Assembly: GCA_034434995.1 (NCBI GenBank)
Contig: DAOTYF010000020.1
Coordinates: 2,486 to 66,485, forward strand
Direction of reading: 5' to 3'
Source: Anaerolineae bacterium
Lineage (GTDB): Bacteria; Chloroflexota; Anaerolineae; Aggregatilineales; UBA3940
Length of the DNA: 64,000 nt
Of this stretch, positions 1 through 64,000 are shown one piece after another (position 1 is the first letter of the stretch; each line of letters starts with the position of its first letter). Under the pieces are notes generated by a model. That model was not told the origin of the DNA. It did no database searches and saw nothing but the letters and a program-made list of their open reading frames with translations. A program made the translations under genes and the position numbers.

Positions 1-1787
1 AACAGATCATGCAGATCGCATCGGAGTTGTTTGGCTACAGCTTAGGTGACGCCGATCTGATGCGCCGGGCCGTCTCGAAGAAGAAAGAAAAGGACCTGTT
101 CAAGCACAAAGCCATCTTCCAAAAGCGCGGGCCGGAGCGAGGGGTCTCCGCGGAAGTGGCTGGGCAGATATTCGACGACATTGCCTTTTTTGCGCGTTAC
201 GGTTTCAACAAATCGCACGCCGCTGATTATGCCGTCCTCACGGTCCAGACCGCCTTTCTGAAGGCACATTACCCGATTGAGTACATGACGGCCTTGCTCA
301 CGGTGGAGCGGGCGGATATTGACAAGGTGGGCAGCTACATTAGCGATTGCCGCCGGATGGGTATTCAGGTGCTGCCCCCTGACATCAATACAAGCGACCA
401 CGATTTCACTATTGAACGCCGGGCTGGGGAGCTAGGAGCGATCCGCTATGGGTTGAGTGCAGTGAAGAATGTGGGGCACGGTTCTGTCGAGGCCCTGCTG
501 AAAGCACGTGGTGACCGGCCATTTGTTGATATAGCGGATATGTGCCAGCGCGTTGATCTCCGGCAGGTGGGTAAACGCGCTCTGGAGAGTCTGATCAAAG
601 TGGGAGCGCTCGATTCGCTTGGCCCCCGCCAGGCGCTGCTCGCGTCGGTGGATCGCATGATGGGTTTGTCCGCCAGCCATCATCGCGCAGCGGAAGTCGG
701 CCAAATGAGTCTGTTTGGTGCAACCACCGGTGTTGCGCTGGATACGGTGTCTAGCGGGGTGCTGGTCAACGAGGTTGCGACGCCCATCTCCCATCGGGAG
801 ATACTCCAATGGGAGCGCGATCTGGTTGGGGTCTATATCTCGGAACACCCTCTCCAGCAGGTGGCAGATCGGCTCAGCGGCACAGTGACGATGTATACCA
901 ACCAGATCACGGAGAGCGATCATGGCCGCCAGGTCACCATGGCGGGTACAGTGACCTACGTACGGCGGCACATTACCAAGTCAGGTAAACCGATGGCCTT
1001 CGCTGGGCTGGAGGACCTGTATGGGCAGATCGAGGTAGTTATCTGGCCCAGTACGTGGGACGAGACCCAGGAATTGTGGGAGCCGGATCGCATTCTGCTG
1101 CTGCGTGGCAAGCTGGATACATCACGCGGCGAGCCGAAGCTCCTGTGCGAGGAGGCTACCACCAACCTGGAAACATGGGAGGCTGTAAAAGCCCTCGATG
1201 AAGACCGCCCCCACTGGGTAGCCAGAATGCCCGGCCATGATGATGAGCCGCCCCTCGACCTGCCATCCGGTGTGAGCATGGCCTCGCGGGTGCGGGTCCT
1301 CATGCCGGGCCAGCCGGAACCGGAGCCTGATCCAGAGCCAGGTTGGGGCGCAGACAATGGCTTCTCGTCGGATGAAGACATGGGGTTGGGTGAGTCTCCC
1401 CCCCGATCAGAGGGGGCCGGGAGCGTGGTTGAGGCGGATACAGCCCCCCGTGCACAAGAGCCTGCCCTAGAATCGCTCTTGGTACGGCCCTCGGAACAGC
1501 CCTCTGTAACGGGGGATCGATCAGGCGGCTCTACCCGCTTGGCGCTCCATCTGCGCGTCCGTTTCCGCCGAACCGGCGATCCAGCACGCGACCGGCGCCG
1601 GCTCGAGAAAGTTCATGGGGTATTGAGCAGCTTTCCTGGTCCAGATCGGTTCTCAATTGTGGTTCTGGGCGGTGAGGATGCGATTGAGATCGACTTTCCG
1701 AATGATACGACCCGCTATTGTGATGCTCTGGCGGAGCAGCTTGCTCACCTTCTTGGTGAGGATGCGGTTCAGCTTGAGCCTCTTTAG
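1..1787 (+). CDS. dnaE: DNA polymerase III alpha subunit, C-terminal part (5' end outside window)
   Basis: The frame is open from the window edge (..QIMQIASELFGYSLGDADLMRRAVSKKK, FFARYGFNKSHAADYA). OB-fold-like segment GKPMAFAGLEDLYGQIEVVIWP. Ends with a ~190-aa acidic/Pro-rich tail (PEPEPDPEPG) plus a short structured C-terminus. Confidence 0.9.
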   Translation, partial: QIMQIASELFGYSLGDADLMRRAVSKKKEKDLFKHKAIFQKRGPERGVSAEVAGQIFDDIAFFARYGFNKSHAADYAVLTVQTAFLKAHYPIEYMTALLTVERADIDKVGSYISDCRRMGIQVLPPDINTSDHDFTIERRAGELGAIRYGLSAVKNVGHGSVEALLKARGDRPFVDIADMCQRVDLRQVGKRALESLIKVGALDSLGPRQALLASVDRMMGLSASHHRAAEVGQMSLFGATTGVALDTVSSGVLVNEVATPISHREILQWERDLVGVYISEHPLQQVADRLSGTVTMYTNQITESDHGRQVTMAGTVTYVRRHITKSGKPMAFAGLEDLYGQIEVVIWPSTWDETQELWEPDRILLLRGKLDTSRGEPKLLCEEATTNLETWEAVKALDEDRPHWVARMPGHDDEPPLDLPSGVSMASRVRVLMPGQPEPEPDPEPGWGADNGFSSDEDMGLGESPPRSEGAGSVVEADTAPRAQEPALESLLVRPSEQPSVTGDRSGGSTRLALHLRVRFRRTGDPARDRRRLEKVHGVLSSFPGPDRFSIVVLGGEDAIEIDFPNDTTRYCDALAEQLAHLLGEDAVQLEPL

Positions 1788-1822
1788 CGCGAGCCGCCCC
1801 GAATCCTGGTAAGAAGGCAACC

Positions 1823-2800
1823 ATGAGCGACGAGATAAAACGCATTGCTGTAATGACCAGCGGCGGTGATTCGCCGGGCATGAATGCGGCAATCCGTGCG
1901 GTTGTCCGCGCGGGAGTCTTTCATAATCTGGAAATCTATGGGATTCGGAAGGCCTACGTTGGCCTGATTAACAGCGACTTTGAGCGCATGACGGCCCGCG
2001 ATGTAGGCGGCATCATCCAGCAGGGCGGAACGATTCTGCAAACAGCGCGTCTTCCTGAATTCCAGGACGAGGCGTTGCAACGCAAGGCTGTGCGCTGCCT
2101 GAACGAACAAGGCATCGATGGGCTGGTGGTCATTGGCGGCGATGGCAGCCTGGCGGGTGCGTTGGCCCTGCATAGGCATGGCGTAAAGGTCGTAGGCATT
2201 CCGGCCAGCATTGACAACGACATTTGGGGCACAGCTAGCTCCATCGGCGTCGATACGGCTGTCAATACCATCCTGGAGTCAATAGATCGCCTGCGGGATA
2301 CTGCCTCCTCCCATGAGCGTGTTTTCCTGGTCGAAGTGATGGGGCGCCGTTGTGGGCATCTTGCCATCGTGGCTGGGCTGGTTACCGGTGCGGAGGTTGT
2401 GCTGATTCCAGAACAGGAGACGACGCTGGAGGAGTTGGGCAGCGCACTGGAAGAGGCGTACATGAAGGGCAAGAGCCATGGCCTCGTGATCGTGGCAGAA
2501 GGGGCCAACCTGAAACTGCCTCAGATTGCGGACTACCTCAAGGATCACGATATTGGCTTCGAGGTGCGAATGACTATGCTGGGCCACGTCCAGCGGGGGG
2601 GACGTCCGACGGCTTTCGACAGATTGCTTGCCACCCGCTTCGGCGTGGAAGCGGTCGAAACTCTTCTGAAAGGCACACACGGCGTGATGACCGCCCTAGA
2701 AGGAATGGACATTGTAACGTTGCCGCTGGAAGAGGTGATCGGCAAGCAGCGCCCCGTCAATCCCCATTACATGGAGCTGGCCAAGATCCTTGCCAGGTAG
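1823..2800 (+). CDS. pfkA: ATP-dependent 6-phosphofructokinase
   Basis: MTSGGDSPGMNAAIRAVV, IGGDGSLAG, GIPASIDNDI and MGRRCGHLA are classical PfkA motifs. Length is 325 aa. Confidence 0.9.
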   Translation: MSDEIKRIAVMTSGGDSPGMNAAIRAVVRAGVFHNLEIYGIRKAYVGLINSDFERMTARDVGGIIQQGGTILQTARLPEFQDEALQRKAVRCLNEQGIDGLVVIGGDGSLAGALALHRHGVKVVGIPASIDNDIWGTASSIGVDTAVNTILESIDRLRDTASSHERVFLVEVMGRRCGHLAIVAGLVTGAEVVLIPEQETTLEELGSALEEAYMKGKSHGLVIVAEGANLKLPQIADYLKDHDIGFEVRMTMLGHVQRGGRPTAFDRLLATRFGVEAVETLLKGTHGVMTALEGMDIVTLPLEEVIGKQRPVNPHYMELAKILAR

Positions 2801-2890
2801 CTGCTTAAATTGAGGTACAATACTTTAGCCTATTGCCCGTCCTCAAACGGGCGTTTTTGCAGGTGAGCGTACTGGAGGAGCGAGTGACCG

Positions 2891-4045
2891 ATGAGGATCG
2901 GAGTCCTGACAGGCGGCGGCGATGTTCCCGGCCTGAATCCGTGCATCAAGGCGATTGTGGATCGCTGCGTGGAGGAAGGTCATACCGCGCTGGGAATCCG
3001 GCGAGGCTGGGCTGGCCTGCTTAACTATGATCTGACCACCGGTGAAGGCAACGACGAATGCATCATTGAGTTGGATAAGAACGCGGTGCGGCGCATCGCT
3101 CGCACCGGTGGCACTTTCTTGCATACCTCACGCACCAACCCGGCTAGCGTGAAGGGACGGGATGTGCCAGAGCATCTGCGCGACTCGGATTGGTCGCCCG
3201 ATCAGGAAGGGCGAGATTTTACCCCTCATGTGTTGAAGGTGATCGATGCAGTCGGGTTGAACGTCATTATCGCCATCGGGGGGGATGATACGCTCAGTTA
3301 TGCCGAGCGCCTGCACCGCGAGGGGGTATCCATTATGGGTATTCCCAAGACGATGGATAACGACGTATTTGGCACAGATTACTGCATCGGCTTCAGTACG
3401 GCAGTGACGCGCAGCGTAGACTTTATCAACAATCTTCGCACCAGTACCGGTTCTCACGAGCGCATCGCGGTGATCGAATTGTTTGGCCGCAACTCAGGTG
3501 AGACCTCGCTGATTGCAGCCTATCTTGCCGGGGTGGATCGGGCTATCATATCCGAGGTTCCATTTAACCCGGAGAAGCTGGCGCGCCTCCTTCAGGCCGA
3601 TAAGGCGGATAACCCCAGCAACTATGCTATGATGACCATCTCTGAAGGCGCGCGCATGGAAGAAGGCGAGATCGTCCAGCGCGGTGAGGCCGATGCCTAT
3701 GGGCATCAGAAGCTGGGTGGGATCGGCCTGATCACGGGGGAGATCATCAAGAAGCTGACCGGGGAGGACATTATCTACCAGCAGATCGCGTATCTGATGC
3801 GCTCTGGCGCACCCGATTCGCTCGATCTGATGGTGGCCTTCAACTATGCCCATATGGCCATGGATATGGTCATCAAGGGCCAAAGCGGTCGCATGGTGGC
3901 CTTGCGCGGTGGGGTGTATACAGACATTCCGATCAGCATGATCATGCAAGGGCGTAAGACAGTAGATGTAGGCGAGCTGTACGACATTGACCAGTACCGT
4001 CCTAAGGTCAGGCACGTGGCTGGTATGCCGATGTTTCTAAGCTAG
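2891..4045 (+). CDS. Phosphofructokinase family protein, probably PPi-dependent
   Basis: [26 protein letters not shown] has Asp where ATP-PFKs have the second Gly. [10 protein letters not shown] has Lys where ATP-PFKs have Gly. Length is 384 aa. Confidence 0.8.
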
Positions 4046-6609
4046 TGCCTAGACGTCCGATGATCCCCGTCAAGCTGGAACTGCAAAACTTCCTGGCCTA
4101 TCGCAGCCCGGAGCCACTCGATCTGACAGGGCTGCACTTGGCCTGCCTGGCCGGCCCAAACGGAGCCGGTAAGTCGTCCTTGCTCGATGCGATCACCTGG
4201 GCGCTGTGGGGAAAGGCCCGTGCCCAGCGGGATGACGAGCTGATCCACAGTGGCGAGCTGGAAATGAGCGTCCGACTGGAGTTTTCCCTGGAGGGGAATC
4301 TCTATCGCGTGATGCGCTACCGCTCGCGTCAAGGGCGTGGGGCTAGTGATCTGCTACTGGAAATCCTGGACGGCAAGGACTGGCGCTCTATCAGTGAGGG
4401 CACTATTCGCGCAACCCAGGATAAGATCAGCCGGCTACTGCGCCTTGACTATGCCACCTTCATCAATTCCGCCTTTCTCATGCAGGGGCGTGCTGATGAG
4501 TTCACGACCAAGACTCCGGGCGAGCGAAAATCCATCCTCGCCGAGATTCTGGGCCTGGATGCATGGGTCGAATACGAAGAACGGGCCAAGCGTCGTCTGC
4601 GGCTGATTGACGACCAGTGCAACCAATTGGATGCAAGAGTCGAGGCAATTGATGCGGAACTGGCTTGTGAGAAGGACTACCAGCGCGATCTGATCCAGGC
4701 ACAACAGGAACTTGACTCCCTTAACCAGCATGTGCACGAAGCCGACATCCGCTATCGAGAATTGGAGGCAGCCCGCCTCCACCGCGATGCCCACCAGCAG
4801 GCATATAGTGATGGGCAGACCCGCCTTCAGGAAGTCGATCTTCAGTTGAGCCGCCTCCAGGGCGAACGCCAACAGCTTCTTGACCGGCTGGCAGCTTATC
4901 AGTCTGCACTCGCGCGCGCTGATGAGATTGAGATGGGCTATGCTTCTCTTATGGAGGCCCGCCGGATTGATCGCAGTCTTAGCGATCAGTTGTTCGAGCA
5001 GCACGGTCTATCCCGACGCCGTTCCGAACTTCAGCAGGTTTTGGCTGCCGAGCGCGCACGCCTGGAAGCGGAACTGCGAGCGCTTCGTCAGCGCAGTGAG
5101 GAGCTGGAGCGCATCATCCACGAGGTAGATAGCTCCGAGGTGTTGCGCGAGGCCGAACAGCAGATCGCCGAGCTGGAACGGCGTGAGGAGGAACGGGAAC
5201 GGCTCCAGGTCCGACAGAACGAGCTGCGAGAAGAGCGGGCTGATCTGGAGGGCCATAACCGCAGCCTGAGGTCCGAAATGGATCGGCTAAAAGGACAGCT
5301 AGCGCAGATCGAAGGCGCGACTGAACCGGTTTGTCCTCTATGCGGACAGCATCTTGGTGCGGACCACCGGGCCGACCTGATCCGCAGGCTCTCGGAGGAG
5401 GGCCAACAGCGCGGAGCTTTGTTCCGTGCGAACCGTGATCGTGTCCAGGCTATCAATGCGGAAGAGAAGGGGTTAGTGAAAGCGATCCAGGCCGCCGATC
5501 AGGAGCTTCGCCGGCTGCCCCCCCTCCGCGAGTACGTGACCCGGCAGACTGAACGCATAACACGGGTTGCGGAGGCTCTCTCACAGTTGGAGCTAGCTCA
5601 GGAACAAACTGCTGCACTTGAAGCGCAATTGGCTGCTGGCGAGTATGCGATTGAGGCGCGGGCTGCGCTGAGGGAACTCGACGCCCAATTGGCTGGCCTA
5701 GGATACGATGAGCAGGCTCATCAGCAGGCCCGCGCGGTCATTGCGGAGAACGAGGTCTTCGAGGCTTTGCGAGCCGATCTGGAGCGCGCCCGCGAGAGCA
5801 TCCCGGAACTGGAAGCGACATTGGATGGGCTGGATCAGCAGGCCCGATCTTGGGAAAGTCAGCGTGCCAAAGAGATGGCTCGTCTAGATGAACTGGCTGC
5901 CGAGATCGAAGCCCTTGATCAGCAGCTTGCTGAAATGGGGCACTGGGAGCGCCTGCTGGCTGATCTGCGCGATCAGGAGATGCAAGCTCGCGAGCGGGTC
6001 GGTGCAGCTAAGCAAAGACTTAACGCCCTAGAGCAACAGCGAGCGCGCCGCGAATCTCTGCTCCGCGACCGCGATCAGCTTGTCGCGGAGCGCGCTGTAT
6101 ACGAGGAGCTTCGCTTGGCCTTCGGCAAGGATGGCATTCCGGCAATGATCATCGAGGCGGCTATCCCTGAGATCGAGCAGGAGGCCAACGAAGTTCTAGC
6201 CCGCATGACCGATGGTCGAATGCATATCCGCTTCGATACCCAGCGCGAGAAGATCACTGGTGGTGTCAAAGAGACGCTCGATATCAAGATCGCTGATGAG
6301 CTGGGGACACGCGATTACTTTACCTTCAGCGGAGGGGAGGCCTTCCGTGTTAACTTCGCCATCCGCCTGGCGCTTTCGCGGCTGCTAGCCCGGCGTGCGG
6401 GCGCGCAGTTGCGCACGCTGATCATTGACGAAGGGTTTGGTACTCAGGATGCACAGGGACGCGAACGGTTGGTGCAGGCGATCAACGCTATTCAGGACGA
6501 GTTTGATCTGATCCTAGTGATTACGCACATTGACGAGTTGAAGGATGCCTTCCCCGCGCGGATCGAGATCAGCAAGACCCCTTATGGCTCGCAGATTGAG
6601 GTCGTCTGA
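4045..6609 (+). CDS. sbcC: SbcC/Rad50-family coiled-coil ATPase
   Basis: N-terminal Walker A GPNGAGKSS, long coiled coil, central zinc hook CPLC (5332-5343), signature FSGGEAFRV and Walker B LIIDEGFG. The GTG at 4045 overlaps the pfk stop by 1 nt. An alternative ATG lies at 4060 (MIPVKLELQNF). Confidence 0.85.
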   Translation: MPRRPMIPVKLELQNFLAYRSPEPLDLTGLHLACLAGPNGAGKSSLLDAITWALWGKARAQRDDELIHSGELEMSVRLEFSLEGNLYRVMRYRSRQGRGASDLLLEILDGKDWRSISEGTIRATQDKISRLLRLDYATFINSAFLMQGRADEFTTKTPGERKSILAEILGLDAWVEYEERAKRRLRLIDDQCNQLDARVEAIDAELACEKDYQRDLIQAQQELDSLNQHVHEADIRYRELEAARLHRDAHQQAYSDGQTRLQEVDLQLSRLQGERQQLLDRLAAYQSALARADEIEMGYASLMEARRIDRSLSDQLFEQHGLSRRRSELQQVLAAERARLEAELRALRQRSEELERIIHEVDSSEVLREAEQQIAELERREEERERLQVRQNELREERADLEGHNRSLRSEMDRLKGQLAQIEGATEPVCPLCGQHLGADHRADLIRRLSEEGQQRGALFRANRDRVQAINAEEKGLVKAIQAADQELRRLPPLREYVTRQTERITRVAEALSQLELAQEQTAALEAQLAAGEYAIEARAALRELDAQLAGLGYDEQAHQQARAVIAENEVFEALRADLERARESIPELEATLDGLDQQARSWESQRAKEMARLDELAAEIEALDQQLAEMGHWERLLADLRDQEMQARERVGAAKQRLNALEQQRARRESLLRDRDQLVAERAVYEELRLAFGKDGIPAMIIEAAIPEIEQEANEVLARMTDGRMHIRFDTQREKITGGVKETLDIKIADELGTRDYFTFSGGEAFRVNFAIRLALSRLLARRAGAQLRTLIIDEGFGTQDAQGRERLVQAINAIQDEFDLILVITHIDELKDAFPARIEISKTPYGSQIEVV

Positions 6610-6635
6610 TGGCAAACACTGGTTAGAATGGGTGG

Positions 6636-8303
6636 ATGGGAAACGCTCTGATGTCTCAGCCAGCAAGGCCAATGCATCCCATCGCGGTTGTGCCTCTGAT
6701 AAGTAGCCAGGAAGGTGATGAGGCAAGGTGGCTTGGTGCGCTGCTGGCGCGGCTCTTGGCCCAATTCCTGCAAGGATCGGGCCTGCCGGTGGTGAGCTAC
6801 AATGATCTGGCCAGCTATCTGGCTGAACAGAAGGTGATGCTCCCACTGAATGCGCCGGCTGCCCAAGCGATCCAGCAGTCGCTCCGCTTGAGCGCGCTGA
6901 TTCATGGGCGGTATACCCTTGACGAAGAGGGGAAGATGTTGAGCTTGCAGTTGATCATCGAGGCGCCGGAATTACCTCCTGTTCCATTGGAAGCATCATC
7001 ACCCCTGGCAGGCTTTGGGCGTTTCATTGAGCGTGTCGCCCTGGCACTGATCGAGCAGTTGCGCGTGCCGATTGATGATAGCTTGCGGGAGCAGGTTAAC
7101 AGATTGCCTCGGCCATCGTCCTTTGAGGCGTTCCGCCAGCTAGCACGCGCACAGGCGGCTTGGTCAAGAGGGCAGAATGAGCTGGCGCTGGCGTCTGTGA
7201 CATCGGCGCTATCTCTGGATGCGGACCTGGAGGAAGCCGCGGCACTGGAGGTGGCTATTGCGCGGGCGGCGGGGGATACTGCCACCACTCGTGAAGCGTT
7301 CCGGCGCTGGTCACACATTGCCACCAGAGGGCAGAGACCCCTAGTGGCAGCAGAACGTCTGTTGATGCTTGGGCACTGGCTGGCCGCGCACGCAGAGTGG
7401 GATGATGCCCGGCGCGCATACGAAGATGCGCGTGCTATCTTCCAAAAGGAGCAGGATGACTACCGCCTTTCCCAGACCCTCAACAATCTTGCCAACCTGG
7501 AGCTAGTGCGCGAGAACTACCAGGAGGCGATACAGGTGTACCGGCGCACGTTGCGCACCTTCGAGTCCGAAGAAGGCGGCGAGCCGGATGCAGCCAGCAC
7601 ACTTCATAATTTGGCATTGGCCCACAGGGGCCTGGGACAGCAGGAAGAGGCGGAGCGCGCGATCGAGCAAGCGCTCGCGCTGGCGCGCCGGATTCAGGAT
7701 ACGTATCTGGAGGCACGCTGCCTGGCGCAGCGCGGAACGATCTACGCCGACACAGGTCGCTGGATGCGTGCGGAGGCAGACTATACGCAGGCGGCGCGCT
7801 TGCTGGACGTGCTAGGCGACGATGCCGCTGTAGCCGTTGTGCAATGTCACCAGGCCATTTTGCTGAAACAGCAAGGGGCATATGAGCGTGCAGAGAGGCT
7901 GATGATCCAGGCACTGAGGAACTTGGAGCGCCTTAATGTCCCTCACGAGCAAGCCATCTTATGGCTTAACTTGGCGGGCCTGTATCTGGCGATGGGTGAC
8001 TATGGCCGCGCCTGGGATTACGGGGAACGTGCCCATGAGACGCTGGTTCGGCTGAAGTCGGCCTGGGCAGACCGTGCGCGGGATTTATTGGATGCACTTG
8101 CGAGCATCTCTGAAGTAGCTGGGGAAAGTGAGGAAGCGCCACCTGCGTTACCTCCCTCGCCTGCAGCGCCAGGGTCAAGCAACACAACCCTTCGGCCAGC
8201 CCCAGACGCTACTTCGGGCTTGGCGCCCAACGATGTGGACAACTCCCCTCTCCCTCGTGATTTCGAACACCCCGCCGATACAAAGCCGTCTCAGCCGGAC
8301 TAA
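6636..8303 (+). CDS. TPR-repeat protein with TolB-N-like N-terminal domain
   Basis: N-terminus IAVVPLISSQEGDEARWLGALLARLLAQFL resembles TolB-N-like modules. Multiple TPR-like repeats follow (NNLANLELVRENYQEAIQVY, LHNLALAHRGLGQQEEA). The C-terminal tail is Pro-rich. Confidence 0.6.
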   Translation: MGNALMSQPARPMHPIAVVPLISSQEGDEARWLGALLARLLAQFLQGSGLPVVSYNDLASYLAEQKVMLPLNAPAAQAIQQSLRLSALIHGRYTLDEEGKMLSLQLIIEAPELPPVPLEASSPLAGFGRFIERVALALIEQLRVPIDDSLREQVNRLPRPSSFEAFRQLARAQAAWSRGQNELALASVTSALSLDADLEEAAALEVAIARAAGDTATTREAFRRWSHIATRGQRPLVAAERLLMLGHWLAAHAEWDDARRAYEDARAIFQKEQDDYRLSQTLNNLANLELVRENYQEAIQVYRRTLRTFESEEGGEPDAASTLHNLALAHRGLGQQEEAERAIEQALALARRIQDTYLEARCLAQRGTIYADTGRWMRAEADYTQAARLLDVLGDDAAVAVVQCHQAILLKQQGAYERAERLMIQALRNLERLNVPHEQAILWLNLAGLYLAMGDYGRAWDYGERAHETLVRLKSAWADRARDLLDALASISEVAGESEEAPPALPPSPAAPGSSNTTLRPAPDATSGLAPNDVDNSPLPRDFEHPADTKPSQPD

Positions 8304-8324
8304 CCTCTTTTCTCCGCCTTCTGC

Positions 8325-8352
8325 TTGACATCCCTGCCCGGTGCGATATACT
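8325..8352 (+). promoter_or_regulatory. Sigma-70-type promoter of groES-groEL (TTGACA-N16-TATACT)
   Basis: TTGACA at 8325-8330, 16-nt spacer, TATACT at 8347-8352, immediately upstream of CIRCE. Confidence 0.55.
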
Positions 8353-8361
8353 ACGCTGGAA

Positions 8362-8388
8362 TTAGCACTCTTATCGCCAGAGTGCTAA
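8362..8388 (+). promoter_or_regulatory. CIRCE operator (HrcA binding site)
   Basis: TTAGCACTC-ttatcgcca-GAGTGCTAA is a perfect match to the CIRCE consensus TTAGCACTC-N9-GAGTGCTAA. It lies 120 nt upstream of groES. Confidence 0.9.
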
Positions 8389-8507
8389 TAGGGGGGGCTT
8401 TCTGAGCTTTGACCGGGTGTAGAATTGCCGGGCTATGCTCTAGGGATTGCCCCGCGCCGTTCGCTATTTGAGGCCACACGTGAACCTGTCATTGGGAGGA
8501 ACATTCT

Positions 8508-8801
8508 ATGGCACTGAACTTGCGACCGTTAGGAGATCGCGCTGTGGTGGAACCCCTTGAACAGGAGGAGCGCACCCAGACCGGACTTTATATCCCCGAA
8601 ACAGCAAAGGAAAAACCGCAGCAAGGCAAGATTCTGGCCGTTGGCGCAGGCCGGCGTGATGAAGCGGGCAAACGCATCGCGATGGATATTGAGGCCGGAC
8701 AGACCGTGCTCTTCGCCAAGTACGCGGGCACGGAAGTCAAGATCGATGGCAAGAAGCTGCTCATCCTGAAGGAAAGCGACATTCTTGCTATCGTGGAATA
8801 G
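8508..8801 (+). CDS. groES: Co-chaperonin GroES
   Basis: 97 aa. [57 protein letters not shown]. Confidence 0.95.
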
Positions 8802-8852
8802 CCAAGCGTTTCACGGAAAGTCCTTCCAGGCAAACTTCCTGTGAAACCCGCG

Positions 8853-8880
8853 GTTTGGCCGAAAGAATTTTCGGCCAAAC
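8853..8880 (+). repeat. 28-nt perfect palindromic hairpin element in the groES-groEL spacer
   Basis: GTTTGGCCGAAA-GAAT-TTTCGGCCAAAC gives a 12-bp stem and 4-nt loop. A near-identical copy lies at 18234-18261. Confidence 0.6.
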
Positions 8881-8927
8881 ACTTAGCCCTTGCAAACTAT
8901 TGCCCCTTACGAGAGGAAAGAGGAACC

Positions 8928-10553
8928 ATGCCCAAGCAACTTGTGTTTTCTGAGGAGGCTCGCCGCCGTCTGAAGCGCGGAGTCGATACGCTGGCTGATG
9001 CCGTCACCACCACCCTGGGACCGAAGGGACGGAATGTGGCGCTGGATAAGAAGTGGGGTGCTCCAACCATCACACATGATGGTGTGACAGTGGCCAAAGA
9101 CATTGAGTTGGAAGACCCCTTCGAGGATATGGGCGCGCAACTTCTTAAGGAGGCTGCTACCAAGACCGATGACATCGCCGGTGATGGCACAACCACCAGT
9201 GTCCTGTTGGCGCAGACCATGATCAACGCTGGTCTTAAGAACGTTGCGGCGGGAGCTAACCCGATGCTGCTTAAGCGTGGGATCGAAGCCGCCACCCAGC
9301 GAGTGTCCCAGGCGCTGAAGGCCCAGGCCGTCGAGATCGATACCCAGGAAGAGATCGCCAGCGTAGCCAGCATCTCCGCGCAGGATCGTGAGATCGGCGA
9401 GCTGATCGCCCAGGTCATGTGGAAGGTGGGGAAAGACGGCGTGATTACCGTCGAGGAGGGCAAGAGTCTGGCCTTTGAGACGGAATACGTTGAGGGCATG
9501 CAGTTCGACCGTGGCTATATCAGCGCGTACTTCATCACCAGCCCGGAAAGGATGGAAGCTGTCATCGAGGAGCCACTCATCTTGCTGCATGACAAGAAGA
9601 TCAGCGCGGCAGCCGACTTGATGCCTATCCTGGAGAAAATCCTCAACCGGGGCAAACGTGAGTTGGTCATTATCGCCGAGGATGTGGATGGGGAGGCGTT
9701 GGCGACTCTGGTGCTGAATAGGCTGCGGGGTATGCTCAATGTTCTGGCTGTCAAAGCTCCCGGATTTGGTGACCGGCGCAAGGCGATGTTGGAGGACATT
9801 GCCATCCTGACTGGTGGCACGGTGATCACCGAGGAGCTGGGCCGCAGGCTGGAAAGTGCCACTATCGAGGACCTGGGGCGCGCGGAGAAGGTCATTGCCA
9901 CTAAGGATGATACCACTATCATCGGTGGCGCAGGCGATGAAGAGCGCATCAAAGCCCGCATCGAAGAGATTCGTGTGGCGATTGAGGCCAGCACATCCGA
10001 CTATGACCGTGAGAAGCTCCAGGAGCGCCAGGCCAAACTGGCTGGTGGTGTGGCCGTGATCAAGGTTGGCGCAGCGACCGAGGTCGAGCTGAAGGAGAAG
10101 AAGCATCGCGTTGAGGATGCACTGCGTGCCGCCCGTGCCTCTGTGGAGGAAGGTATCGTCCCCGGAGGCGGTGTGGCGCTGATCAACGCTCTATCTGTGT
10201 TGGATGATATCCGCATGGATAGTGCCGATGCTCAGACTGGCGTCAACATCGTCCGCACAGCACTGGAAGCCCCCATCCGCAAGATAGCAGCTAATGCGGG
10301 TCAGGATGGCGCGGTGATCATCGACACAGTGCGGCGTATGCAGCAGGAGCAGGAGAATCCCAATATTGGCTTCGATGTGATGACTGGGCAGTTTGGCGAC
10401 ATGATCGCGGCGGGAATCCTCGATCCTGTCAAGGTCACACGGGGTGCGTTGGAGAATGCGGCTAGCATTGCAGGCATGATCCTCAGCACCGAAGCGCTTA
10501 TTACCGACCTACCGGAAGAGGAGAAAGCCACACCTCCCATGCCGGAATACTAG
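8928..10553 (+). CDS. groEL: Chaperonin GroEL
   Basis: The listed ORF starts at 8841, but the ATG at 8928 ([26 protein letters not shown]) follows GAGAGGAAAGAGGAA and matches the canonical GroEL N-terminus. [12 protein letters not shown] and [25 protein letters not shown] are present. Confidence 0.95.
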
Positions 10554-10585
10554 ACCGATCCTTGTACAGAAACAGCCGACATCCT

Positions 10586-10620
10586 AACAGCCCTGTCCGA
10601 CGACAGGGCTGTTTGCTTTG
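10586..10620 (+). terminator. Rho-independent terminator after groEL
   Basis: AACAGCCCTGTC-cgac-GACAGGGCTGTT forms a 12-bp stem, followed by TGCTTTG. Confidence 0.7.
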
Positions 10621-11003
10621 GTTGGCAAACTAGAGGAAAACTGTCAACTGTCGGGTGGTTCGCTGTCAGTATCGGACGTTGGAAGGGGGGTAGAATAGAG
10701 TTGGCGAAGGAATAGGGTGAGGGAGTGTGGGTAGATGGCAGGGAGGCTTTTTGATCGGCATGGCCCGCGTCAACCTCATTACTATCGTAGCCTGGTTATG
10801 CGGGAGTTTATCTTGAAGCGCCCTCGTCGCGGCTGGCTGGGTACGGGTCTCGGTCGTGCGAAGGACCCTGGCAGGCCAATGGATCTTCCAGCGATTCAGG
10901 TGCTGATATTGGTAGCTGCTGGAACGTTCTGCTTCATAGCCTGTGTGCCAGTGATGATTCTTTTGCGGCTGGTATTCCATCCATGAGCGATGGCGGAGCG
11001 GCT

Positions 11004-12890
11004 TTATAAGTGTTCCAGATTCTTCAACACCCGTTCGTCCCCCCTGCGCCGGGTGACTCCGGTTGCATCCAGGTGTTCGAGCAGGGCAATCGCGTATTTT
11101 CGGGTGGTGCCGAACAGATCGCGGGCCTGAGCCGCTGTGATCGATCCCTCACGCGCGATGAACTCCTCGATCTGGCGTCTCCAGTCGGCGTAGGTGTGCG
11201 CATCAAGGAGTACGTCGCTGCTAATTTGCACCAGATCGCCACGCTCGATCAGCGCCTGGAGCACATCCTCTCCTACAAGGCTGGCCGCTTCCTTCACGCT
11301 TGGCTGGGCATGGGGGTGGAGTTGGATTATCTCCCATAGTTGATCAATAGCCGCTTGCTCTGTGGCCGAGAATTGGACCCTATGGTCGGGCAGACGAATG
11401 ATCGTTCCCTGGTCCTGCACCATGCCCTTCTCGACGGCGAGAGCTATGAGCCGGTTAAACGATCTCATCTCCGCGCCGAGGCGGCTGCGTAAGGCTTCGC
11501 GGGGCATGCCAGAGTGCAGCCGATGCTGGGCATGATAAGCCGCCAATTCGTGGACGAGCCGGTCGGTGAGGCGGTTCCACACTGCGCGGGCCATCAGCCA
11601 ACCTTCGGGCAGGCACAGCAGATCACCGCGCGCCTCCAGCGCCTCAATGGCCCTGGCTACCTCCGGTGCGCTGAGGCCAGTAGCGGCCTGTAGCTGGTCG
11701 TGGGATAGAGCAGTCTGTTCATCAAGCACCTGCAGAAGCAAATCCTCTGGACTGCCTGCCGCCAGTGTTTGCAGGCGGGCCAAGACCTCCGGCTTAAAGC
11801 GTCGCCAGCGGTGTGCTGGGTGCGGATCGAGCACAATCCCCCCGCCAATAGTTCGCGGGGGGGATGGGCGGCGGAGGATAAAACGGTCGCCTTTGTCAAG
11901 CGCCACCGGATCGGTGAGCCTCAATTGCAACCACCCCTGTGCCCCTGGCGCAAGCTGGCGGTCGCCTAGGAGCCGGACATGGGCTATTGTCTCTGCCGAC
12001 CCGCAGAAGAACTTGACTTCGACGTTGTGCTCAAGCGGATGGCCTGCGTCGGCGAGGTGGCGGAAGGACACATCCACCAGCGTCGTCGCGGAGAGCACAC
12101 CGGGTGAAGCGACGACATCGCCACGTTGGATTTCATCGGTTGTCACACCACTCAGGTTGATAGCAACCCGGTTCCCCGGGCCGACAGTTGTGACGGTCTG
12201 CCTATAACTCTGTAGCCCCCTGATACGTGCCCGCTTCCCACCGGGCACGATCTCCACCTCATCGCCCAACGAAAAAGAGCCGCCGCCCAGCGTGCCAGTG
12301 ACGACGGTTCCGAAGCCGCTCATGGTGAAGACACGGTCAACCGGCAGTCGGGGCCGCCCGCGATCCGGACGCGGTGAATGTTCGGTCAGCGCCGAGTCCA
12401 GCGTAGCCAACAATTGATCCAGCCCTGCTCCTGTGCGAGCCGAGACGGGAATCATCGGTGCGCCTTCTAGCACCGTGCCCGCTACTACCTCGGCCAGTTC
12501 CAGTTGCACCAACTCCAGCCATTCCGGGTCAGTAATCAGGTCGATCTTGGTCAGGGCAATGATCCCGCTTGGGATGCCCAAGAGGTCGAGGATGGCTAAG
12601 TGTTCACGGGTTTGGGGCATCACCCCTTCATCGGCAGCGACGACGAACAGGGCCAGATCGATTCCGCCAACTCCGGCAAGCATATTCTCGATAAAGTCAT
12701 GATGGCCTGGGACATCTACGATGCCGACAGTTTCGCCCCGGGGCAACGTCAGCCAGGCAAAGCCGAGGTCAATGGTCATCTCGCGTGCCTTTTCCTCAGC
12801 TAGGCGGTCCGGGTCGATTCCGGTGAGCGCCCTGACCAGCGTGGACTTACCGTGATCAACGTGCCCGGCGGTACCGATGACGTAAGCCAT
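11004..12890 (-). CDS. selB: Selenocysteine-specific translation elongation factor SelB
   Basis: [63 protein letters not shown], and a long C-terminal winged-helix-like extension. Length is 628 aa. Confidence 0.9.
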
Positions 12891-12899
12891 GCGGTCACC

Positions 12900-14075
12900 T
12901 CATGACAGGGGGGGCAGGGAGCTATCCTCGGATTGCTCACGCAGGGATTGGATCATTGCGGTTAAGCCTCGCAAGGCGTCCTGCTGGGATGCCCTGAGAT
13001 TCTTGAGATGATCGGTCAACGCCTGAACCTGTTGCATCAGTTGGCGCATAGTGGACTGAAGATCGTCCATAGAGCGCTGGTGCTCACGGCGAGCCTCCTC
13101 AGCAGTCAGTGTGAATTGCCGCCAACGCTTCTGATCATCCTGTAAGAACTCCTCCCAATCCTTGCGGAAGCGCTCTTCTGACAGACGCTGAACCTCGGCC
13201 ACCTCGTTTAGACGGCGATCCATACGGTCAGCCAGGCGGTCAAAGTCGTCAACCTGTTTTTTCATGACCCGGTAGGTCGCTCCCCAGGTTTCAAACTGCT
13301 GAGCGTATTGGTCCATGTCCTCGGCGAAGGAGTCCATACGCCGGATGACCTCTGCCATAGCCTGCTCGCGTTGTTGAGCGGCTAGGGCTTCCTGTTCAGC
13401 CCAGGCCTGCCGCTGCTGCTTGAAGTCCCCCAGCTCGCCACTTATCTGTCCAACTGTCCGCTCGTTCCTGCGGCTTAGGTCTTCCAGCAGTTCCAGCTTG
13501 GCCTTGTGACTCTCCATCCGTTTGGTCAGCTCAATGATCTCACCGCTCATGTCTGAGATACGGCGGCTGTCCTGACGGCGTTGCTCCTCCAAGAAAGCGA
13601 GCGTGCGCTGGAACTCCTCCAACCCTTTGGTTAGATTAGTGGCATAGAGCTGAAGCTCATTAGCCACTCTCGAGAGACGTTCTTCCTCCGCGCGGCGCAG
13701 TTGAAGCTCGCGTTCGAGTCTGGCAATCATCTCTTGGCGCAGTTCATCCAGCGCCTTCATGACGCCCTCGCGGTCCACCTCGCGTAGTTTCTTGAAGTCC
13801 AGATCGCTCTGCTCGCGGCGGGCAACTGCGGATTCGACGAGAGCGGCGATTTCAGTTCGCAACCGGGCCACGGTCTCGTCGAAAGAGCTGATGCTTAGAG
13901 TTTTGCTTTGCAGGGACGCCAACCCCGTCTCCAGCGCATGAATACGCCTGCTCTGATCTTCTAGCAGGGCGGCCTGGGAGGCGACGCGCTCCTCCAGCTT
14001 GGTGATCAATGCTTTGTCTTTGCGCCGCTCTTCATCCAACCATGTGACCATCTGAGCGGTTTGCTTGGCTTCCAT
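12900..14075 (-). CDS. Coiled-coil protein of unknown function
   Basis: 391 aa with heptad-rich E/R/L/Q composition throughout. It ends 9 nt upstream of the selB start, so the two are likely co-transcribed. Confidence 0.6.
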   Translation of the reverse strand: MEAKQTAQMVTWLDEERRKDKALITKLEERVASQAALLEDQSRRIHALETGLASLQSKTLSISSFDETVARLRTEIAALVESAVARREQSDLDFKKLREVDREGVMKALDELRQEMIARLERELQLRRAEEERLSRVANELQLYATNLTKGLEEFQRTLAFLEEQRRQDSRRISDMSGEIIELTKRMESHKAKLELLEDLSRRNERTVGQISGELGDFKQQRQAWAEQEALAAQQREQAMAEVIRRMDSFAEDMDQYAQQFETWGATYRVMKKQVDDFDRLADRMDRRLNEVAEVQRLSEERFRKDWEEFLQDDQKRWRQFTLTAEEARREHQRSMDDLQSTMRQLMQQVQALTDHLKNLRASQQDALRGLTAMIQSLREQSEDSSLPPLS

Positions 14076-14191
14076 TGACTAGCATACTCCTGTACGGCTG
14101 TGTGCGACTGAGCTTTTGACGGCAGGGCCGTCTTCCGGCCATTACAGTTGCCTGCCCCTGAGATGAAATCCCTCCTACGAATTGTCGCACA

Positions 14192-14219
14192 TTGACTTGT
14201 CTATCGCTATGACTATACT
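14192..14219 (+). promoter_or_regulatory. Candidate promoter (TTGACT-N16-TATACT) for the acyl-CoA synthetase gene
   Basis: TTGACT at 14192-14197 and TATACT at 14214-14219, about 125 nt upstream of the ATG at 14345. Confidence 0.45.
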
Positions 14220-14344
14220 AAGTTCACTGAGGGTATTCTTCACTACAGACTGTCGCTCTTGCAACTGAGTAGTGCCACATCCGCCGAGGGGGTCAGTGGC
14301 CGGAGGCGTGCGCTGGCTCTCCCTGAAGAAAAGGAGTTTGCCAC

Positions 14345-16075
14345 ATGAACTACGCGGACAAGCCCTGGACGAAACACTATGATCCTGGTGTGCCGGCGTC
14401 TCTAGCGCCCTACCCGGACGTGCCGTTGTTCCAGTTGCTGGATGATACTGTCCGGGACCACCCAGATAATACCGCATGTATCACAGCGCTTAAACTTCCG
14501 CTCTTCGGCCTGAAACATGCCGCGCTTTCCTATCGAGAGCTGGGAGAGGCGAGTGATCGCCTCGCTGCCGCTCTGGCGGATATGGGTGTGAAAAAGGGAG
14601 ACCGGGTGGCACTGGTGCTGCCTAACTGCACCCAGTTCGTCATCGCGTTCTTTGGTATCCTGAAGGCAGGGGGGGTTGTGGTCGCCATGAACCCAACCTT
14701 CCCGCCGCTCAAATGGGCTGACCAATTCAACGATAGCGGCACAGAGACCGTTATCTCGCTAACCGCTTTCTATGAGGGGCTGAACTCGATCCGCGAACAG
14801 ACGCCGATCAGACAGATCATCCTGACTAACATCAAAGAATACTTCCCCGGCCTTGGCAAGACGCTCTTCACGCTGGCAATGGAGAAGAAGATGGGCCATC
14901 GTGTTGAGGAATTGTGCGCCGGGGATGTCTGGTTCCAGGACCTGCTGGCTCGTTATACGCCCAGCCAGCGCCCGACGGTCAGCATTGATGCCAAAACGGA
15001 CACGGCTATCTTCCAGTACACTGGCGGCACCACAGGTGTGCCCAAGGCAGCGCGTGGCCCGCACCGCGCCTTGGCTGCGAATGCCATCCAGATGCGCCAC
15101 TGGCTGGCGGGCGATGGCGATCCTTCGCAGGAACGGACACTGGCTGCTATTCCGCTGTTCCATGTCTACGGGATGGTCGCCGTCATGATCTTTGCCGTGT
15201 CCTCGGGCATGACCATGATCATGGTCCGCAACGCCCGCGACATTGACGATCTGCTCATTCACATAGACGCCTTCAAACCGAGCATTTTCATGGGAGTGCC
15301 GGCGCTGTATAACGCGATCAACATGCACCCGGACGTGGCTGCCGGCAAGTACGATCTCAGTTCGATCCGGGCGTGCATTAGCGGATCGGCACCACTGGCA
15401 CCCGAAACCAAGCGTCGGTTTGAGGAACTGACCGGTGGTACGGTCATGGAAGGCTTCGGCATGAGCGAAGCCCCGACGGCTACACATTGTAACCCAATGC
15501 GGGGGACGAACAAGGTTGGCTCGATTGGCCTGCCCTTTCCCGATGTGGAGTGCCGTATTGTCAGCCTCGACGATGGAGTAAGTGACATGCCGGTGGGCGA
15601 GATCGGCGAGCTGGTCATTCGTGGCCCGGTGATGATGACGGGTTACCACAACATGCCCACTGAGACAGCCAACGCGATCCGCGATGGCTGGCTCTATACT
15701 GGCGACATTGCCCGAATGGATGAGGAAGGCTACTTCTATATTGTTGATCGCAAGAAGGACATGGTGTTGATCGGCGGCTTCAACGTGTATCCCAATAACG
15801 TTGAGAAGGTGCTAATGGAACATGAGGCTGTCGCTGAGGCGGGCGTAGCCGGAATACCGCACCCGGAACGCGAAGGCCAGGAAGCGCTTAAGGCATGGAT
15901 TGTGCTCAAGCCAGGTATGCAGGTGACTGAGCAGGCGTTGATCGACTTCTGTAGGGAGAGATTGGCTCCCTACGAGATTCCGCGCCGGATCGAGTTCGTC
16001 GAAGCACTGCCCAAGACAACGGTCGGCAAGATTCTGCGCCGCGAGCTGGTGCGTATGGAGACTGAGAAGGGCTGA
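14345..16075 (+). CDS. Long-chain-fatty-acid--CoA ligase (AMP-binding family)
   Basis: IFQYTGGTTGVPKAA is the AMP-binding P-loop. YGMSE-like GFGMSEA, YTGDIARMDEEGYFYIVDRKKDMV and PKTTVGKILRREL are present. The RBS is AAAGGAG. Confidence 0.85.
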   Translation: MNYADKPWTKHYDPGVPASLAPYPDVPLFQLLDDTVRDHPDNTACITALKLPLFGLKHAALSYRELGEASDRLAAALADMGVKKGDRVALVLPNCTQFVIAFFGILKAGGVVVAMNPTFPPLKWADQFNDSGTETVISLTAFYEGLNSIREQTPIRQIILTNIKEYFPGLGKTLFTLAMEKKMGHRVEELCAGDVWFQDLLARYTPSQRPTVSIDAKTDTAIFQYTGGTTGVPKAARGPHRALAANAIQMRHWLAGDGDPSQERTLAAIPLFHVYGMVAVMIFAVSSGMTMIMVRNARDIDDLLIHIDAFKPSIFMGVPALYNAINMHPDVAAGKYDLSSIRACISGSAPLAPETKRRFEELTGGTVMEGFGMSEAPTATHCNPMRGTNKVGSIGLPFPDVECRIVSLDDGVSDMPVGEIGELVIRGPVMMTGYHNMPTETANAIRDGWLYTGDIARMDEEGYFYIVDRKKDMVLIGGFNVYPNNVEKVLMEHEAVAEAGVAGIPHPEREGQEALKAWIVLKPGMQVTEQALIDFCRERLAPYEIPRRIEFVEALPKTTVGKILRRELVRMETEKG

Positions 16076-16095
16076 GCCAAGCCGGTTGCTGCAAA

Positions 16096-16131
16096 CAGAA
16101 ACCGGGCATCCCTTCGGCTGCCCGGTTTCTG
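16096..16131. terminator. Bidirectional terminator hairpin between convergent genes
   Basis: CAGAAACCGGGCA-tcccttcggc-TGCCCGGTTTCTG forms a 13-bp stem. It is T-rich on the plus side (CTTCTTTGC) and A-rich upstream, which reads as T-rich for the minus strand. Confidence 0.7.
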
Positions 16132-16153
16132 CTTCTTTGCTCCGTTGGTCGTG

Positions 16154-18148
16154 CTAGGCAGGGGCAGGCTTCGGTGGCAGGTCCAGGGAAGGCGGCACGT
16201 CTTCAGCAGTGTCGGGCGGTTCGGGGACACGCTTTTCGGGCCGCGATGATCGCGGCGGGGTGGTCTGGACTTCCTGCACATCCTCGCCTGCCATCAACCG
16301 CTCAAATGCCTGCCGATCCAATGTCTCCACTTCAAGTAACGTCTGGGCGACGCGCTCCAGTTTGTCACGATGGTCATTCAGGATGGTGCGTGCTCGCTCA
16401 TATGCCTCGCTAACAATGCGGCGCACCTCTGCATCGATCTCCTCCGCTACTGCCTCGCTGTAGTCCCGTTGTTCACCGATCTCGCGACCCAGGAAAACCA
16501 GCTCTTCTTTCTGACCATAGATCATGGGGCCAAGCCGATCGCTCATCCCGTAGCGCATCACCATATTCCGCGCTGTCTGAGTGACATGTTCTAGATCGGC
16601 CTTGGCGCCGGTGGTCACTTCGCCAAACACCAGATCCTCAGCCACACGCCCCCCCAGGGCCATTGCGATCTCGTCCATAAACTTGGATCGTGACTTGTAC
16701 CAGAAATCCTCAGGCAAGGACATAGTATAGCCGCCTGCCATGCCGCGCGGGATGATGGTGACCTTCAATACCGGGTCGCAGTTGGGCAGCAAGTGGCCTA
16801 CTACGGCGTGGCCTGCTTCGTGGTAGGCCGTAATGCGGCGTTCCTCTTCGCTAATCAGGCGGCTGCGACGCTCTGGCCCGGCAATGACACGCTCGATGGC
16901 TTCCTGCATCTCCAGCATGGTGATGGTCTTTTTATTCCGGCGTGCGGCCAGGATCGCTGCCTCATTGATCATGTTCTCCAGGTCGGCCCCGACGAAACCC
17001 GGTGTGGCACGGGCCAGCACTCCAAGGTCCACATCGCTGCCGAGCGGCTTACCGCGCACATGGACCTTGAGGATTGCCTCACGACCCCGCACGTCGGGCC
17101 GGTCGAGCACCACACGGCGGTCAAAGCGCCCTGGCCGCAGCAGCGCAGGGTCAAGGATATCCGGGCGATTGGTTGCGGCGATAATGATCACGTTCGTGTC
17201 GGTGTCAAAGCCATCCATCTCAACCAGGATCTGGTTCAGAGTTTGCTCACGCTCGTCGTGCGATCCCCCCAACCCTGCTCCACGGTGGCGGCCCACTGCA
17301 TCGATCTCGTCAATAAACACAATGCATGGGCTATGACGCTTGGCCTGGTCAAACAGGTCACGGACACGGCTTGCGCCGACGCCGACGAACATTTCCACGA
17401 ACTCCGACCCGGAGATCGAAAAGAAGGGGACGCCCGCCTCGCCGCTGACGGCCTTTGCCAGCAGCGTCTTGCCTGTGCCGGGTGGTCCAACCAGCAGTAC
17501 GCCCTTTGGAATGCGCGCGCCCAATTGGATGAACTTATCCGGTTCACGTAGGAATTCGACGACTTCAGCTAATTCCTCTTTGGCTTCCTGACAACCGGCC
17601 ACGTCATCAAAGGTTACCGTCGGCTGATCTCCCGTGAACATGCGGGCGCGGCTTTTGCCGAAAGACAGCGCCTGATTGTTTGTGCCTTGCGCCTGGCGCA
17701 ACATCATGTAGATCACGCCGACCACGATCAGCAAGGGAAGGAGGTACATCAATGCGGTGATGATGCTCTGCCAGTTAGTCGTTTTCTGGTTGACGAACTC
17801 AATCGCCGCAAGCTGGTCGCTGTTGACGCCGAACGAGGCCAACTGTTCCGGTGCCGTACTGGTGGGGTCCTTTGTGGCGACCGCCGTCTCTCCCCCTGTG
17901 AGTGAGATCGTCATCCGGTTGTCGTCACTCACCACGATTTTTTCGATCCGGCCTTCCTTCGCAGCTTCGGCCACCTGGGTGATAGACCATTCATCCGGCG
18001 GCTCGTTACGAGCCAGCGCGGCCATGATAATCACACCGATGGCCAGCACAAACAACAGGTATACGAAGCCATGTCTGAAGCGGGTTGAATTCACCTTTTT
18101 GGCTCCCATGACGACAAACGGCGCTCGCGCGCCGGCAGGCTCAAGCAC
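16154..18148 (-). CDS. ftsH: ATP-dependent zinc metalloprotease FtsH
   Basis: [21 protein letters not shown], the SRH region, and the HEAGHAVV zinc motif. There are two N-terminal TM segments. The start may be the internal MGAKK. Confidence 0.95.
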
Positions 18149-18233
18149 CTATTTGTCTTTATGAACCCTACCCACGCGCTGCGTTCATCCCGGATTATAG
18201 CAGGTAGCGGTGCGGCGTTCAAAAGACCTCAGT

Positions 18234-18261
18234 GTTTGGTCGAAAATTCTTTGGGCCAAAC
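18234..18261 (-). repeat. Second copy of the 28-nt palindromic element
   Basis: GTTTGGTCGAAAATTCTTTGGGCCAAAC matches the reverse complement of the 8853-8880 element at 26 of 28 positions. It lies between the kinase stop and the ftsH start. Confidence 0.5.
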
Positions 18262-18283
18262 GCCTGGTCTATCCTGGAGGTCA

Positions 18284-19489
18284 TCAGCGTGTGAAAGTGA
18301 AGTAGACGGTCAGCCACAGCGGGATCAAACCCAATACAGCCACCGCTGCGAGCACACCCAGGACGATCCCATAGATGTCTACCCCTGGCACAATATCCTC
18401 CGGCAGGTCAGCGTATTCTTCTTCGTAGGGCGGCGGAGGATATGCGGGCTGCGGCGGAGCCACCCGACGTGGGGGTGCGTAGGTAGCTGCGTCAACAGGC
18501 TGCATGGATGGTACGGTGGGTTCCTCGCTGGGTACAGTCTGCCGCCCGCGATGGGGCATGGTTGGCTGCGGCTGTGGGGGCGTTGAAACCTGTGATGGGC
18601 GGATCACGAAACTGGATGTCGGCTGAAGCCCCTGTTCGCGGTACTTCTCCAAAATGCGTCCAAGCTGATCGGCGGTACGGTAGCGTGTTGATGGCTCTTT
18701 AGACAGCACTTTCTGGATGATTCGATCCAGTTCCTGCGGCAGTGCCGGATTGACGCTTGTAACTGTAGGAGGGGGCTGCTTCAGATGTGCCAGGGCCAGT
18801 TCGCGGTAGTCACTGCCCGTGAAGGGCAGCCGCCCGGTCAGCAGCTCGAACAGGACAATGCCAATGGAGTATACATCGGAAGCCGGAGTACAGCCCTCAC
18901 CGGCTGCCTGCTCCGGTGAGAAGTAGTGCGGACTGCCCCACACTACTTCCTCCAGCTCGTCCGCTGGTGTGCTGGTAAAGGCGCGCGCAATTCCGAAGTC
19001 GGTGACCTTCACCGTATTGTCGGGCGTGATCAGGATGTTCTGCGGTTTCACGTCACAGTGAACAAGGCCCGCCCGATGCGCGTAGCCGACGCCCTTGCAC
19101 ACTTCCACCACGATGGCTAACGCAGCATCAACGTCGAAGGCGCCTCGCGCCCGCAGCAGTTTTTTGAGGTCCTGGCCGGGGACGTATTCCATGACAATAT
19201 AGTGGGTCTTGGGGCCATCCTGTCCCACGTCGTAGACGGTGACGATATTGGGGTGGGTCAGCTTGGCAGCGGCCTGCGCCTCACGGCGGAAGCGGATCAG
19301 GAATTCGGGGTCATCCACCAGGCTGGGCCGCAGGATCTTGACCGAGACCAACCGTCCCAGCTCCATATCCTGTCCGCGATAGATGACGGCCATACCGCCC
19401 GCCCCGATTTGTTCAATGAGGCGGTAGCGGTCATTGAGGATGGGATTTTCTGCCATGAGTCCTATTCTACTCGCAATCTTGCTGCTCAC
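18284..19489 (-). CDS. Ser/Thr protein kinase with Pro-rich linker and C-terminal TM anchor
   Basis: Hanks motifs GAGGMAVIY, VSVKIL, HCDVKPQNIL, DFGIA and SPEQA are present. The C-terminal TM is GIVLGVLAAVAVLGLIPLWLTVYF. The GTG start overlaps the upstream stop (GTGA). An alternative ATG lies at 19456. Confidence 0.85.
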   Translation of the reverse strand: MSSKIASRIGLMAENPILNDRYRLIEQIGAGGMAVIYRGQDMELGRLVSVKILRPSLVDDPEFLIRFRREAQAAAKLTHPNIVTVYDVGQDGPKTHYIVMEYVPGQDLKKLLRARGAFDVDAALAIVVEVCKGVGYAHRAGLVHCDVKPQNILITPDNTVKVTDFGIARAFTSTPADELEEVVWGSPHYFSPEQAAGEGCTPASDVYSIGIVLFELLTGRLPFTGSDYRELALAHLKQPPPTVTSVNPALPQELDRIIQKVLSKEPSTRYRTADQLGRILEKYREQGLQPTSSFVIRPSQVSTPPQPQPTMPHRGRQTVPSEEPTVPSMQPVDAATYAPPRRVAPPQPAYPPPPYEEEYADLPEDIVPGVDIYGIVLGVLAAVAVLGLIPLWLTVYFTFTR

Positions 19490-19932
19490 AACTGGCCCCG
19501 CAGGCCAGCCGCGCAGCGCAGTGTAGATGCCCAGGTTGGAGGAAAGCGCCGGACCTTCCCAGATTGATCAAGGCATACGTGCTTGCTAGAGCCAGTAGCC
19601 AGAATCTCGCCGCTAGCAGTCCGGGTGACCTCGTAGCAGTAAGCGATGCCGCGGCTTTGCAGCCGCTCCACCCATGTTCGCACGGTGATTGCTTCGTCGT
19701 AGCGGGCTGCCCCAACGTAGCGCACATTCAGCTCGGTGACGGCCAGCGAATAACCTGCGGCTGCCAAGGCAGCGCACGACGCGCCGAACTGGCGGCCCAA
19801 CTCACTGCGCCCCTCTTCAAAATACACCAGGTAGGCTGCATGGTGTACGATCCCCATCTGGTCCGTTTCGGCAAAGCGCACTCGGAAGGTGGTCTCGACG
19901 ACGCGCGATTGAGGGGAAGCGGTGCTCATCAC
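19486..19932 (-). CDS. Acyl-CoA thioesterase (4HBT/YbgC-like hotdog fold)
   Basis: FRVRFAETDQMGIVHHAAYLVYFEEGRSE is the typical 4HBT N-terminal motif. Length is 148 aa. Confidence 0.75.
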   Translation of the reverse strand: MMSTASPQSRVVETTFRVRFAETDQMGIVHHAAYLVYFEEGRSELGRQFGASCAALAAAGYSLAVTELNVRYVGAARYDEAITVRTWVERLQSRGIAYCYEVTRTASGEILATGSSKHVCLDQSGKVRRFPPTWASTLRCAAGLRGQL

Positions 19933-20831
19933 AACACCCCTTCACGCCGCAGGATGTCACGGATCAAGTCTTTGCGGGCCTGACCGCCGAGCAGTTCCAG
20001 CTTGCGGATGCCCAGAGGATCGATCTGCTCACGCAACAAGGCCACCTCCTCAACACTTGGCGGCGGCGTCTCATGGACATCCGATGCAATATCTAGCTCG
20101 AATCCCGTCTTCCTTTTAATCTGCTCTTTGGACACTCCGGGATGGTAACTGATGAGGCGCATTCTGCCGCCGGCCCAATCGAATTGCCCTAGATCGGTGA
20201 TGCAGGCGCAAGGCCCCGCGCCATGTGTTCGCCCCGGCACATGCCCCAACCCACTCACAAAATCCACTTTGTCGACAAATGTCACCCTCGAGTGGCGCGG
20301 CACGTAGATGTATACTTCATGGGAGTACACACTCACGTCGGGAATGCCGCCAGTTCCCGGCAGGCGTATGAAGGGTCGTTCATAGTCCTGCCCCAGAGCG
20401 ATGTTGTTGAAGTTGCCCTGTGCATCGATCTGGGCGGGCCGGAAGAATTCCTTGAAGGGGTGACGTGGCATGATCTCGGTCACCACCCTGGCAAAACCGA
20501 TCTCGACCAGCGCCTTACCCAACCAAAGCTCTTCAATCCGGGCCAGCCCCAGCGGGGCCCAGTCTTCGCACAATGCCTGCCCGATAGCCGAGGCGAAGCG
20601 CAGGTTAGGGGCATGGGTCAGCTTGGCAAGCAGATAACCGGCTACCACGAGGGGCGTTGCCAGCCCCTGAGCAACTGTGTCACCATCTCGAATTAACCGC
20701 GCGATGCAAACGCTGATGACTTCATCTATCGTATAATCGGTGCTGGTATTTCCCATCATGGGGGTCATGGTAGCACAAGTGGTGGATTGTGTCATCTTGT
20801 TCCCAAGCGTAAGCACGTTGAGACCGCACAA
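19929..20831 (-). CDS. CoA-transferase beta-subunit-like protein (glutaconate/3-oxoacid CoA-transferase B family)
   Basis: DYTIDEVISVCIARLIRDGDTVAQGLATPLVVAGYLLAK, GTGGIPD and PGVSKEQIKRKTGFELD resemble GctB/ScoB-type subunits. The true start is probably internal (MTQST or MTPMMG). No alpha subunit lies adjacent. Confidence 0.65.
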   Translation of the reverse strand: MCGLNVLTLGNKMTQSTTCATMTPMMGNTSTDYTIDEVISVCIARLIRDGDTVAQGLATPLVVAGYLLAKLTHAPNLRFASAIGQALCEDWAPLGLARIEELWLGKALVEIGFARVVTEIMPRHPFKEFFRPAQIDAQGNFNNIALGQDYERPFIRLPGTGGIPDVSVYSHEVYIYVPRHSRVTFVDKVDFVSGLGHVPGRTHGAGPCACITDLGQFDWAGGRMRLISYHPGVSKEQIKRKTGFELDIASDVHETPPPSVEEVALLREQIDPLGIRKLELLGGQARKDLIRDILRREGVL

Positions 20832-20852
20832 CGCCGCTTTTCTTAGCGAGAT

Positions 20853-21674
20853 GTGTTCTTGAGTGAGCGTGATCGCGCCCGATCGGTTCTTTATGGCCTA
20901 GCCTTGGGAGATAGCCTTAGCTGGTCGGTGCGGCATCTCCCGAGAGGGGGCGACCGCGACAGCGGTGGCAGGTTGGTTGTGCAGGAACCTTCCGACCCTG
21001 CCAGGGTGACTACTGAAACCTGGTCGACCGTTTCTGTTACGGAGGCACTGGTCGAGGCAGATGATGCGAACCTGGGTGAGCTGGCGGAGGTCGTGAGGCG
21101 GCAATTCGCCCCCCGGGGCGGATCGGTAGCCTCGATAGCCCCGGTTGGCTACCTGTACCAGCATGATCCGGATCGGCTGCGTGAGGTGGCCTATGCCGTT
21201 GGCAGTGCTGCCCATATCCGCCCTGCTGCTGCCATCGGCACGGCTTACCTTATTAAACTTGCATTGGATGGGGCCTCTCCGGATCAGTACATCCGCGAGA
21301 CGTTGGCATTTACCAACAGCATCTCGGACGAGTTTGACGATGCGATGTTGAGAATTGGCCATGCTATCGGATGGACGGACGAACAGGCAGCGATTGCTCA
21401 TATCGGAGTCGGTAGGACGGAAGACGCCGCAGTGGCGATGGCGGCCTACTGCGCCATCCGGCACAGCGACGACTATGTGCGCGCTGTCTGCCTGGGGGCA
21501 TATACCCCCAGCCATTCGGATCCAGTCGGCTCACTGGCTGGGGGGTTGGTGGCGGCCCGGCTTGGCCCGGGCGCGATCCCTCGTGAGTGGGTCGCTCGCC
21601 TGGAGGTTGCGGGTCGTCTTACCGATCTGGCCGACCGCCTGGCAGCCAGAAAGATGCACCTCTATAGCAAGTAA
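20853..21674 (+). CDS. ADP-ribosylglycohydrolase family protein (divergent, short)
   Basis: The N-terminal LYGLALGDSLSW matches the GxxxGDALG motif. The C-terminal SHSDPVGSLAGGLVAARLGPGAIPREWV resembles the DSDS..AGxLxGAxxG..IP..W motif but is degenerate. Confidence 0.6.
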   Translation: MFLSERDRARSVLYGLALGDSLSWSVRHLPRGGDRDSGGRLVVQEPSDPARVTTETWSTVSVTEALVEADDANLGELAEVVRRQFAPRGGSVASIAPVGYLYQHDPDRLREVAYAVGSAAHIRPAAAIGTAYLIKLALDGASPDQYIRETLAFTNSISDEFDDAMLRIGHAIGWTDEQAAIAHIGVGRTEDAAVAMAAYCAIRHSDDYVRAVCLGAYTPSHSDPVGSLAGGLVAARLGPGAIPREWVARLEVAGRLTDLADRLAARKMHLYSK

Positions 21675-21737
21675 CGATATTATAAAATATTGCGACCTAC
21701 TGGCGCACTATGCCGGTGCTCCTTGATCGAACACTGA

Positions 21738-22712
21738 TTAGAGATAGGGCATCTCAAGCAGCATGACCTCGAGGGCGAGACGGGCATTGGCATTGCGGTC
21801 GAGGCAATGGAGCGTGTCACGGACGGCCTTCAGGGCGCGGCGAGCGGCTTCCGCGCCAACTTCGTCGGCCAGCGCTTTAATATCCGCCCGGCGGTCGATA
21901 TGGATGGGTTCGGTGCGGCTGCCTTCTGCCCACAGCAGCACATCTCTCCACCATGATTGCCATACATCAAGCACCTGCCGAAGGTTGTTCGCCCGGGCGG
22001 TGACCTCCGCGAAGGCGAAACGGCCATCACGATTGGCGCGCAGCACGGTCAGCAGATCGCTTAGAATAGCAGCCTGCTCCGCGAGCGCGTCTGGTTGCCG
22101 CGCCATTGTGAATGCCCAGCCGGGCCGCCCTCCAGAAAGATGTGCCAAAAGCGCAGCCTGTTCAGCATCAAGGCCCGCTCTCTCCATCAGCGCCGATTCG
22201 ATCTGAGCGCGCGGCACGGGCCGCAGCGGGATCACCTGGCAGCGCGAGGGGATGGTCGGCAGTAGAGCATCTGGCATGTCAGCAGTCAAGATAAGCTGAG
22301 TCTGGGAGGGCGGCTCTTCTAGCGTTTTGAGCAGGGCATCCATCGCCTGTTCAGTCGTATTATGAAAAGCCACTAGAACAGCAATTCTATAGCGGGCCTC
22401 GAAGGGGCGTAGCACGAGGAGTCCCTGCATCTCGCGGATCGCCTCAATCTTGATCCGGTCGGCCTCGCCGCTGAGGACATGAACATCGGGGTGTATGCCT
22501 CGTTCGATCAGATCGCAGGGGCGGCACTGACCACATGGGGGGTGCGTACCGACGCAGTTGATCGCCTGCGCCAGGCGGATCGCCAGCGTCGTTTTGCCGA
22601 TCCTGGCAGGGCCGGTGAACAGAGTCGCGTGGCGGATGCGCCCGCTGGCAACGCGCCTGGACAGAAGTTCGACTGCCCACTCGTGACCAACGATTTCCCA
22701 GTTCGTTTGCAT
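21738..22712 (-). CDS. holB: DNA polymerase III delta-prime subunit
   Basis: From the ATG at 22712: MQTNWEIVGHEWAVELLSRRVASGRIRHATLFTGPARIGKTTLAIRLAQAINC, Zn-module-like CGQCRPC, and the SRC motif IPSRCQVIPL. The listed ORF extends upstream to 22922 with non-homologous sequence. Confidence 0.8.
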   Translation of the reverse strand: MQTNWEIVGHEWAVELLSRRVASGRIRHATLFTGPARIGKTTLAIRLAQAINCVGTHPPCGQCRPCDLIERGIHPDVHVLSGEADRIKIEAIREMQGLLVLRPFEARYRIAVLVAFHNTTEQAMDALLKTLEEPPSQTQLILTADMPDALLPTIPSRCQVIPLRPVPRAQIESALMERAGLDAEQAALLAHLSGGRPGWAFTMARQPDALAEQAAILSDLLTVLRANRDGRFAFAEVTARANNLRQVLDVWQSWWRDVLLWAEGSRTEPIHIDRRADIKALADEVGAEAARRALKAVRDTLHCLDRNANARLALEVMLLEMPYL

Positions 22713-22800
22713 AAGGATATTAGACCGCAGGAGATAAAGGGGGCACAAATAGCGGTTGGGACATACATAGCCCCCGCCTGTGCTTGATCCAACCTTGGCC

Positions 22801-23094
22801 TTATATTTTACTACTTCTGCTCTCCTTAGCAGAACCCCTGGGGAGAGAAAAGGCCGAGCTTGCTTCTTCTGCTTGCGAGCAGGGGAAGAGGGCCTCACAG
22901 TTATGACAGCGCACAGGAGCATTACAGTCCCACACCTCTATCTCCGGTTCGCCGCAATGAGGGCAAGTTAAGTACAAGGGGTATTCTGCTTGCGGCTCTG
23001 GTGGGCACTCAGCAGACTGCTGCCCTAGCCTGCTGAGCCAGGCTGCTATCTTCCGTGCCAGCCATGAGGGCTTGTCGTCTTTCCGCTGGCGCAT
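22801..23094 (-). CDS. Hypothetical small zinc-ribbon protein
   Basis: 97 aa with CPHC..x17..CHNC, a four-Cys ribbon pattern. No recognised family, so the coding status is uncertain. Confidence 0.35.
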   Translation of the reverse strand: MRQRKDDKPSWLARKIAAWLSRLGQQSAECPPEPQAEYPLYLTCPHCGEPEIEVWDCNAPVRCHNCEALFPCSQAEEASSAFSLPRGSAKESRSSKI

Positions 23095-23238
23095 CAGGCT
23101 CCTCGATCCCCCAGTTCCTGCGATAACGACAATCTAAGCCCATAGCTGCAACCTTACTATGATGTAGGTCATACTGGCTGTGCTTTTACGCTTGCGCCGG
23201 TTTGCTCTTATTTTCACAATAAGGATGAATCCGGTGAA

Positions 23239-23256
23239 ATATGACGCAAATCATAT
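23239..23256 (+). promoter_or_regulatory. Candidate CRP/FNR-family binding site upstream of the oxidase cluster
   Basis: ATATGA-cgcaaa-TCATAT is an 18-bp perfect palindrome with the TGA-N6-TCA core of CRP/FNR boxes. TAGAAT at 23277-23282 is a candidate -10 hexamer 20 nt downstream. Confidence 0.4.
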
Positions 23257-23377
23257 CCTTCTACCTCAACCACCCCTAGAATGCAGGAAAAGGGGCCTGT
23301 TCAAGATGACTTGGCCCAAAGCCGAGCGCGCACGTCGTTCTGAAGGCCCGTGCTGAATATTGAAGGAGGTTCATATC

Positions 23378-23536
23378 ATGGCAACTGACCAGGAGAAGGG
23401 AGAAGAGCAACCCATCCCACGGGGTCAGATTCTCTTTGATCGATGGTTCCTGTTATTCGCGCTCTCGCTTATTCTCAGCCTCGTCTTTTACAATGCCTGG
23501 GATCTGCTGGAACTGATCTCATTGCCGACGAGATAG
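23378..23536 (+). CDS. Small single-TM protein (52 aa), candidate oxidase subunit IIa-like; absent from the ORF track
   Basis: GAAGGAGG lies 7 nt before the ATG. Translation is MATDQEKGEEQPIPRGQILFDRWFLLFALSLILSLVFYNAWDLLELISLPTR, with one hydrophobic helix. It sits directly upstream of subunit II, as in the Thermus cbaD-cbaB-cbaA order. Confidence 0.5.
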   Translation: MATDQEKGEEQPIPRGQILFDRWFLLFALSLILSLVFYNAWDLLELISLPTR

Positions 23537-23570
23537 CACCGGTAGATCAGACTGGGGAAAGGGGTGCCTC

Positions 23571-24101
23571 ATGCTTGCTCCGCCAAGGAACTGGTGGAAA
23601 CCACTCGGACGTCAAGAGCGCAACTGGCTGCTTGTGGCGTTTGTGTGGTGCATTTTCATGACGGCTATGATGCCACTATGGTTCTTCTTTGGTCGCCAGA
23701 ACGTCCCGGCCACCACCTATCGCGTTGCGCCGGAGAGTTTCGTCGCTGAGGTGAACGCCTTCGTTGAGCAATATCAGATCGGCGAGGAGCAGCTCGGATC
23801 GACGACGCTGCCCGTGGTGGCCCCACCGCCTGGTGACGTTTTCCTGTTGGCACGTCAGTTCCAGTGGTATCCGATCCTCCAGTTGGAACGCGGCCAGACA
23901 TACCAGCTTCATCTCTCGTCCGCCGATGTGAGTCATGGCTTCTCGCTCCAGCCCACCAATCTTAACCTGATGGTGTTGCCGGGGTATGACTATGTTGTGA
24001 CCCTGACCCCTACCGAGAGCGGCGAGTTTTCTGTAGTCTGCAATGAATACTGCTTCTACGGCCACCACCTGATGGTCGGCAAGATCATCGTCCAAGACTA
24101 G
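23571..24101 (+). CDS. Haem-copper oxidase subunit II (single TM plus cupredoxin with a complete CuA site)
   Basis: H122 (VSHGF) and C157-N-E-Y-C161-FYG-H165-HL-M168 (24039-24074) match H..CxExCx3Hx2M. At 176 aa with one N-terminal TM it resembles ba3-type subunit II. Confidence 0.9.
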   Translation: MLAPPRNWWKPLGRQERNWLLVAFVWCIFMTAMMPLWFFFGRQNVPATTYRVAPESFVAEVNAFVEQYQIGEEQLGSTTLPVVAPPPGDVFLLARQFQWYPILQLERGQTYQLHLSSADVSHGFSLQPTNLNLMVLPGYDYVVTLTPTESGEFSVVCNEYCFYGHHLMVGKIIVQD

Positions 24102-24129
24102 TGGCCTCTTAGTTAAGGAGGAAAATAAC

Positions 24130-25866
24130 GTGGCTGTTGGAGCAATCCCCATGGGGAAGCAAGTGGCAGGGTTTGAATCGCGTACCTGCCCGGTCACCCG
24201 CTACGTGGTCGATCTGGCCTCTGAGCGGCTGATCATTGTCAATGCGGTGTCAGCGATAGTCTTCCTGCTGATTGGTGGCATCATTGCGCTGCTGCTGGCG
24301 CTGACACGGTGGCAGGCCATTCACCTGTTGCCATCGGTCTGGTACTATCGCCTAGTGACAGCGCATGGCATCAGCATGTTGGTGGCCTGGATTGTGTTCT
24401 TTGAGGTTGCCGGGCTGTATTTCGGCAGCACGGTGATGTTGAATGCGCGGCATGTAAGCCCTGGGTTGGGCTGGGTCGCATGGGTGCTGATGGCGGTCGG
24501 GGGCCTGATGGCCGCCTTCGCCGTGCTGCTTGGCCCTCTCGTTGGGCTAGAACCATCGGATGTGATGTTCACGGCTTATGTGCCTCTCAAGGCGCATCCG
24601 TTGTTTTATCTCGGTGTGGTGCTGTTTGCTGTCGGCGCACTGATCGCCGTAGGGCTGTTCTTTGCCAATCTGGTCGTTGCCCGCAGGGAGCGTCGCTACG
24701 AAGGCTCCCTGCCACTGGTTGTCTACGGCCTGTTGACGGCAGCGATCATCGCCACTTATACGCTGTTGCAGGGGGCGATAGCCTTCGTCCCGGCACTGCT
24801 GTGGTCACTCAATTTGCTGCCGAGCTACGACCCCGCGGTGTACCGTAACTTCTTCTGGGGCTTTGGCCATCCTGCGCAGCAGATCAATCTGGCGGCGATG
24901 GTGGCAGTGTGGTATGCGCTGGCATCGATCACCACCGGTGCGGCCCCCCTCAATGAAAAACTGTCACGGCTTGCGTTCATCCTGTACCTGTTCTTCATCA
25001 ACCTGGGATCAGCTCACCATCTGCTGGTTGATCCGGGGCCGGGCTTCGTCTGGAAAGTATTCAACACGTCCTATGGGATGTACTTGGCCGTGCTAGGCAG
25101 CCTGATCCACGCCTTCTCGATCCCGGCAGCGCTGGAGGTGGCTCTGCGGAAGAAGGGCTTCAATCGCGGCTTATTCGAGTGGCTGCGAAAGGGCCCCTGG
25201 CGCGAGCCAGGCTTTGCAGCCCTGGTGATCTCCATGTTTATCTTCGGCTGGATTGGCGGTGTGACGGGCGTCACGATGGGCACCGAGCAGATCAACATGA
25301 TCCAGCACAACACGCTGCGCGTGCCCGGCCATTTCCACGCGACCGTTGTCTCTGGCACGACTATCGCCTTTATGGGGTTGACTTACTATCTGATCCCGCT
25401 GATCTTCCGCCGCGAACTGAAATTCAAGAATCTAGCAACCTGGCAACCCTACATCTATGGGGCGGGTATGGTGCTGGTCTCATTGGGAATGATCACTGCC
25501 GGGATCCAGGGTGTGCCCCGCCGCCACTGGGACATCGGCTTTGCGCTGGCAGGCGGACCGTCAGTCTTCCCCGGCACGGTGAACCTGTCGCTGGCTGTGC
25601 TTGGCCTTGGTGCGATCATCGCCGTGACAGGGGGGGCGATGTTCATGATTGTGGTGCTCAGCTCGGTGTTATTCGGCACGAAGCGTGAGGCCAGCTCGCT
25701 GATGCTGGTGGCGACCGACCGCGAGCCGACTCTGATCGCAGCGGTGGAGGATGATCACCCAGCACCAAGGGGAGCATTTGCCCTGGTGATCATCTTCCTG
25801 ATCTACTTCGTGACCTTCTACCTGGCGAATTGGTGGCTCCTAGGCCGTGCCTGGGGCGTTGGCTAG
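24130..25866 (+). CDS. Haem-copper oxidase subunit I, B-family-like, cross-link Tyr replaced by Gln
   Basis: It aligns by eye to Thermus ba3 CbaA (YVPLKAHPLFYLG, DPGPGF, HNTLRVPGHFHATV). All six metal His residues are present (H79, H247, H296, H297, H401, H403). GHPIVY of ba3 reads GHPAQQ here. The RBS AAGGAGG precedes the GTG at 24130. Confidence 0.9.
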   Translation: MAVGAIPMGKQVAGFESRTCPVTRYVVDLASERLIIVNAVSAIVFLLIGGIIALLLALTRWQAIHLLPSVWYYRLVTAHGISMLVAWIVFFEVAGLYFGSTVMLNARHVSPGLGWVAWVLMAVGGLMAAFAVLLGPLVGLEPSDVMFTAYVPLKAHPLFYLGVVLFAVGALIAVGLFFANLVVARRERRYEGSLPLVVYGLLTAAIIATYTLLQGAIAFVPALLWSLNLLPSYDPAVYRNFFWGFGHPAQQINLAAMVAVWYALASITTGAAPLNEKLSRLAFILYLFFINLGSAHHLLVDPGPGFVWKVFNTSYGMYLAVLGSLIHAFSIPAALEVALRKKGFNRGLFEWLRKGPWREPGFAALVISMFIFGWIGGVTGVTMGTEQINMIQHNTLRVPGHFHATVVSGTTIAFMGLTYYLIPLIFRRELKFKNLATWQPYIYGAGMVLVSLGMITAGIQGVPRRHWDIGFALAGGPSVFPGTVNLSLAVLGLGAIIAVTGGAMFMIVVLSSVLFGTKREASSLMLVATDREPTLIAAVEDDHPAPRGAFALVIIFLIYFVTFYLANWWLLGRAWGVG

Positions 25867-25881
25867 CTGCATTCGATGTGT

Positions 25882-25911
25882 AGGGGGGCGAGGGCATAGC
25901 TTTGCCCCCCT
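25882..25911 (+). other. GC-rich hairpin between subunit I and ctaB
   Basis: AGGGGGGC-14 nt-GCCCCCCT forms an 8-bp G/C stem with no U-tract. It could be a processing or stability element. Confidence 0.35.
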
Positions 25912-25943
25912 GCCAAGCTGAGACTGACACAGGGGGGCCATCA

Positions 25944-26846
25944 ATGGAAAGCACTCGGAGCCACCTTCTCACCACCGCCACCTGGCCTCGACTTGTGGGC
26001 GAGTTAAAAGCGCTGCTTAGCCTGACCAAACCCGGCGTCACTGCGCTACTGGTCTTCACTGCCGTGACGACGGCATGGGCAGCGAGCGGCCCCTGGGTGT
26101 CGGCGGAGCGATTGCTGACGCTGGCGCTGAGCGGGGGCTTGATGGCTGGCGGAGCCGCCACGCTCAACCAGTACCTCGAACGCCACCTCGATGCACGGAT
26201 GCCTCGCACGGGGCGTCGCGCTCTGCCCTCGGGTCGGCTTAGTTCGCCGTGGATAGCGCTGTGGTGGGGAATCCTGCTTTGCGCGGCCAGCCTGTTCGTC
26301 TCGTTTCATTCCCTACCGCCGACGGCGACGTTCTTCATCCTACTAGGGTTAGTAGTCTATGTGCCTCTCTACACCCTGATCCTCAAGCAGACTACGCCGA
26401 TGAATGTCGTGATCGGCGGGTTCGCCGGGTGCTGTCCCGTGCTAGCAGGTTGGGCCGCTGTCCGCGCTGATTGGCCGCTGACCCCGTTCGCGTTGGCTGC
26501 GCTGATCTTCTTCTGGACGCCCGCCCACTTCTGGGCTTACGCGCTCGTTCACAGGGAAGGATATCGCCAAGCAGGAATCCCCATGCTGCCCGTCCAGGCC
26601 GGGTACAGGGGTGCGACTCCTTATATCTTTGCCCATAGCATGATGATGGTCGCCGCATCGGCCCTGGCTTTGCATGGGTTGGCGTTGATCGTTGCGCTGG
26701 TATGGGGGTTGGGATTCCTGGCTCAGTCCATGGACCTGTGGCGCAATCCGCATCCGCGCAAGGCATATCGCCTGTATCGGGTCTCAAACTACTACCTACT
26801 CACCGTCTTCTTCAGCATGACAGTGGGGGCGGTGCTGGGGATATAG
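25944..26846 (+). CDS. ctaB: Protohaem IX farnesyltransferase (haem O synthase)
   Basis: LTKPGVTALLVFTA, NQYLERHLDARMPRTGRRALPSG (UbiA D-rich motif region), FFWTPAHFWA. I prefer the ATG at 25944, which follows AGGGGGG, over the TTG at 25902. Confidence 0.9.
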   Translation: MESTRSHLLTTATWPRLVGELKALLSLTKPGVTALLVFTAVTTAWAASGPWVSAERLLTLALSGGLMAGGAATLNQYLERHLDARMPRTGRRALPSGRLSSPWIALWWGILLCAASLFVSFHSLPPTATFFILLGLVVYVPLYTLILKQTTPMNVVIGGFAGCCPVLAGWAAVRADWPLTPFALAALIFFWTPAHFWAYALVHREGYRQAGIPMLPVQAGYRGATPYIFAHSMMMVAASALALHGLALIVALVWGLGFLAQSMDLWRNPHPRKAYRLYRVSNYYLLTVFFSMTVGAVLGI

Positions 26847-26850
26847 GGCT

Positions 26851-27597
26851 ATGGAGCATGGATCCCATCTATCAGCGGCGGGCATGCCTGCGGTCCTAGC
26901 GGCCTTTTTGTTTGGGCTGCTAGGTAGCCTAGGACATTGTGCCTCGATGTGCGGCGCGCTCCAGGTTGTGCTCAGCCGCCGAGGATTAACCTCCGGCTGG
27001 CGGCTGCCAGCCATGCACGCCGGGCGCATTACTACCTACAGCCTATTGGGGCTGTTGGGTGGGGCGACAAGTGCGGCTATAGCTAACTGGTTCCCTGCCC
27101 TGGTAACCGTGCAAGGAATCTTTGCGCTGTTGTTCGCTCTGTTGGCAGGCTACTTCACCCTGTCGCTGTTGGGGATCGCTCCCCCAGCAGAGGTGTTGCT
27201 GTCCAACCTGACTCGCCGCTGGGGCCAAGCTGTGCGTCGCCTGACTCAGGCTGAGCCGGTGGCCCGGAGTTTCCCTGCCCTGCCAATCACAGTGGCGTTT
27301 GGCTTACTATGGGGGTTGCTGCCCTGCGGTCTGGTGATCGCGGCCCTCCTCACTGCCTTTACCAGCAATTCTGCATGGGGTGGTGCAGTGGCCATGCTGG
27401 CCTTTGGAATAGGGACATGGCCCGCCCTGCTGGTCGTTCACTGGCTGGGGGGGCGTGACGTGTCTGTGCTCGCCTGCTGGGCTCGCCCGGCCACAGCGCT
27501 GGTGATGCTGCTGTTTGGTGTGCAGATGGCCCTACGCGGTTTCGCGGCATGGGGCTGGGTCGGGCACTTTGAAGTCGGGGGGGTGATGGTGTGGTAG
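26851..27597 (+). CDS. DsbD_2/TauE-like membrane protein with HCxxMC motif
   Basis: LLGSLGHCASMCGAL near the N-terminus and about six hydrophobic helices. Family members are commonly adjacent to CcoI-type ATPases. The family assignment is from memory. Confidence 0.65.
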   Translation: MEHGSHLSAAGMPAVLAAFLFGLLGSLGHCASMCGALQVVLSRRGLTSGWRLPAMHAGRITTYSLLGLLGGATSAAIANWFPALVTVQGIFALLFALLAGYFTLSLLGIAPPAEVLLSNLTRRWGQAVRRLTQAEPVARSFPALPITVAFGLLWGLLPCGLVIAALLTAFTSNSAWGGAVAMLAFGIGTWPALLVVHWLGGRDVSVLACWARPATALVMLLFGVQMALRGFAAWGWVGHFEVGGVMVW

Positions 27598-29954
27598 CCC
27601 CCGTTGCAACACTGGGCTGTGCGCTGTGCGGGCTAACTGTTACACATCCCCTGACCAATGCGGCGGGGGATATCTTTTGCTGTCCGGCCTGCCGCGAGGT
27701 TCATAGCCTGCTCCAAACAACGGCAAACGCCCCCTCCAAAGCCCACGCTGCTGGGTCTGAGCGGGAAATCGCTGGGGTGGAACTTTCCCTCGGCGGGCTG
27801 TGGTGCGCCTCCTGCGCGTGGCTGATTGGTGAGACGCTTCAGCGCACGCACGGCGTCCAAAGCGCCGAGGTCAGCTTCGCTCGGCGCGAGGCGCGCGTCA
27901 CCTACGATCCGTCGCAGGTCGATCCACGGCGCCTGGCGCGGCGTATCCGGCGACTTGGCTACCGGGCTTGGCCAGCGGGTGAGAGGGCCGATTACGACGA
28001 AGAGGAGCGCCACGCCGATCTGCTACTTATCACGGGCGTCATTGCGGCCCACGATCTGATCATCAGCCTCTTTCTGTATATCTGGCAATATGTCGCGGGC
28101 GCGCCACAAGATACTGCCTGGCTGGCGACCTTCTTCCATTCGGTCCTGCTGGTAGGTGGTATACCGATGATACTGCTGCTGGGTCTGCCGATCCTCCGCG
28201 CCGGGATCGCCAGCCTGCTCACAGGCCGCCCAAACATGCACGCGCTGATCGCGCTGGGCGCGTTTTCGGCATTCGCGCTCTCGGTGCGGAACTTTCTTCT
28301 GGGCCATGGCCATCTCTATTTCGACACTGCTTCGATGCTGCTTTACCTAGTGGCTGTCGGGCGCTGGTTAGAGATTCGTGCCCAGAAGCAAAGCAATGAA
28401 GCTGTGGAGCGTCTGTTGAAGCAACTCCCCGATGAGGCAACCTGGTTGACACCGGAGGGGGAACAGCGGGTTCCGGTGGAACGCCTGCCAGCCGGAGCGC
28501 GCATCCTGGTGCGCCCCGGCGAACGCTTCCCCGTTGATGGGCTGATCGCCGTCGGTGAGGGTGATGTAGATGAGAGCCTGCTCACCGGCGAGCCAATCCC
28601 TGTGATGCGACGCCCCGGCGAGCAGGTGTTGGCGGGGACGATCAACGTGGATGGCGGCTTTGAGATCATCACCACGGCTGTCGGAGCCAGCACGGCTGCC
28701 GGACAGATCGGCAGGCTGCTGCACCAGGCCCTTTGGGAGCGCACGCCGATCCAACAGTTAGCCGACCGATTGGCGGGGTGGATGGTGCCCATCGCGGTGT
28801 TGATCGCCGCCGGGACGTTCACCTTCTGGGCAGCCCAATCTGGTGTGGAAACCGGCCTGATGAACGCGCTCTCGGTGCTGCTGATCGCCTGCCCATGTGC
28901 GCTGGGCCTGGCAACGCCGCTTACATTGTGGCTAGGCATTGGGCGGGCTGCTGAAGGCGGAGCCATTCTCCGTAGCAGCAGCGCACTAGAGCGCCTGGCG
29001 CAGGTCAGGCGGGTCTACTTTGATAAGACTGGCACGCTGACCCAACGGGAGTTCCGTGTGCAGTACATTCTCTCGCCAGGTATGGATACGGATGTGTTCC
29101 TGGCGTTCGTTGCCGCTGCTGAGGTTCGCTCCGAGCACCCATTTGGGAAAGCAGTGGTTGAAGCAGCACAGAGACGCGGGCTGGCTCTTGCAGATGCAGA
29201 AGGCTTCCACGCCATTCCAGGGCACGGCGTCAGCGCGCGGCTAGGCGAACTGCTCGTTATGGTCGGCAGCGGGCGTCTCATGGCGGATCGTGGACTGGTG
29301 ACGATGCCCGCGCTTGCCAATGCCGCTATGGACTGGCAGGCCGAGGGCTTATCCGTCATATATGCAGGCTGGGATGGGCAAGTACGGGGCTTGTTGGGGT
29401 TGGGTGAAGAGGCTCGTCCTATGGCGGACGGCGCAGTCGCTGACCTGCGCAGGTTGGGGCTGGATGTCTCTGTGCTGACAGGGGATGATGCCGCTGCGGG
29501 GGAGCGCTGGGCGCAGCGCTTGAACGTCCCGGTTTACGCAGAACTGCTCCCGGAGGATAAGATTCGGCATCTGAAGGAAAGTTCTCGCCCAGTAGCCATG
29601 GTTGGTGATGGGATCAACGATGGCCCTGCGCTGGCAGCGGCCCATGTCGGGATCGCGCTCAGCCACGGCACTGATGTGGCCCGCGCGGCGGCGGATGCCG
29701 TCCTCCTGGGCGATGATCTCCGTGCCGTTCCCTGGCTGATCCGACTGAGTCGTGCTGCCATGCACCGCGTCCGTCAGAACCTGGCATGGGCATTCGTCTA
29801 TAATTTGATCGGACTGGGGTTGGCAGCGACCGGACACCTGTGGCCGGTATTGTCTGCGCTTGCAATGGTGCTCAGCAGCGTCTTTGTCACAGGCAACGCA
29901 CTCCGATTGCGCCGGTTCCCTCTCTTCTCTGAAAATGGTAGTTCACCGAGCTGA
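27591..29954 (+). CDS. Copper-translocating P1B-type ATPase, CcoI/FixI-like
   Basis: N-terminal CALCG..FCCPACREVH (CcoI-type metal-binding domain), HMA-like GGLWCASCAWLIGETL, the TM CPC motif LIACPCALGLATP, DKTGTLT and GDGINDGPAL. The start overlaps the upstream stop (GTGGTAG). Confidence 0.9.
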   Translation: MVAPVATLGCALCGLTVTHPLTNAAGDIFCCPACREVHSLLQTTANAPSKAHAAGSEREIAGVELSLGGLWCASCAWLIGETLQRTHGVQSAEVSFARREARVTYDPSQVDPRRLARRIRRLGYRAWPAGERADYDEEERHADLLLITGVIAAHDLIISLFLYIWQYVAGAPQDTAWLATFFHSVLLVGGIPMILLLGLPILRAGIASLLTGRPNMHALIALGAFSAFALSVRNFLLGHGHLYFDTASMLLYLVAVGRWLEIRAQKQSNEAVERLLKQLPDEATWLTPEGEQRVPVERLPAGARILVRPGERFPVDGLIAVGEGDVDESLLTGEPIPVMRRPGEQVLAGTINVDGGFEIITTAVGASTAAGQIGRLLHQALWERTPIQQLADRLAGWMVPIAVLIAAGTFTFWAAQSGVETGLMNALSVLLIACPCALGLATPLTLWLGIGRAAEGGAILRSSSALERLAQVRRVYFDKTGTLTQREFRVQYILSPGMDTDVFLAFVAAAEVRSEHPFGKAVVEAAQRRGLALADAEGFHAIPGHGVSARLGELLVMVGSGRLMADRGLVTMPALANAAMDWQAEGLSVIYAGWDGQVRGLLGLGEEARPMADGAVADLRRLGLDVSVLTGDDAAAGERWAQRLNVPVYAELLPEDKIRHLKESSRPVAMVGDGINDGPALAAAHVGIALSHGTDVARAAADAVLLGDDLRAVPWLIRLSRAAMHRVRQNLAWAFVYNLIGLGLAATGHLWPVLSALAMVLSSVFVTGNALRLRRFPLFSENGSSPS

Positions 29955-29960
29955 TTTCTG

Positions 29961-32069
29961 ATGTTTAAGCCATCTTACTACAGCAACCGCCGCCTTCTCA
30001 GGGCACTGGAGGGACTCTGGTCGCGCTTTGAGGGAATGCTGGATCGTCTCTCCAGCACGGCACAAGGGGATGCCAAACCCCGCCTTAACTTCAACCCTTT
30101 TTATCATCTGGGCACGCTATCGATCCTCTTGCTGATCGTCCTGCTGGTGACGGGGGTGTACCTCACGGTTGTCTATAAGCCCGGGCCTCTGCGCGCCTAT
30201 GCCTCGCTGGAACTGATCAGTGCCTCCTGGATCGGCTCTCTTATTCGCAGCATCCACCGCTACGCCTCAGATGCTTTGATCGTTGTGCTGGTGTTGCACG
30301 CGCTCAAGATGCTGCTCAGTGACCGCTTCTGGGGGGGACGCTGGTTGGCCTGGGTATCGGGCATGGTGTTGGTGCTGCTGATCCTGGTTATTGGGGCAAT
30401 GGGTTACTTCCTGGTCTGGGATCAGCAGGGGCAATGGTTAGGGGAATACTTTATCAACTTCTTGGGTGGGGATATCCCGTTCACCTTTTCCTCTCCAGCG
30501 GCAGTATCGGGCGCGTTCCAGTTCTTCGTGATCATTCTGTTCCTGCACATCTTTCTTTCGCTGATCATCGCGGCTGGAATCTGGATTCATGAGATGCGCC
30601 TCCAACGGGCGAAGGTCTGGGCGCCGCGTTGGCTGATGATCACCACGCTCGTAGCGCTGGCGATCCTGGCGCTTGCCTGGCCCGTCCGCAGCGGCCCACC
30701 TGCCGACCTGAGCACCTTGGTAACTACAGTCCGATTGGACTGGCTGTATCTTGGCTTCCTGCCGCTGTCCCGCCAGTTTGGATCGGCAACGGTGTGGATC
30801 GTGTCTGGAGTGGTTGTTGTCAGTGTTAGCGCACTGCCGTGGCTGGCGCGCGGGAGGCACCACGGCCCCGCTCTTGTGACGGAGGAACTGTGTACCGGGT
30901 GTGCAGTGTGTGCCCGCGAATGCCCTTATGATGCGCTGTCGGTCGTGCCGCGCGTGATTGACGACCGTTACGAGTCCTCGGTCGCGGTCAACGCGGCCCT
31001 GTGTACCGGATGTGGTCTGTGCGTGGGTGACTGCGCTACGATTGGCATCGAACTGCCAGAACTTCGCACTGAGCAGATCGTAGCTGATCTGCGGCAGGCT
31101 CTTGCCAGTGCGCAGGGCCAATCCCCGGTGGTGGTGTTCGCCTGTCAGCGGCACACCACCTTGGGGACGCTGCCGGTCGGCGCTCATCAAGAATCTGCCA
31201 TCGGCGCAGCGGCGGGACGATCCGCCCATCAAACGGTCACACTCGCCACGTTGGGGGTGGGCAACCCGGAGCCGGCGGTTCCGCTGATCACCTGCACCGT
31301 GCCTTGTGCCGGGATGACCCAGTCGAAGTGGATTCGGGGGTGTCTCTCCCATGGCGCACGTGCGGTAGTGCTCCTGACCTGCCCTGCCGACGACTGTGGC
31401 TTCCGCGAGGGGCCGCGCTGGCTGATCGGGCGACTGAGCCGGGGGCGTAATGCCAACCTGCTCGGCAATCGCGTCCACTGGCTGGAAGCTGCGCCGGGTG
31501 ATCGTGGGGGGTTCAGGCGGCTGTTCGAGTCACTGGTCAGCGAGGGAGAGAATCGAAAGGAGTTCCCCGCCAGAGGGCTGCCGACACCCATCTCCTTTGC
31601 CGGGGGATTCGTCCTTCTGCTGCTGACCCTCGCCATGGCACTGTTAGCTGACTGGCCCGCTGTTGCCTGGGCCACCGATCAGGGGGCCATTCGTATTGTT
31701 TTGAGCCACACATCGGATATCATGGCTGCTACGCTGGGCATCAATACCGACTCGCAGAACCTGCCGGAAGGTGTGACACCGGAACAGGTTCTCGGCGGCG
31801 CGCGTTACCCGGTGCGCTTGCGGGTCGAGATCGATGGCGAGGTCGTTGGCGAATGGACATACCAGGCCAGCGGCCTGCATCACGAGGGAGCCGCTTATGG
31901 GCTGGAAACGCTGTGGCGGGACCCTGGCACCTATCCGCTTACCATCTTCATGATGGATGACGGTGAGCACTGGCGCGAGGTGTTTGCAGGTGATATTGTA
32001 GTTGAGACTGCTAGGGTGAGCGTACTGACCTATGATAGTGAGCAGGATGCCTTCATCCTGAACCAATAG
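29961..32069 (+). CDS. Fusion protein: bc-type cytochrome b (helices A-F), 2x[4Fe-4S] ferredoxin, MvhD/FlpD-like domain, TM helix and an unknown C-terminal domain
   Basis: The cytochrome b part has LVTGVYL, SLIRSIHRYASDALIVVLVLHALK (H99-x13-H113), GYFLVWDQQGQW and FLHIFLSLIIAAGIWIH (H196-x13-H210). Ferredoxin motifs are CTGCAVCARECP and CTGCGLCVGDCA (about 30873-31055). The MvhD-like part has VVVFACQRH..CTVPCAGMTQSKWIRGCLSHGARAVVLLTCPADDCGFREG (about 31122-31445). A TM helix at residues ~545-570 is followed by a ~130-aa tail. Confidence 0.85.
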   Translation: MFKPSYYSNRRLLRALEGLWSRFEGMLDRLSSTAQGDAKPRLNFNPFYHLGTLSILLLIVLLVTGVYLTVVYKPGPLRAYASLELISASWIGSLIRSIHRYASDALIVVLVLHALKMLLSDRFWGGRWLAWVSGMVLVLLILVIGAMGYFLVWDQQGQWLGEYFINFLGGDIPFTFSSPAAVSGAFQFFVIILFLHIFLSLIIAAGIWIHEMRLQRAKVWAPRWLMITTLVALAILALAWPVRSGPPADLSTLVTTVRLDWLYLGFLPLSRQFGSATVWIVSGVVVVSVSALPWLARGRHHGPALVTEELCTGCAVCARECPYDALSVVPRVIDDRYESSVAVNAALCTGCGLCVGDCATIGIELPELRTEQIVADLRQALASAQGQSPVVVFACQRHTTLGTLPVGAHQESAIGAAAGRSAHQTVTLATLGVGNPEPAVPLITCTVPCAGMTQSKWIRGCLSHGARAVVLLTCPADDCGFREGPRWLIGRLSRGRNANLLGNRVHWLEAAPGDRGGFRRLFESLVSEGENRKEFPARGLPTPISFAGGFVLLLLTLAMALLADWPAVAWATDQGAIRIVLSHTSDIMAATLGINTDSQNLPEGVTPEQVLGGARYPVRLRVEIDGEVVGEWTYQASGLHHEGAAYGLETLWRDPGTYPLTIFMMDDGEHWREVFAGDIVVETARVSVLTYDSEQDAFILNQ

Positions 32070-32096
32070 CATCCTACGGTAAAAGGAGAGAGTTCA

Positions 32097-32498
32097 ATGT
32101 TGTCGTTTTGGCGCAGATGGGCCTGGATCGCGACGGCTATCCTGGTGGGGTTGGCGTTAGCGGCCTGTGGCAATGGCGGCAGTGAGTCCGCCATCGGTGA
32201 TCCGGCTCAGGGCCGTCAGATCTACGAAACAGGTGGAGCCAGCGGAGTTCCTTGCCTGACGTGCCACACGCTCGACGGATCTGCGCTGGTTGGCCCCTCC
32301 TTTCAGGGTATTGCCGGGCGCGCCGGGACTCGTGTCGAGGGCTTGAGTGCGGAGGAATATCTCAGGCAATCCATTCTGGAACCGACTGCCTATGTGGTTG
32401 AGGGATTTGAGCCAACAATGCCCGAAACCTACGCGGATACGCTGTCTGAAGACGATATTAACAACGTCATTGCATTTCTGCTGTCGCTGCCGGACTGA
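32097..32498 (+). CDS. Lipoprotein class-I c-type cytochrome
   Basis: Signal peptide plus lipobox LALAAC, haem motif CLTCH (32253-32267), and distal Met candidate in EPTMPE. Length is 133 aa. Confidence 0.85.
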   Translation: MLSFWRRWAWIATAILVGLALAACGNGGSESAIGDPAQGRQIYETGGASGVPCLTCHTLDGSALVGPSFQGIAGRAGTRVEGLSAEEYLRQSILEPTAYVVEGFEPTMPETYADTLSEDDINNVIAFLLSLPD

Positions 32499-32552
32499 GA
32501 GCCGCCGCCCGGTGGGTAGCATTATAGTGCAGTGTCCCATTGGCGGGCCTGC

Positions 32553-33545
32553 TCAGTCCTTGATATAAGGCAGCCCCAAGGCACGTGGCATCCGGGTGCG
32601 ACCCGCCAGCCCAATGTAAACCAGCAGCGTCAGCACGTAGGGGAAAGCCAGCGCGAAGTGATAGGGGATGCCGACGTTGAGCGCTTGGAGGCGCAGCCCA
32701 ACAGCTTCTGCCGCGCCAAAAAGCAGGGCTACTAGGGCTGCCCGTGCCGGCGACCAGTTTGCCACGATGACGACCGCCAGCACAATGAAGCCGCGCCCGC
32801 CGGTCATCCCTTCGATGAAGGTGTAGAGCTGGCCTAGCGAGAAGAACGTCCCTGCCATGCCTGCCAGCAGCCCACACAGGATCACGGCGAGGTAGCGGGT
32901 GCGTGCGATGCTTATGCCAACACTGTCGGCAGCGCGAGGGTGCTCGCCGACGGCTTGGACGCTCAGACCCCACGTCGTGCGAAACAGCACCACGCTCATG
33001 ACCAGCACCACGCCGTAGGTCAGGTAGATCAGCGGTATCTGGTTGAAGAAGATCGTGCCGACGACCGGAATCTGGCTAAGCACCGGCACGGGCCATGGCT
33101 CGAAATGAGCGACAATCGGGCGCTCCGTGATTCCGTACAGCGCGCGGAAGACGAAGGTAGTCAATCCCAGAACACCAATGTTCATGGCTGCCCCAGAGAC
33201 AACCTGGTTGGCAGCCAACGTGATCACGACAAAGGCGTGGATTGCAGCCACCAACCCACCAGCCAGCATCCCACATAGCAGGCCGATCCAGGGACTCCCG
33301 GAATAGTAGGCTCCCACCATTCCCCCCAGCGCCCCGGCCAGCATCATTCCCTCCAGGCCGATGTTGACCACCCCGCTGCGCTCCGAGGTGATCTCGCCCG
33401 CCGACGCTACCGCGAGGGGCATGGCAAAGCGCACGCTGGCAGAGGCGAAGTCAACGGATAAGAAGATGTTAATGAGCGTGCTCAACAAGGCGCACCGTCC
33501 TTCGTTTCCGCAGCAGGCGGATGAGGGTAAGAGACTGGCTGGCAA
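32553..33545 (-). CDS. ABC transporter permease (BMP/nucleoside-type, second permease)
   Basis: GEITSERSGVVNIGLEGMMLAGA is typical of RbsC/YufQ-like permeases. The true start is probably a TTG near 33485, overlapping the upstream gene end. Confidence 0.8.
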   Translation of the reverse strand: MPASLLPSSACCGNEGRCALLSTLINIFLSVDFASASVRFAMPLAVASAGEITSERSGVVNIGLEGMMLAGALGGMVGAYYSGSPWIGLLCGMLAGGLVAAIHAFVVITLAANQVVSGAAMNIGVLGLTTFVFRALYGITERPIVAHFEPWPVPVLSQIPVVGTIFFNQIPLIYLTYGVVLVMSVVLFRTTWGLSVQAVGEHPRAADSVGISIARTRYLAVILCGLLAGMAGTFFSLGQLYTFIEGMTGGRGFIVLAVVIVANWSPARAALVALLFGAAEAVGLRLQALNVGIPYHFALAFPYVLTLLVYIGLAGRTRMPRALGLPYIKD

Positions 33546-34698
33546 TGATGAACATCATGGTGACGCCCTGGATGAAGGAGGTCATTCCCTGTGCTACACC
33601 CAAGGCGCGGTGCGCGTTTCCCACGCCATTGCTCAGCGCACCGAAGAATAACCCTGCCGCCACGACGCCGAATGGCGTAGTTTGCCCTACGAGCGCCACT
33701 GCGATGGCATCAAAGCCATAGCCGGGGGAGAAGAAGTCACTGAGGCGGAACTGAACGCCCAGGATGACCGCTGCCCCTGCCATGCCTGCCAGACCTCCAC
33801 CTATCAGCATGGAGAGAACGGTGCTGCGCTGCACGGCAATGCCTGCGAAGCGCGAGGTCTCTGGCCCGGCGCCGACAGCCCGCATCTCGAAGCCCAGGGT
33901 AGTATGCCACAGCAGGAAGTGGGTGAGCGCGGCGATGATCAAGGCGACGACGATCCCCAAATGAATCCGTGCTGCTGGCAAGATCAAGGGGAGCTGAGCC
34001 GACTCCGGGACTCTGACCGTCCATGCATAGCCGTAGCTATCAGGGTCTTTGAGCGGGCCATGCACAAGGTAGCTGATGATCCAGAAGCCAATATAGTTCA
34101 GCATGATGGTGGTGATGATCTCGTTGAGGTTCTTGGAGGCCCGCAACCAGCCAGGGAAGGCCCCCCACAAGCCACCGCCAACGAACCCACCAAGCAGCGC
34201 CAGTGGCAGGTGGATAGTAGGCGGCAGGCCGGGAAACGCCAGCGCCACTAACGTGGCAGCCAGCGCGCCCATGTAGATCTGCCCCTCGCCGCCGATGTTG
34301 AGCAGCCCGCAGCGGAAGGGCAAGGCCACGCCCAGCCCGGCCAGGATCAGCGGAATGGCGTTGGTGATGGTCACGCCTATTGCCTGGGGGGTCCCCAATG
34401 CCCCGTCCGCCATCACCGCGTAAACTTCAATAGGGCGATAGCCAGCAAAAGCCAGGGTCACCCCGGTAACTAGCAACGCACCCACAATAGCCAGCGCTGA
34501 AGCACCCAGCCCTGGCAACCAGCCTTCCTCCGGGGCAAACGTGCGCTGGAGGAGCCTCCAGAGGTTCAGGCCTTGCTCAGGGCTTCGAGGGGAGTCCCGG
34601 TCATCATCATCCCCAGAGTCAAGCGGTCTACCTGATCGGACGGGACCTCGCCCATTATCTTGCCCCCGTGAATCACTGCGACCCGATCGCTCAGACAC
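33469..34698 (-). CDS. ABC transporter permease (BMP/nucleoside-type, first permease)
   Basis: LLNIGGEGQIYMGAL plus about ten hydrophobic helices. The listed N-terminal ~45 aa overlap the ATPase gene and are probably not translated. A CTGA-type junction lies at 34566-34570. Confidence 0.8.
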   Translation of the reverse strand: MSERSGRSDSRGQDNGRGPVRSGRPLDSGDDDDRDSPRSPEQGLNLWRLLQRTFAPEEGWLPGLGASALAIVGALLVTGVTLAFAGYRPIEVYAVMADGALGTPQAIGVTITNAIPLILAGLGVALPFRCGLLNIGGEGQIYMGALAATLVALAFPGLPPTIHLPLALLGGFVGGGLWGAFPGWLRASKNLNEIITTIMLNYIGFWIISYLVHGPLKDPDSYGYAWTVRVPESAQLPLILPAARIHLGIVVALIIAALTHFLLWHTTLGFEMRAVGAGPETSRFAGIAVQRSTVLSMLIGGGLAGMAGAAVILGVQFRLSDFFSPGYGFDAIAVALVGQTTPFGVVAAGLFFGALSNGVGNAHRALGVAQGMTSFIQGVTMMFIIASQSLTLIRLLRKRRTVRLVEHAH

Positions 34699-36095
34699 AG
34701 TATCTCCTCCAGATCGCTTGAGATGAGCAGGATGCCTGCCCCCCGATCTCGATGCTCCAACAATCGTCGGTAGGTGTACTCCGTTGCGCCCACATCCAAC
34801 CCTCGGGTCGCGTTGGCTACGATCAGCACGTCGGGGTCATGATGCAACTCGCGGGCGAGGATCAGCTTTTGCTGATTGCCGCCGGATAGAGTGCTGACGG
34901 CCACCTCCACGCTGGGAGCCTTGATGTCAAACTCGGCCACAAGCCTGCGCGCAAAGCGCGCCATCTGACCCAAGCGCAAGACGCCCCAGCGGGCATGTGG
35001 CTCACGAAAGTAGCTCTGCAGGGTCAGATTCTCCCAGATCGAGAGGGGTAACAGCAACCCCATTGTCCGTCGGTCCTCTGGGATGCGAGCTATGTTCAGA
35101 TCAGCGAGTTGGCGGGGTTCATAGCCGGTCACGTCGATCCCTTTCAACGTAACCCGGCCCCGCGCCGGGCGGATTAGGCCACACAGCACTTCGAGCAGCG
35201 CACGTTGCCCATTGCCGTCGATTCCGGCCAGACCCAGGATCTCACCTGCGTGGACGGCCAGTGAGACGCCGCGCAATTGGTCACGACCATGTTCGCGCTC
35301 GACCCACACATCGGACACCTCCAGTACCCTATGCTCGGGGTCCTGCCGTGGGGACTTCTCAACGGACAGCACAACAGGGCGTCCGACCATCAACTGGGCA
35401 AGCTGGGGCTGCGTTGCTTCACTGGTCTTAAGCGTTGCTACGTGATGTCCATCGCGCAGGACAGTCACGCGATCGCTGATCGCCAGCACTTCATCTAACT
35501 TGTGACTGATAAAAATGGTCGCGTGGCCTTGCTCGGCCAGACGGCGGAGGATACCAAACAGCATCTGCACCTCGTCCGGGGTGAGCACCGCCGTCGGCTC
35601 GTCCATGATGAGCAGGTCAGCACCGCGATAGAGCACCTTGAGGATTTCAACCCGCTGCTGCATCCCCAGCGGTAGGTCCTGGATTTCCGTGTTGAAGTCA
35701 ATATCAAGCCCATACTGGTCGGCCAGAGCGCGTAGCCGTCTAGAGACCCCCTTCAGATCCAGCCAAGGGCCTCTTCCAGTGTTTGTGCCTAGCACGACGC
35801 TCTGCACGGCGGTGAAACGTGGCACCAGCATAAAGTGTTGATGCACCATCCCGATACCCAGCGCGGTTGCATCCCTGGGACTGCGAATGCTGACCGGCTG
35901 ACCACGCAGGGTGATTCTTCCGGCATCAGGGGTCGTCATGCCGTAGAGGATGTTCATCAGCGTAGTCTTGCCTGCCCCATTTTCGCCGAGCAGGGCATGT
36001 ATCTCGCCCTCGGCAACCTCGAAATCCACCTCATGATTGGCGATCACACCGGGATAGACCTTGGTGATCCCTTCCATCCGTAGCAAGGTGCCCAT
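34566..36095 (-). CDS. ABC transporter ATP-binding protein with duplicated ATPase domains
   Basis: The start is MGTLLRMEGITKVYPG at 36095 after GGAAGGA. Two nucleotide-binding domains are present (GENGAGKTT..LLIMDEPT and GIDGNGQ..LSGGNQQK..LIVANATRGLD). Confidence 0.9.
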   Translation of the reverse strand: MGTLLRMEGITKVYPGVIANHEVDFEVAEGEIHALLGENGAGKTTLMNILYGMTTPDAGRITLRGQPVSIRSPRDATALGIGMVHQHFMLVPRFTAVQSVVLGTNTGRGPWLDLKGVSRRLRALADQYGLDIDFNTEIQDLPLGMQQRVEILKVLYRGADLLIMDEPTAVLTPDEVQMLFGILRRLAEQGHATIFISHKLDEVLAISDRVTVLRDGHHVATLKTSEATQPQLAQLMVGRPVVLSVEKSPRQDPEHRVLEVSDVWVEREHGRDQLRGVSLAVHAGEILGLAGIDGNGQRALLEVLCGLIRPARGRVTLKGIDVTGYEPRQLADLNIARIPEDRRTMGLLLPLSIWENLTLQSYFREPHARWGVLRLGQMARFARRLVAEFDIKAPSVEVAVSTLSGGNQQKLILARELHHDPDVLIVANATRGLDVGATEYTYRRLLEHRDRGAGILLISSDLEEILCLSDRVAVIHGGKIMGEVPSDQVDRLTLGMMMTGTPLEALSKA

Positions 36096-36137
36096 GTGTC
36101 CTTCCGCTTTGGGTCTCCAAATGGCCGGTGGGCCGCA

Positions 36138-36171
36138 CCTGCCCCCACTCCGCACAGGCAGCGGGGGCAGG
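36138..36171 (-). other. GC-rich hairpin between the binding-protein and ATPase genes
   Basis: CCTGCCCCC-16 nt-GGGGGCAGG forms a 9-bp stem. This is the typical position for a stabiliser or attenuator that enriches binding-protein mRNA. Confidence 0.4.
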
Positions 36172-36194
36172 TAGAGAAAGTTGTGAGCAGCTAC

Positions 36195-37238
36195 CTACTC
36201 CGTTGGCTCGGTGATATAGGGCACCTCGATTTTGCCATCAATGATGTCCTGCTTCACCTGCTCAATCTCCTGCGCAACCTCGTCGGGAACTAGCCCGTAG
36301 AAAGGTGCGATGCCGACAACCCCGGTCTCTAGCCCGTACAGCCGCACCTCGCCGGTCCATGTCCCGTCCACCACGCGCTGCACATCCTGAAGCAGCAGCA
36401 GGTCGCCGCTAAACAGCAGGCTGGAGAGCACCGTATTAGGCGCAATACTGTTCTGATCGAGTCCCCAGCCGATAGCCCACACGCCGCGCTCCTCGGCGGC
36501 CTGGATAACGCCCACACCCGCCGCATCGGCGATATGGAAGATCACATCTACGCCCGCGTCAAACTGGGCGAAGGCAGCCTCCTTGGCCTGGGCGACATCC
36601 TCGAACGTGCCGATGTAGACATTGGTAACCTCCACATCGGGGTTCACCGACTGCGCGCCCAAGCGGTAAGCCTCCATCTGAGCCACGATGATCGGAAAGT
36701 CAAATCCTGCGATCCCGCCGATCTTGTTGGTCTCAGTCATTCGGCCCGCCAGGACGCCCAACAGGTAGGTGGCCTGCCAGGTCTGCCCGGTGATCCCGGC
36801 CACATTGGGCGCTGAGACAACCGGGTTGCTATCCACAATGAAGATCGTGTCCGGGTAGTCCGGCGCGACCTCCAATGCCACATCGCCAAACTCAAAGCCG
36901 TGGCCGATGATCACGTCATAGCCGTCGTCCGCGAACTGGCGGTACACCTGGACGAACTCGGCGACGGGCGTATTCTCGGAGTAGGCGATCTCGGCTCCAA
37001 GTTGCTCTTCGATCATCAGCAGACCCTGATATCCGGCTTGATTGAAGCCCTGGTCGCTGATCGAGCCGGGGAACACGGCTGCCACCCGGAGTGGCTCTTC
37101 AGTCGGAGCCTCCTCGGTTGCCTCTTCGGGGGCAGCCTCCTCAGTCGGCGCCGGGGTAGCGGCTTGGCAACCTGCTACGATCAGGGCGACAAGCATCAGC
37201 AGTGCTGCCCCTATGAGATAAAGGCTTCGTCGGTTCAT
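36195..37238 (-). CDS. BMP-family ABC transporter substrate-binding lipoprotein
   Basis: I prefer the ATG at 37238, which follows GGAGGGGAG. Signal and lipobox: MNRRSLYLIGAALLMLVALIVAGC. PGSISDQGFNQAGYQG and HGFEFGD are typical of PnrA/Med-type proteins. Confidence 0.85.
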   Translation of the reverse strand: MNRRSLYLIGAALLMLVALIVAGCQAATPAPTEEAAPEEATEEAPTEEPLRVAAVFPGSISDQGFNQAGYQGLLMIEEQLGAEIAYSENTPVAEFVQVYRQFADDGYDVIIGHGFEFGDVALEVAPDYPDTIFIVDSNPVVSAPNVAGITGQTWQATYLLGVLAGRMTETNKIGGIAGFDFPIIVAQMEAYRLGAQSVNPDVEVTNVYIGTFEDVAQAKEAAFAQFDAGVDVIFHIADAAGVGVIQAAEERGVWAIGWGLDQNSIAPNTVLSSLLFSGDLLLLQDVQRVVDGTWTGEVRLYGLETGVVGIAPFYGLVPDEVAQEIEQVKQDIIDGKIEVPYITEPTE

Positions 37239-37378
37239 TCTCCCCTCCAATCTGCTATTTTGTATGTTGATGTTGCATTGATGGTTCTATGGTTCATATC
37301 TGATCTTGTCCACACGCCGAATGCATCACCTCCTTTGGCCCCTGAATACTGCTTTTGTATACGAGCGCCTATCCCGAA

Positions 37379-38470
37379 CTACCGCAGGCGATAGGGCACC
37401 TCAATGGGATGGCTGTAGAAATCGGTTGCGCTGGCGGGAGCCATCAGCTCCATAAAACCCTGCAAGTACGTCAGAGTCAGGTCGAGTGGCGCGACGGGTG
37501 GATCGGGGCATGGCCCCAGCGGGTCGGGGAGCATGGGTATGTCGCGCAGGGCGCGCAGGGACGCGGCTGCGCAGGGGGCGGTCGAATCCAAGTTGTAGCC
37601 CCCCTCCAATATCAGGACGATCCGGCTCTGGCAATATTGGTCGGCCAAGTCGCGCAGGCCCGCAACTAGGTCGTAGTATCCCTGCACGCTCAAGCCAAGA
37701 ACCGATGACTGGTCCATCCAGTGTGCGTCGAAGCCCGCTGACACCAGGATAAGTTGGGGGCAGTAGCGTTCTGCCAGCGGCCTGATCAGCTCCTTCACGG
37801 CTCGGCGATAGCCCTCGTCGCCAGTCCAAGTGGGCAAAGCCACGTTATAGTTGTAGCCTGTGCCCGCCTCAACTCCGGTGCGGAATACATCGCCAGTGCC
37901 GGGATACCAGGGGTGCTGGTGCAGCGATACGAACAGGACTTCACGGCTGGCGTAGAAGATGTCCTCAGTGCCATTGCCGTGATGGGCGTCGATATCCACG
38001 ATCAGAACGCGCTCCAGGCCCGCCTCGCGCAGCGCGAACAGCGCAGCCACTGCCACATTATTGAAGAGACAATAGCCCATGGCGTGGGTGGCGTGAGCGT
38101 GATGACCCGGCGGCCTGCTGAACGAGAAGGCGTTCGCTACATCCCCTGTTAATACGGCCTGAGTGGCTGCTATCGCGCAGGACGCGGCCAGCCTGGCCAC
38201 TTCAGGGGCCTCCGGCGTCAGATAGGTATCGACACTGGCCCGGCTCCGGCCTGTCTGCGCCAGCCGTCGCACTGTCTCAACATGGTGGGTGGTATGTGCG
38301 GCGGCGATCCACTCCCAGGGAATCGGTTCGACTGCGATCCGCGACAGGGCTGCCAACTCCCCTTGGGCGTCCAGGTATGCCATCAGCCGGTCAAGCCGCG
38401 CGGCGGACTCTGGGGCCTGAGGGTGGGTGTGGGCGCGATGCCCTGTCTCGAAGACGTAGCCGGTGGTCAT
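37379..38470 (-). CDS. Histone-deacetylase-family amidohydrolase (acetylpolyamine/AcuC-like)
   Basis: RPPGHHAHATHAMGYCLFNNVAVAA, VDIDAHHGNGTEDIF and EGGYNL are present. Confidence 0.85.
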   Translation of the reverse strand: MTTGYVFETGHRAHTHPQAPESAARLDRLMAYLDAQGELAALSRIAVEPIPWEWIAAAHTTHHVETVRRLAQTGRSRASVDTYLTPEAPEVARLAASCAIAATQAVLTGDVANAFSFSRPPGHHAHATHAMGYCLFNNVAVAALFALREAGLERVLIVDIDAHHGNGTEDIFYASREVLFVSLHQHPWYPGTGDVFRTGVEAGTGYNYNVALPTWTGDEGYRRAVKELIRPLAERYCPQLILVSAGFDAHWMDQSSVLGLSVQGYYDLVAGLRDLADQYCQSRIVLILEGGYNLDSTAPCAAASLRALRDIPMLPDPLGPCPDPPVAPLDLTLTYLQGFMELMAPASATDFYSHPIEVPYRLR

Positions 38471-38491
38471 GGCAAGCTCTCTACCTTTGCT

Positions 38492-39496
38492 TCACCCCAC
38501 CAAATGGCGCTCCAGTACAGCGAGTGTCTCTGGCAGGATCAGCGGCGTGGCCCCGCCCCCGCCACCCGCAAAGTAAGCCCGCACCCGTGCGGGCGACATC
38601 CCGGCGAGACGCTGGGCGAGCGCCCGCTGCACTGCGTCAAGTTCCTCCGCGCTGGGGACGACCTCCACCAGGCCCGGCTCCCGATCGTTGACCCCGATCA
38701 GCGCTACCCGCCCCTCGGGGGTAAGTTTATGGGCAACGATCCCACTTGCGGCCTTCTCGCGGCGGTTGGTGAGGAAGCTGCGGTGGGTCAGCTTGGGGCT
38801 TACATACCCCACGATCCGGCTGTAGCGAGGCCGAAGCCGCCTGAGCACAGCAGCCATGTGTTCAGTGAGCAGGTTATGTACCTTTGCGTAGGCAGCCCGC
38901 TCGTTTGGTCCCCAGCGATATTTGCCGCCGGAGATTGGCACCGCCGTGTTATCGGCCCGCCACAGCCCAACCGCCGTGCCCCGGTGCTCAAACAGACCGG
39001 GATCATCGTAGCGGGCCGCAATGGATGGCTGCCCCCGCCACGTATAAATGTACTCGTAAGGCACAAGCCCCATCGGTTCGGAGATCACGATCCGGTGGAT
39101 AGATAAGCCATCGCGCTGCAGCAGGCCGTTATGTAGAGCCTCCCGCGGGTAGCCCTCCGGCAAGGCGCTCAGAAGCGCTTCAGGATAATCGGGTTGACCT
39201 ACAGGAGCGAATCCATGTTGAAGCAGATAGCGGTTGATCTCCAGATGCTCCTTGCTGAGCGAGTAGGGTTTTGCCTTGGTGCAGGGCAGTAGTAAGGCGA
39301 TCATCGCGCCATTTGCTGAGGGGGGCTTGTAGTCCTCGCGCATATGGCGATGCAGTGCCCGCACATCGGGGTGCTCGAGCCCCTCGAGGTTCTCCTGGGG
39401 GCAGTAGAACGTCAGCGTGGGATCGAGCGTGTAGGGTGGGATAGGCTTCTGCCGCGAGATAGGTAACCACTCGTCACGGTTTCTCAGATCAGGCAT
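38492..39496 (-). CDS. Standalone protein carrying the ArcS/DUF5591-type motif PC-x3-KPY-x2-S-x2-H
   Basis: I prefer the ATG at 39496 (MPDLRNRDEW), giving an 8-nt overlap with the upstream stop. LLLPCTKAKPYSLSKEH lies at 39245-39286. The listed ORF extends to 39625 inside the upstream gene. Confidence 0.6.
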   Translation of the reverse strand: MPDLRNRDEWLPISRQKPIPPYTLDPTLTFYCPQENLEGLEHPDVRALHRHMREDYKPPSANGAMIALLLPCTKAKPYSLSKEHLEINRYLLQHGFAPVGQPDYPEALLSALPEGYPREALHNGLLQRDGLSIHRIVISEPMGLVPYEYIYTWRGQPSIAARYDDPGLFEHRGTAVGLWRADNTAVPISGGKYRWGPNERAAYAKVHNLLTEHMAAVLRRLRPRYSRIVGYVSPKLTHRSFLTNRREKAASGIVAHKLTPEGRVALIGVNDREPGLVEVVPSAEELDAVQRALAQRLAGMSPARVRAYFAGGGGGATPLILPETLAVLERHLVG

Positions 39497-40952
39497 GATG
39501 GGTGATTCCCCTCTGGAAAGCAGCAAAGCGTTCAATAGCGCTCTGCACGTCCGGTGGCACGGGCTGACGGAACGGGCGGCGGGCGACAGCCTCGCGCGCC
39601 TCCTGCAGAATTGCCCGCTCGTCAAACGCCTCGATGAGTCCCTCGTGCATGACCACCGTGCCGTCCACGATCACGGTGCGGACGGAGGCTCCCGACTCGC
39701 AGAACGCTAGGTGGCGCACAGGATCGTTGAGGGGGGTCAGGTGGGGGCTATCGAGGTCGAGCAGGACGATATCGGCCAGATAGCCAGTCTTGAGCGTGCC
39801 GATGCGACCCTGCATACCCAGCACGACCGCACCGGCTTCGGTGGCCATGTTCCAGGCTTCGCGGGCCGAAATCCAGTGGTCGGGGTCAGGTTCCTGGGGG
39901 TTGTGAACCATCGCTGCCAGGCGGAGGGTCTCGAAGAGCACCTGGTTATCGTTGCTAGCCGCGCCATCGGTACCTAGCGCGACCGGCACGCCGAGGTCCA
40001 GCATCAGGCGCACCGGTGCGAGGCCGCTGCCCAGTTTCAGGTTAGCAGCGATATTGTGAACCACACTGGCTCCCGACCTAGCCAGTAGCTCTACATCCTC
40101 AGGCGTGAGGTGGACCGAGTGGGGCAGCGACACCTCTGGCCCCAACAGATCGCGCTCGGCCAGCCAGGCGACGCCCGACTTCCCGAAGCGCTTCCGGCAG
40201 GCCCAGTCCTGGACGCGGGTTTCCAACAGGTGCATATGGAAGCCCGTGTGGTAGCGCCGGGCGATATCCAGCGATTGACGCAGCAGCTCCTCACTACACC
40301 ACTGGAGTCCGGATGGTCCCACAAAGGCGCGCAGACGGCCCCAATCTGCGCCGTTCCAGCGCGCTACAAAGCTTTCGATCATGTCGAGGATATCGCGCAG
40401 CGGGGGAAGGCTCCGTGCGATTTGCGCGAAGAACGTGTCTGCTAGCGGGTAACCTGCCTGGATGCCGTAGTCCACGTCGTACTGCGCGTCGCGGTATAGC
40501 GGCGCAACCGCCGCCCTCATCCCGCTGTCGTGGTATGCCTGCATCGCGGCATCCATCGCTGGAGCGTTGGGGGCTGGGCTCATCCAGAAGTGATCCACGA
40601 CCCCTGTTACACCCGTGTGGATCATCTCGATGGCCCCCAACATAACGCACAGATAGTGATCGCGTGGCGAGTATTCCCCACACATGCCGAATAGGTAGAC
40701 CAGCCATGGCTCCAGCGGCAGGCGGTCCGTGGTAGCACGCAGGAAGTTCTCTGCCGAATGGGTGTGAGCATTGATCAGGCCGGGGATCGCCAGCCGGTTT
40801 GCGCCGCTCAGCACGCGGTCAAAGACCCCGGCGGGGCGCTCGGAGCCAATGGATGCAATCGTGTTGCCTTCAACGGCGATATACTGGCCGGTCTGATAGC
40901 CGGGCGGTACATTGGGGTCCAGCACCGTGCAATTTTCAATCAGCAGGCTCAT
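39489..40952 (-). CDS. Amidohydrolase-superfamily deaminase/chlorohydrolase-like enzyme (MtaD/SsnA/AtzA-like)
   Basis: IPGLINAHTHSAENF (HxH), FHMHLLET, and LGTDGAASNDNQ. Length is 487 aa. It is a paralogue of 56934-58448. Confidence 0.8.
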   Translation of the reverse strand: MSLLIENCTVLDPNVPPGYQTGQYIAVEGNTIASIGSERPAGVFDRVLSGANRLAIPGLINAHTHSAENFLRATTDRLPLEPWLVYLFGMCGEYSPRDHYLCVMLGAIEMIHTGVTGVVDHFWMSPAPNAPAMDAAMQAYHDSGMRAAVAPLYRDAQYDVDYGIQAGYPLADTFFAQIARSLPPLRDILDMIESFVARWNGADWGRLRAFVGPSGLQWCSEELLRQSLDIARRYHTGFHMHLLETRVQDWACRKRFGKSGVAWLAERDLLGPEVSLPHSVHLTPEDVELLARSGASVVHNIAANLKLGSGLAPVRLMLDLGVPVALGTDGAASNDNQVLFETLRLAAMVHNPQEPDPDHWISAREAWNMATEAGAVVLGMQGRIGTLKTGYLADIVLLDLDSPHLTPLNDPVRHLAFCESGASVRTVIVDGTVVMHEGLIEAFDERAILQEAREAVARRPFRQPVPPDVQSAIERFAAFQRGITHHA

Positions 40953-41833
40953 CCGCCCTCCTGGGTCTTGGCCGACATGGCCTCGGTGACGTAGCTCTGG
41001 AGTTTGTGGAGAAGGTCGGGTCGCAGAGCGCGCATCAGGCCAGGGATGGACCGGTACTTCTTCGGGACAATTAGCTGCTCGTCGGTGCGGCGGAGGTAGG
41101 CAAGTCGCTCTGCGTCCACGTCACCAAAGATGATCCCTGGCCCTGCGCTGGCTGCAATCGGCCCCTCTGGGCTGTGGATGACGGCCATGCCGTCTTCCAT
41201 CGCCAGCAGGTTGACGGAGGCAGCCGTGTAGACGAGATTCTCAGCCGCGCGTGCAGCGAGGATTTCACGCCAGCGTGGGGCCAGCTCGTAGATCAGCGCG
41301 CCGGTAGGGAAGAAGATCACGTCTGCGCCCAGGAAGGCCAGCGTCCGGGCGATCTCAGGGAACCATGCCTCCCAGCACACAGCCAGCCCCAAGCGTAGCC
41401 CGTCTGCCTCCACGACAAGCGGTTCATCGCCCGGCAGCCATGGTTCGCCGCAGGCTGGGATCATCTTACGGTAACGGCCCGCCAGCCCGCCGGAGGGGTT
41501 GAGAACGTTGTAGGTATTATAGAGGCCGTTGGGGGTGACCTCGGCGCCGCCATACAACACCCAGACCCGGCTGCGACGAGCCTGAGCGGCCAGAGCTTCA
41601 GTGACCGAATCCAGTGTCAGAGGCGAGTCAACGCTCATCGGGCCAGGATACATCTCAGGGAAAGCCACGTAGCGCGCCCCGCCCTGCGCTGCTTGGTCAA
41701 CATAGCGTAGTGCATCGTCGAGGTTGCGCGACTCTGGCGGGGTGTTGTCATCAAAGGGGAACGGGAAGATGCGTCCCCAGGTACGGGCATAGGTATGAGG
41801 TTGAACGACCGCCACGCGATGCAGGCTGCTCAC
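40949..41833 (-). CDS. Carbon-nitrogen hydrolase (nitrilase superfamily; carbamoylase/beta-ureidopropionase-like)
   Basis: VAFPEMYPGP supplies the catalytic Glu and AVCWEAWFPE the catalytic Cys. Length is 294 aa. It overlaps the next gene by 4 nt. Confidence 0.8.
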   Translation of the reverse strand: MSSLHRVAVVQPHTYARTWGRIFPFPFDDNTPPESRNLDDALRYVDQAAQGGARYVAFPEMYPGPMSVDSPLTLDSVTEALAAQARRSRVWVLYGGAEVTPNGLYNTYNVLNPSGGLAGRYRKMIPACGEPWLPGDEPLVVEADGLRLGLAVCWEAWFPEIARTLAFLGADVIFFPTGALIYELAPRWREILAARAAENLVYTAASVNLLAMEDGMAVIHSPEGPIAASAGPGIIFGDVDAERLAYLRRTDEQLIVPKKYRSIPGLMRALRPDLLHKLQSYVTEAMSAKTQEGG

Positions 41834-41863
41834 AGTTCACCCTCCCCTGAGAGCTTTATCGGG

Positions 41864-42538
41864 TCAAGGCGCAAACCGGCTTGTGTAATACTCCCAGGCG
41901 CGCGCTGTCTCGGCCTCGTACCAGCGAGCGCGACGGGCCAGCTCCTCCGGTGTGAATGGGATTGTGCCGCCGAGGCCTCCCGCTGCCACCTGCATGAAGG
42001 CCGCCTCCTCCAGATAGATCGCCCGCACGCAGGCTTGCTGGAGCGTGGCGCCAGTGACCAGCGCCCCATTGCCGCGCAGCAGAACCGCTGCACCCTCGCC
42101 CAGCGTTGCAGCGACCGCACGGCCCATCGCATCGTCTGTGATCAGATCCCTCTCTGGGTGGACAGAGACCCGCAAGCCCAGCATCCCACCAAAGCCATGC
42201 GCGGTCTGGATAGGCATGTCCGCCGTTCCCAGCGCTGCTGCATATCGGGAGTGCGTTCGGCAGATGGCGTTCACGTCTGGGCGGGCGCGGTAAACGGCCA
42301 GATGCATCCAGCGCTCCAAGGGGGCGGGGGTCCCCGCCCCTGCAACCAATTCGCCACGGAGGTTGAAGATGAGCAGCTCGGACTCGGCCACCAGGCGCAG
42401 CCCGCGCGCAGGGGTGATCAAGACGTTGCCATCGGGCAAACGCGCCGAGACATGGCCGAACCCTTCGACCAGCCCCATTCCATCCAGCACCCGACAGACA
42501 CGGATCACATCCTGCCGGGTTGGCGCGTCACCATCCAT
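41864..42538 (-). CDS. Class II aldolase/adducin-domain protein
   Basis: GLVEGFGHVSARLPDGNVLITP, HLAVYRARPDVNAICRTHS. Length is 224 aa. Confidence 0.75.
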   Translation of the reverse strand: MDGDAPTRQDVIRVCRVLDGMGLVEGFGHVSARLPDGNVLITPARGLRLVAESELLIFNLRGELVAGAGTPAPLERWMHLAVYRARPDVNAICRTHSRYAAALGTADMPIQTAHGFGGMLGLRVSVHPERDLITDDAMGRAVAATLGEGAAVLLRGNGALVTGATLQQACVRAIYLEEAAFMQVAAGGLGGTIPFTPEELARRARWYEAETARAWEYYTSRFAP

Positions 42539-42565
42539 GTGCCGCTCACTCTCCCTTTGGCTGGG

Positions 42566-43195
42566 CTATTCAGGCTCCCAGACGCGCACCAGCAACTCAG
42601 TACAGGCCGGGCCGTTGATCGGCGTCTGATCCTGTGGGCACGCCGACAGAGCACACACGAGGTCTTCCAACGCCTCCAGTGTGATGAAGGAGCCAGGCCC
42701 ATGAGTCGATTCCAGGTAGACCATCTTACCGTCTGGTTCGATGCGGGTCTTCATGAACACGTTCCAGGCGTGCTCACCATGCACCTCCCAGTCACCCAGA
42801 CCAATGCTGGTCAGCCCTTCTTTTAGGTTAACCAGGCAGCTTCGGTGATCGTAGATGCCGTAGCGGGTGATGTAGGTCTCAGGGTCGCAGCATGGCACGA
42901 TGATGTCGTGGTAACCCACCGTATCCTCGGCAATCCGCATCAAGTTATTGCGTCGGTTGCTCGCCAGCACGAACCCCGGCTTGAGGGCGATGCTCCAGTT
43001 CTGGGTGACAGTGTGCTTAGGGGAGAAGTACTCGGTTGGGTCATCCGCTTTGAACGCCACCAAGTCGCCTACCTGTTGGCCCTGCACATCAATGATCTGG
43101 AAGCGCTCGCCCTTCCGCACGCGGAAGGCACAGCCGTGCATAGCAGGCGCCAGGACTTCCTGTTTGAGTCTGAACCCAGGCATGCTGGCCATCAC
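42566..43195 (-). CDS. DUF1989-like (urea-carboxylase-associated) family protein
   Basis: AFRVRKGERFQIIDVQGQQVGDLVAF, HTVTQN and CCDPETY resemble the DUF1989 family, recalled from memory. Confidence 0.6.
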   Translation of the reverse strand: MMASMPGFRLKQEVLAPAMHGCAFRVRKGERFQIIDVQGQQVGDLVAFKADDPTEYFSPKHTVTQNWSIALKPGFVLASNRRNNLMRIAEDTVGYHDIIVPCCDPETYITRYGIYDHRSCLVNLKEGLTSIGLGDWEVHGEHAWNVFMKTRIEPDGKMVYLESTHGPGSFITLEALEDLVCALSACPQDQTPINGPACTELLVRVWEPE

Positions 43196-43204
43196 GCCAC
43201 CTCC

Positions 43205-44368
43205 CTATTTGCGGACGACCTCGGCCATACGGGTCGAGGCGGGTGTGTTACGGCTCTTCATCGCCCGAATCTCGCCGTCGATGATCACGCACGAGATACC
43301 GGGAATATCGCCGTTCTCAATCGCGCCTAGCGCATCCGAGCGCGAGCAGCCAAGCGGGGCATCGATCACCACCAGGTCAGCATCGCGGCCCACCTCGATC
43401 CGTCCGCTGTTCTTGCGGAGCACGTCAGCGGCGTTGCCGCTCGCCAGCGCCCAGGCTTGAGCGGCAGGTAGCCCTGCTAGCGAAGACATCTCCACCACTG
43501 ATTTGATGTCGGCCATCGGCATAACGCCCGTGCCGCTGGGCGTGTCGCTGGCGATCAGAACGCGGTATAACTGGTTGTGTTCGCGCGCGAGCTCGATGAT
43601 CTTGATGGCGGAGCGGACGTTGCCCGCCTGACAGATTTGCAGGTAAAAGCTAGCCTCCTTTACCAGCAATTCAACACCCGAATCGGGCAAGGAGGTTGTG
43701 CCGCCGTTGGTGTGCGCCGAGATGTTCGGTTGGAGAACCAGTAGATCGTCGGCGGTGACCGGCGCGCTGCCGGGGATCGACGCGCCACCGGTGTGGCACA
43801 TCACGACGAAGCCATACTTCTGTGCCCAGCGTACCAGTGGCTCGGCGTCGGTTGGCTTCTTGAAGTCGCCGAAGCCCACTTTGCCCAACCATACACCGAC
43901 CTCGGATAGCTCCTTGAAATCGGCCTCTACCAGGCCGGGCTGGAAGATCACCGACCCGGCGTAGACCTTGACCCCGGCGGGCCGGAAGGCTGAATAGGAC
44001 TTGAAGGCGGTGATCGCCAGCGCCTTGACGCCGACCGGGTCTTTGGGCCAGCCCGGCAGGTGGACTTCGCTGGCGGACATCATCGCGGTGACGCCGCCAT
44101 GCATGTAACTTTCGATCCAGCCCAGAGCATTCTGTCGCGGCGTCCAGTCGCCGAAGACGATGTGCACGTGGGTATCGATCAGGCCGGGCGCGACCGTTGC
44201 GCCCTTCACGTCCACCACCACATCGGCGGCCTGGGCGTCCATCGCTGTGCGGTCGCCGATTTGCGAGAACTTGCCATCCTCAATGAGGATAGTGTCGCCT
44301 TCGATCACTCCTCGTTGCAGGTCGCCGCTGATGATGTGGCCGATGTTGATCAGCGCCAGGCTGCTCAT
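43205..44368 (-). CDS. Enamidase-like amidohydrolase
   Basis: The whole 387-aa length resembles Eubacterium barkeri enamidase as I recall it: INIGHIISGD, PGLIDTHVHIVFGDWTPRQ, HGGVT, PAGVKV, HTGGASIPGSAPVTADD, GDIPGIS, KSRNTP. Confidence 0.7.
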   Translation of the reverse strand: MSSLALINIGHIISGDLQRGVIEGDTILIEDGKFSQIGDRTAMDAQAADVVVDVKGATVAPGLIDTHVHIVFGDWTPRQNALGWIESYMHGGVTAMMSASEVHLPGWPKDPVGVKALAITAFKSYSAFRPAGVKVYAGSVIFQPGLVEADFKELSEVGVWLGKVGFGDFKKPTDAEPLVRWAQKYGFVVMCHTGGASIPGSAPVTADDLLVLQPNISAHTNGGTTSLPDSGVELLVKEASFYLQICQAGNVRSAIKIIELAREHNQLYRVLIASDTPSGTGVMPMADIKSVVEMSSLAGLPAAQAWALASGNAADVLRKNSGRIEVGRDADLVVIDAPLGCSRSDALGAIENGDIPGISCVIIDGEIRAMKSRNTPASTRMAEVVRK

Positions 44369-44383
44369 TATTCACCTCTTTGC

Positions 44384-45901
44384 CTAGAACTTGAACCCTC
44401 GTACTCGCTCGCCGAGAAACACGCCGACATGCTTAGCCTCGGTGTATGACAGCAGCGATTCCAGGCCCAGCTCGCGGCCCATGCCGCTGGATTTGTAGCC
44501 GCCGAAGGGTGTCTCATTAAACAGCGTCATATTGGTGTTGATCCAGACCCCCCCAGCGCGAATCTGGCGGGCCACGCGATGGGCCCGCTTAACATCACTC
44601 GTCCACACCGTCGAAGCCAGCCCATAGCTGGTCTCGTTAGCCAATCGGATCGCTTCCTCCTCTGTGCGGAACGTGATGATCGACGCCACAGGGCCGAAGA
44701 TTTCCTCCTGGGCAATGCACATCCGGTTGCTGACGCGGTCGAAGATGGTGGGTAAATAGAAGTTACCCCGGCTCAGCGCTGGGTCATCGGGGCGCCCGCC
44801 TCCGGTGACCAGCATCGCTCCCTCAGACTGACCGATCTCCACATAGCGGTGAACGCTTTCAACCTGCCCCCGCGAGATCAGGGGGCCCATATGGGTCGCG
44901 CGGTCAAGGGGATTGCCCAGCCGTAACTGCCGTGCGCCATCGAGCATCTTGGCCACAAAAGCATCATGGATGCTCTCGTGCACTAGAATGCGTGAGCGAG
45001 CCGCGCACATCTGCCCTGCGTTGAAGTAGATGGCCGTCAGTGAGGCTGTAACCGCTTGGTCGAGGTCCGCGTCCGGGAAGATCAGGCTGGGCGACTTGCC
45101 GCCCAACTCCAATGAGATGCGTTTGATGCCGTCGGCAGCCAGCTTCATGATCTTAGCCCCGGTGCGGGTCTCGCCCGTTAGCGAAATCTTGCCGACCGCC
45201 GGGTGAGATGCCAGTGACTCGCCTACCACCGCGCCCGGCCCGGTAATGATGTTCAGCGCACCAGGAGGAAGCCCGGCGTCGAGTGCCACCTGGCCCAGCA
45301 TCAAGGCACTCAGCGGTGTTGCGCTGGCGGGCTTGAGGATCACAGTGTTGCCCGCTGCCAGCGCGGGCGCGACCTTCCAGGCCGTGATCTGAAAGGGAAA
45401 GTTCCAGGGGACGATGCCCACGCATACACCTATTGGCTCGTGCAGCGTGTAACTGAAGAAATCGGTGGGAACCTGCGGTGTCGCACCTTCGAGCAGCCGC
45501 GCCGCGCCCGCGTAATAGCGGAAGCAGTCCACGACCGTCTCAACGTCGTCCTCGGCCTGGAAGATCGGCTTACCGACATTCAGCGTCTCAACCTGCGCGA
45601 TATCTGAAGCCCGCTCGGCAATCAGTTCGGCCATCTTGTACAGCAGGTGACCACGCTCGCGGGCGGACATCCAGCGCCAGGATGGGTCTTCAAAAGTCGC
45701 GGCGGCAGCCTCAACGACCCGGTTGACATCGGTCTCATCCGCTCTGGCAACCTGCGTCAGAACCTCATTTGTGGCTGGGTTAACCACATCCATGACCGCG
45801 CCGCTGGCCGCCTCGACCCACTGGCCGTTGATCAGGAGACGCTTGGGGCTGTCGTCCAGGTAAGCCTGAACAGTGGTTGAGGGTTGCGTTGCTTCACTCA
45901 T
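44384..45901 (-). CDS. NAD(P)-dependent aldehyde dehydrogenase
   Basis: FPFQITAWKVAPALAAGNTVILKPA, ELGGKSP, GQMCAARSR (catalytic Cys) and EEIFGPV are present. Confidence 0.9.
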   Translation of the reverse strand: MSEATQPSTTVQAYLDDSPKRLLINGQWVEAASGAVMDVVNPATNEVLTQVARADETDVNRVVEAAAATFEDPSWRWMSARERGHLLYKMAELIAERASDIAQVETLNVGKPIFQAEDDVETVVDCFRYYAGAARLLEGATPQVPTDFFSYTLHEPIGVCVGIVPWNFPFQITAWKVAPALAAGNTVILKPASATPLSALMLGQVALDAGLPPGALNIITGPGAVVGESLASHPAVGKISLTGETRTGAKIMKLAADGIKRISLELGGKSPSLIFPDADLDQAVTASLTAIYFNAGQMCAARSRILVHESIHDAFVAKMLDGARQLRLGNPLDRATHMGPLISRGQVESVHRYVEIGQSEGAMLVTGGGRPDDPALSRGNFYLPTIFDRVSNRMCIAQEEIFGPVASIITFRTEEEAIRLANETSYGLASTVWTSDVKRAHRVARQIRAGGVWINTNMTLFNETPFGGYKSSGMGRELGLESLLSYTEAKHVGVFLGERVRGFKF

Positions 45902-46030
45902 AGAACCTCTCTTATGGAGCCTGCCCCATCGGGCGAAGAGTAAACTGAACTGCCCCGCGGTCTCCTCTCACAAGCTAGCCGGAAACGCTTCCCCGTTGGC
46001 TGCTGTACTTACGTAGCTTGGGCGATCCTG

Positions 46031-47527
46031 CTATGACCAGCGAGCAATCACAATCTTGCGGTCGGTGAAGAACAGGACAGACTCGGAGCGACCGTGCAGA
46101 TCGCCATAGGCGGATTCTTTCAGCCCTCCCAGGGTGGCGTATGCCTGGGTCGCAGCCACGCCGATGTTGATGCCAATGTTGCCGCATGTTGCCTGGTGCT
46201 GGAACTTGCGGGCGGCAGCCCCGCTGGCGGTGAACAACATGGCCGAGTGGCCAAAGCGACTGCGCTCGATCATGCCAAGGGCTTCATCCAGGTCCTTCGC
46301 GCGGATGATGCAAGCCACCGGCCCGAAGATCTCCTCCTGCGCGATAACCATGTCCGGCGTCACGTCATCGAAGATGGTTGGGCCGACGAATGCGCCATTG
46401 GGGTAGCCCTCAACTTGCACGCCTCGCCCGTCGAGCAAAAGACGTGCCCCCTGCTCGACGCCTTTATTGATGTAGCCGACAATCCGTTCCTTAGCTTTCT
46501 GAGTGACCACCGGTCCCAGCTCTACGCTCTCATCCATGCCGTAGCCGAGTTTCATCTTTGAGGCCGCTGCGACAAGCCTATCCACCAGCGGCTCGTAGAT
46601 ATCGCCTACGGGGACCAGGATCGACCCTGCCAGACACCGCTGCCCTGCCGCACCAAAGAATGACGAGAGGATTGCTGCCACCGTTGCATCCAGGTCGGCA
46701 TCGGGCATGACAACAAAGTGGTTCTTGGCCCCTGTAGCGCACTGACCGCGCTTGCCGAGCGCAGCAGCCTTGGCGTACAGCATTTTGCCAACTGGCGTGG
46801 AGCCGACGAACGAGAAACCTTGCGTGTCTGGGTGCTCCATCAGGGTATTGACCACGTCGGCGTCACCGTGCACTAGGTTGATCACCCCTGGTGGGAAGCC
46901 GCACTGTTCGATCAGCTCGAAGATACGCACCTGAGAGATCGGGACGATAGGGCTGGGCTTATTGATATAGGTGTTTCCGCAGGCCACCGCGTAAGGCAGG
47001 TACTCCAGTGGGACGAGTGCCGGGAAGTTGAAGGACGGCACCATGAAGAACACGCCCAGCGGTACATACAGCACATCCAGGTCGATGTTGGGGGAGATGG
47101 TATCGTGGAGATAGCCTTTCATCAGGGTCGGGATGCCACAGGCGCACTCTACCTCCTCAATGGCACGCCGCATCTCCGCCCGTGCGTCGGAGATCGTCTT
47201 GCCCATTTCCTGGACAAGCGTTCTTGCCAGGCTCTCAAAGTGCTCCTCCATCAGATGCTTGAGGATGAAGAAGGGTCGGGCGCGGCGCACAGGCGGCTCG
47301 TACTGCCATGTACGGAATGCCTCCTTGGCAACCTGGATAGCCTCGGTTACCTCTTCAGGTGTGGAGTATGGAACCTGTGCGATAACCTCACCCGTCGCCG
47401 GATTGACGATGTCGCGCACGTCGGTCGAACTCGACTCGACCCATCGCCCGCCCACGTAGTTTCTGAGCTTGCCATAGTGCTTCTTTGGCTCGGCCAACAG
47501 GGTTGACGCCTGCTGTGTTGCGATCAC
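46031..47527 (-). CDS. mmsA: CoA-acylating methylmalonate/malonate-semialdehyde dehydrogenase-like ALDH
   Basis: VRDIVNPATGEVIAQVPYSTPEEV, FNFPALVPLEYLPYAVACGNTYINKPS, GAAGQRCLAGS and EEIFGPV are present. There is no ELGGK-type Glu motif (GAKNHFVVMPDA), as in MMSDH. Confidence 0.8.
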   Translation of the reverse strand: MIATQQASTLLAEPKKHYGKLRNYVGGRWVESSSTDVRDIVNPATGEVIAQVPYSTPEEVTEAIQVAKEAFRTWQYEPPVRRARPFFILKHLMEEHFESLARTLVQEMGKTISDARAEMRRAIEEVECACGIPTLMKGYLHDTISPNIDLDVLYVPLGVFFMVPSFNFPALVPLEYLPYAVACGNTYINKPSPIVPISQVRIFELIEQCGFPPGVINLVHGDADVVNTLMEHPDTQGFSFVGSTPVGKMLYAKAAALGKRGQCATGAKNHFVVMPDADLDATVAAILSSFFGAAGQRCLAGSILVPVGDIYEPLVDRLVAAASKMKLGYGMDESVELGPVVTQKAKERIVGYINKGVEQGARLLLDGRGVQVEGYPNGAFVGPTIFDDVTPDMVIAQEEIFGPVACIIRAKDLDEALGMIERSRFGHSAMLFTASGAAARKFQHQATCGNIGINIGVAATQAYATLGGLKESAYGDLHGRSESVLFFTDRKIVIARWS

Positions 47528-47604
47528 CGGGCAACCTCCTTGTCAGGTAGCGATGAGCAGTTCAAGATTTGCAATTGCCAGAGCGCGCTGGCGGGGTCAG
47601 GCTG

Positions 47605-48180
47605 CTACCGCAGCCCATCCTCGCCTTTGATATCTTCGTATTTCAAACCTCCCAGCCGGAAGTTCGGGCGGCCCCGGTTTGCCCCGGCCACAATCACCAC
47701 CACCTCGTCCGGCTCCGGTGCGTCGGGGACGGTTACCGTGATGGTGTCGTAGTGGGAGCGCACGAATAGGGCGTCTTTGCAAGCCAGCGGCACATCGATA
47801 CTGCTGCCCATTGCCCCTCGCTTGCCGGTCGAGGAGATCCACGCCTTGCCCCCGCCGACAGCCTCACGGAGCTGGTCAGCAAAGACAGTGGTCAGAAAGG
47901 CATGGGTATGTTCGACTTCACCGTTCGACCCGGCGAGGGCAGCCTTGCCGTAGCTCTGAACCGGGCCGCCCATTGCCTCAACCAGCAGTCTGCTGAGCTG
48001 CCGCCCAAGCTCCACGCTGCCATCTACGATCTCGCTGACATCCTCGGAGTAGCGTCCTGCATAGGGGTTCTTGACCACTGCCGCCACCGCCACCTTGCGC
48101 AGCGGCGGCTCAACCTCGATGCCTGCCTCGCGTACTACATGCTCGACAAACGTGACATACTTGCGTATTTCAAGTGCCAC
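47605..48180 (-). CDS. Amino-acid-synthesis family protein (AA_synth/DUF1185-like), function unknown
   Basis: MALEIRKYVTFVEHVV..PLRKVAVAAVVKNPYAGRY, YGKAALAGSNGEVEHTHAFL and VPDAPEPDEVVVIVAGA match the family as I recall it. Confidence 0.7.
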   Translation of the reverse strand: MALEIRKYVTFVEHVVREAGIEVEPPLRKVAVAAVVKNPYAGRYSEDVSEIVDGSVELGRQLSRLLVEAMGGPVQSYGKAALAGSNGEVEHTHAFLTTVFADQLREAVGGGKAWISSTGKRGAMGSSIDVPLACKDALFVRSHYDTITVTVPDAPEPDEVVVIVAGANRGRPNFRLGGLKYEDIKGEDGLR

Positions 48181-48274
48181 AGCCGAAAGCTCCTTACTGA
48201 GTGGAAAGTAGAAAGTTCAAAGACGAAAAGGCACTACGATGCATCTGCTTTCCACTTTTCGATTCAACTCGCTC

Positions 48275-49060
48275 TCAGCCCGCCCCTTGTGCTGCGCCCA
48301 CCCAGGGCAGGATGCCCTCATACAGGTCATCGGGCAAGCCATCAATATACTGGAGGACGTCGTCCAGCTTCCGCACGTCGCCGTACTTCTCGTTGATGTC
48401 GAACAGGTTGATCTTGTGGCTGACCTCGCCCCGATCCCAGACGCACTCCTCTGGAACAACGACATAGTAGTTGTAGGAAAAGCCATCCACTGCCGTCGCG
48501 CGGATGCATCCACTGGTGGTCGTCCCGGTCAGGATGATCGTGTCCACCTTCATGTCGATGAGATAGCTGACCAGGGGCGTGCCGAAGAAGGCGCTGGGCT
48601 TTTTCTTGACAAAGGTGAAATCGTGTGGTTCAGGTGCGACCTCGGCCACGATCTCGTTACCCTTGTGGCCAATCACGTCGATGGGATCGTCGATGCGATA
48701 GTTCTTGCGGTTCCAGGCCCCGTTATCGGCTTTGTCGGCCCGGCGCTCCCAGGTTGTGTAGAACAGCGGCATATGCTTGCGCCGTGCAGCAGCGATGAGC
48801 TTCTGCAGGGCATAGACACCCTGCCAGCCGACCTCACCACAGCTATAGCGCCAGGTTTGGATCGATTCGAGGATCGGCTTGGGCACGTCTCCCACGAAGT
48901 TATAGATCACGTCCACGATTAATAGGGCGGGACGTTGGCCATAGCCAGCGGGCTTGCCCCACCCTGCCCGCTCGTAGACGATGCGGTCTTGCTCAGTAAG
49001 CACGTCATCCCAGATCGCCACGGTGGTCCTCCACAAGTCCAAGGAATGCTGCGCAGTCAA
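48275..49060 (-). CDS. Isochorismatase-family cysteine hydrolase (amidase)
   Basis: PALLIVDVIYNF supplies the Asp and TGTTTSGCIRATAVDG the nucleophile Cys. Length is 261 aa. Confidence 0.8.
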   Translation of the reverse strand: MTAQHSLDLWRTTVAIWDDVLTEQDRIVYERAGWGKPAGYGQRPALLIVDVIYNFVGDVPKPILESIQTWRYSCGEVGWQGVYALQKLIAAARRKHMPLFYTTWERRADKADNGAWNRKNYRIDDPIDVIGHKGNEIVAEVAPEPHDFTFVKKKPSAFFGTPLVSYLIDMKVDTIILTGTTTSGCIRATAVDGFSYNYYVVVPEECVWDRGEVSHKINLFDINEKYGDVRKLDDVLQYIDGLPDDLYEGILPWVGAAQGAG

Positions 49061-49067
49061 GAGAGGC

Positions 49068-50585
49068 TCAGACTGGCTGAGCTGTCACTTCTGCTGCCAG
49101 TGGATAGCACTGATGGCCCGGCATACGCGGCTGGTAGCGCCCAATTGGCTCACCAACCAGGTGTGGCGCGTCTTCGCCATCTGGCCATTCAGCGACAACG
49201 TTGCCGCGCAAGATGGTCATCACTGGCCAGCCTTTGAAGGTATGGCCCTCAGCAATCGACCAGCCGGAGCGAGTGAACAGATGCTTCTTCGCCAGCGTGA
49301 CTTCCTTGTCCAGATCGACCACAACGATATCCGCGTCTGCGCCCACCTGGAGCGTCCCCTTCTTGGGGTATAGGCCGAATATCTTAGCCGGGTTCTCGCA
49401 GCATACTTCGACCATGCGCTCGATGTTGATACGGCCTTTGTTGACGCCCTCGCTGAGCATGACAGGGGTCAAGAGGCCCACACGCGAGGTGAAGCCGGTG
49501 CGGAGCTTCCAGATGTTCTCGTCGTACATCGCCTCACGGGTGGGCGGATCCCACGCCACCACATGATCGGAACCAACGGCGTCGATCACCCCGGTCGCCA
49601 GTGCCTCCCAGATCTTCTCCACATGGTCGCGCCGCCGGAGCGGAACGTTGATCCGCCAGCCGTTCTCGGGGGTGAGATACAGCCAGGCCGGGCCGGTCTG
49701 GGCATAGATCTTGATCCCCTCACCCCGTGCCCGGAGTATCTCCTCATAAGTCAGGCTGGTGGTAGCATGTTGCACGTATAGAGGGACGCCCGTGATCTTG
49801 GCGATGTAGGCATAGGAACGGACATGGTGCGCCTCGCAGAAATCGGGTGAGCGGTCAGTCCACGCGCCGAAGTCGGTGCGGCCTGCCTCGATCAGCCGTT
49901 TCTCAAAGATGCGGGCGATCTGCCAGTTTTCGGCGTGGATGCATATCACACCCGGCGGACCGATCTGGGCGGTTTTCTCCATCGCCAAGTAGACAGTGCC
50001 ATCGTCAAATCCATGCCCTAACCCGGCGCGCCGGCCACCCCAATACTTGTCGAGTGCCGGTTTCATTGATTGGAGATACAGCTTATGCGATGTGACACCC
50101 CACTTCTCAGCATAGAGGGGGATTTCCTCTGCCTGCTCGTCGGTTTCCAGCATGAAGGTCAGGAAGACATCCACCGCTGATACCCGGTTGATAATGCCAA
50201 TCGCGCCATCTAACACCTGGCTGAACGGGACGACGTGCTCCGGCTGCACATATTCCTGGAACGGCTCAGCCCCCAGGCGGGTGCTCGGTGCGTGGATGCC
50301 CCAAGTGGTTACGCCGATGGCGGCGGCTTCCCATGATTCAGTAGCCAACTCCCGTTCGAACGGCACATAGCAGCCAGGGTGTGCCTCGGAGTCCACCAAC
50401 CCCGGCAGCACATACTTCCCCTTCACGTCAATGATGGTGCGGGCTTCGGGCATGAACGGTCCCCGACCCATCGCTACGATCTTGCCGTCCTTGATAGCGA
50501 TCTCCAGGCCATCCTGCACCCCTGCTGAGGAGACCACGCGCCCGCCGACGATTTTCAGGTCTGCGGCAACTGGTACTGCTGTCAT
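49068..50585 (-). CDS. Dihydropyrimidinase/hydantoinase-like cyclic amidohydrolase with ExH in place of HxH
   Basis: VLPGLVDSEAHPG, TSHKLYL (candidate carbamylated Lys), IHAENW, YVQHATT, VGSDHVV and VGADADIVVVD are present. Length is 505 aa. Confidence 0.8.
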   Translation of the reverse strand: MTAVPVAADLKIVGGRVVSSAGVQDGLEIAIKDGKIVAMGRGPFMPEARTIIDVKGKYVLPGLVDSEAHPGCYVPFERELATESWEAAAIGVTTWGIHAPSTRLGAEPFQEYVQPEHVVPFSQVLDGAIGIINRVSAVDVFLTFMLETDEQAEEIPLYAEKWGVTSHKLYLQSMKPALDKYWGGRRAGLGHGFDDGTVYLAMEKTAQIGPPGVICIHAENWQIARIFEKRLIEAGRTDFGAWTDRSPDFCEAHHVRSYAYIAKITGVPLYVQHATTSLTYEEILRARGEGIKIYAQTGPAWLYLTPENGWRINVPLRRRDHVEKIWEALATGVIDAVGSDHVVAWDPPTREAMYDENIWKLRTGFTSRVGLLTPVMLSEGVNKGRINIERMVEVCCENPAKIFGLYPKKGTLQVGADADIVVVDLDKEVTLAKKHLFTRSGWSIAEGHTFKGWPVMTILRGNVVAEWPDGEDAPHLVGEPIGRYQPRMPGHQCYPLAAEVTAQPV

Positions 50586-50597
50586 GTAAAATCCTCC

Positions 50598-51422
50598 CTA
50601 TTGGTCCCTATTGGAATGAATAGATGCCTGCAACGGGCGATGTTCGTCGTGGGGATTGACCCATCCCAGGCTCGCAGAAATGACACCGGCTTGTTCTATG
50701 ACCGACGCTATCAGCTCAGCTCGCCGTGTCGCCTCGAAATGCGGAAGAATGCCAGCAATGCTCAGCGCACCCACCACTCTGTTGGTATGATCCCGAATCG
50801 GCGCACCGATAGCAGCCACCCCTTCGATGACGTCTTCGGTGCTGTATGTATAGCCTTGCTGACGGGTGAGCAGGATATCGGCCCACAGTTGATCTGGATC
50901 GATCAGGGAATGGGGAGTCATCTGCTTGAACTTGCCCTCTGTGAACAATCGCTGGATCTCCCCATCTGGAAGCGAGGCCAATAGTACACGCGGAGCTGCG
51001 CCGCAGTTGAGAGGCAATCGCCCGCCGATGTCAAGGGCCAACACTCGAACCTGATGCTGGCCTTCCACGCGGTCCAGGCAGAGAGCATCATCCCCATCAA
51101 TAACACACAGATAAGCGGTTTCTTCTGTCTTGCGGGCCAGATGGCGCAAGGGAATCTCGCTGCGCCAGCACAGATCGAGGCCCTGCTGGGCCACTGCTCC
51201 CAGCTTAAAGAGAGCCAGGCCAAGGCGGTACCGCCCGGTATTCTCGTCTTGTTCAATGAAACGGTGGGTTTTCAGAGTGCCCAGCAGCCGGTGAACCGTG
51301 CTCACGCTTAACCCAAGCACTTGGCTTAGCTCGGTCAAGGTCAGTTCTGGGCGCTCGGACTGGAAAGCCAACAGCAACCTTAGAGCGCGCTCGACACTGC
51401 GGACGGTGTTGTCAGAACTCAC
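50598..51422 (-). CDS. IclR-family transcriptional regulator
   Basis: SVERALRLLLAF..LTLTELSQVLGLSVSTVHRLLGTL (wHTH) plus a C-terminal IclR effector domain. It is the first gene of the minus-strand operon, 12 nt from the next gene. Confidence 0.9.
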   Translation of the reverse strand: MSSDNTVRSVERALRLLLAFQSERPELTLTELSQVLGLSVSTVHRLLGTLKTHRFIEQDENTGRYRLGLALFKLGAVAQQGLDLCWRSEIPLRHLARKTEETAYLCVIDGDDALCLDRVEGQHQVRVLALDIGGRLPLNCGAAPRVLLASLPDGEIQRLFTEGKFKQMTPHSLIDPDQLWADILLTRQQGYTYSTEDVIEGVAAIGAPIRDHTNRVVGALSIAGILPHFEATRRAELIASVIEQAGVISASLGWVNPHDEHRPLQASIHSNRDQ

Positions 51423-51486
51423 TCTACCCTCGCTAAGGGGCCTGGGAGGCCGAGCACGCCACCCAGCAACCTCATCCGCCGCCGGA

Positions 51487-51523
51487 TTTCCGTCTGGCGG
51501 AAACTACTTTCGTGATGCGGAAA
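51487..51523. promoter_or_regulatory. Two adjacent candidate operator sites (TTTCCG-N5-CGGAAA type)
   Basis: Site 1 is TTTCCGTCTGGCGGAAA (51487-51503), a perfect 6-bp inverted repeat. Site 2 is CTTTCGTGATGCGGAAA (51507-51523), matching site 1 at 12 of 17 positions. Confidence 0.4.
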
Positions 51524-51536
51524 AGCGCTTATTGAC

Positions 51537-51565
51537 AGTATAGGGGAAACAGCGATCGGAGTCAA
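51537..51565 (-). promoter_or_regulatory. Candidate promoter of the iclR-led operon (TTGACT-N17-TATACT on the minus strand)
   Basis: Plus-strand AGTCAA at 51560-51565 and AGTATA at 51537-51542 read as TTGACT and TATACT on the minus strand. Operator sites 1 and 2 fall just downstream of the predicted TSS. Confidence 0.45.
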
Positions 51566-51572
51566 TAGGGTC

Positions 51573-51602
51573 TTGACTTCGACGCAAAAAAACCCTTATA
51601 CT
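51573..51602 (+). promoter_or_regulatory. Candidate promoter of the ECF-transporter operon (TTGACT-N18-TATACT)
   Basis: TTGACT at 51573-51578 and TATACT at 51597-51602. It sits back-to-back with the minus-strand promoter, with 7 nt between the two -35 boxes. Confidence 0.45.
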
Positions 51603-51636
51603 GCTGGTAGAGGGTGGTTCCATTCTATGAAATGCG

Positions 51637-51653
51637 ATTCCACCTGGCGGAAA
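51637..51653. promoter_or_regulatory. Third candidate operator site
   Basis: ATTCCACCTGGCGGAAA matches site 1 at 14 of 17 positions. It lies about +28 to +44 relative to the predicted plus-strand TSS. Confidence 0.4.
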
Positions 51654-51742
51654 CCCATATTAGCGTCTCGTTATTGGCTGCCCCTTGCGCGCCGAGCCAT
51701 GTGGTAACTTAGGCTGGGCTGGCAACTAGTAAGGAGTATCAT

Positions 51743-52804
51743 GTGGGAAGTCCTGCTGCCTCTCCATCCACGCAGCGTGAGGGAAAAGAGTACGTTCGAA
51801 CATTCCTTTTTTCCATGAAGATCAACTCGCCGCTGGCCCGCCTGCATATCCTGACCAAGGTTGCAGGGGTGCTGTTGATCTCGCTGGTCATCGTCCGCCT
51901 AATGGATATGAACGATCCTGATCCAGTCGGGGCGGTGGCTATGGCGGTTGTCAGCCTGGTAGCCCTTTTTATGGGCGGTGCGCTGATCTGGTTGTTCCGT
52001 TCGTATCTATTCGTGATCTTCCCCATGCTGAGCACGCTGTTCATTACTTGGTTGATCTTTAACCCTGATCGCGGAACGAGGGTCTATCTGGATCTACCGC
52101 TGTACGATGGCACAATAACGCTGGCGTTGTCGCTCAGCCTGTTGACCCTGATCGTCGTCCCCATGATCACCTATCGGTTGACACGCACCTTCTTCTGGGG
52201 CTTGGTTGCCGGAATCGTCTTAGCGGTCGCACTTAACCGCCTAGGGCTGAACCCGAGAATAGTGTTAGCCGAGGTTCCATTCTTTCATTCGCTGAATCTG
52301 GTCGTATCCGACAAGAATGTGGTCGTGGCAACCACCAAGGTTTTCGGCTACGCCACCATGGTCTTCCTCTCGCTCACTCTAGTGATGACCACACGCGACG
52401 CCGAGACTCTCGGCGCGATGCACCAAGCGCGAGTGCCTTACTCTGTGAGCTTCTTTACCTCAGTGATGCTACGCAGTCTGAGCATGGCTGTGCTCGATTA
52501 CGGCACGATCCGGCAGGCCCAGGTGGCGCGAGGGGTGGACATCAAGCGTAAGAGCATCCTAGGGAAGATCCTTGACCTGGCGCGTATCTCCGTGCCATTG
52601 ATCGTGACCATGATCCGGCGTTCAACTGAAGTCGGGGATGCGGTCATGGCACGTGGCATGACACGCCTCTCCACTCAGCCGGTTGAGTTCCGCGAAACCC
52701 GCCCGATCCGCGCCATCGACCTGATTCTGCTGATGCTCTTTGTCCTGCTAGCGATCGCGGTCCTGGGCTTGCACTTCAACCTAACTCATCTGTTAGGGGC
52801 CTAG
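51743..52804 (+). CDS. ECF transporter transmembrane (T) component, CbiQ/EcfT family
   Basis: Multi-TM protein with LRSLSMAVLDYGTIRQAQVARGVD (the conserved Ala-Arg-Gly region). The GTG at 51743 follows AAGGAG. Alternative starts are the ATG at 51815 or the out-of-frame ATG at 51741, which opens a 25-codon uORF ending in ATGA at 51815. Confidence 0.75.
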   Translation: MGSPAASPSTQREGKEYVRTFLFSMKINSPLARLHILTKVAGVLLISLVIVRLMDMNDPDPVGAVAMAVVSLVALFMGGALIWLFRSYLFVIFPMLSTLFITWLIFNPDRGTRVYLDLPLYDGTITLALSLSLLTLIVVPMITYRLTRTFFWGLVAGIVLAVALNRLGLNPRIVLAEVPFFHSLNLVVSDKNVVVATTKVFGYATMVFLSLTLVMTTRDAETLGAMHQARVPYSVSFFTSVMLRSLSMAVLDYGTIRQAQVARGVDIKRKSILGKILDLARISVPLIVTMIRRSTEVGDAVMARGMTRLSTQPVEFRETRPIRAIDLILLMLFVLLAIAVLGLHFNLTHLLGA

Positions 52805-52840
52805 GGGATCGCTATTGCCCTATGAGAGGTAGAGCACCCG

Positions 52841-54646
52841 GTGAACGCTGTCGAGATCCAAGATTTGTACTGGCGATACCCCGCCTTTGTCGGGAGTGAG
52901 AATCCCTGGGCGCTCCAGGGAGTCAACCTGCAGATCGAGCAGGGGGAGTTCTTTGGCATTACCGGTACGAGTGGAGCAGGCAAGACCACTATCTGCAAGG
53001 TCATCCTTGGCCTGATCCCTCATACGATAAAAATTCCTTTTCGGATGGTAAACCATCACATCCGGGGCAAGGTTGTGGTGTTGGGAGAACCTGTGACCGA
53101 GGTTGACGTCAGGGCCAATCCTTCCCCTCAGACTGGCGAGCCGCTGGGTGCGATCACGGGCCGGGGGGTCATGGCACCCAGGGTTGGCATGGTTTTCCAG
53201 GACCCAGAGAACCAGTTCCTTCGGATGAGTCTGCTGCACGAGGTCTCCTTTGGCCTTCAGCTACTCAAGCTGCCGGAAGACGAGATCGAGCGCCGCGCCC
53301 GAGAGGCACTGGAAATGGTAGGGCTGGGAGACCTATGGCCCGTGGCAGAGTATCTACACCCGGCGGATCTCTCTGGCGGGCAGAAGCAGCGCGTCGCTAT
53401 CGCCTCCTTTCTGGCAATGCGCCCGGAGGTGCTGATCCTCGATGAGCCAACAAGCGATCTGGATCCGCTAGGCAAACGTGAGGTCATTGCGACCACGCAC
53501 CGTCTCAAGCAGCTACATAACCTGACGGTTATCATGGTGGAGCAGGACCCGGACACATTGGCGACGTTCTGCGACCGGGTGGCCCTGGTCAGTGACGGGC
53601 GCGTCGAACTAGTCAGCACACCACGAAAGTTCTACACTAATATGGCTGCGCTCGGCGGGCGGGGTATCTACACCTTCGAGGTCTCACGGATCGCAAATGG
53701 CGCGCGCGAGCGTCTGGGAGATCGGATTCCTATCAGCGTGGAGGAAGCGGTAGCGATCTTCCCCCGCGACGTGGATGGCAGTGGCATCACCGTTGATCCG
53801 CCCTCCACGGGAGAGGTGCTAGTGGAGGTTCAGAATCTCTGGTTCCGTTACGACGATGGCACAGTTGCCCTCAAGGGGGCCGATCTGACGTTACGGCGCG
53901 GTGAGTTCTTGGCTCTGTTGGGCAACAATGGCAGCGGCAAGACGACGCTTGCCAAGGTGCTCAACGGTATCTACCGGCCCTGGAAAGGGACTGCCCGCGT
54001 TCTGGGGCAGGATATCATGCACCCCCGGGTCCGGGCACAATTGCCTCGTTATGTTGGTTATGTGTTCCAAAACCCTGATCACCAAATCTTCACTCGCCGT
54101 GTGTACGACGAGGTGGCCTACGGGTTGCGCAACATGGAACTCAGTGGCGAGGAGATAGAAGCCCGCGTACTGGGAGCCTTGGAGGCGGTTGATCTGCTGG
54201 ACAAGAGAGAAGAAGACCCCTTGTTCCTGGGCAAAGGACAACGTCAGCGCCTTGCGGTGGCCTCTATCTTGGCCATGAAGCCAGAGATCATCATCGTAGA
54301 CGAGCCAACCACCGGCCAGGATTTTCGTATGGTGACCAGCATTGCCAGGTTGCTGCGCGACCTGCACGAGCAGGGCCGGACGATCTTGATTATCACGCAC
54401 GATATGACTCTGGTGGCTGACTATTGCAAGCAAACCGTGGTCATGCTCGATGGGCGGACCGTGTTTCGCGGCACGCCGCGTGAGCTGTTTTCCAATCAGG
54501 ATGTGGTCAACGCGACGCGGCTGCGTGTACCACAAGCCATCGCTACAAGCTGCGCAATCCGCAAGGAACAGCCGGATTTTCCTCTCCTGCTCAACGTTCA
54601 GGAATGGCTGGCGGCGCTCTCCCGGCAGGTGGTGGAAAGCCGATAG
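52841..54646 (+). CDS. Fused duplicated ECF/CbiO-type ABC ATPase (EcfA1-EcfA2 fusion)
   Basis: Two complete nucleotide-binding domains: GTSGAGKTT..LSGGQKQRVAIA..LILDEPTSDLD and GNNGSGKTT..LGKGQRQRLAVA..IIVDEPTTGQD. Confidence 0.9.
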   Translation: MNAVEIQDLYWRYPAFVGSENPWALQGVNLQIEQGEFFGITGTSGAGKTTICKVILGLIPHTIKIPFRMVNHHIRGKVVVLGEPVTEVDVRANPSPQTGEPLGAITGRGVMAPRVGMVFQDPENQFLRMSLLHEVSFGLQLLKLPEDEIERRAREALEMVGLGDLWPVAEYLHPADLSGGQKQRVAIASFLAMRPEVLILDEPTSDLDPLGKREVIATTHRLKQLHNLTVIMVEQDPDTLATFCDRVALVSDGRVELVSTPRKFYTNMAALGGRGIYTFEVSRIANGARERLGDRIPISVEEAVAIFPRDVDGSGITVDPPSTGEVLVEVQNLWFRYDDGTVALKGADLTLRRGEFLALLGNNGSGKTTLAKVLNGIYRPWKGTARVLGQDIMHPRVRAQLPRYVGYVFQNPDHQIFTRRVYDEVAYGLRNMELSGEEIEARVLGALEAVDLLDKREEDPLFLGKGQRQRLAVASILAMKPEIIIVDEPTTGQDFRMVTSIARLLRDLHEQGRTILIITHDMTLVADYCKQTVVMLDGRTVFRGTPRELFSNQDVVNATRLRVPQAIATSCAIRKEQPDFPLLLNVQEWLAALSRQVVESR

Positions 54647-54871
54647 CCACGTCTCATTGCGGCGCATGAGGCTATCGGCTATTGAGCGAGTGCAGCGAGC
54701 TAGTCTGCAAGCCGTGCTACAACGAAAAGGAGGTGACGGTAGCTGAAGTACAACAGATGATTCTGGTAGCTCTTCAGGTCAAGGGCCACAATGGTGTTGG
54801 CCATTTTGCCGTGCCTGGGCTCGTGGTCCCATAGAGATACCTGCAAGCGCGCAGGAGAGAGGAAAGATGAG

Positions 54872-55513
54872 ATGACGACTACCCCTCGTGAAGTCGAGTA
54901 TGGACTGCGCTGGAATCCCAACCCGCCGCTGACTGTTGCCAGCCTGGTGACCTTCGCCCTGGCGGCTGGCGTGTATACAGTCCTGTCGTGGTTGGGCGTG
55001 ATAGCGCTGCCGATGGGGATCGTGAGCGTGTCTGCGCTCTTTGTCGCCATCGGTTTTGGCATTCCCTTCGCTATGTGGTTCGGCGGATGGGGATTGGTGA
55101 TCGGCTACATTGGCTCATTCATCGGCGCGGGCCTGCTGGCTGGCGTTCCACTGTTGATCGATATTCCCTTCGCATTCGTCGACTGGATCCAGTTTGGCAT
55201 CCCACTGCTGGCCTACCGTCTGCTTGCCCAGCGCTTTGGTCTGCATCCGTTGGGCAGGGATGTGTACACAGTCAAGGGGTTCTTGTTTTTCCTAGTCTTT
55301 GGTGTGGTGCTGCCCAATGGCCTTGGTGCGCTTTATGGGATCAGCATTTTGCGGGCTGGTGGGCTGGTCCCACCAGACGCCTTTGGTCCGGCTGTGGTCG
55401 GTTGGTGGGTCGGCAACATGATCGTCAGCGCGGTCATCGCGCCCATTCTGCTGAGCACCGTGACCCCCATCATCGAGCGTTTCGGCCTGGCCACGCACGG
55501 CATTATCACATAG
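54872..55513 (+). CDS. Integral membrane protein, possible ECF substrate-capture (S) component
   Basis: I prefer the ATG at 54872, which follows GGAGAGAGGAAAG. It has about six hydrophobic helices and a Gly-rich helix (FGGWGLVIGYIGSFIGAG). I recognise no family; the assignment rests on position after ecfT and ecfA. Confidence 0.45.
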   Translation: MTTTPREVEYGLRWNPNPPLTVASLVTFALAAGVYTVLSWLGVIALPMGIVSVSALFVAIGFGIPFAMWFGGWGLVIGYIGSFIGAGLLAGVPLLIDIPFAFVDWIQFGIPLLAYRLLAQRFGLHPLGRDVYTVKGFLFFLVFGVVLPNGLGALYGISILRAGGLVPPDAFGPAVVGWWVGNMIVSAVIAPILLSTVTPIIERFGLATHGIIT

Positions 55514-55713
55514 CTGACAACCTGCGTCGAGGCTGGGCATTCGTGCGTAGGGACACGGCGCTGGCCGTGTCCCTACAATCGGAATTCGGATGATTGTCAG
55601 AAGCTCATGCATCAAGCGCCCACAGACGGATGGTCAGCGATGCACCTGCCCCTTGCCGCCGATCCACAAGCGACCTGATCCCTTTTGATCCTCGACCCAA
55701 GAGAGACTCAAGC

Positions 55714-56937
55714 ATGGATACTCAAACCATCGACCGCTACAAGCAAGCCGACCGGCAGTACGTGTGCGCCACCAGTCCTAGTGTCAAAGACATTGTCGTA
55801 GCCGAGTCGCACGGCAGCACTATCTGCGCAGCGGACGGGCGCGAGTTCCTCGACCTGATCGCGGGTATCGCTGTGTGTAACGTAGGACACTGCAACCCTG
55901 AGGTCGCGGCGGCTATTAAGGAGCAGGCAGATAAAGCCCTGCATACCATGGTCTACGGCAAGTTCGTTGTTCCATCTCAGGTGGAGGTGGCGGAGCTGCT
56001 AGCTGAGATCACGCCCGGTGACCTGCAGACAACCTTCTTCACCAACAGCGGGGCGGAGGCTATCGAGGGGGCGCTCAAGTTAGCACGCAAGTACACGGGG
56101 CGGACCCGCTTCATCACCATGGAGCGTGGCTTTCATGGTAGGACCTTCGGCGCGCTGTCAGTCACCTGGCGCGAGGTGTACCGCAAGCCCTTTGAGCCAC
56201 TCCTCCCCGACGTGCAGTTCATCCCTTTTAATGACCTGGATGCCGCCCGCCAGGCGATCACAGAGGAGGTGGCTGCCGTGATCGTGGAGCCGATCCAGGG
56301 TGAAGGCGGGGTGCGAATTCCTGATGACGATTACCTGCCAGGCCTACGCGATCTGTGTGACCGGGCTGGAGCGCTGCTGATCGCTGACGAGATCCAGACC
56401 GGCTTCGGGCGCACTGGGAAATGGTTTGGCTGCGACCTATGGAACGTCACGCCTGACGTGATGTGCATGGCGAAGGCAATGGGTGGGGGATTGCCTCTCG
56501 GCGGCTTCATCAGCCGCCCGGCGATCATGGCGACCTTTAGCGACCCACCACTCTCGCACCTCACAACGTTCGGCGGAAATGCTGTGTCGTGTGCGGCGGC
56601 CCGCGCCGCGATCCAGTTTATGAAGCGGGAAAACCTCGTTGCCAAGGCCCAGGAACGCGGACAGCAGTTCATGGACGGACTGCGCGCCATCCAGGGACGG
56701 CACACGATTCTCAAGGATGTGCGAGGGCGTGGTTTGATGATCGGGCTGGAGTTCACCAGCCAGGCCGTGACCGAGCGCTTCGTTGGCGAGGCATACCAGC
56801 GCGGCGTGATCATGGGTTGGACCATCAATGCCGAGGCTGTTGTGCGGCTTGCGCCGCCTCTGGTCATCACGGAGAGCGAAATCGAGCGCGCGCTTGACAT
56901 TCTGGAAGCGTCAGTAGCTGAAGCCGAGACGGCTTGA
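55714..56937 (+). CDS. Class-III PLP aminotransferase (omega-amino acid/acetylornithine type)
   Basis: The start is MDTQTIDRY at 55714. FTNSGAEAIEGALKLARKYTGR, VIVEPIQGEGG, LLIADEIQTGFGRTGKWF and KAMGGGLP (PLP Lys) are present. Confidence 0.85.
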   Translation: MDTQTIDRYKQADRQYVCATSPSVKDIVVAESHGSTICAADGREFLDLIAGIAVCNVGHCNPEVAAAIKEQADKALHTMVYGKFVVPSQVEVAELLAEITPGDLQTTFFTNSGAEAIEGALKLARKYTGRTRFITMERGFHGRTFGALSVTWREVYRKPFEPLLPDVQFIPFNDLDAARQAITEEVAAVIVEPIQGEGGVRIPDDDYLPGLRDLCDRAGALLIADEIQTGFGRTGKWFGCDLWNVTPDVMCMAKAMGGGLPLGGFISRPAIMATFSDPPLSHLTTFGGNAVSCAAARAAIQFMKRENLVAKAQERGQQFMDGLRAIQGRHTILKDVRGRGLMIGLEFTSQAVTERFVGEAYQRGVIMGWTINAEAVVRLAPPLVITESEIERALDILEASVAEAETA

Positions 56938-58448
56938 TGTCGCCGGCCATTCTAGCCATGATAGATGACAGACAGGGACATCAGCGCAGTATGGATATCC
57001 TGATCAGAGATGCAACAGTTCTCGATCCCGCGCAGGATGGGCTGCTCGAGAATCAGTACATTGCCATTGTTGGCAACCGGATCGAGGGGGTCACTTCCGT
57101 CCCCATCGAGCCTGATGCCCACACGCGCGTGATCGAGGGCCGCGACCGCCTAGTGATACCGGGCCTGGTCAATGCCCATTCGCACTCGCCAGAGAACTTC
57201 TTTAAGGGACGTTCCGAAGGGCTGCCGTTGGAACTGTGGTTGTTCGACCTGTTCTGGGCGCCCTTCCAGCTCAGCGAGCGCGAGATCGTCCTGGCCTGCC
57301 AGCTTGGCGCCATTGAGATGATGAAAGCAGGGGCTACTGCCGTCGTTGATCATTTCTGGGTGAATGGCCCGATGACTGCCGAGGCACTTGATGCTGCCAT
57401 GAGTGCGTACCGCGACATCGGTATTCGGGCTGGGATCGCGCCTCTGGTCGAGGATGATCACCGAGTCAATCGGCTGTTGATGGAGCGCGAACCGGGACTC
57501 GCGCATGCCCCTTGGGGAACAATGCCACCCACCACGGCCAGAGAATATCTGGACGTGCTGGCTGCCTTCTTTGCCAAGTGGCATAATGTGGAAAATGGCC
57601 GCTTACGCTGTCTGGCTGGACCATCCGGCGCGCAGTGGTGCTCGTTGGAAGTGATGCGCGGCTCGATGGACATCGCCCAGCAATATGGCGGCGGGTTCCA
57701 CATGCACGTCAACGAGACCCGATTCCAGGCCCTCATCTGTAAGGAATTCTTCGGCAAGCCAACCGTCGCCTACCTGTGGGAAAATGGCCTGCTGCGAGAG
57801 AACACATCGCTGGCGCATTGCGTGTGGATCGAGCCGGACGATGTGGCTCGCATCGTTGATGCGGGCGCCACAGTGGTACATAACTCCGTCTGTAACTTGA
57901 AGCTGGGCAGTGGCTTCGCCCCGATCCTTGACCTAGTGGGAAGAGATGGCCACGTTGCGCTCGGCGCTGATGGTTCAGCCAGCAACGATAACCAGAATAT
58001 GTTCGATGTCATGAAAGTGGCTGGATTGATGCATACCGTTCGCACGGCAGAGCATGGCCGCTGGCTGCGCGCCCGCCAGATTCTCGGGATGGCGACCAGA
58101 GGGGGGGCACGGGTGCTTGGGTTGTCCGACTCGTTGGGCCGCATCGTGCCAGGCCAGCTTGCCGATCTGACCCTCCTCGATCTGACGACGGCAGCGTTTA
58201 CCCCCCTCAACGACCCGGCACAGCATCTAGTCTACGCCGAGAACGGGACCTCGGTGCGAACGGTGATCGTGAACGGGCGGATCGTTGTGGACGAGGGTCG
58301 AGTTGTCACGGTCGACGAGGACGCCGTGCTGGCAGAAGCGCGGGAGCGCTGGGGGTGGCGCAGGCGGGAAATCCCGCCAATCAGCGCGGAGGCGCGATTG
58401 TTCCTCGAAGCACAGGAGCGGCTGCGACAAGCATCTATGACTACCTGA
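56934..58448 (+). CDS. Amidohydrolase-superfamily deaminase-like enzyme, paralogue of 39489-40952
   Basis: IPGLVNAHSHSPENF, FHMHVNET and LGADGSASNDNQ are present. Candidate starts are the ATG at 56937, overlapping the upstream TGA, or the ATG at 56991 (MDILIRD). Confidence 0.8.
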   Translation: MMSPAILAMIDDRQGHQRSMDILIRDATVLDPAQDGLLENQYIAIVGNRIEGVTSVPIEPDAHTRVIEGRDRLVIPGLVNAHSHSPENFFKGRSEGLPLELWLFDLFWAPFQLSEREIVLACQLGAIEMMKAGATAVVDHFWVNGPMTAEALDAAMSAYRDIGIRAGIAPLVEDDHRVNRLLMEREPGLAHAPWGTMPPTTAREYLDVLAAFFAKWHNVENGRLRCLAGPSGAQWCSLEVMRGSMDIAQQYGGGFHMHVNETRFQALICKEFFGKPTVAYLWENGLLRENTSLAHCVWIEPDDVARIVDAGATVVHNSVCNLKLGSGFAPILDLVGRDGHVALGADGSASNDNQNMFDVMKVAGLMHTVRTAEHGRWLRARQILGMATRGGARVLGLSDSLGRIVPGQLADLTLLDLTTAAFTPLNDPAQHLVYAENGTSVRTVIVNGRIVVDEGRVVTVDEDAVLAEARERWGWRRREIPPISAEARLFLEAQERLRQASMTT

Positions 58449-58482
58449 GAATCTGCCCGGCGATTCGTCTGTTGAGGAGCGC

Positions 58483-59076
58483 TCAGGAACTCTTGTCGCG
58501 CAGGCGGATGCGCGGTTTGGCCGCTGCTTGCTTTCCAGGGCTGGCGGGCGGCCTCGAATCAGCCGCCGTGGGCTGGGTGAGCTTCACCCGGGCCTTCTTC
58601 CGCCTGGCAGGGGTTCTCCCTGTTGTCCGCCTGTCCACCCGGCGCACCACGCCCGGCACGATCAGCAGCAGGGCCAGCCCCGCTAGCAGTCCGCCGAACA
58701 GCGGCCAGCTTATGGCCCCGGTCGTTTCGGGGATCAATCCACCGGGGTTGTAACCGGTCTCCACAATGTTGGAAGCGCCACTCGCCACCCTGCCAGGGGC
58801 GGTAAGCTGCACTTCGATGCCACGTTCGATGCCATCCCGCAGCGTGTTGGGAGTCAGGTGTGATGGTCCGTGTTGAACGTGATCGGCAGCAAGCCGCGCC
58901 TCGATCAGCACGTTTTGCACACAACCTTGTCCCAATCTGGCAGAGAGGGGCGGCAAGAGGCTGAGAAAGATCGTAGCGGATGGGAAATGGGAAGAAGGAG
59001 AAAAGCGGAGTGCTATGCTACATTCCTCCCCATCGGGATGCAGGCTGCTCCTATCTGAGCACCGCCTTGATCTCAA
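58483..59076 (-). CDS. Hypothetical protein with C-terminal TM segment and long basic tail
   Basis: The only long ORF in the 600-nt gap after the GH94 gene. It has a hydrophobic helix ([21 protein letters not shown]) followed by RRVDRR and a Lys/Arg/Pro-rich tail. The start is uncertain because the listed start overlaps the GH94 3' end. Confidence 0.3.
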
Positions 59077-61492
59077 TCTCCTGGTTCTGCGGGGGGAGGC
59101 AGACGACGGTGCCCTCGATGGGCTGCCCGTTGACAGTTAGGGAGATAGCGTTTCCTGGCCCATCTCTGACGACGACGATGCGGTAGGTCGCGCCTCGGAA
59201 GGTACGCCGAGCCGTGAAGCCAGCCCAGTTGCTGGGGATAGCTGGCGCGATCTCCAGTCCGTCGTAGGTGGGGCGGATACCCAGGATCCACTGGGTGATG
59301 GCAACATAATTCCAGGCCGCCGTTCCAGTCAGCCAGGAGTTCTTGGCCTCACCGTGAGACGGAGCGTCACGTCCGGCGATCATCTGTGCGTAGACGTAAG
59401 GTTCGCAGCGATGGATCTCGCTGATCGATTCTCGCACCGAGGGATTAAGGCGCTGATAGTAATCAAACGCGCGATCGCCGCTCCCGGCTATCGTCTCAGC
59501 GATCATGATCCAGGGGTTGGTATGGCAAAAGATGCCGGCGTTTTCCTTGAAGCCGGGCGGATAAGACGATATCTCTCCCAGATGCAAGTAATAGCGCGAG
59601 TAGGCTGGCTGCTGCAAGATGATGCCATGCGGTGTTGCCAGCCGGTCGTGGACGGATCTCAGCGCCTGTGCTGCTCGTCCATCGTCCAGCCCTAACCCCG
59701 CCATCAGACACATCCCCTGTGGTTCGATGAAGATCTGGCCCTCCTCACACCGATGCGAGCCTATCGGTTCCCCAAAGGCATCGTAAGCACGCAGAAACCA
59801 CTCACCGTCCCAGCCATAACTGGCAACGGCCCTGGCCATCTCATTAGATGCTTCAAGAATCCACTCCCGGTCGGCGCTGTTCCCTCTATGAGTTGCGATC
59901 TGGGCCAATTCCTTTGCTGCCAGCACGAACAAACCCGCAATGAAGATGGACTCAGCTATCCCGCTCTCTCTGTTAGCAGCCGTCTGGAACGACTCGCCCG
60001 GCTCCTCGGAGAACGTGTTGAGGTTCAGACAATCATTCCAGTCGGCGCGGCCAATCAAAGGCAGGCCATGCGGCCCCAGTCGGGCCAGCGTGTAGCGGAG
60101 GCTGCGTCGCAGGTGTTCATACAACGGGGCTTCGGTGCCGGGACGGTTTTCGAACTGCACTGGCACATCGAGGATAGCCCAATCGCCGGTCTCCTTCAGA
60201 TACGCTGCGACGCTCAGGACCAGCCACAGCGGGTCGTCATTGAAGTTACTCCCGATGGCATCATTGCCTCGCTTCGTGAGCGGCTGGTATTGGTGGTATG
60301 CTCCGCCGTCCTCTATTTGGGTCGTGGCGATATCCAGAATGCGCTCACGAGCGCGCTCCGGCATCATGTGCACGCAACCCAGTAAATCCTGGTTAGAGTC
60401 GCGGAAGCCTATACCACGACTGACGCCGGCCTCGAACATCGATGCCGAGCGCGATAGGTTGAAGGTAACCATGCATTGGTAGGCATTCCAGATGTTGACC
60501 ATACGGTTGGTATGCTCATCAGGGGTTTCGACCTGGATGACATTCAGTAGTTCGCTCCAGCGGGCACGCAGCGCGTTGAAGGCTGCTTGGACATGATGAG
60601 GATCGAGGTAGCGCGAGATGATGGGCCTGACTGTCACCTTGTTGATCGTTTGTGAGTGGGGTGGATCGAACTTCTGGTCAGGCGGGTTCTGATGATAGCC
60701 TAGCAGGAAAATGATCGAATGGCTTTCGCCAGGTGGAAGAACCAGCCTCACATGGTGCGATCCAATGGGGAACCAGCCATGCGCAATGGAGTTGGACATC
60801 TGGTCACGCTCGACGGCTTGAGGGCGATCCCAGCCTGCGTAAGGTCCCAAAAATGCCTCGCGTTGCGTATCGAATCCGACCAGTGGCTCCGAGCAGGCGA
60901 AATAGGCAAAATGGTCACGCCGTTCGCGGTACTCGGTCTTGTGGTAGATGACGCCATCCTCGATCTCAACTTCGCCGGTGCTGAGATTGCGCTGGTAGTT
61001 GGTGGCGTCATCCCAGGCGTCCCACAGGGCGAACTCAATTGCCGAGAACACCGACAAGGACGCAGCAGTTTCACGCAGGTTCGTGATCGTGGTCTGCCAA
61101 ATCTCCAGATTCTCGCCAAGCGGGACAAAGTAACACGTCTGCGCAGCTATTCCCAGGTACGTCGAGCCGATAATCGTGTAACTCAAGCCATGGCGGCACA
61201 CATAGCTTTCAAGGTTGCAGCGGGTTGGCTGCCACGAGGGGGACCAGAATTCGCCACTCGCGGCGTCGCGCAGGTAGATATAGCGCCCGCCGACATCCAT
61301 CGGCACGTTGTTGTAGCGGTAGCGGGTCAACCGACGTAGGCGGGCGTCGCGATAGAACGAGTACCCGCCCGCTGTGTTGGAGATAATCCCAAAGAGGGCC
61401 TCCGTTCCAAGATAGTTCACCCAGGGCAAGGGGGTGTCAGGCCGGGTAATAATGTACTCCCTGTTGGTGTCATCGAATCTGCCGTAGCGCAT
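59051..61492 (-). CDS. Cellobiose phosphorylase (GH94)
   Basis: The full 813-aa length resembles Cellvibrio gilvus/Clostridium cellobiose phosphorylase as I recall it: [74 protein letters not shown] and [12 protein letters not shown]. Confidence 0.9.
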
Positions 61493-61596
61493 GAGGCATC
61501 ACTTTCAATGCAGTAGGTAGAGCCTGGCGTAGACTCAAAAGCACCGCACGCCTCCTCGCCCTATGGGGACAAAAGGCGGTAAGGAGGTAAGGGTTA

Positions 61597-61610
61597 CGGG
61601 AGCGCTCCCA
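61597..61610. promoter_or_regulatory. CebR/CelR-type LacI-family operator box (13/14)
   Basis: CGGGAGCGCTCCCA versus the actinobacterial CebR/CelR consensus TGGGAGCGCTCCCA. It lies 105 nt upstream of the GH94 start codon. Confidence 0.55.
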
Positions 61611-61867
61611 AAAAGGCTCGAAGGTGGCCGCCTATCAGGGGATCAATCCCTCTGTGTGAGCAAATCGTCTGCTGAGCGAACGAACGAAACGTGGCAAGTT
61701 AGGCAAAGGGCTGGAAGAGCCAACGCCACAGGCCCAGCCTCCTCCGGGCGATGGAGTTATGCAGCTTCACGGGAAGTCTTTCCATAAAACGCTTAGATGG
61801 CCCCTCTTGCTGCTCTGAGAGCAGCGAGCAAGGTGATCGAGCAGATTGTAAGGTCAAAGCCATTGTC

Positions 61868-61881
61868 TGGGAGCGCTCCCA
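61868..61881. promoter_or_regulatory. CebR/CelR-type operator box (14/14)
   Basis: TGGGAGCGCTCCCA is a perfect 14-bp palindrome identical to the CebR/CelR consensus. It lies in the 591-nt divergent intergenic region. Confidence 0.6.
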
Positions 61882-62035
61882 TTTAGCCACATAATAAATG
61901 GAATCTCTGTGCAAGTCAAGGCCATCATTGTCCAAGTCAGCGCGTCTGATACAAGGTGCAGCGAGGCGGTCGCCTGCCCCAAAGGGGAAATGCGCCCATG
62001 CACCCTGCTTGTTTTTTGGTTGGTAACTTATTATC

Positions 62036-62788
62036 ATGGGTTTTGAGGGCTGCATCTGGGTTGGCAATGGCACTTCTTCCATGTCTGACGAGATCGTTTG
62101 CCTAGTCCCGATATCAGGGCAGGACCCGGAGTTCCAGGGTGAACAACTTCCGACCTTGGGAAACCGTGACCTATTAAGCTACACACTTAAAGCTGCCCTC
62201 GACGCGCAGCGCATCGACCGGGTGGTGGTCTCAACGGACAGTGAGCGGATCGCAGCCGCCTGCCGGAAGCAGGGGGCCGACGTGCCCTTCCTGCGGCCCG
62301 TATCACTGGCGACTCCAGCCACCTCGTTGGTGAGCGTTTTGTGCCATGCTCTGGAGTGGCTGGCAGAGCATGAAGATTATCGCCCTGATTGGGTGCTGTT
62401 GATGACGATCACGTATCCGTTCCGGCGTGCTGGGTTTATTGATGCCTTCCTTAGCAGCGTTTTGCAATCTCATGTGAACTCCGCGTTTACTGCGGTTATC
62501 GAGCGCAATGCTCATTGGTACTCGGACGAAGACGGGCGGCCTCGGCTGGTGTCATTCGGCAGTGACATAGCCCGCGCGCATAAGCCCCCTCTTTACAAGG
62601 AAATGAGCGGCTTGGCGCTGCTCACCCGACGGGAGATCGTGCTTTCTGGTACGTTGTACGGTGATGAACTGGGCATTGTTCCTGTCTCCGACGCCTGGGC
62701 CACGATTAACATCCATGACGAGATCGGCAAGCAACTTGCCCGGTTGCTTGCACCGCATTTTCAGTCTAGCGAGGACCTAATCCGTTGA
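62036..62788 (+). CDS. Cytidylyltransferase-like protein (CTP_transf_3/NeuA family) with a degenerate nucleotide-binding loop
   Basis: RDLLSYTLKAALDAQRIDRVVVSTDSERIAAACRKQGADVPFLRPVSLA aligns with NeuA-type enzymes. The N-terminal PARGGSKGxxxKN loop reads PISGQDPEFQGEQLPTLGN. The start may be the ATG at 62084 (MSDEIVCLVPI). Confidence 0.65.
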   Translation: MGFEGCIWVGNGTSSMSDEIVCLVPISGQDPEFQGEQLPTLGNRDLLSYTLKAALDAQRIDRVVVSTDSERIAAACRKQGADVPFLRPVSLATPATSLVSVLCHALEWLAEHEDYRPDWVLLMTITYPFRRAGFIDAFLSSVLQSHVNSAFTAVIERNAHWYSDEDGRPRLVSFGSDIARAHKPPLYKEMSGLALLTRREIVLSGTLYGDELGIVPVSDAWATINIHDEIGKQLARLLAPHFQSSEDLIR

Positions 62789-64000
62789 CCCAACTGACTC
62801 ATACGGCGCCTCGTATCCTCGGGATCATCCTGGCGCGTGGAGGCTCCAAGGGTGTGCCGCGCAAGAATATCCGGCCAGTGCTTGGTCAACCCTTGATCGC
62901 CTACACGATCTGCGAAGGGCTTAGAAGCAGCCGAATCACCCGGCTGATTGTCTCATCCGATGATGATGAGGTCCGTGCAATCGCGCAGCGGTACGGCGCG
63001 GAAGCGCCATTTCGCCGCCCGGCTGATCTAGCGACCGATACGGCAACCAGCACCGCTGCCCTCCAACACGCTGTTGCGTGGGCAGAAGAGGACGAAGGGC
63101 AACTCTACGATTTTATTGTCGAGTTGATGGTCACCAATCCGCTCAAAACCGCGCAGGATATTGATGCAGTCATTGAGAAGTTGATCGCTACCAAGGCGGA
63201 GTCGGTCATTGCCGTAGCCAGGCTTGACGATCACCACCCAGCCCGCGCCAAGAAGATCGAGAATGATCGGATCGTGGACTTCTGCGTGCCAGAGACGAGC
63301 AGCCGCCGCCAAGACCTGGAACCTCCTGCCTACGTTCGCAATGGCGCGATCTACGCCATGCGCCGCGATGTGTTAATGGAACTTGGCCTACGGTTTGGCT
63401 CGCCAGATAGCCGCCCCTATATCATGCCACCCGAGCGCAGCGTTAACGTCGACTCTGAGACGGATCTGATCGTCGCTGAGCATTATCTCAAACAGCGCGA
63501 CCTCTCTCACGTGCGTCCGAAGTACGCGATCAGCCTGCGGATGGGGGCATGGTACGAGGACCGCCTGGAGCACTTAGCTGTGCCTGATCACTGGCCTGTA
63601 TGTGTGTACGACATGCAGGGGGCAGCTCCCCTGGATGACCAGGGAATTAGGGATGCGCTTCTCAATCCCATTGGCACGCCGCGCCTGCGCGAACTAGCGC
63701 AGGGGAAGAGTAAAGTCTGCATTGCGGTGGATGATCTGACTCGTAGCACAGAGGCATATCGCATTGTACCCTTCCTGATCGAGGAGTTGCACGCAGCGAA
63801 TATTGCGGACCGGCAGATCTATTTCGTAATCAGCCTGGGCACACACCGACCTTTCACCTATCATGACGCAGTTAAAAAGCTGGGCCGCCAGGTGTATGAG
63901 ACCTATGCGGTTTACAGCCACAATCCGTACCAGAATATCATACGATTGGGCAAGACCTCGAGAGGCACACCTATCACGGTTAACCGCTATTTCTATGAGG
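62785..64000 (+). CDS. Cytidylyltransferase (NeuA/LegF/PseF-like) fused in frame to a LarA-like (DUF2088) domain; 3' end outside window; absent from the ORF track
   Basis: The frame is open from the stop at 62767-62769 to the window end. I translated every codon from 62785 to 64000 and found no stop. The TTG at 62785 overlaps the upstream TGA (TTGA). N-terminal part: ILARGGSKGVPRKNIRPVLGQPLIAYTI, VSSDDDEVRAIAQRYGAEAPFRRPADLATD and VRNGAIYAM. From about 63541: LLNPIGTPRLRELAQGKSKVCIAVDDLTRSTEAYRIVPFLIEEL..FVISLGTHRP, matching the LarA N-terminal domain. Confidence 0.75.
   Translation, partial: MTQLTHTAPRILGIILARGGSKGVPRKNIRPVLGQPLIAYTICEGLRSSRITRLIVSSDDDEVRAIAQRYGAEAPFRRPADLATDTATSTAALQHAVAWAEEDEGQLYDFIVELMVTNPLKTAQDIDAVIEKLIATKAESVIAVARLDDHHPARAKKIENDRIVDFCVPETSSRRQDLEPPAYVRNGAIYAMRRDVLMELGLRFGSPDSRPYIMPPERSVNVDSETDLIVAEHYLKQRDLSHVRPKYAISLRMGAWYEDRLEHLAVPDHWPVCVYDMQGAAPLDDQGIRDALLNPIGTPRLRELAQGKSKVCIAVDDLTRSTEAYRIVPFLIEELHAANIADRQIYFVISLGTHRPFTYHDAVKKLGRQVYETYAVYSHNPYQNIIRLGKTSRGTPITVNRYFYE

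Follow-up and report, generated by a model that had tools for sequence, protein, structure and literature searches.

The eNOR family of nitric oxide (NO) reductases was defined in 2008 (Hemp & Gennis 2008), has been reported in Chloroflexi from 2015, and is also known from Halobacteria, Thermus, and Proteobacteria. Its diagnostic feature is a Gln at the position of the cross-linked Tyr (PMC8756737, section 2.7.1, Table A4). The same position is Asn in sNOR and Glu in cNOR and qNOR (PMC8756737, Table A4), and the latter agrees with what a preliminary description of the DNA studied here had stated for cNOR and qNOR. Purified eNOR from Rhodothermus marinus reduces NO, not O2 (Murali et al. 2024, PMC11214002), and eNOR conserves a Ser equivalent to S309 of the ba3 oxidase (PMC11214002). 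A member of the family would also be expected to carry haem As in both haem sites. The family thus no longer counts among the poorly characterised ones, as the preliminary description had it. Among the other families, gNOR has Asp in place of one His of the metal site, and its subunit II is devoid of CuA ligands, while nNOR has a Glu fourth ligand at the Tyr position and a low-spin haem held by His and Met (PMC11214002). Phylogenetically, eNOR clusters with the K family of O2 reductases (10.1101/592808).

Here, we analyzed a 64-kb stretch of DNA (the window) in which the locus at 23378-32498 is, with high confidence, an eNOR-type nitric oxide reductase operon of a Chloroflexota bacterium, probably one of the Anaerolineae (Table 1). 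The NO-reductase activity of the family is known from the literature, and the present analysis adds the observed sequence features, clade membership, and operon of this locus, together with the linkage of nirS in its relatives.

Table 1. Features of the eNOR-type locus (positions within the 64-kb window).
Feature	Position	Strand	Basis or remark
TATGA-N6-TCATA perfect palindrome, candidate Crp/Fnr-type operator	23158..23173		intergenic, 5' of operon
TATGA-N6-TCATA, second copy	23240..23255		same intergenic region
52-aa single-helix membrane protein, possible small third subunit	23378..23536	+	gene call on public contigs
Subunit II, one transmembrane helix and cupredoxin domain with CuA site	23571..24101	+	CuA ligands, weak NCBIfam matches
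Subunit I, haem-copper oxidoreductase (eNOR type)	24130..25866	+	578 aa, ORF confirmed
Helix VI motif H247-P-A-Q250-Q251 of subunit I	24868..24882	+	ungapped alignment to ba3 H233..Y237
Helix VII stretch Y286...I290-N291...H296-H297 of subunit I	24985..25020	+	H296 and H297 are metal ligands
Y315 of subunit I, start of helix VIII	25072..25074	+	invariant in eNOR clade, absent from Tyr-bearing relatives and B family
S324, H327, S330 of subunit I, helix VIII	25099..25119	+	at ba3 K-channel positions S309, T312, T315
ctaB / haem O synthase	25902..26846	+	NCBIfam, Pfam UbiA; public gene call starts at 25944
DsbD_2-family membrane protein	26851..27597	+	Pfam PF13386, 6.8e-35
P1B-type copper-transporting ATPase	27591..29954	+	Pfam HMA, E1-E2_ATPase, Hydrolase; CPC motif in translation
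Fusion of cytochrome b N-terminal domain, two [4Fe-4S] motifs, FlpD/MvhD-like domain, and uncharacterised C-terminus	29961..32069	+	Pfam
Monohaem cytochrome c, 133 aa, CLTCH, lipoprotein-type signal LAAC	32097..32498	+	Pfam Cytochrom_C, Cytochrome_CBB3; public gene call

Public gene calls start subunit I at ATG 24151 and yield a 571-aa protein (100% identical to P0001), but an AGGAGG lies 9 nt upstream of the GTG at 24130, so the 578-aa form is favoured. The protein has a Pfam COX1 match of 1.4e-66, and the NCBIfam and Pfam matches were all generic (COX1, CtaD, or SoxB) and below family cut-offs. Its closest solved relative is subunit I of the Thermus thermophilus ba3 oxidase (E about 1e-43; about 29% identity in our own alignment), followed by Aquifex 7deg, which bears out the alignment with Thermus ba3 proposed in the preliminary description. 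AF2 models it with 13 transmembrane helices, and the best PDB matches of this model are ba3 structures (TM-score 0.73–0.75), with no NOR structure among the top 50 structural matches. All six metal-binding residues named previously (H79, H247, H296, H297, H401, and H403) are indeed His and align, in the same order, to the ba3 ligands H72, H233, H282, H283, H384, and H386. Besides the 13 helices and these six ligands, ba3 (PDB 1EHK, 1XME) and this locus have in common a one-helix CuA subunit II, a single K-type proton channel (putative in this locus), and possibly a further small subunit comparable to ba3 subunit IIa.

The two enzymes differ at the active site. H247 provides the first ligand to the non-haem metal, and Q251 (codon CAG, 24880-24882) stands in place of the cross-linked Tyr: in the HMMER alignment of the query FWGFGHPAQQIN with ba3 FWW(T)GHPIVYFW it falls on Y237. 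The earlier placement of Gln251 on this Tyr thus holds, and the check that had been proposed for it, whether a careful alignment would put a Tyr at the cross-link position, returned Gln with no gaps. All 120 close homologues have Gln at this position, and so do the five distant ones (Thermus, Thermomicrobium, an alphaproteobacterium, a haloarchaeon, and one metagenomic sequence), which makes 125/125 members of the clade, so Q251 is neither a sequencing error nor a one-off. Having Gln251 for Tyr237, the protein would lack the His-Tyr cofactor on which the four-electron reduction of O2 depends. Further differences from ba3 are Gln250 for Val236, Asn253 for Trp239, and His327 for Thr312.

Sequences with the GHxxQQ(I/V)N motif formed one clade in 91 of 100 bootstraps of a Kimura-distance neighbour-joining tree, which is a rough tree and not a maximum likelihood one. 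Thermus, Thermomicrobium, an alphaproteobacterium, and a haloarchaeon are among its members, and this composition matches the published distribution of eNOR. The clade lies apart from the B family and adjoins Tyr-bearing sequences with the motif GHxxQY(I/V)N (e.g., from Hodarchaeales and Thermoproteota MAGs), an arrangement that fits the published clustering of eNOR with the K family (10.1101/592808); by our own equation, the Tyr-bearing sisters are probably that family. Three of the four sisters are 41–46% identical to subunit I (33% for P0141). They share Q250, N253, Y262, Y286, S324, and H327 with it but have Tyr at 251, Val at 291, and I/L/V at 315. I290 and N291 are specific to the eNOR clade. 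Identity of subunit I to the non-Chloroflexota members is 39–52%. The low-spin haem ligand position is Lys in the Thermus member, and Lys as a low-spin haem ligand has been found in some eNORs (Murali et al., PMC11214002).

Several other families were considered and set aside. A B-family O2 reductase carries the cross-linked His-Tyr (GHPxVY), where this protein has Gln, and the protein falls outside the B-family cluster in the tree. The sNOR and bNOR families were rejected with Gln251, not Asn, at the diagnostic position, and gNOR is excluded because the three metal-site His and the CuA ligands are all present. As for nNOR, cNOR, and qNOR, residue 251 is not Glu, the low-spin haem is ligated by H79 and H403, and the top 50 folds held no NOR; nNOR in particular is excluded by the lack of this Glu and the two His on the low-spin haem. 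The cNOR and qNOR enzymes (e.g., Pseudomonas aeruginosa cNOR) do belong to the same superfamily and also have a residue other than Tyr four positions after the first metal-site His, but theirs is a Glu that ligates FeB, a cytochrome c subunit or fused domain takes the place of CuA, and they have no conserved cytoplasmic proton channel.

The locus resembles published eNORs in the Gln that replaces the Tyr, the trio of His at the non-haem metal site, the CuA-bearing subunit II, and the affinity to the B family. It also has polar residues like those of a K-channel, among them the Ser equivalent to ba3 S309, and it shares with eNOR the occurrence in Chloroflexi and the linkage to nirS or nirK in relatives; the likeness to the R. 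marinus enzyme is drawn from its published description. The earlier proposal that a B-like haem-copper oxidoreductase which retains CuA in subunit II but lacks the cross-link Tyr is NO-reductase-like, and may reduce NO rather than O2, is therefore supported, the Gln narrowing it to eNOR and the R. marinus enzyme showing this substrate preference (PMC11214002). Because Gln for the catalytic Tyr is the published eNOR signature, the gene is an ordinary member of a described family and no new kind of enzyme.

We then compared the operon with related loci, defined as the best 80 of the relatives that a genome-collection scan found in at least 553 species genomes; all 80 are from Chloroflexota-like MAGs at 63–73% identity. 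Subunit II is present in 79 of these 80. It has weak NCBIfam matches to CoxB and to the NosZ CuA domain, and it keeps the full set of CuA ligands (H122, C157, E159, C161, H165, and M168); they are invariant in 60/60 homologues, save for Asp at position 159 in one. E159 is a backbone ligand of CuA. The His-to-Cys spacing of the site is, we take it, the same as in ba3. The 52-aa protein was found by tblastn in 48 of the best 80 loci, and a similar small ORF lies directly 5' of subunit II in Thermus, Thermomicrobium, and Defluviimonas, the genera in which a plasmid search detected homologues (the Rhodothermus homologue was not among the plasmid-search matches). In a protein search from the Defluviimonas homologue, the matches were all at least 80% identical, and the named ones were alphaproteobacterial, mostly Rhodobacterales.

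Downstream, CtaB scored 236 bits against TIGR01473 (cutoff 210) and 241 bits against NF003349, just below its 246-bit cutoff. That ctaB is adjacent and that ctaA is missing from the 64-kb window had both been stated before, and both were confirmed; ctaA occurs near the genes in at least 8/80 related loci, and Thermomicrobium has a ctaA-ctaB fusion. The DsbD_2 protein, which probably acts in cofactor or copper handling, is found in about 67 of the best 80 loci, the Cu-ATPase in about 60, and the cytochrome b/Fe-S fusion, a candidate electron-input module, in about 53. Conserved as it is, the Cu-ATPase does not discriminate between Cu and Fe at the non-haem site. The 133-aa cytochrome c that ends the operon is likely the electron donor to CuA. 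A cytochrome b and [Fe-S] gene similar to the fusion has been reported in the Ferrigenium eNOR operon (10.64898/2026.01.22.701106), and Defluviimonas has the same fusion architecture 3' of the homologous subunit genes. This locus thus has genes for haem o synthase, copper delivery, and a cytochrome b/[Fe-S] protein in common with eNOR operons, and in Ferrigenium and Defluviimonas these follow subunit II and then subunit I in the same succession as here. Two differences are that ctaA does not adjoin the genes here and that copper delivery is represented by the Cu-ATPase and DsbD_2 protein, with Sco1 in Ferrigenium (reported) and Defluviimonas (seen). Scans of the window for tRNAs and Rfam families found nothing.

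Genes of nitrite reduction accompany some of the relatives. A nirS gene (cd1 nitrite reductase) lies beside the genes in 10 of the best 80 loci, including those of the closest relatives (L006, L070, L076, L081, and L049), and two further loci have a NirK-like gene, giving a nitrite reductase within 10 kb in 12/80. In Thermus, the genes adjoin a NirK-like multicopper protein, an Rrf2 regulator, a ScdA_N protein, and cytochrome P460. Regulation may be reflected in the two TATGA-N6-TCATA palindromes, which are candidate Crp/Fnr-type operators judging from their sequence: the motif has only two matches in the 64-kb window (0.02 expected by chance), both intergenic and 5' of the operon, and the identical metagenome contigs L001 and L002 carry both copies. 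A Crp/Fnr regulator is encoded in 13 of the best 80 related loci. The relaxed motif TGA-N6-TCA was about twofold enriched 5' of subunit II across 79 related loci, but this could reflect AT-rich intergenic DNA, and we do not claim a conserved regulon from it.

From these features we infer the following paths of electrons and protons. Electrons would enter CuA of subunit II, most likely from the operon-terminal, membrane-anchored cytochrome c, which may in turn be fed from quinol via the cytochrome b/Fe-S fusion. They would then pass from CuA to the low-spin haem (H79, H403) and on to the high-spin haem (H401) and the non-haem metal (H247, H296, H297), where two NO would be converted to N2O and water. 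This two-electron reduction would proceed without the need for a His-Tyr radical cofactor, in keeping with the replacement of Tyr by Q251, and N291 would be a further family-specific change of the pocket. Protons would probably be taken up from the cytoplasm through a B-family-like K-channel, in which case the reaction would be electrogenic. S324 and H327 are invariant, the S330 position is S/T/A, and Y262 (ba3 Y248) and N275 (ba3 S261) occupy further ba3 K-channel positions, so that in sequence the five residues form a putative polar path resembling the B-family proton channel. CtaB, the Cu-ATPase, and the DsbD_2 protein would serve the assembly of the haem and copper cofactors; which metal fills the non-haem site, and which type of haem the organism uses, we infer rather than observe. 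A bolder and rather improbable extension is that the Chloroflexota set of eNOR, Cu-ATPase, DsbD_2 protein, cytochrome b/[4Fe-4S]/FlpD protein, and lipoprotein cytochrome c constitutes a quinol-to-NO chain without bc1 or alternative complex III, and that Tyr315 and Asn291 are undescribed parts of the active site.

Could the enzyme still be an O2 reductase, with a relocated Tyr (Y286 or Y315) as radical or cross-link donor in the manner of the C family? In C-family oxidases, the cross-link Tyr lies on helix VII at HH-6, as seen in cbb3 structures. Y286 is invariant in the clade, and its location 10 residues before H296 was correctly given in the preliminary description, which had raised it as a possible alternative donor. 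However, this is HH-10, and the HH-6 position is I290 here. Since Y286 shows the same invariance in the closest relatives that retain the canonical Tyr, it was not acquired to replace that Tyr, and it is unlikely to be such a donor. Y315 is likewise invariant (125/125 clade members, with I/L/V and N/F/L/I in the other groups), occurs only in the Gln-bearing clade, where it coincides with loss of the canonical Tyr, and sits, by the AF2 model and its helix boundaries, at the start of helix VIII, roughly level with H296/H297 in the membrane. Against a role for either residue, Tyr migration is unsupported in models of these families (Murali et al., PMC11214002), R. marinus eNOR is without O2-reductase activity (PMC11214002), and nirS is linked in close relatives; we thus regard an O2 reductase as highly improbable. 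Scarcely more probable is another substrate, such that the R. marinus result would not carry over to the Chloroflexota branch. The activity data do come from R. marinus and not from that branch, and identity to clade members outside the Chloroflexota is low (39–52%), but the active-site set Q250, Q251, N253, I290, N291, and Y315 is kept throughout the clade, including its Thermus, alphaproteobacterial, and haloarchaeal members, and the nirS linkage occurs within the Chloroflexota branch itself.

The alternative that deserves most weight concerns physiology: an eNOR-type NO reductase might scavenge or detoxify NO from neighbours or side reactions at low oxygen and not serve the organism's own denitrification. 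Such a role has been raised in the literature (PMC8756737; 10.64898/2026.01.22.701106), no nitrite (nirS, nirK), N2O (nosZ), or nitrate reductase gene was found in the 64-kb window, and only 12 of the best 80 loci have a nitrite reductase within 10 kb. The window is only part of the genome, however, and the dedicated electron-input module and proton channel suggest a respiratory, energy-conserving enzyme. We consider scavenging or detoxification the less likely reading.

The significance of the locus lies mainly in annotation; to the enzymology described by Murali et al. 2024 it adds nothing. Chloroflexota abound in sediments, hot springs, and wastewater plants, and the occurrence of relatives in at least 553 species genomes supports the published view of eNOR as a common, under-counted source of N2O. 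A misreading of the gene would be taken as a sign of aerobic respiration, whereas the correct reading points to NO reduction and N2O production by Chloroflexota.

The predicted product of the gene was identified from its sequence as subunit I of a haem-copper oxidoreductase (HCO), with a Pfam COX1 match of 1.4e-66 and only sub-threshold matches to CtaD, SoxB, and QoxB in NCBIfam. Public gene calls start it at the ATG at 24151 (giving a 571-aa product that matches a database protein at 100% identity, encoded on metagenome contigs as long as 175 kb); since AGGAGG, a Shine-Dalgarno-like sequence, lies 9 nt upstream of the GTG at 24130, the longer 578-aa form starting there is plausible. In sequence searches, the solved proteins nearest to it were subunit I of Thermus thermophilus ba3 (E ~1e-43) and 7deg, an Aquifex oxidase, with A-family oxidases giving far weaker matches. 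An AlphaFold2 model (pLDDT 81, pTM 0.86, 13 transmembrane helices) matched ba3 chains first (TM-score 0.73–0.75), then 7deg, and then A-family oxidases, and no NOR was among its top 50 structural matches. His occupies all six metal-ligand positions (H79, H247, H296, H297, H401, and H403, aligned to ba3 H72, H233, H282, H283, H384, and H386). HMMER aligned the region of the first metal-site His without gaps (query FWGFGHPAQQIN versus ba3 FWWTGHPIVYFW), and thus Q251, encoded by CAG, falls on ba3 Y237, the cross-linked catalytic Tyr. The preliminary description was therefore right in its coordinates, residue numbers, and account of the protein, including the presence of Gln and no Tyr at the cross-link position.

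Gln at position 251 is a family trait, as it was found in all 120 of the best homologues (65–73% identity), which derived from MAGs of Anaerolineae, Caldilineae, and Ardenticatenia. Distant relatives were sought among 1.84 billion cluster representatives and by a plasmid search, and both yielded full-length sequences with the same motif as the query, GHxxQQ(I/V)N: a metagenomic protein (P0122; 52% identity to the query), megaplasmid genes of Thermomicrobium roseum (51%), several T. thermophilus strains (48%), and Defluviimonas sp. (47.5%), and a haloarchaeal protein from Natrarchaeobius (P0125; 39%). The next closest sequences retain Tyr in the motif GHxxQY(I/V)N (QY relatives), namely P0124 (Hodarchaeales), P0128 (Thermoproteota), and P0126 at 41–46% identity and P0141 at 33%. 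In a rough neighbour-joining (not maximum likelihood) tree, the Gln-bearing sequences grouped as a single clade (bootstrap support 91/100), adjoining the QY relatives and well apart from B-family sequences. Among distant homologues, one group (P0174, P0181, P0221, and P0248) has an altered metal site with FHxxHY and YH instead of the HH pair (H296-H297 in the query), and another (P0208, P0244, P0250, P0253, and P0260) carries GHxxQ(Y/F) with the HH pair wholly absent.

In the literature, the eNOR family is recognised by Gln at the cross-link position, this residue being Tyr in oxygen reductases, Glu in cNOR and qNOR, and Asn in sNOR (section 2.7.1 and Table A4 of PMC8756737, following Hemp & Gennis 2008). 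Murali et al. 2024 (PMC11214002) place eNOR, sNOR, gNOR, and nNOR among the relatives of the B family and describe CuA-type subunits in them; in the same study, the purified R. marinus eNOR, both of whose haem sites contained haem As, reduced NO with a kcat of 0.68 per s (25 °C) and did not reduce O2. A B-like K-channel, including a Ser equivalent to ba3 S309, is conserved in eNORs, some of which have a low-spin haem ligated by His/Lys (PMC11214002). Matching these features, the corresponding S324 is invariant here, and Lys takes the place of H403, the second low-spin haem ligand, in the Thermus member; other K-channel positions in the query are Y262 (ba3 Y248), H327 (T312), S330 (T315), and N275 (S261). 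Taken together, the Gln marker, the clade, and the operon support an assignment of the query to eNOR, set by the published residue marker and with the R. marinus enzyme compared by description only, so that the earlier interpretation as an NO-reductase-like HCO is borne out and narrowed. As sequence and structure comparison with the PDB found nothing nearer than ba3, it seems that an eNOR-family structure has not yet been solved. The FIND preprint (10.1101/592808) reports clustering of eNOR with a K family of O2 reductases, and the sequences of the QY sister group would fit that family.

The enzyme could instead still be an O2 reductase that uses another tyrosine. The preliminary description had raised Y286, 10 residues N-terminal to H296, as a possible substitute cross-link donor. 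This residue is invariant in the Gln clade and equally so in the QY relatives (B-family members have F, I, or L). It was therefore present before the catalytic Tyr was lost and did not replace it, which argues against that role. In C-family oxidases (cbb3 structures), the relocated Tyr lies six residues before the HH pair, a position held in the query by I290 and followed by N291. When the Gln clade was scanned against the QY relatives and the B family, the residues that are invariant in it and occur in neither of them were W61, Q251, I290, Y315, A320, V321, V381, and F426, with N291 nearly invariant in the clade. Y315 was Tyr in 125/125 Gln-bearing sequences (I/L/V in the Tyr-bearing sisters and N/F/L/I in the B family), its appearance coinciding with the loss of the cross-link Tyr. 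In the model, helix VIII begins with this residue, roughly level with H296 and H297 in the membrane; these features would favour an oxidase. However, no tyrosine migration was seen in the models of Murali et al. (PMC11214002), and the R. marinus enzyme lacks oxidase activity, for which reasons we consider O2 reduction through another tyrosine very improbable and retain the assignment to eNOR.

Features of the window discussed here, with operon genes in operon order
Feature	Position	Strand	Description
Phosphofructokinase-family genes	1823–4045		tandem pair (325 and 384 aa)
SelB gene	11004–12890	-	selenocysteine-specific elongation factor
391-aa ORF	12900–14075		adjoins SelB gene; no Pfam match
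Palindrome 1	23158–23173		TATGA-N6-TCATA, intergenic
Palindrome 2	23240–23255		TATGA-N6-TCATA, intergenic
52-aa protein	23378–23536	+	single helix; ORF directly upstream of subunit II
Subunit II	23571–24101	+	176 aa, one transmembrane helix, cupredoxin domain
Subunit I	24130–25866	+	578 aa
Q251 codon	24880–24882	+	cross-link position
I290 and N291 codons	24997–25002	+	six and five residues before HH pair
Y315 codon	25072–25074	+	clade-specific Tyr
ctaB		+	directly after subunit I
DsbD_2-family membrane protein	26851–27597	+	mechanical ORF call
P1B-type Cu-ATPase	27591–29954	+	mechanical ORF call
Cytochrome b fusion	29961–32069	+	702 aa; cytochrome b N-terminal domain, two [4Fe-4S] motifs, FlpD/MvhD-like domain
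Cytochrome c		+	133 aa, lipoprotein-type, monohaem; last gene

The operon spans 23378–32498. Its subunit II has a complete CuA ligand set (H122, C157, E159, C161, H165, and M168), invariant in 60/60 homologues save for E159, a backbone ligand, which is Asp in one. The 52-aa protein has counterparts at the equivalent position in the Thermus, Thermomicrobium, and Defluviimonas loci; it could be a third, small subunit resembling subunit IIa of ba3. The DsbD_2 and Cu-ATPase ORFs overlap by 7 nt in the mechanical calls, and the public call starts the Cu-ATPase later, at about 27777. The cytochrome b fusion, which has a further ~200 aa without a family match, may be the electron input.

The core of small protein, subunit II, and subunit I recurs in Thermus, Thermomicrobium, and Defluviimonas; in the latter two, haem o synthase comes next (fused to CtaA in Thermomicrobium), and Defluviimonas additionally has a SCO protein and a cytochrome b/Fer4/FlpD protein. 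The Ferrigenium eNOR operon contains eNOR II, eNOR I, haem o synthase, sco1, a scaffold gene, and cytochrome b/[Fe-S] proteins (2026 preprint, 10.64898/2026.01.22.701106). Chloroflexota operons carry the DsbD_2 protein and Cu-ATPase in place of the SCO copper chaperone of proteobacterial versions. Relatives were present in at least 553 genomes (one genome per species scanned), and among the best 80 loci (63–73% identical, nearly all from Chloroflexota MAGs) the HCO genes had nearby subunit II (79), DsbD_2 protein (about 67), Cu-ATPase (about 60), the cytochrome b fusion (about 53, and also on one alphaproteobacterial plasmid), a Crp/Fnr regulator (13), cd1 nitrite reductase (nirS; 10), ctaA (at least 8), or a NirK-like gene (2). 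Loci with nirS, in which this gene frequently precedes those for subunit II and subunit I in that order, included the ones most closely related to the query (L006, L070, L076, L081, and L049), and none of nirS, nirK, nosZ, and ctaA was found in the 64-kb window. Neighbours on the Thermus megaplasmid (locus L083, T. thermophilus SNM6-6) were a NirK-like multicopper protein, cytochrome P460, a Rrf2 regulator, and a ScdA_N protein; the homologue there (11986–13671) is annotated as a cbb3-type oxidase subunit.

Upstream of the operon, the two perfect palindromes are the only ones in 64 kb (0.02 expected), and their half-sites resemble Crp/Fnr-family boxes; a relaxed form was only about twofold enriched upstream in relatives. 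The window also holds a SelB gene and tandem phosphofructokinase-family genes, and scanning it for tRNAs and Rfam families gave no hit.

Given the observed sequence features, clade, operon, and gene linkage, and by analogy with the chemistry of the characterised family member, electrons would enter via CuA of subunit II, probably from the operon-encoded cytochrome c, itself possibly supplied from quinol via the cytochrome b/Fe-S protein. The low-spin haem (H79, H403) would receive them next and relay them to the high-spin haem (H401) and non-haem metal (H247, H296, H297), where two NO would be converted to N2O and water. Protons would probably come from the cytoplasm via a K-channel-like path, and turnover would then be electrogenic. 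Copper insertion, into CuA at least, is the probable task of the Cu-ATPase and DsbD_2 protein; CtaB would make haem O, and the use of haem A or As would depend on a ctaA elsewhere in the genome.

The eNOR family is already known and biochemically characterised, and has been reported in Chloroflexi from Ardenticatena maritima (PMC4653789) and from Anaerolineales and other Chloroflexi (PMC8756737); the query is probably a further member. Beyond family membership, the matter of note is the mis-annotation of such genes.

Follow-up and report, generated by a model that had tools for sequence, protein, structure and literature searches.

A cytidylyltransferase–LarA fusion in a sialic-acid-type operon points to an undescribed nickel-pincer role in cell-surface sugars

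Introduction

The NeuA proteins of Escherichia coli K1 and group B Streptococcus combine a cytidylyltransferase (CT) with an O-acetyl esterase, and vertebrate CMAS joins a CT to a HAD-like domain. In TarIJ/Bcs1 a reductase works with a cytidylyltransferase, and the two are sometimes fused. The characterised homologues of lactate racemase LarA are all, to our knowledge, isomerases of free 2-hydroxy acids that serve central metabolism or catabolism, and we know of none that acts elsewhere than at C2 of a 2-hydroxy acid. Full-text literature searches, together with the supplements of two LarA-superfamily surveys, returned no description of a LarA–CT fusion, and the same sources held no link of LarA to NeuB or sialic acid and no dehydrogenase–CT–NeuB module. 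Here we describe a gene that joins a NeuA-type CT to a LarA-type domain.

Results and Discussion

The fusion gene is genuine, conserved but rare

The window, by which we mean the whole 64,000-nucleotide stretch of DNA analysed, ends within an open reading frame on the forward strand (62785..64000) that has no stop in frame. Its translation gave 405 codons and zero stops, as a sequence-only reading of the window had stated, and all the motifs quoted there were found (ARGGSKGVPRKN, SSDDDEV, YGAEAPFRRP, NGAIYAM, VCIAVDDLTRSTEA and SLGTHRP). These are the first 405 of 661 codons, or the first 61% of the protein, and the gene runs on for 771 nt past the window end, stop codon included. The TTG start codon at 62785 overlaps the TGA stop of the upstream gene (62786-62788), and a Shine-Dalgarno-like GAGGA, read from the sequence, lies 9 nt ahead of it (62771..62775, forward strand). 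The full-length protein (P0001, 661 aa) is 100% identical to the window translation, and NCBI, Logan and ENA records include a 661-aa protein that falls in its 90%-identity cluster. Over the entire stretch that they share with the window (7923+1216 and 1802+1216 bases), two JGI contigs match it at 100% identity, and both extend beyond the window end; in locus L001 the fusion gene occupies 7924-9909 and is identical over the window overlap.

The in-frame CT–LarA fusion proposed from the sequence was the same in the two further assemblies and has about 30 homologous counterparts. That no fusion of LarA to a nucleotidyltransferase was known is borne out for the literature, where we found no paper, but the architecture is not unique to the window: public databases hold ~30 fusion clusters at 44-65% identity from Chloroflexota and Nitrososphaerota, mostly the latter, annotated automatically as, for example, 'lactate racemase domain-containing protein'. 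Twenty-four full-length fusions aligned end to end with a mean column identity of 64%. The junction (…DLSHVRP|KY…W) aligned without gaps among the closest fusions, and in the 23 other full-length fusions the alignment was unbroken through it, with no frameshift. An AF2 model of the two-domain protein reached a pLDDT of 85 and a pTM of 0.82. The fusion is genuine, conserved but rare.

Both halves of the protein look catalytically intact

Residues 1-245 (62785..63519, forward strand) were assigned by Pfam, NCBIfam, PDB and Foldseek comparisons to the NeuA/LegF/PseF type of cytidylyltransferase. Pfam CTP_transf_3 matched residues 13-148 of the window fragment (E 1e-19) and, as PF02348, scored 70 bits on the full protein, where Lar_N was detected as well. 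NCBIfam PseF matched residues 13-234 (E 2.8e-42) under its equivalog cut-off (143.6 bits against 205.7) and KdsB models gave at most 39 bits, with no equivalog-level assignment to either family. The PDB sequence match was Vibrio cholerae CMP-Neu5Ac synthetase (6ifd, E 9.6e-35), and Foldseek gave target TM-scores of 0.80-0.84 at 36-38% identity. Stand-alone CT relatives are 60-73% identical to the CT domain of the fusion, and R18, G20, S21, K22, K27, N28, R175, Q176, D223 and D227 are invariant among the close ones. K27, N28, D223 and D227 are also invariant in the 24 fusions, where conservation is 90% or higher at R18, G20, S21, R175 and Q176 and lower at K22; the motifs RGGSKG...KN, RQ, NGAIY and D223/D227 are invariant or nearly so. 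From NeuA structures we take these residues to serve nucleotide and metal binding, with a conserved pair of acidic residues towards the C-terminal end of the CT. The earlier assignment of this half is upheld by the domain matches, the motifs and the likeness to 6ifd, and, judged by its motifs, the CT looks catalytically intact.

The LarA-like domain spans residues 246-661, and its N-terminal part (residues 246-405) lies in the window at 63520..64000 on the forward strand (Lar_N, PDB and Foldseek). Pfam Lar_N matched residues 257-405 of the window fragment (E 3.7e-33), and PF09861 scored 180.8 bits on the full protein (E 2.5e-53); the NCBIfam models LarAH6, LarAH10, LarAH5 and LarA matched residues ~260-405 of the fragment, and LarA sequences in the PDB matched at E 1e-40 to 1e-43. 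In Foldseek, target TM-scores against 9eid, 8ezf and 5huq were 0.79-0.82 over ~440 columns, which is the whole two-domain LarA fold, and residues 246-661 make up a complete LarA fold. The NCBIfam scores stayed at less than half of every LarA-family equivalog cut-off (LarAH6 249/500, LarAH5 221/462, LarA 206/460 and LarAH10 206/540 bits), and the protein belongs to no characterised LarAH family.

In the alignment to 5huq, the DDLTR segment (63730..63744, forward strand) provides Asp316, Asp317 and Arg320, with Asp317 corresponding to Asp72 and Arg320 to Arg75 of Lactobacillus plantarum LarA. None of the 24 fusions deviates at Asp316 or Asp317; across 85 homologues Asp317 is invariant, and Asp316 is invariant in the 19 CT-linked proteins and present in 95% of the others. 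The window protein has Arg at position 320, and most archaeal members have Lys there. The first catalytic His, equivalent to His108 of L. plantarum LarA, is His354, encoded by cac at 63844..63846 on the forward strand, where the sequence-only reading had placed it. His354 and His418 (His174) are invariant in the 24 fusions and the 85 homologues, Lys428 (Lys184, the covalent cofactor tether) and His444 (His200, a Ni ligand) are invariant in the 85 homologues, and the GFSGGxK loop does not vary among the bacterial and archaeal proteins, whose overall identity is 44-65%. The C-terminal half is therefore of LarA type, as had been proposed, with the whole fold, both catalytic His, the tether Lys and the Ni-binding His kept, and on these residues it looks catalytically intact. 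Of the catalytic region expected downstream, His418, Lys428 and His444 are in place, but the Lys298 equivalent is replaced by Asn540.

Gln295 and Lys298, which belong to helix alpha-11 of LarA, correspond to Met537 and Asn540 of the window protein. Among CT-linked proteins position 298 is Asn in 15, Ser in 4 and Lys in none of the 19, versus Lys in 35/66 other homologues, and position 295 is Leu or Met in 15/19. Lys298 has been called catalytic, homologues without it have been suggested to be possibly unable to invert the stereocentre, and a pair of 'loop' residues that follows the second catalytic His has been proposed to recognise the substrate (PMC7583248). The loss of Gln295 and Lys298 fits a substrate other than a simple 2-hydroxy acid. 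The loop residues co-vary with synthase type, being P/S/A-Y/F in NeuB-linked loci and N-L/M/I in the subclade that holds both loci linked to DAHP synthase (DAHPS).

A dedicated LarA clade accompanies CT and synthase genes

One clade contains all 19 LarA homologues that adjoin a CT, most of which are also near NeuB or DAHP-synthase genes, while none of the 67 other LarA homologues has such neighbours. A NeuB-containing ORF cluster was found at 15/19 of the CT-linked loci versus 0/67 of the others, and according to the phylogeny fusions occur in at least three places within the CT-linked clade. NeuB directly follows the fusion in the window organism, lies 3 kb downstream in the same operon in locus L003, and is the gene immediately before the fusion in every Thaumarchaeota locus, where a gene for an AP_endonuc_2 protein (sugar isomerase/epimerase fold) is always adjacent. 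Two CT-linked loci carry a DAHP synthase in place of NeuB, and at the DAHPS-linked loci a shikimate-dehydrogenase-like gene and a GFO-type reductase stand next to the LarA homologue; the NeuB-linked operons (window, L003 and Thaumarchaeota) have no conserved reductase. In Chloroflexi, SAR324, Omnitrophota, Anaerolineae and Acidobacteria the clade is represented by stand-alone LarA homologues that adjoin separate CT genes, and such stand-alone neighbours of fused domains are Rosetta-stone evidence for a putative CT–LarA coupling. As read from gene neighbourhoods, these data show a dedicated LarA clade tied to CT and synthase genes.

In the window organism the fusion stands second in a glycan operon: a CT paralogue comes first, and the fusion is followed by a NeuB-type synthase, a SAF protein, a short GT2, a 422-aa protein, a second NeuB, NeuC, a methyltransferase and a third CT. 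The paralogue, CT-B (62036..62788, forward strand), is a divergent 250-aa cytidylyltransferase identified by Pfam and NCBIfam and called as a gene in loci L001 and L002. CTP_transf_3 covers only its residues 38-88 (E 3.9e-8), and NTP_transf_3 (E 1.9e-5) and NCBIfam PseF (E 1.2e-17) also match; in other genomes the short GT2 and the CT-B counterpart form one protein, as in L003, L008, L025 and L090. The conserved short GT2 is ArnC/DPM1-like. Apart from the SAF domain, neither the 422-aa protein nor the SAF-only protein had a match in Pfam, NCBIfam or PDB. In L001 the NeuB gene begins right at the fusion's stop codon. Extension downstream thus yielded both the full 661-aa ORF and the nonulosonic-acid genes that had been predicted past the window end, namely two NeuB, NeuC and another CT. 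Together, these analyses establish the architecture, fold, conserved residues, operon and dedicated clade of the fusion.

A candidate nickel-pincer epimerase step in ulosonic-acid activation

Our preferred explanation, to which as a whole we give a probability of roughly 45%, is that the ORF belongs, as its 5' portion, to a gene for a 661-residue, predicted bifunctional enzyme of a Chloroflexota (Anaerolineae-like) bacterium, in which the LarA domain most likely performs a nickel-pincer (NPN) hydride-transfer step of epimerase type on a synthase-derived ulosonic acid, coupled to CMP activation. The adjacent NeuB-type enzyme would condense PEP and an aldose into a 3-deoxy-2-ulosonic (nonulosonic) acid. 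The LarA-like domain, holding NPN through Lys428 and His444, could then use His354 and His418 as acid and base to take a hydride off a secondary alcohol of the ulosonic acid or its CMP ester, and would return it to the opposite face of the transient ketone to give the epimer. The fused CT domain would make the CMP-sugar, and the ArnC/DPM1-like GT2, with an ABC exporter or GT-C enzymes, might hand the residue to a surface glycan. In this scheme we infer the use of NPN, the substrate, the carbon attacked, epimerisation as opposed to another hydride shuttle, and the order of the activities.

The sequence-only reading had suggested epimerisation at a '2-hydroxy-acid-like centre' of such an acid. 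A 3-deoxy-2-ulosonic acid has no hydrogen-bearing 2-hydroxy centre, and because of this and the loss of Gln295 and Lys298 that site is not the obvious one. The loss of Lys298, the NCBIfam LarA scores below half of the cut-offs and the C2 habit of characterised homologues speak against an ulosonic-acid epimerase.

A dehydrogenase commonly takes the place of LarA

The same CT subfamily has a commoner partner, a PGDH-like D-2-hydroxyacid dehydrogenase, encoded downstream or fused. In 31/80 of the closest metagenomic CT relatives a same-strand 2-Hacid_dh gene has its start -60 to +200 nt downstream, and CT–2-Hacid_dh fusions exist (e.g. P0105 and L132). The Arg-Glu-His triad of the dehydrogenase is intact. 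LarA and the dehydrogenase never co-occurred (0/19 and 0/80). That the commoner partner is a dehydrogenase points to a 2-oxo/2-hydroxy carbon and not to a sugar ring hydroxyl, an observation that runs counter to an ulosonic-acid epimerase.

The LarA domain might therefore act at a true 2-hydroxy-acid carbon as a stand-in for the dehydrogenase, which we consider unlikely but the strongest alternative. It could set the C2 configuration of a 3-deoxy-aldonic acid formed from reduced synthase product, or, much as LarA backs up LdhD in L. plantarum, convert the L form of a small 2-hydroxy acid (glycerate-, lactate- or malate-like) into the D form, to be CMP-linked through O2 or glycosylated by the GT2. 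The frequency of the downstream or fused dehydrogenase and its mutual exclusion with LarA favour such a substitution, the shikimate-dehydrogenase-like and GFO-type enzymes of the DAHPS-linked loci could make a 2-hydroxy acid, and the CDP-ribitol synthase TarIJ/Bcs1 offers a reductase–CT pair by analogy. Both the LarA and the dehydrogenase families are known only for 2-oxo/2-hydroxy acid chemistry (PMC7583248, PMC11770544). However, a racemase cannot replace a net reduction, no reductase is conserved in the NeuB-linked LarA operons, and the clade lacks the Gln295/Lys298 equivalents kept by all characterised 2-hydroxyacid LarA enzymes. The CT, moreover, keeps the RQ and other motifs of enzymes acting on the anomeric hydroxyl of ulosonic acids, at 36-38% identity to CMP-Neu5Ac synthetase, and we know of no CMP-linked acyclic 2-hydroxy acid.

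Other hydride chemistry and cofactor supply

NPN could also serve a hydride shuttle other than epimerisation, such as transfer between two substrates or an internal redox isomerisation, in which a carbonyl migrates or the synthase substrate or product is converted between aldose and ketose. NCBIfam contains NPN-dependent isomerase families (LarAH14/15/16), an NPN enzyme has been shown to shuttle hydride between molecules on sugars (PMC13524815), and the adjacent AP_endonuc_2 gene of Thaumarchaeota indicates sugar rearrangements in the pathway. We nevertheless regard this as improbable: both catalytic His are kept, the hallmark of two-faced, proton-coupled hydride transfer and hence of inversion, and the isomerase family model matched very weakly (51 bits against a cut-off of 740).

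The larB, larC or larE genes that had been anticipated beyond the window did not materialise: none lies in the 10 kb downstream or the 62.8 kb upstream of the fusion, that is, within 74 kb of this genome (the window, searched by Pfam, plus 10 kb downstream), nor in ~20 kb around any of ~25 related loci. The supply of NPN to the fusion is therefore presumptive, which counts against the proposed epimerase. Such a gap, with the loss of the Lys298 and Gln295 equivalents and the catalytically inactive C-terminal domain of eukaryotic CMP-sialic acid synthetase, might suggest a cofactor-free domain that serves the cytidylyltransferase as a structural, regulatory or substrate-binding module. The gap itself is uninformative, because the 67 other LarA homologues likewise have no larBCE genes next to them, and the invariance of the Asp72, His108, His174, Lys184 and His200 equivalents and of the GFSGGxK loop is hard to explain without catalysis, making a cofactor-free domain very improbable.

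An assembly chimera or a frameshift joining two genes, a thought prompted by the stand-alone CT and LarA homologues that sit side by side in other genomes, is ruled out for practical purposes by the base-identical, independent JGI assemblies and the NCBI, Logan and ENA record, by ~30 independent fusion clusters (647-689 aa) from two domains of life, by the gap-free junction and by the confident two-domain model. On clade-specific context and the loss of Gln295/Lys298 we also reject a canonical lactate or malate racemase fused by chance. A NeuC-like role in supplying NeuB with its aldose (GlcNAc to ManNAc) is not favoured, as the clade also accompanies DAHP synthase and C2 of GlcNAc has no hydroxyl.

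Implications and comparison with known systems

If an NPN-dependent epimerase acts here, nickel-pincer chemistry would extend to cell-surface sugar biosynthesis and provide a new route to a stereoisomer of an ulosonic acid. A broader and more tentative proposal, which we hold at somewhat longer odds, is that this would be the first LarA-type enzyme in glycan biosynthesis and the first whose substrate is a nonulosonic/ulosonic acid or its CMP ester and not a simple 2-hydroxy acid. It would repeatedly have displaced an NAD-dependent 2-hydroxyacid dehydrogenase, and been fused in its stead, in a widespread, uncharacterised module (NeuB or DAHPS, GT2(-CT), CT, dehydrogenase or LarA, and ABC exporter) for making an acidic sugar found on the surfaces of bacterial and thaumarchaeal cells. 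The analysis also exposes a common, unstudied operon, NeuB–GT2–CT–dehydrogenase–ABC exporter. 'LarA' in ammonia-oxidising archaea has been taken as a sign of lactate use (PMC8397731), a reading that calls for caution since the thaumarchaeal members here are CT fusions adjoining NeuB. Methods for loading NPN in vitro already exist and make the hypothesis directly testable.

Compared with the LarA/LarAH superfamily (5HUQ, Isosphaera pallida LarA 9EID and Mar2 6D6Z), the fusion has in common the whole two-domain fold with Lar_N and the equivalents of Asp72, Arg75, His108, His174, Lys184 and His200. It differs in being joined to a cytidylyltransferase, in having Leu/Met and Asn/Ser for Gln295 and Lys298, in scoring 206-249 bits against cut-offs of 460-540, in forming a separate clade, and in lying in a glycan-biosynthesis operon and not in organic-acid catabolism. 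With the NeuA/LegF/PseF synthetases its N-terminal 245 residues share fold and motifs (V. cholerae 6IFD, at 36-38% identity, Aeromonas caviae CMP-Pse synthetase 9FTB and Neisseria meningitidis 1EYR), as well as the adjacency of a NeuB-type synthase; in contrast to them it carries an extra 416-residue LarA-type C-terminal domain, and it falls under the PseF equivalog cut-off (144 vs 206 bits). By analogy, the two-domain NeuA enzymes of E. coli K1 and group B Streptococcus and CMAS likewise carry, behind the CT, a domain whose present or former task is to modify the sugar that the CT activates, but the partner here is a predicted nickel-pincer hydride-transfer domain and not a hydrolase fold. 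TarIJ/Bcs1 resembles the fusion in that a redox enzyme preparing a polyol or acid is coupled to the activating cytidylyltransferase for a surface polymer, whereas its CT has the IspD-type fold, its partner is an NADPH-dependent alcohol dehydrogenase and its product is a CDP-alditol. The CT–2-Hacid_dh fusions and pairs (P0105, L132, L090-L145) have the same CT subfamily at 45-67% identity, the same domain order as CT–LarA, and shared neighbours in NeuB, an MsbA-like ABC exporter and either a short GT2 or a GT2-CT. Their partner is NAD-dependent and capable of net redox, whereas LarA chemistry is redox-neutral, and the dehydrogenase form is much the commoner of the two.

The CT-LarA fusion is genuine and rare

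Translation of window positions 62785-64000 on the forward strand (frame 1) gave 405 stop-free codons. They contain every motif quoted in the sequence-only reading, which had proposed an in-frame fusion of a NeuA/LegF/PseF-type cytidylyltransferase (CT) with a nickel-pincer (NPN) lactate-racemase-type (LarA) domain, and the codon it had assigned to the catalytic histidine (63844-63846, + strand) is, as read from the sequence, that of His354. Both of its domain calls were borne out by model matches: Pfam CTP_transf_3 (residues 13-148) and NCBIfam PseF (residues 13-234) in the first half, and, in the part of the second half encoded by the window, Pfam Lar_N (residues 257-405) and four NCBIfam LarA-family models (residues ~260-405). 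The start codon is a TTG (62785, +) with a GAGGA ahead of it (62771-62775, +), and it overlaps the TGA stop of the upstream CT gene (TTGA), as is usual for translationally coupled genes.

A 661-residue protein found by database search (P0001) was 100% identical to the window-encoded part. Two JGI metagenome contigs matched the window base for base over the entire overlap and extended past its end, and because of this identity L001 was taken as the continuation of the window DNA. Furthermore, the same 90%-identity cluster contains a 661-aa protein whose contig (175.6 kb) is recorded in NCBI, Logan and ENA. MAGs carrying the fusion include the assembly with this contig, GCA_964451875.1, GCA_040960765.1 and Nitrososphaerales MAGs. 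Sequence searches yielded ~30 clusters of 647-689-aa proteins with both Pfam domains and 44-65% identity to the fusion, and 24 fusions could be aligned end to end, junction included, with a mean column identity of 64%. In Foldseek searches of the PDB with an AlphaFold2 model built from this alignment (pLDDT 85, pTM 0.82), residues ~246-661 matched the whole LarA structures 9eid, 8ezf and 5huq (target TM-score 0.79-0.82, ~440 columns) and residues 1-245 matched CMP-Neu5Ac and CMP-Pse synthetases (target TM-score 0.80-0.84; 36-38% identity to 6ifd). Thus, identity in two independent assemblies, the homologous clusters, the alignment across the junction and the confident model together demonstrate that the architecture is genuine, and the probability that it is an artefact is negligible. 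It is nonetheless rare: among the best 150 matches from 1.84 billion 50%-identity representatives, P0009 was the only protein matching both halves, and 16,189 of the same representatives matched one half at E ≤ 1e-10.

The fusion is encoded in a bacterial glycan operon

The window carries bacterial housekeeping genes for the DnaE C-terminus, FtsH, SelB, GroEL and two phosphofructokinases (PFK). The 175.6-kb contig has a GroEL 100% identical to that of the window, called there as a shorter gene (541 aa); the second-best match (88%) lies on the contig bearing P0002, the closest homologue of the fusion, and named relatives with 81-84% identity are from Chloroflexi or Anaerolineae. The PFK genes (325 and 384 aa) form a tandem at 1823-4045 (+) directly after the dnaE 3' end, and a 391-aa ORF at 12900-14075 (-), directly downstream of selB, had no significant Pfam match and only weak coiled-coil-type ones. 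A respiratory and copper-handling cluster at 24130-32540 (+) encodes COX1, a UbiA/CtaB-like protein, DsbD_2, a P-type heavy-metal ATPase, a 702-aa cytochrome b-ferredoxin fusion protein and a small c-type cytochrome, and the AT skew across it is markedly negative (-0.17 to -0.22). A large catabolic island at 32500-51450, with a BMP-family ABC uptake system, a histone-deacetylase-like amidohydrolase, DUF5591, several amidohydrolases, CN_hydrolase, Aldolase_II, DUF1989, two aldehyde dehydrogenases, AA_synth, an isochorismatase and an IclR regulator, suggests nucleoside or N-heterocycle breakdown.

The fusion gene is the second of a co-directional operon, whose order was read from L001: a divergent CT paralogue (250 aa; window 62036-62788, +), the 661-aa fusion, a NeuB of 348 aa beginning at the fusion's stop codon (L001 9906-10952), a 310-aa SAF-only protein (L001 10934-11866), a short GT2 (224 aa), a 422-aa protein (L001 12586-13854), a second NeuB (367 aa), NeuC (381 bits, above its equivalog cut-off), a small methyltransferase and a third CT (235 aa). 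Nonulosonic-acid synthase genes, which the sequence-only reading had suggested seeking downstream, are thus represented by two NeuB genes in the same operon; the NPN biosynthesis genes larB (AIRC/PurE-like, PF00731), larC (PF01969) and larE (TIGR00268), which, if present, it had placed beyond the window, were seen neither in the 64 kb of the window nor in the 10 kb past its end. The sole domain of the 310-aa protein is a C-terminal SAF domain, like the C-terminus of NeuB/PseI, and the synthase barrel is absent from it; the 422-aa protein had no match in Pfam, NCBIfam or the PDB. The CT paralogue aligns with the Pfam model over positions 18-68 only, and CTs of its kind are fused to a short GT2 in L003 (a relative with the fusion), L008, L025 and L090. 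From this second CT and the GT2-CT fusions, the module seems to involve two nucleotidyl-transfer steps. A gene for a GH94 cellobiose/chitobiose-type phosphorylase (window 59051-61492, -) lies upstream of the operon and divergent from it, and one for a GlgP-type phosphorylase (L001 17331-19907) is convergent on its far end.

CT-linked LarA homologues form a single clade

Using the LarA half as query against species-representative genomes, we obtained 80 loci, which were searched together with loci fetched earlier for the operon proteins by tblastn and all-against-all ORF clustering. A CT adjoined or was fused to the LarA homologue at 19 loci. By these neighbourhood counts, whose tblastn component is coarse, 15 of the 19 also had a NeuB-cluster ORF, and none of the 67 remaining LarA loci did. 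The neighbours at these other loci were altronate/galactarate dehydratases, enolase-superfamily enzymes, acyl-CoA ligases and similar, the organic-acid setting in which LarA homologues were known to occur. In a neighbour-joining tree, likewise coarse and only indicative, the 19 linked homologues formed a single clade.

The fusion form was present in the window organism, in L003 and at all Thaumarchaeota, Nitrososphaerales and Nitrosopumilales loci (Thaumarchaeota/Nitrososphaerales: L004, L005, L010-L016 and L024); the Thaumarchaeota loci are mutually syntenic and therefore represent few independent observations. At the archaeal loci a 316-aa NeuB without SAF domain lies directly 5' of the fusion, and an AP_endonuc_2 gene is adjacent. 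Separate CT and LarA genes were found in Chloroflexi, Anaerolineae, SAR324, Omnitrophota and Acidobacteria, and two of these split loci, L008 and L025, have a type-Iβ DAHP synthase (DAHPS) instead of NeuB, together with a shikimate-dehydrogenase-like gene and a GFO-type oxidoreductase. That fusion and fission both occur across several branches, alongside split orthologues, is classic evidence that the CT and LarA activities are functionally tied to each other and to a PEP-dependent ulosonate synthase.

LarA occupies the position of a 2-hydroxyacid dehydrogenase

Among the matches to the CT half, P0105 combines a CT with a D-2-hydroxyacid dehydrogenase (2-Hacid_dh) in one protein, and its locus continues with GT2-CT and NeuB. 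Where a CT from this subfamily stands alone, at a second locus, the order is CT, 2-Hacid_dh, NeuB, GT2. The dehydrogenase domain of P0105 retains the Arg-Glu-His triad (NTARG, DVFEKEP and TSH, read from the sequence), scores 203 bits with the PGDH model against a cut-off of 454, and is itself uncharacterised. When the CT alignment was used as query against metagenomes, 80 loci were retrieved, and at 31 of them the CT was followed, in the same orientation, by a PGDH-like 2-Hacid_dh whose start lay between -60 and +200 nt from it; some of these gene pairs are fused (e.g. L132, 579 aa). Recurrent neighbours at the 31 loci were an SDR epimerase/dehydratase (20/31), NeuB (18/31, often short), a short GT2 and an MsbA-like ABC exporter (14/31); an ABC exporter and GT2 or GT2-CT are common to several LarA-linked loci too. 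A LarA homologue was present at none of the 80 metagenomic CT loci, and a 2-Hacid_dh lay within 10 kb at none of the 19 LarA-linked loci. Given this mutual exclusion and the shared position, the LarA-type enzyme fills the exact slot, including the fusion point, that the 2-hydroxyacid dehydrogenase has in the more frequent version of this module.

The dehydrogenase-type operon, which comprises an SDR epimerase/dehydratase, NeuB (often short and without SAF), a short GT2, a NeuA-like CT, a PGDH-like 2-Hacid_dh and an MsbA-like ABC exporter, is widespread and apparently uncharacterised. Examples, CT-dehydrogenase fusions included, are L090 10001-11761, L091 10001-11704, L132 6962-8698 and L092-L145, and marine metagenomes of low GC content (24-37%) are the source of many such loci.

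Active site and predicted reaction

Active-site residues were numbered as in L. plantarum LarA via a HMMER alignment to 5huq. In LarA, R75, K184 and H200 bind the cofactor, and D72, H108, H174 and K298 act in catalysis (PMC7583248). The fusion's counterparts of Asp72 (Asp317), His108 (His354), His174 (His418), Lys184 (Lys428) and His200 (His444) were invariant in 85 of 85 homologues, and the position of Arg75 (Arg320 in the fusion) was Arg or Lys; His418, Lys428 and His444 are encoded past the window end, where the sequence-only reading had expected the C-terminal half of the LarA domain. The second domain is firmly predicted to have all requirements for NPN binding and two-histidine proton-coupled hydride transfer. 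The position of Lys298 in helix α11, however, was Asn in 15 and Ser in 4 of the 19 linked homologues and Lys in none, compared to Lys in 35 of 66 others, and the position of Gln295 was Leu or Met in 15/19 linked members and Gln in 51/66 others. Homologues without Lys298 might carry out another hydride-mediated reaction, and the two positions that follow the second catalytic His have been proposed as substrate-recognition 'loop' residues (PMC7583248). These two, which lie within P0001 residues 418-420 of the LarA-homologue alignment, were Pro/Ser/Ala-Tyr/Phe in NeuB-linked members and Asn-Leu/Met/Ile in the subclade containing the DAHPS-linked members, a co-variation with the synthase that would be predicted for a LarA substrate originating from the synthase product. 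Furthermore, with every NCBIfam LarA-family model the fusion scored below half the cut-off, and by sequence it is placed outside every characterised LarAH family.

There is solid support for predicting that the fusion serves, as a bifunctional enzyme, a glycan pathway of the NeuB (ulosonic/nonulosonic acid) type. In our preferred reading, to which we assign a probability of roughly 45%, the LarA domain would act on the 3-deoxy-2-ulosonic acid made by the synthase, or on the CMP ester of this acid, transiently oxidising a secondary alcohol and re-reducing it from the opposite face; the CT domain would form the CMP-sugar, and GT2, ABC exporter and GT-C enzymes would deliver it. ArnA-N-, ArnD- and ArnT-like neighbours are found in L003. 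Such an epimerisation is consistent with the loss of Gln295/Lys298 and with the co-variation of the loop residues, and C4 would be a chemically attractive site of attack, because the aldol step sets its configuration. If the alternation of dehydrogenase and LarA in the same module slot is taken at face value, LarA would instead act at a genuine 2-oxo/2-hydroxy acid carbon. We consider this main alternative unlikely, since a net reduction is not replaceable by a racemase, the NeuB-linked LarA operons have no conserved reductase, and the residues holding a 2-hydroxy acid are lost in the linked clade. Another type of hydride shuttle, for instance an isomerase reaction, is improbable, and a cofactor-less LarA-like domain even more so.

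Relation to known systems

In the searched literature, including two LarA superfamily surveys with their supplements, we found no description of the LarA-CT combination, the clade, its glycan context or its altered active site. Automatic database names for the fusions are 'nickel-dependent lactate racemase/CMP-N-acetylneuraminic acid synthetase' and 'lactate racemase domain-containing protein'. For ammonia-oxidising archaea of deep sediments, a 'putative lactate racemase' that is specific to them has been read as indicating lactate use (PMC8397731). The thaumarchaeal LarA homologues that we retrieved were all CT fusions adjoining NeuB, and if the reported gene is the same, that reading may need revision. 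Taken singly, the halves of the fusion belong to known superfamilies, LarA and NeuA/LegF/PseF.
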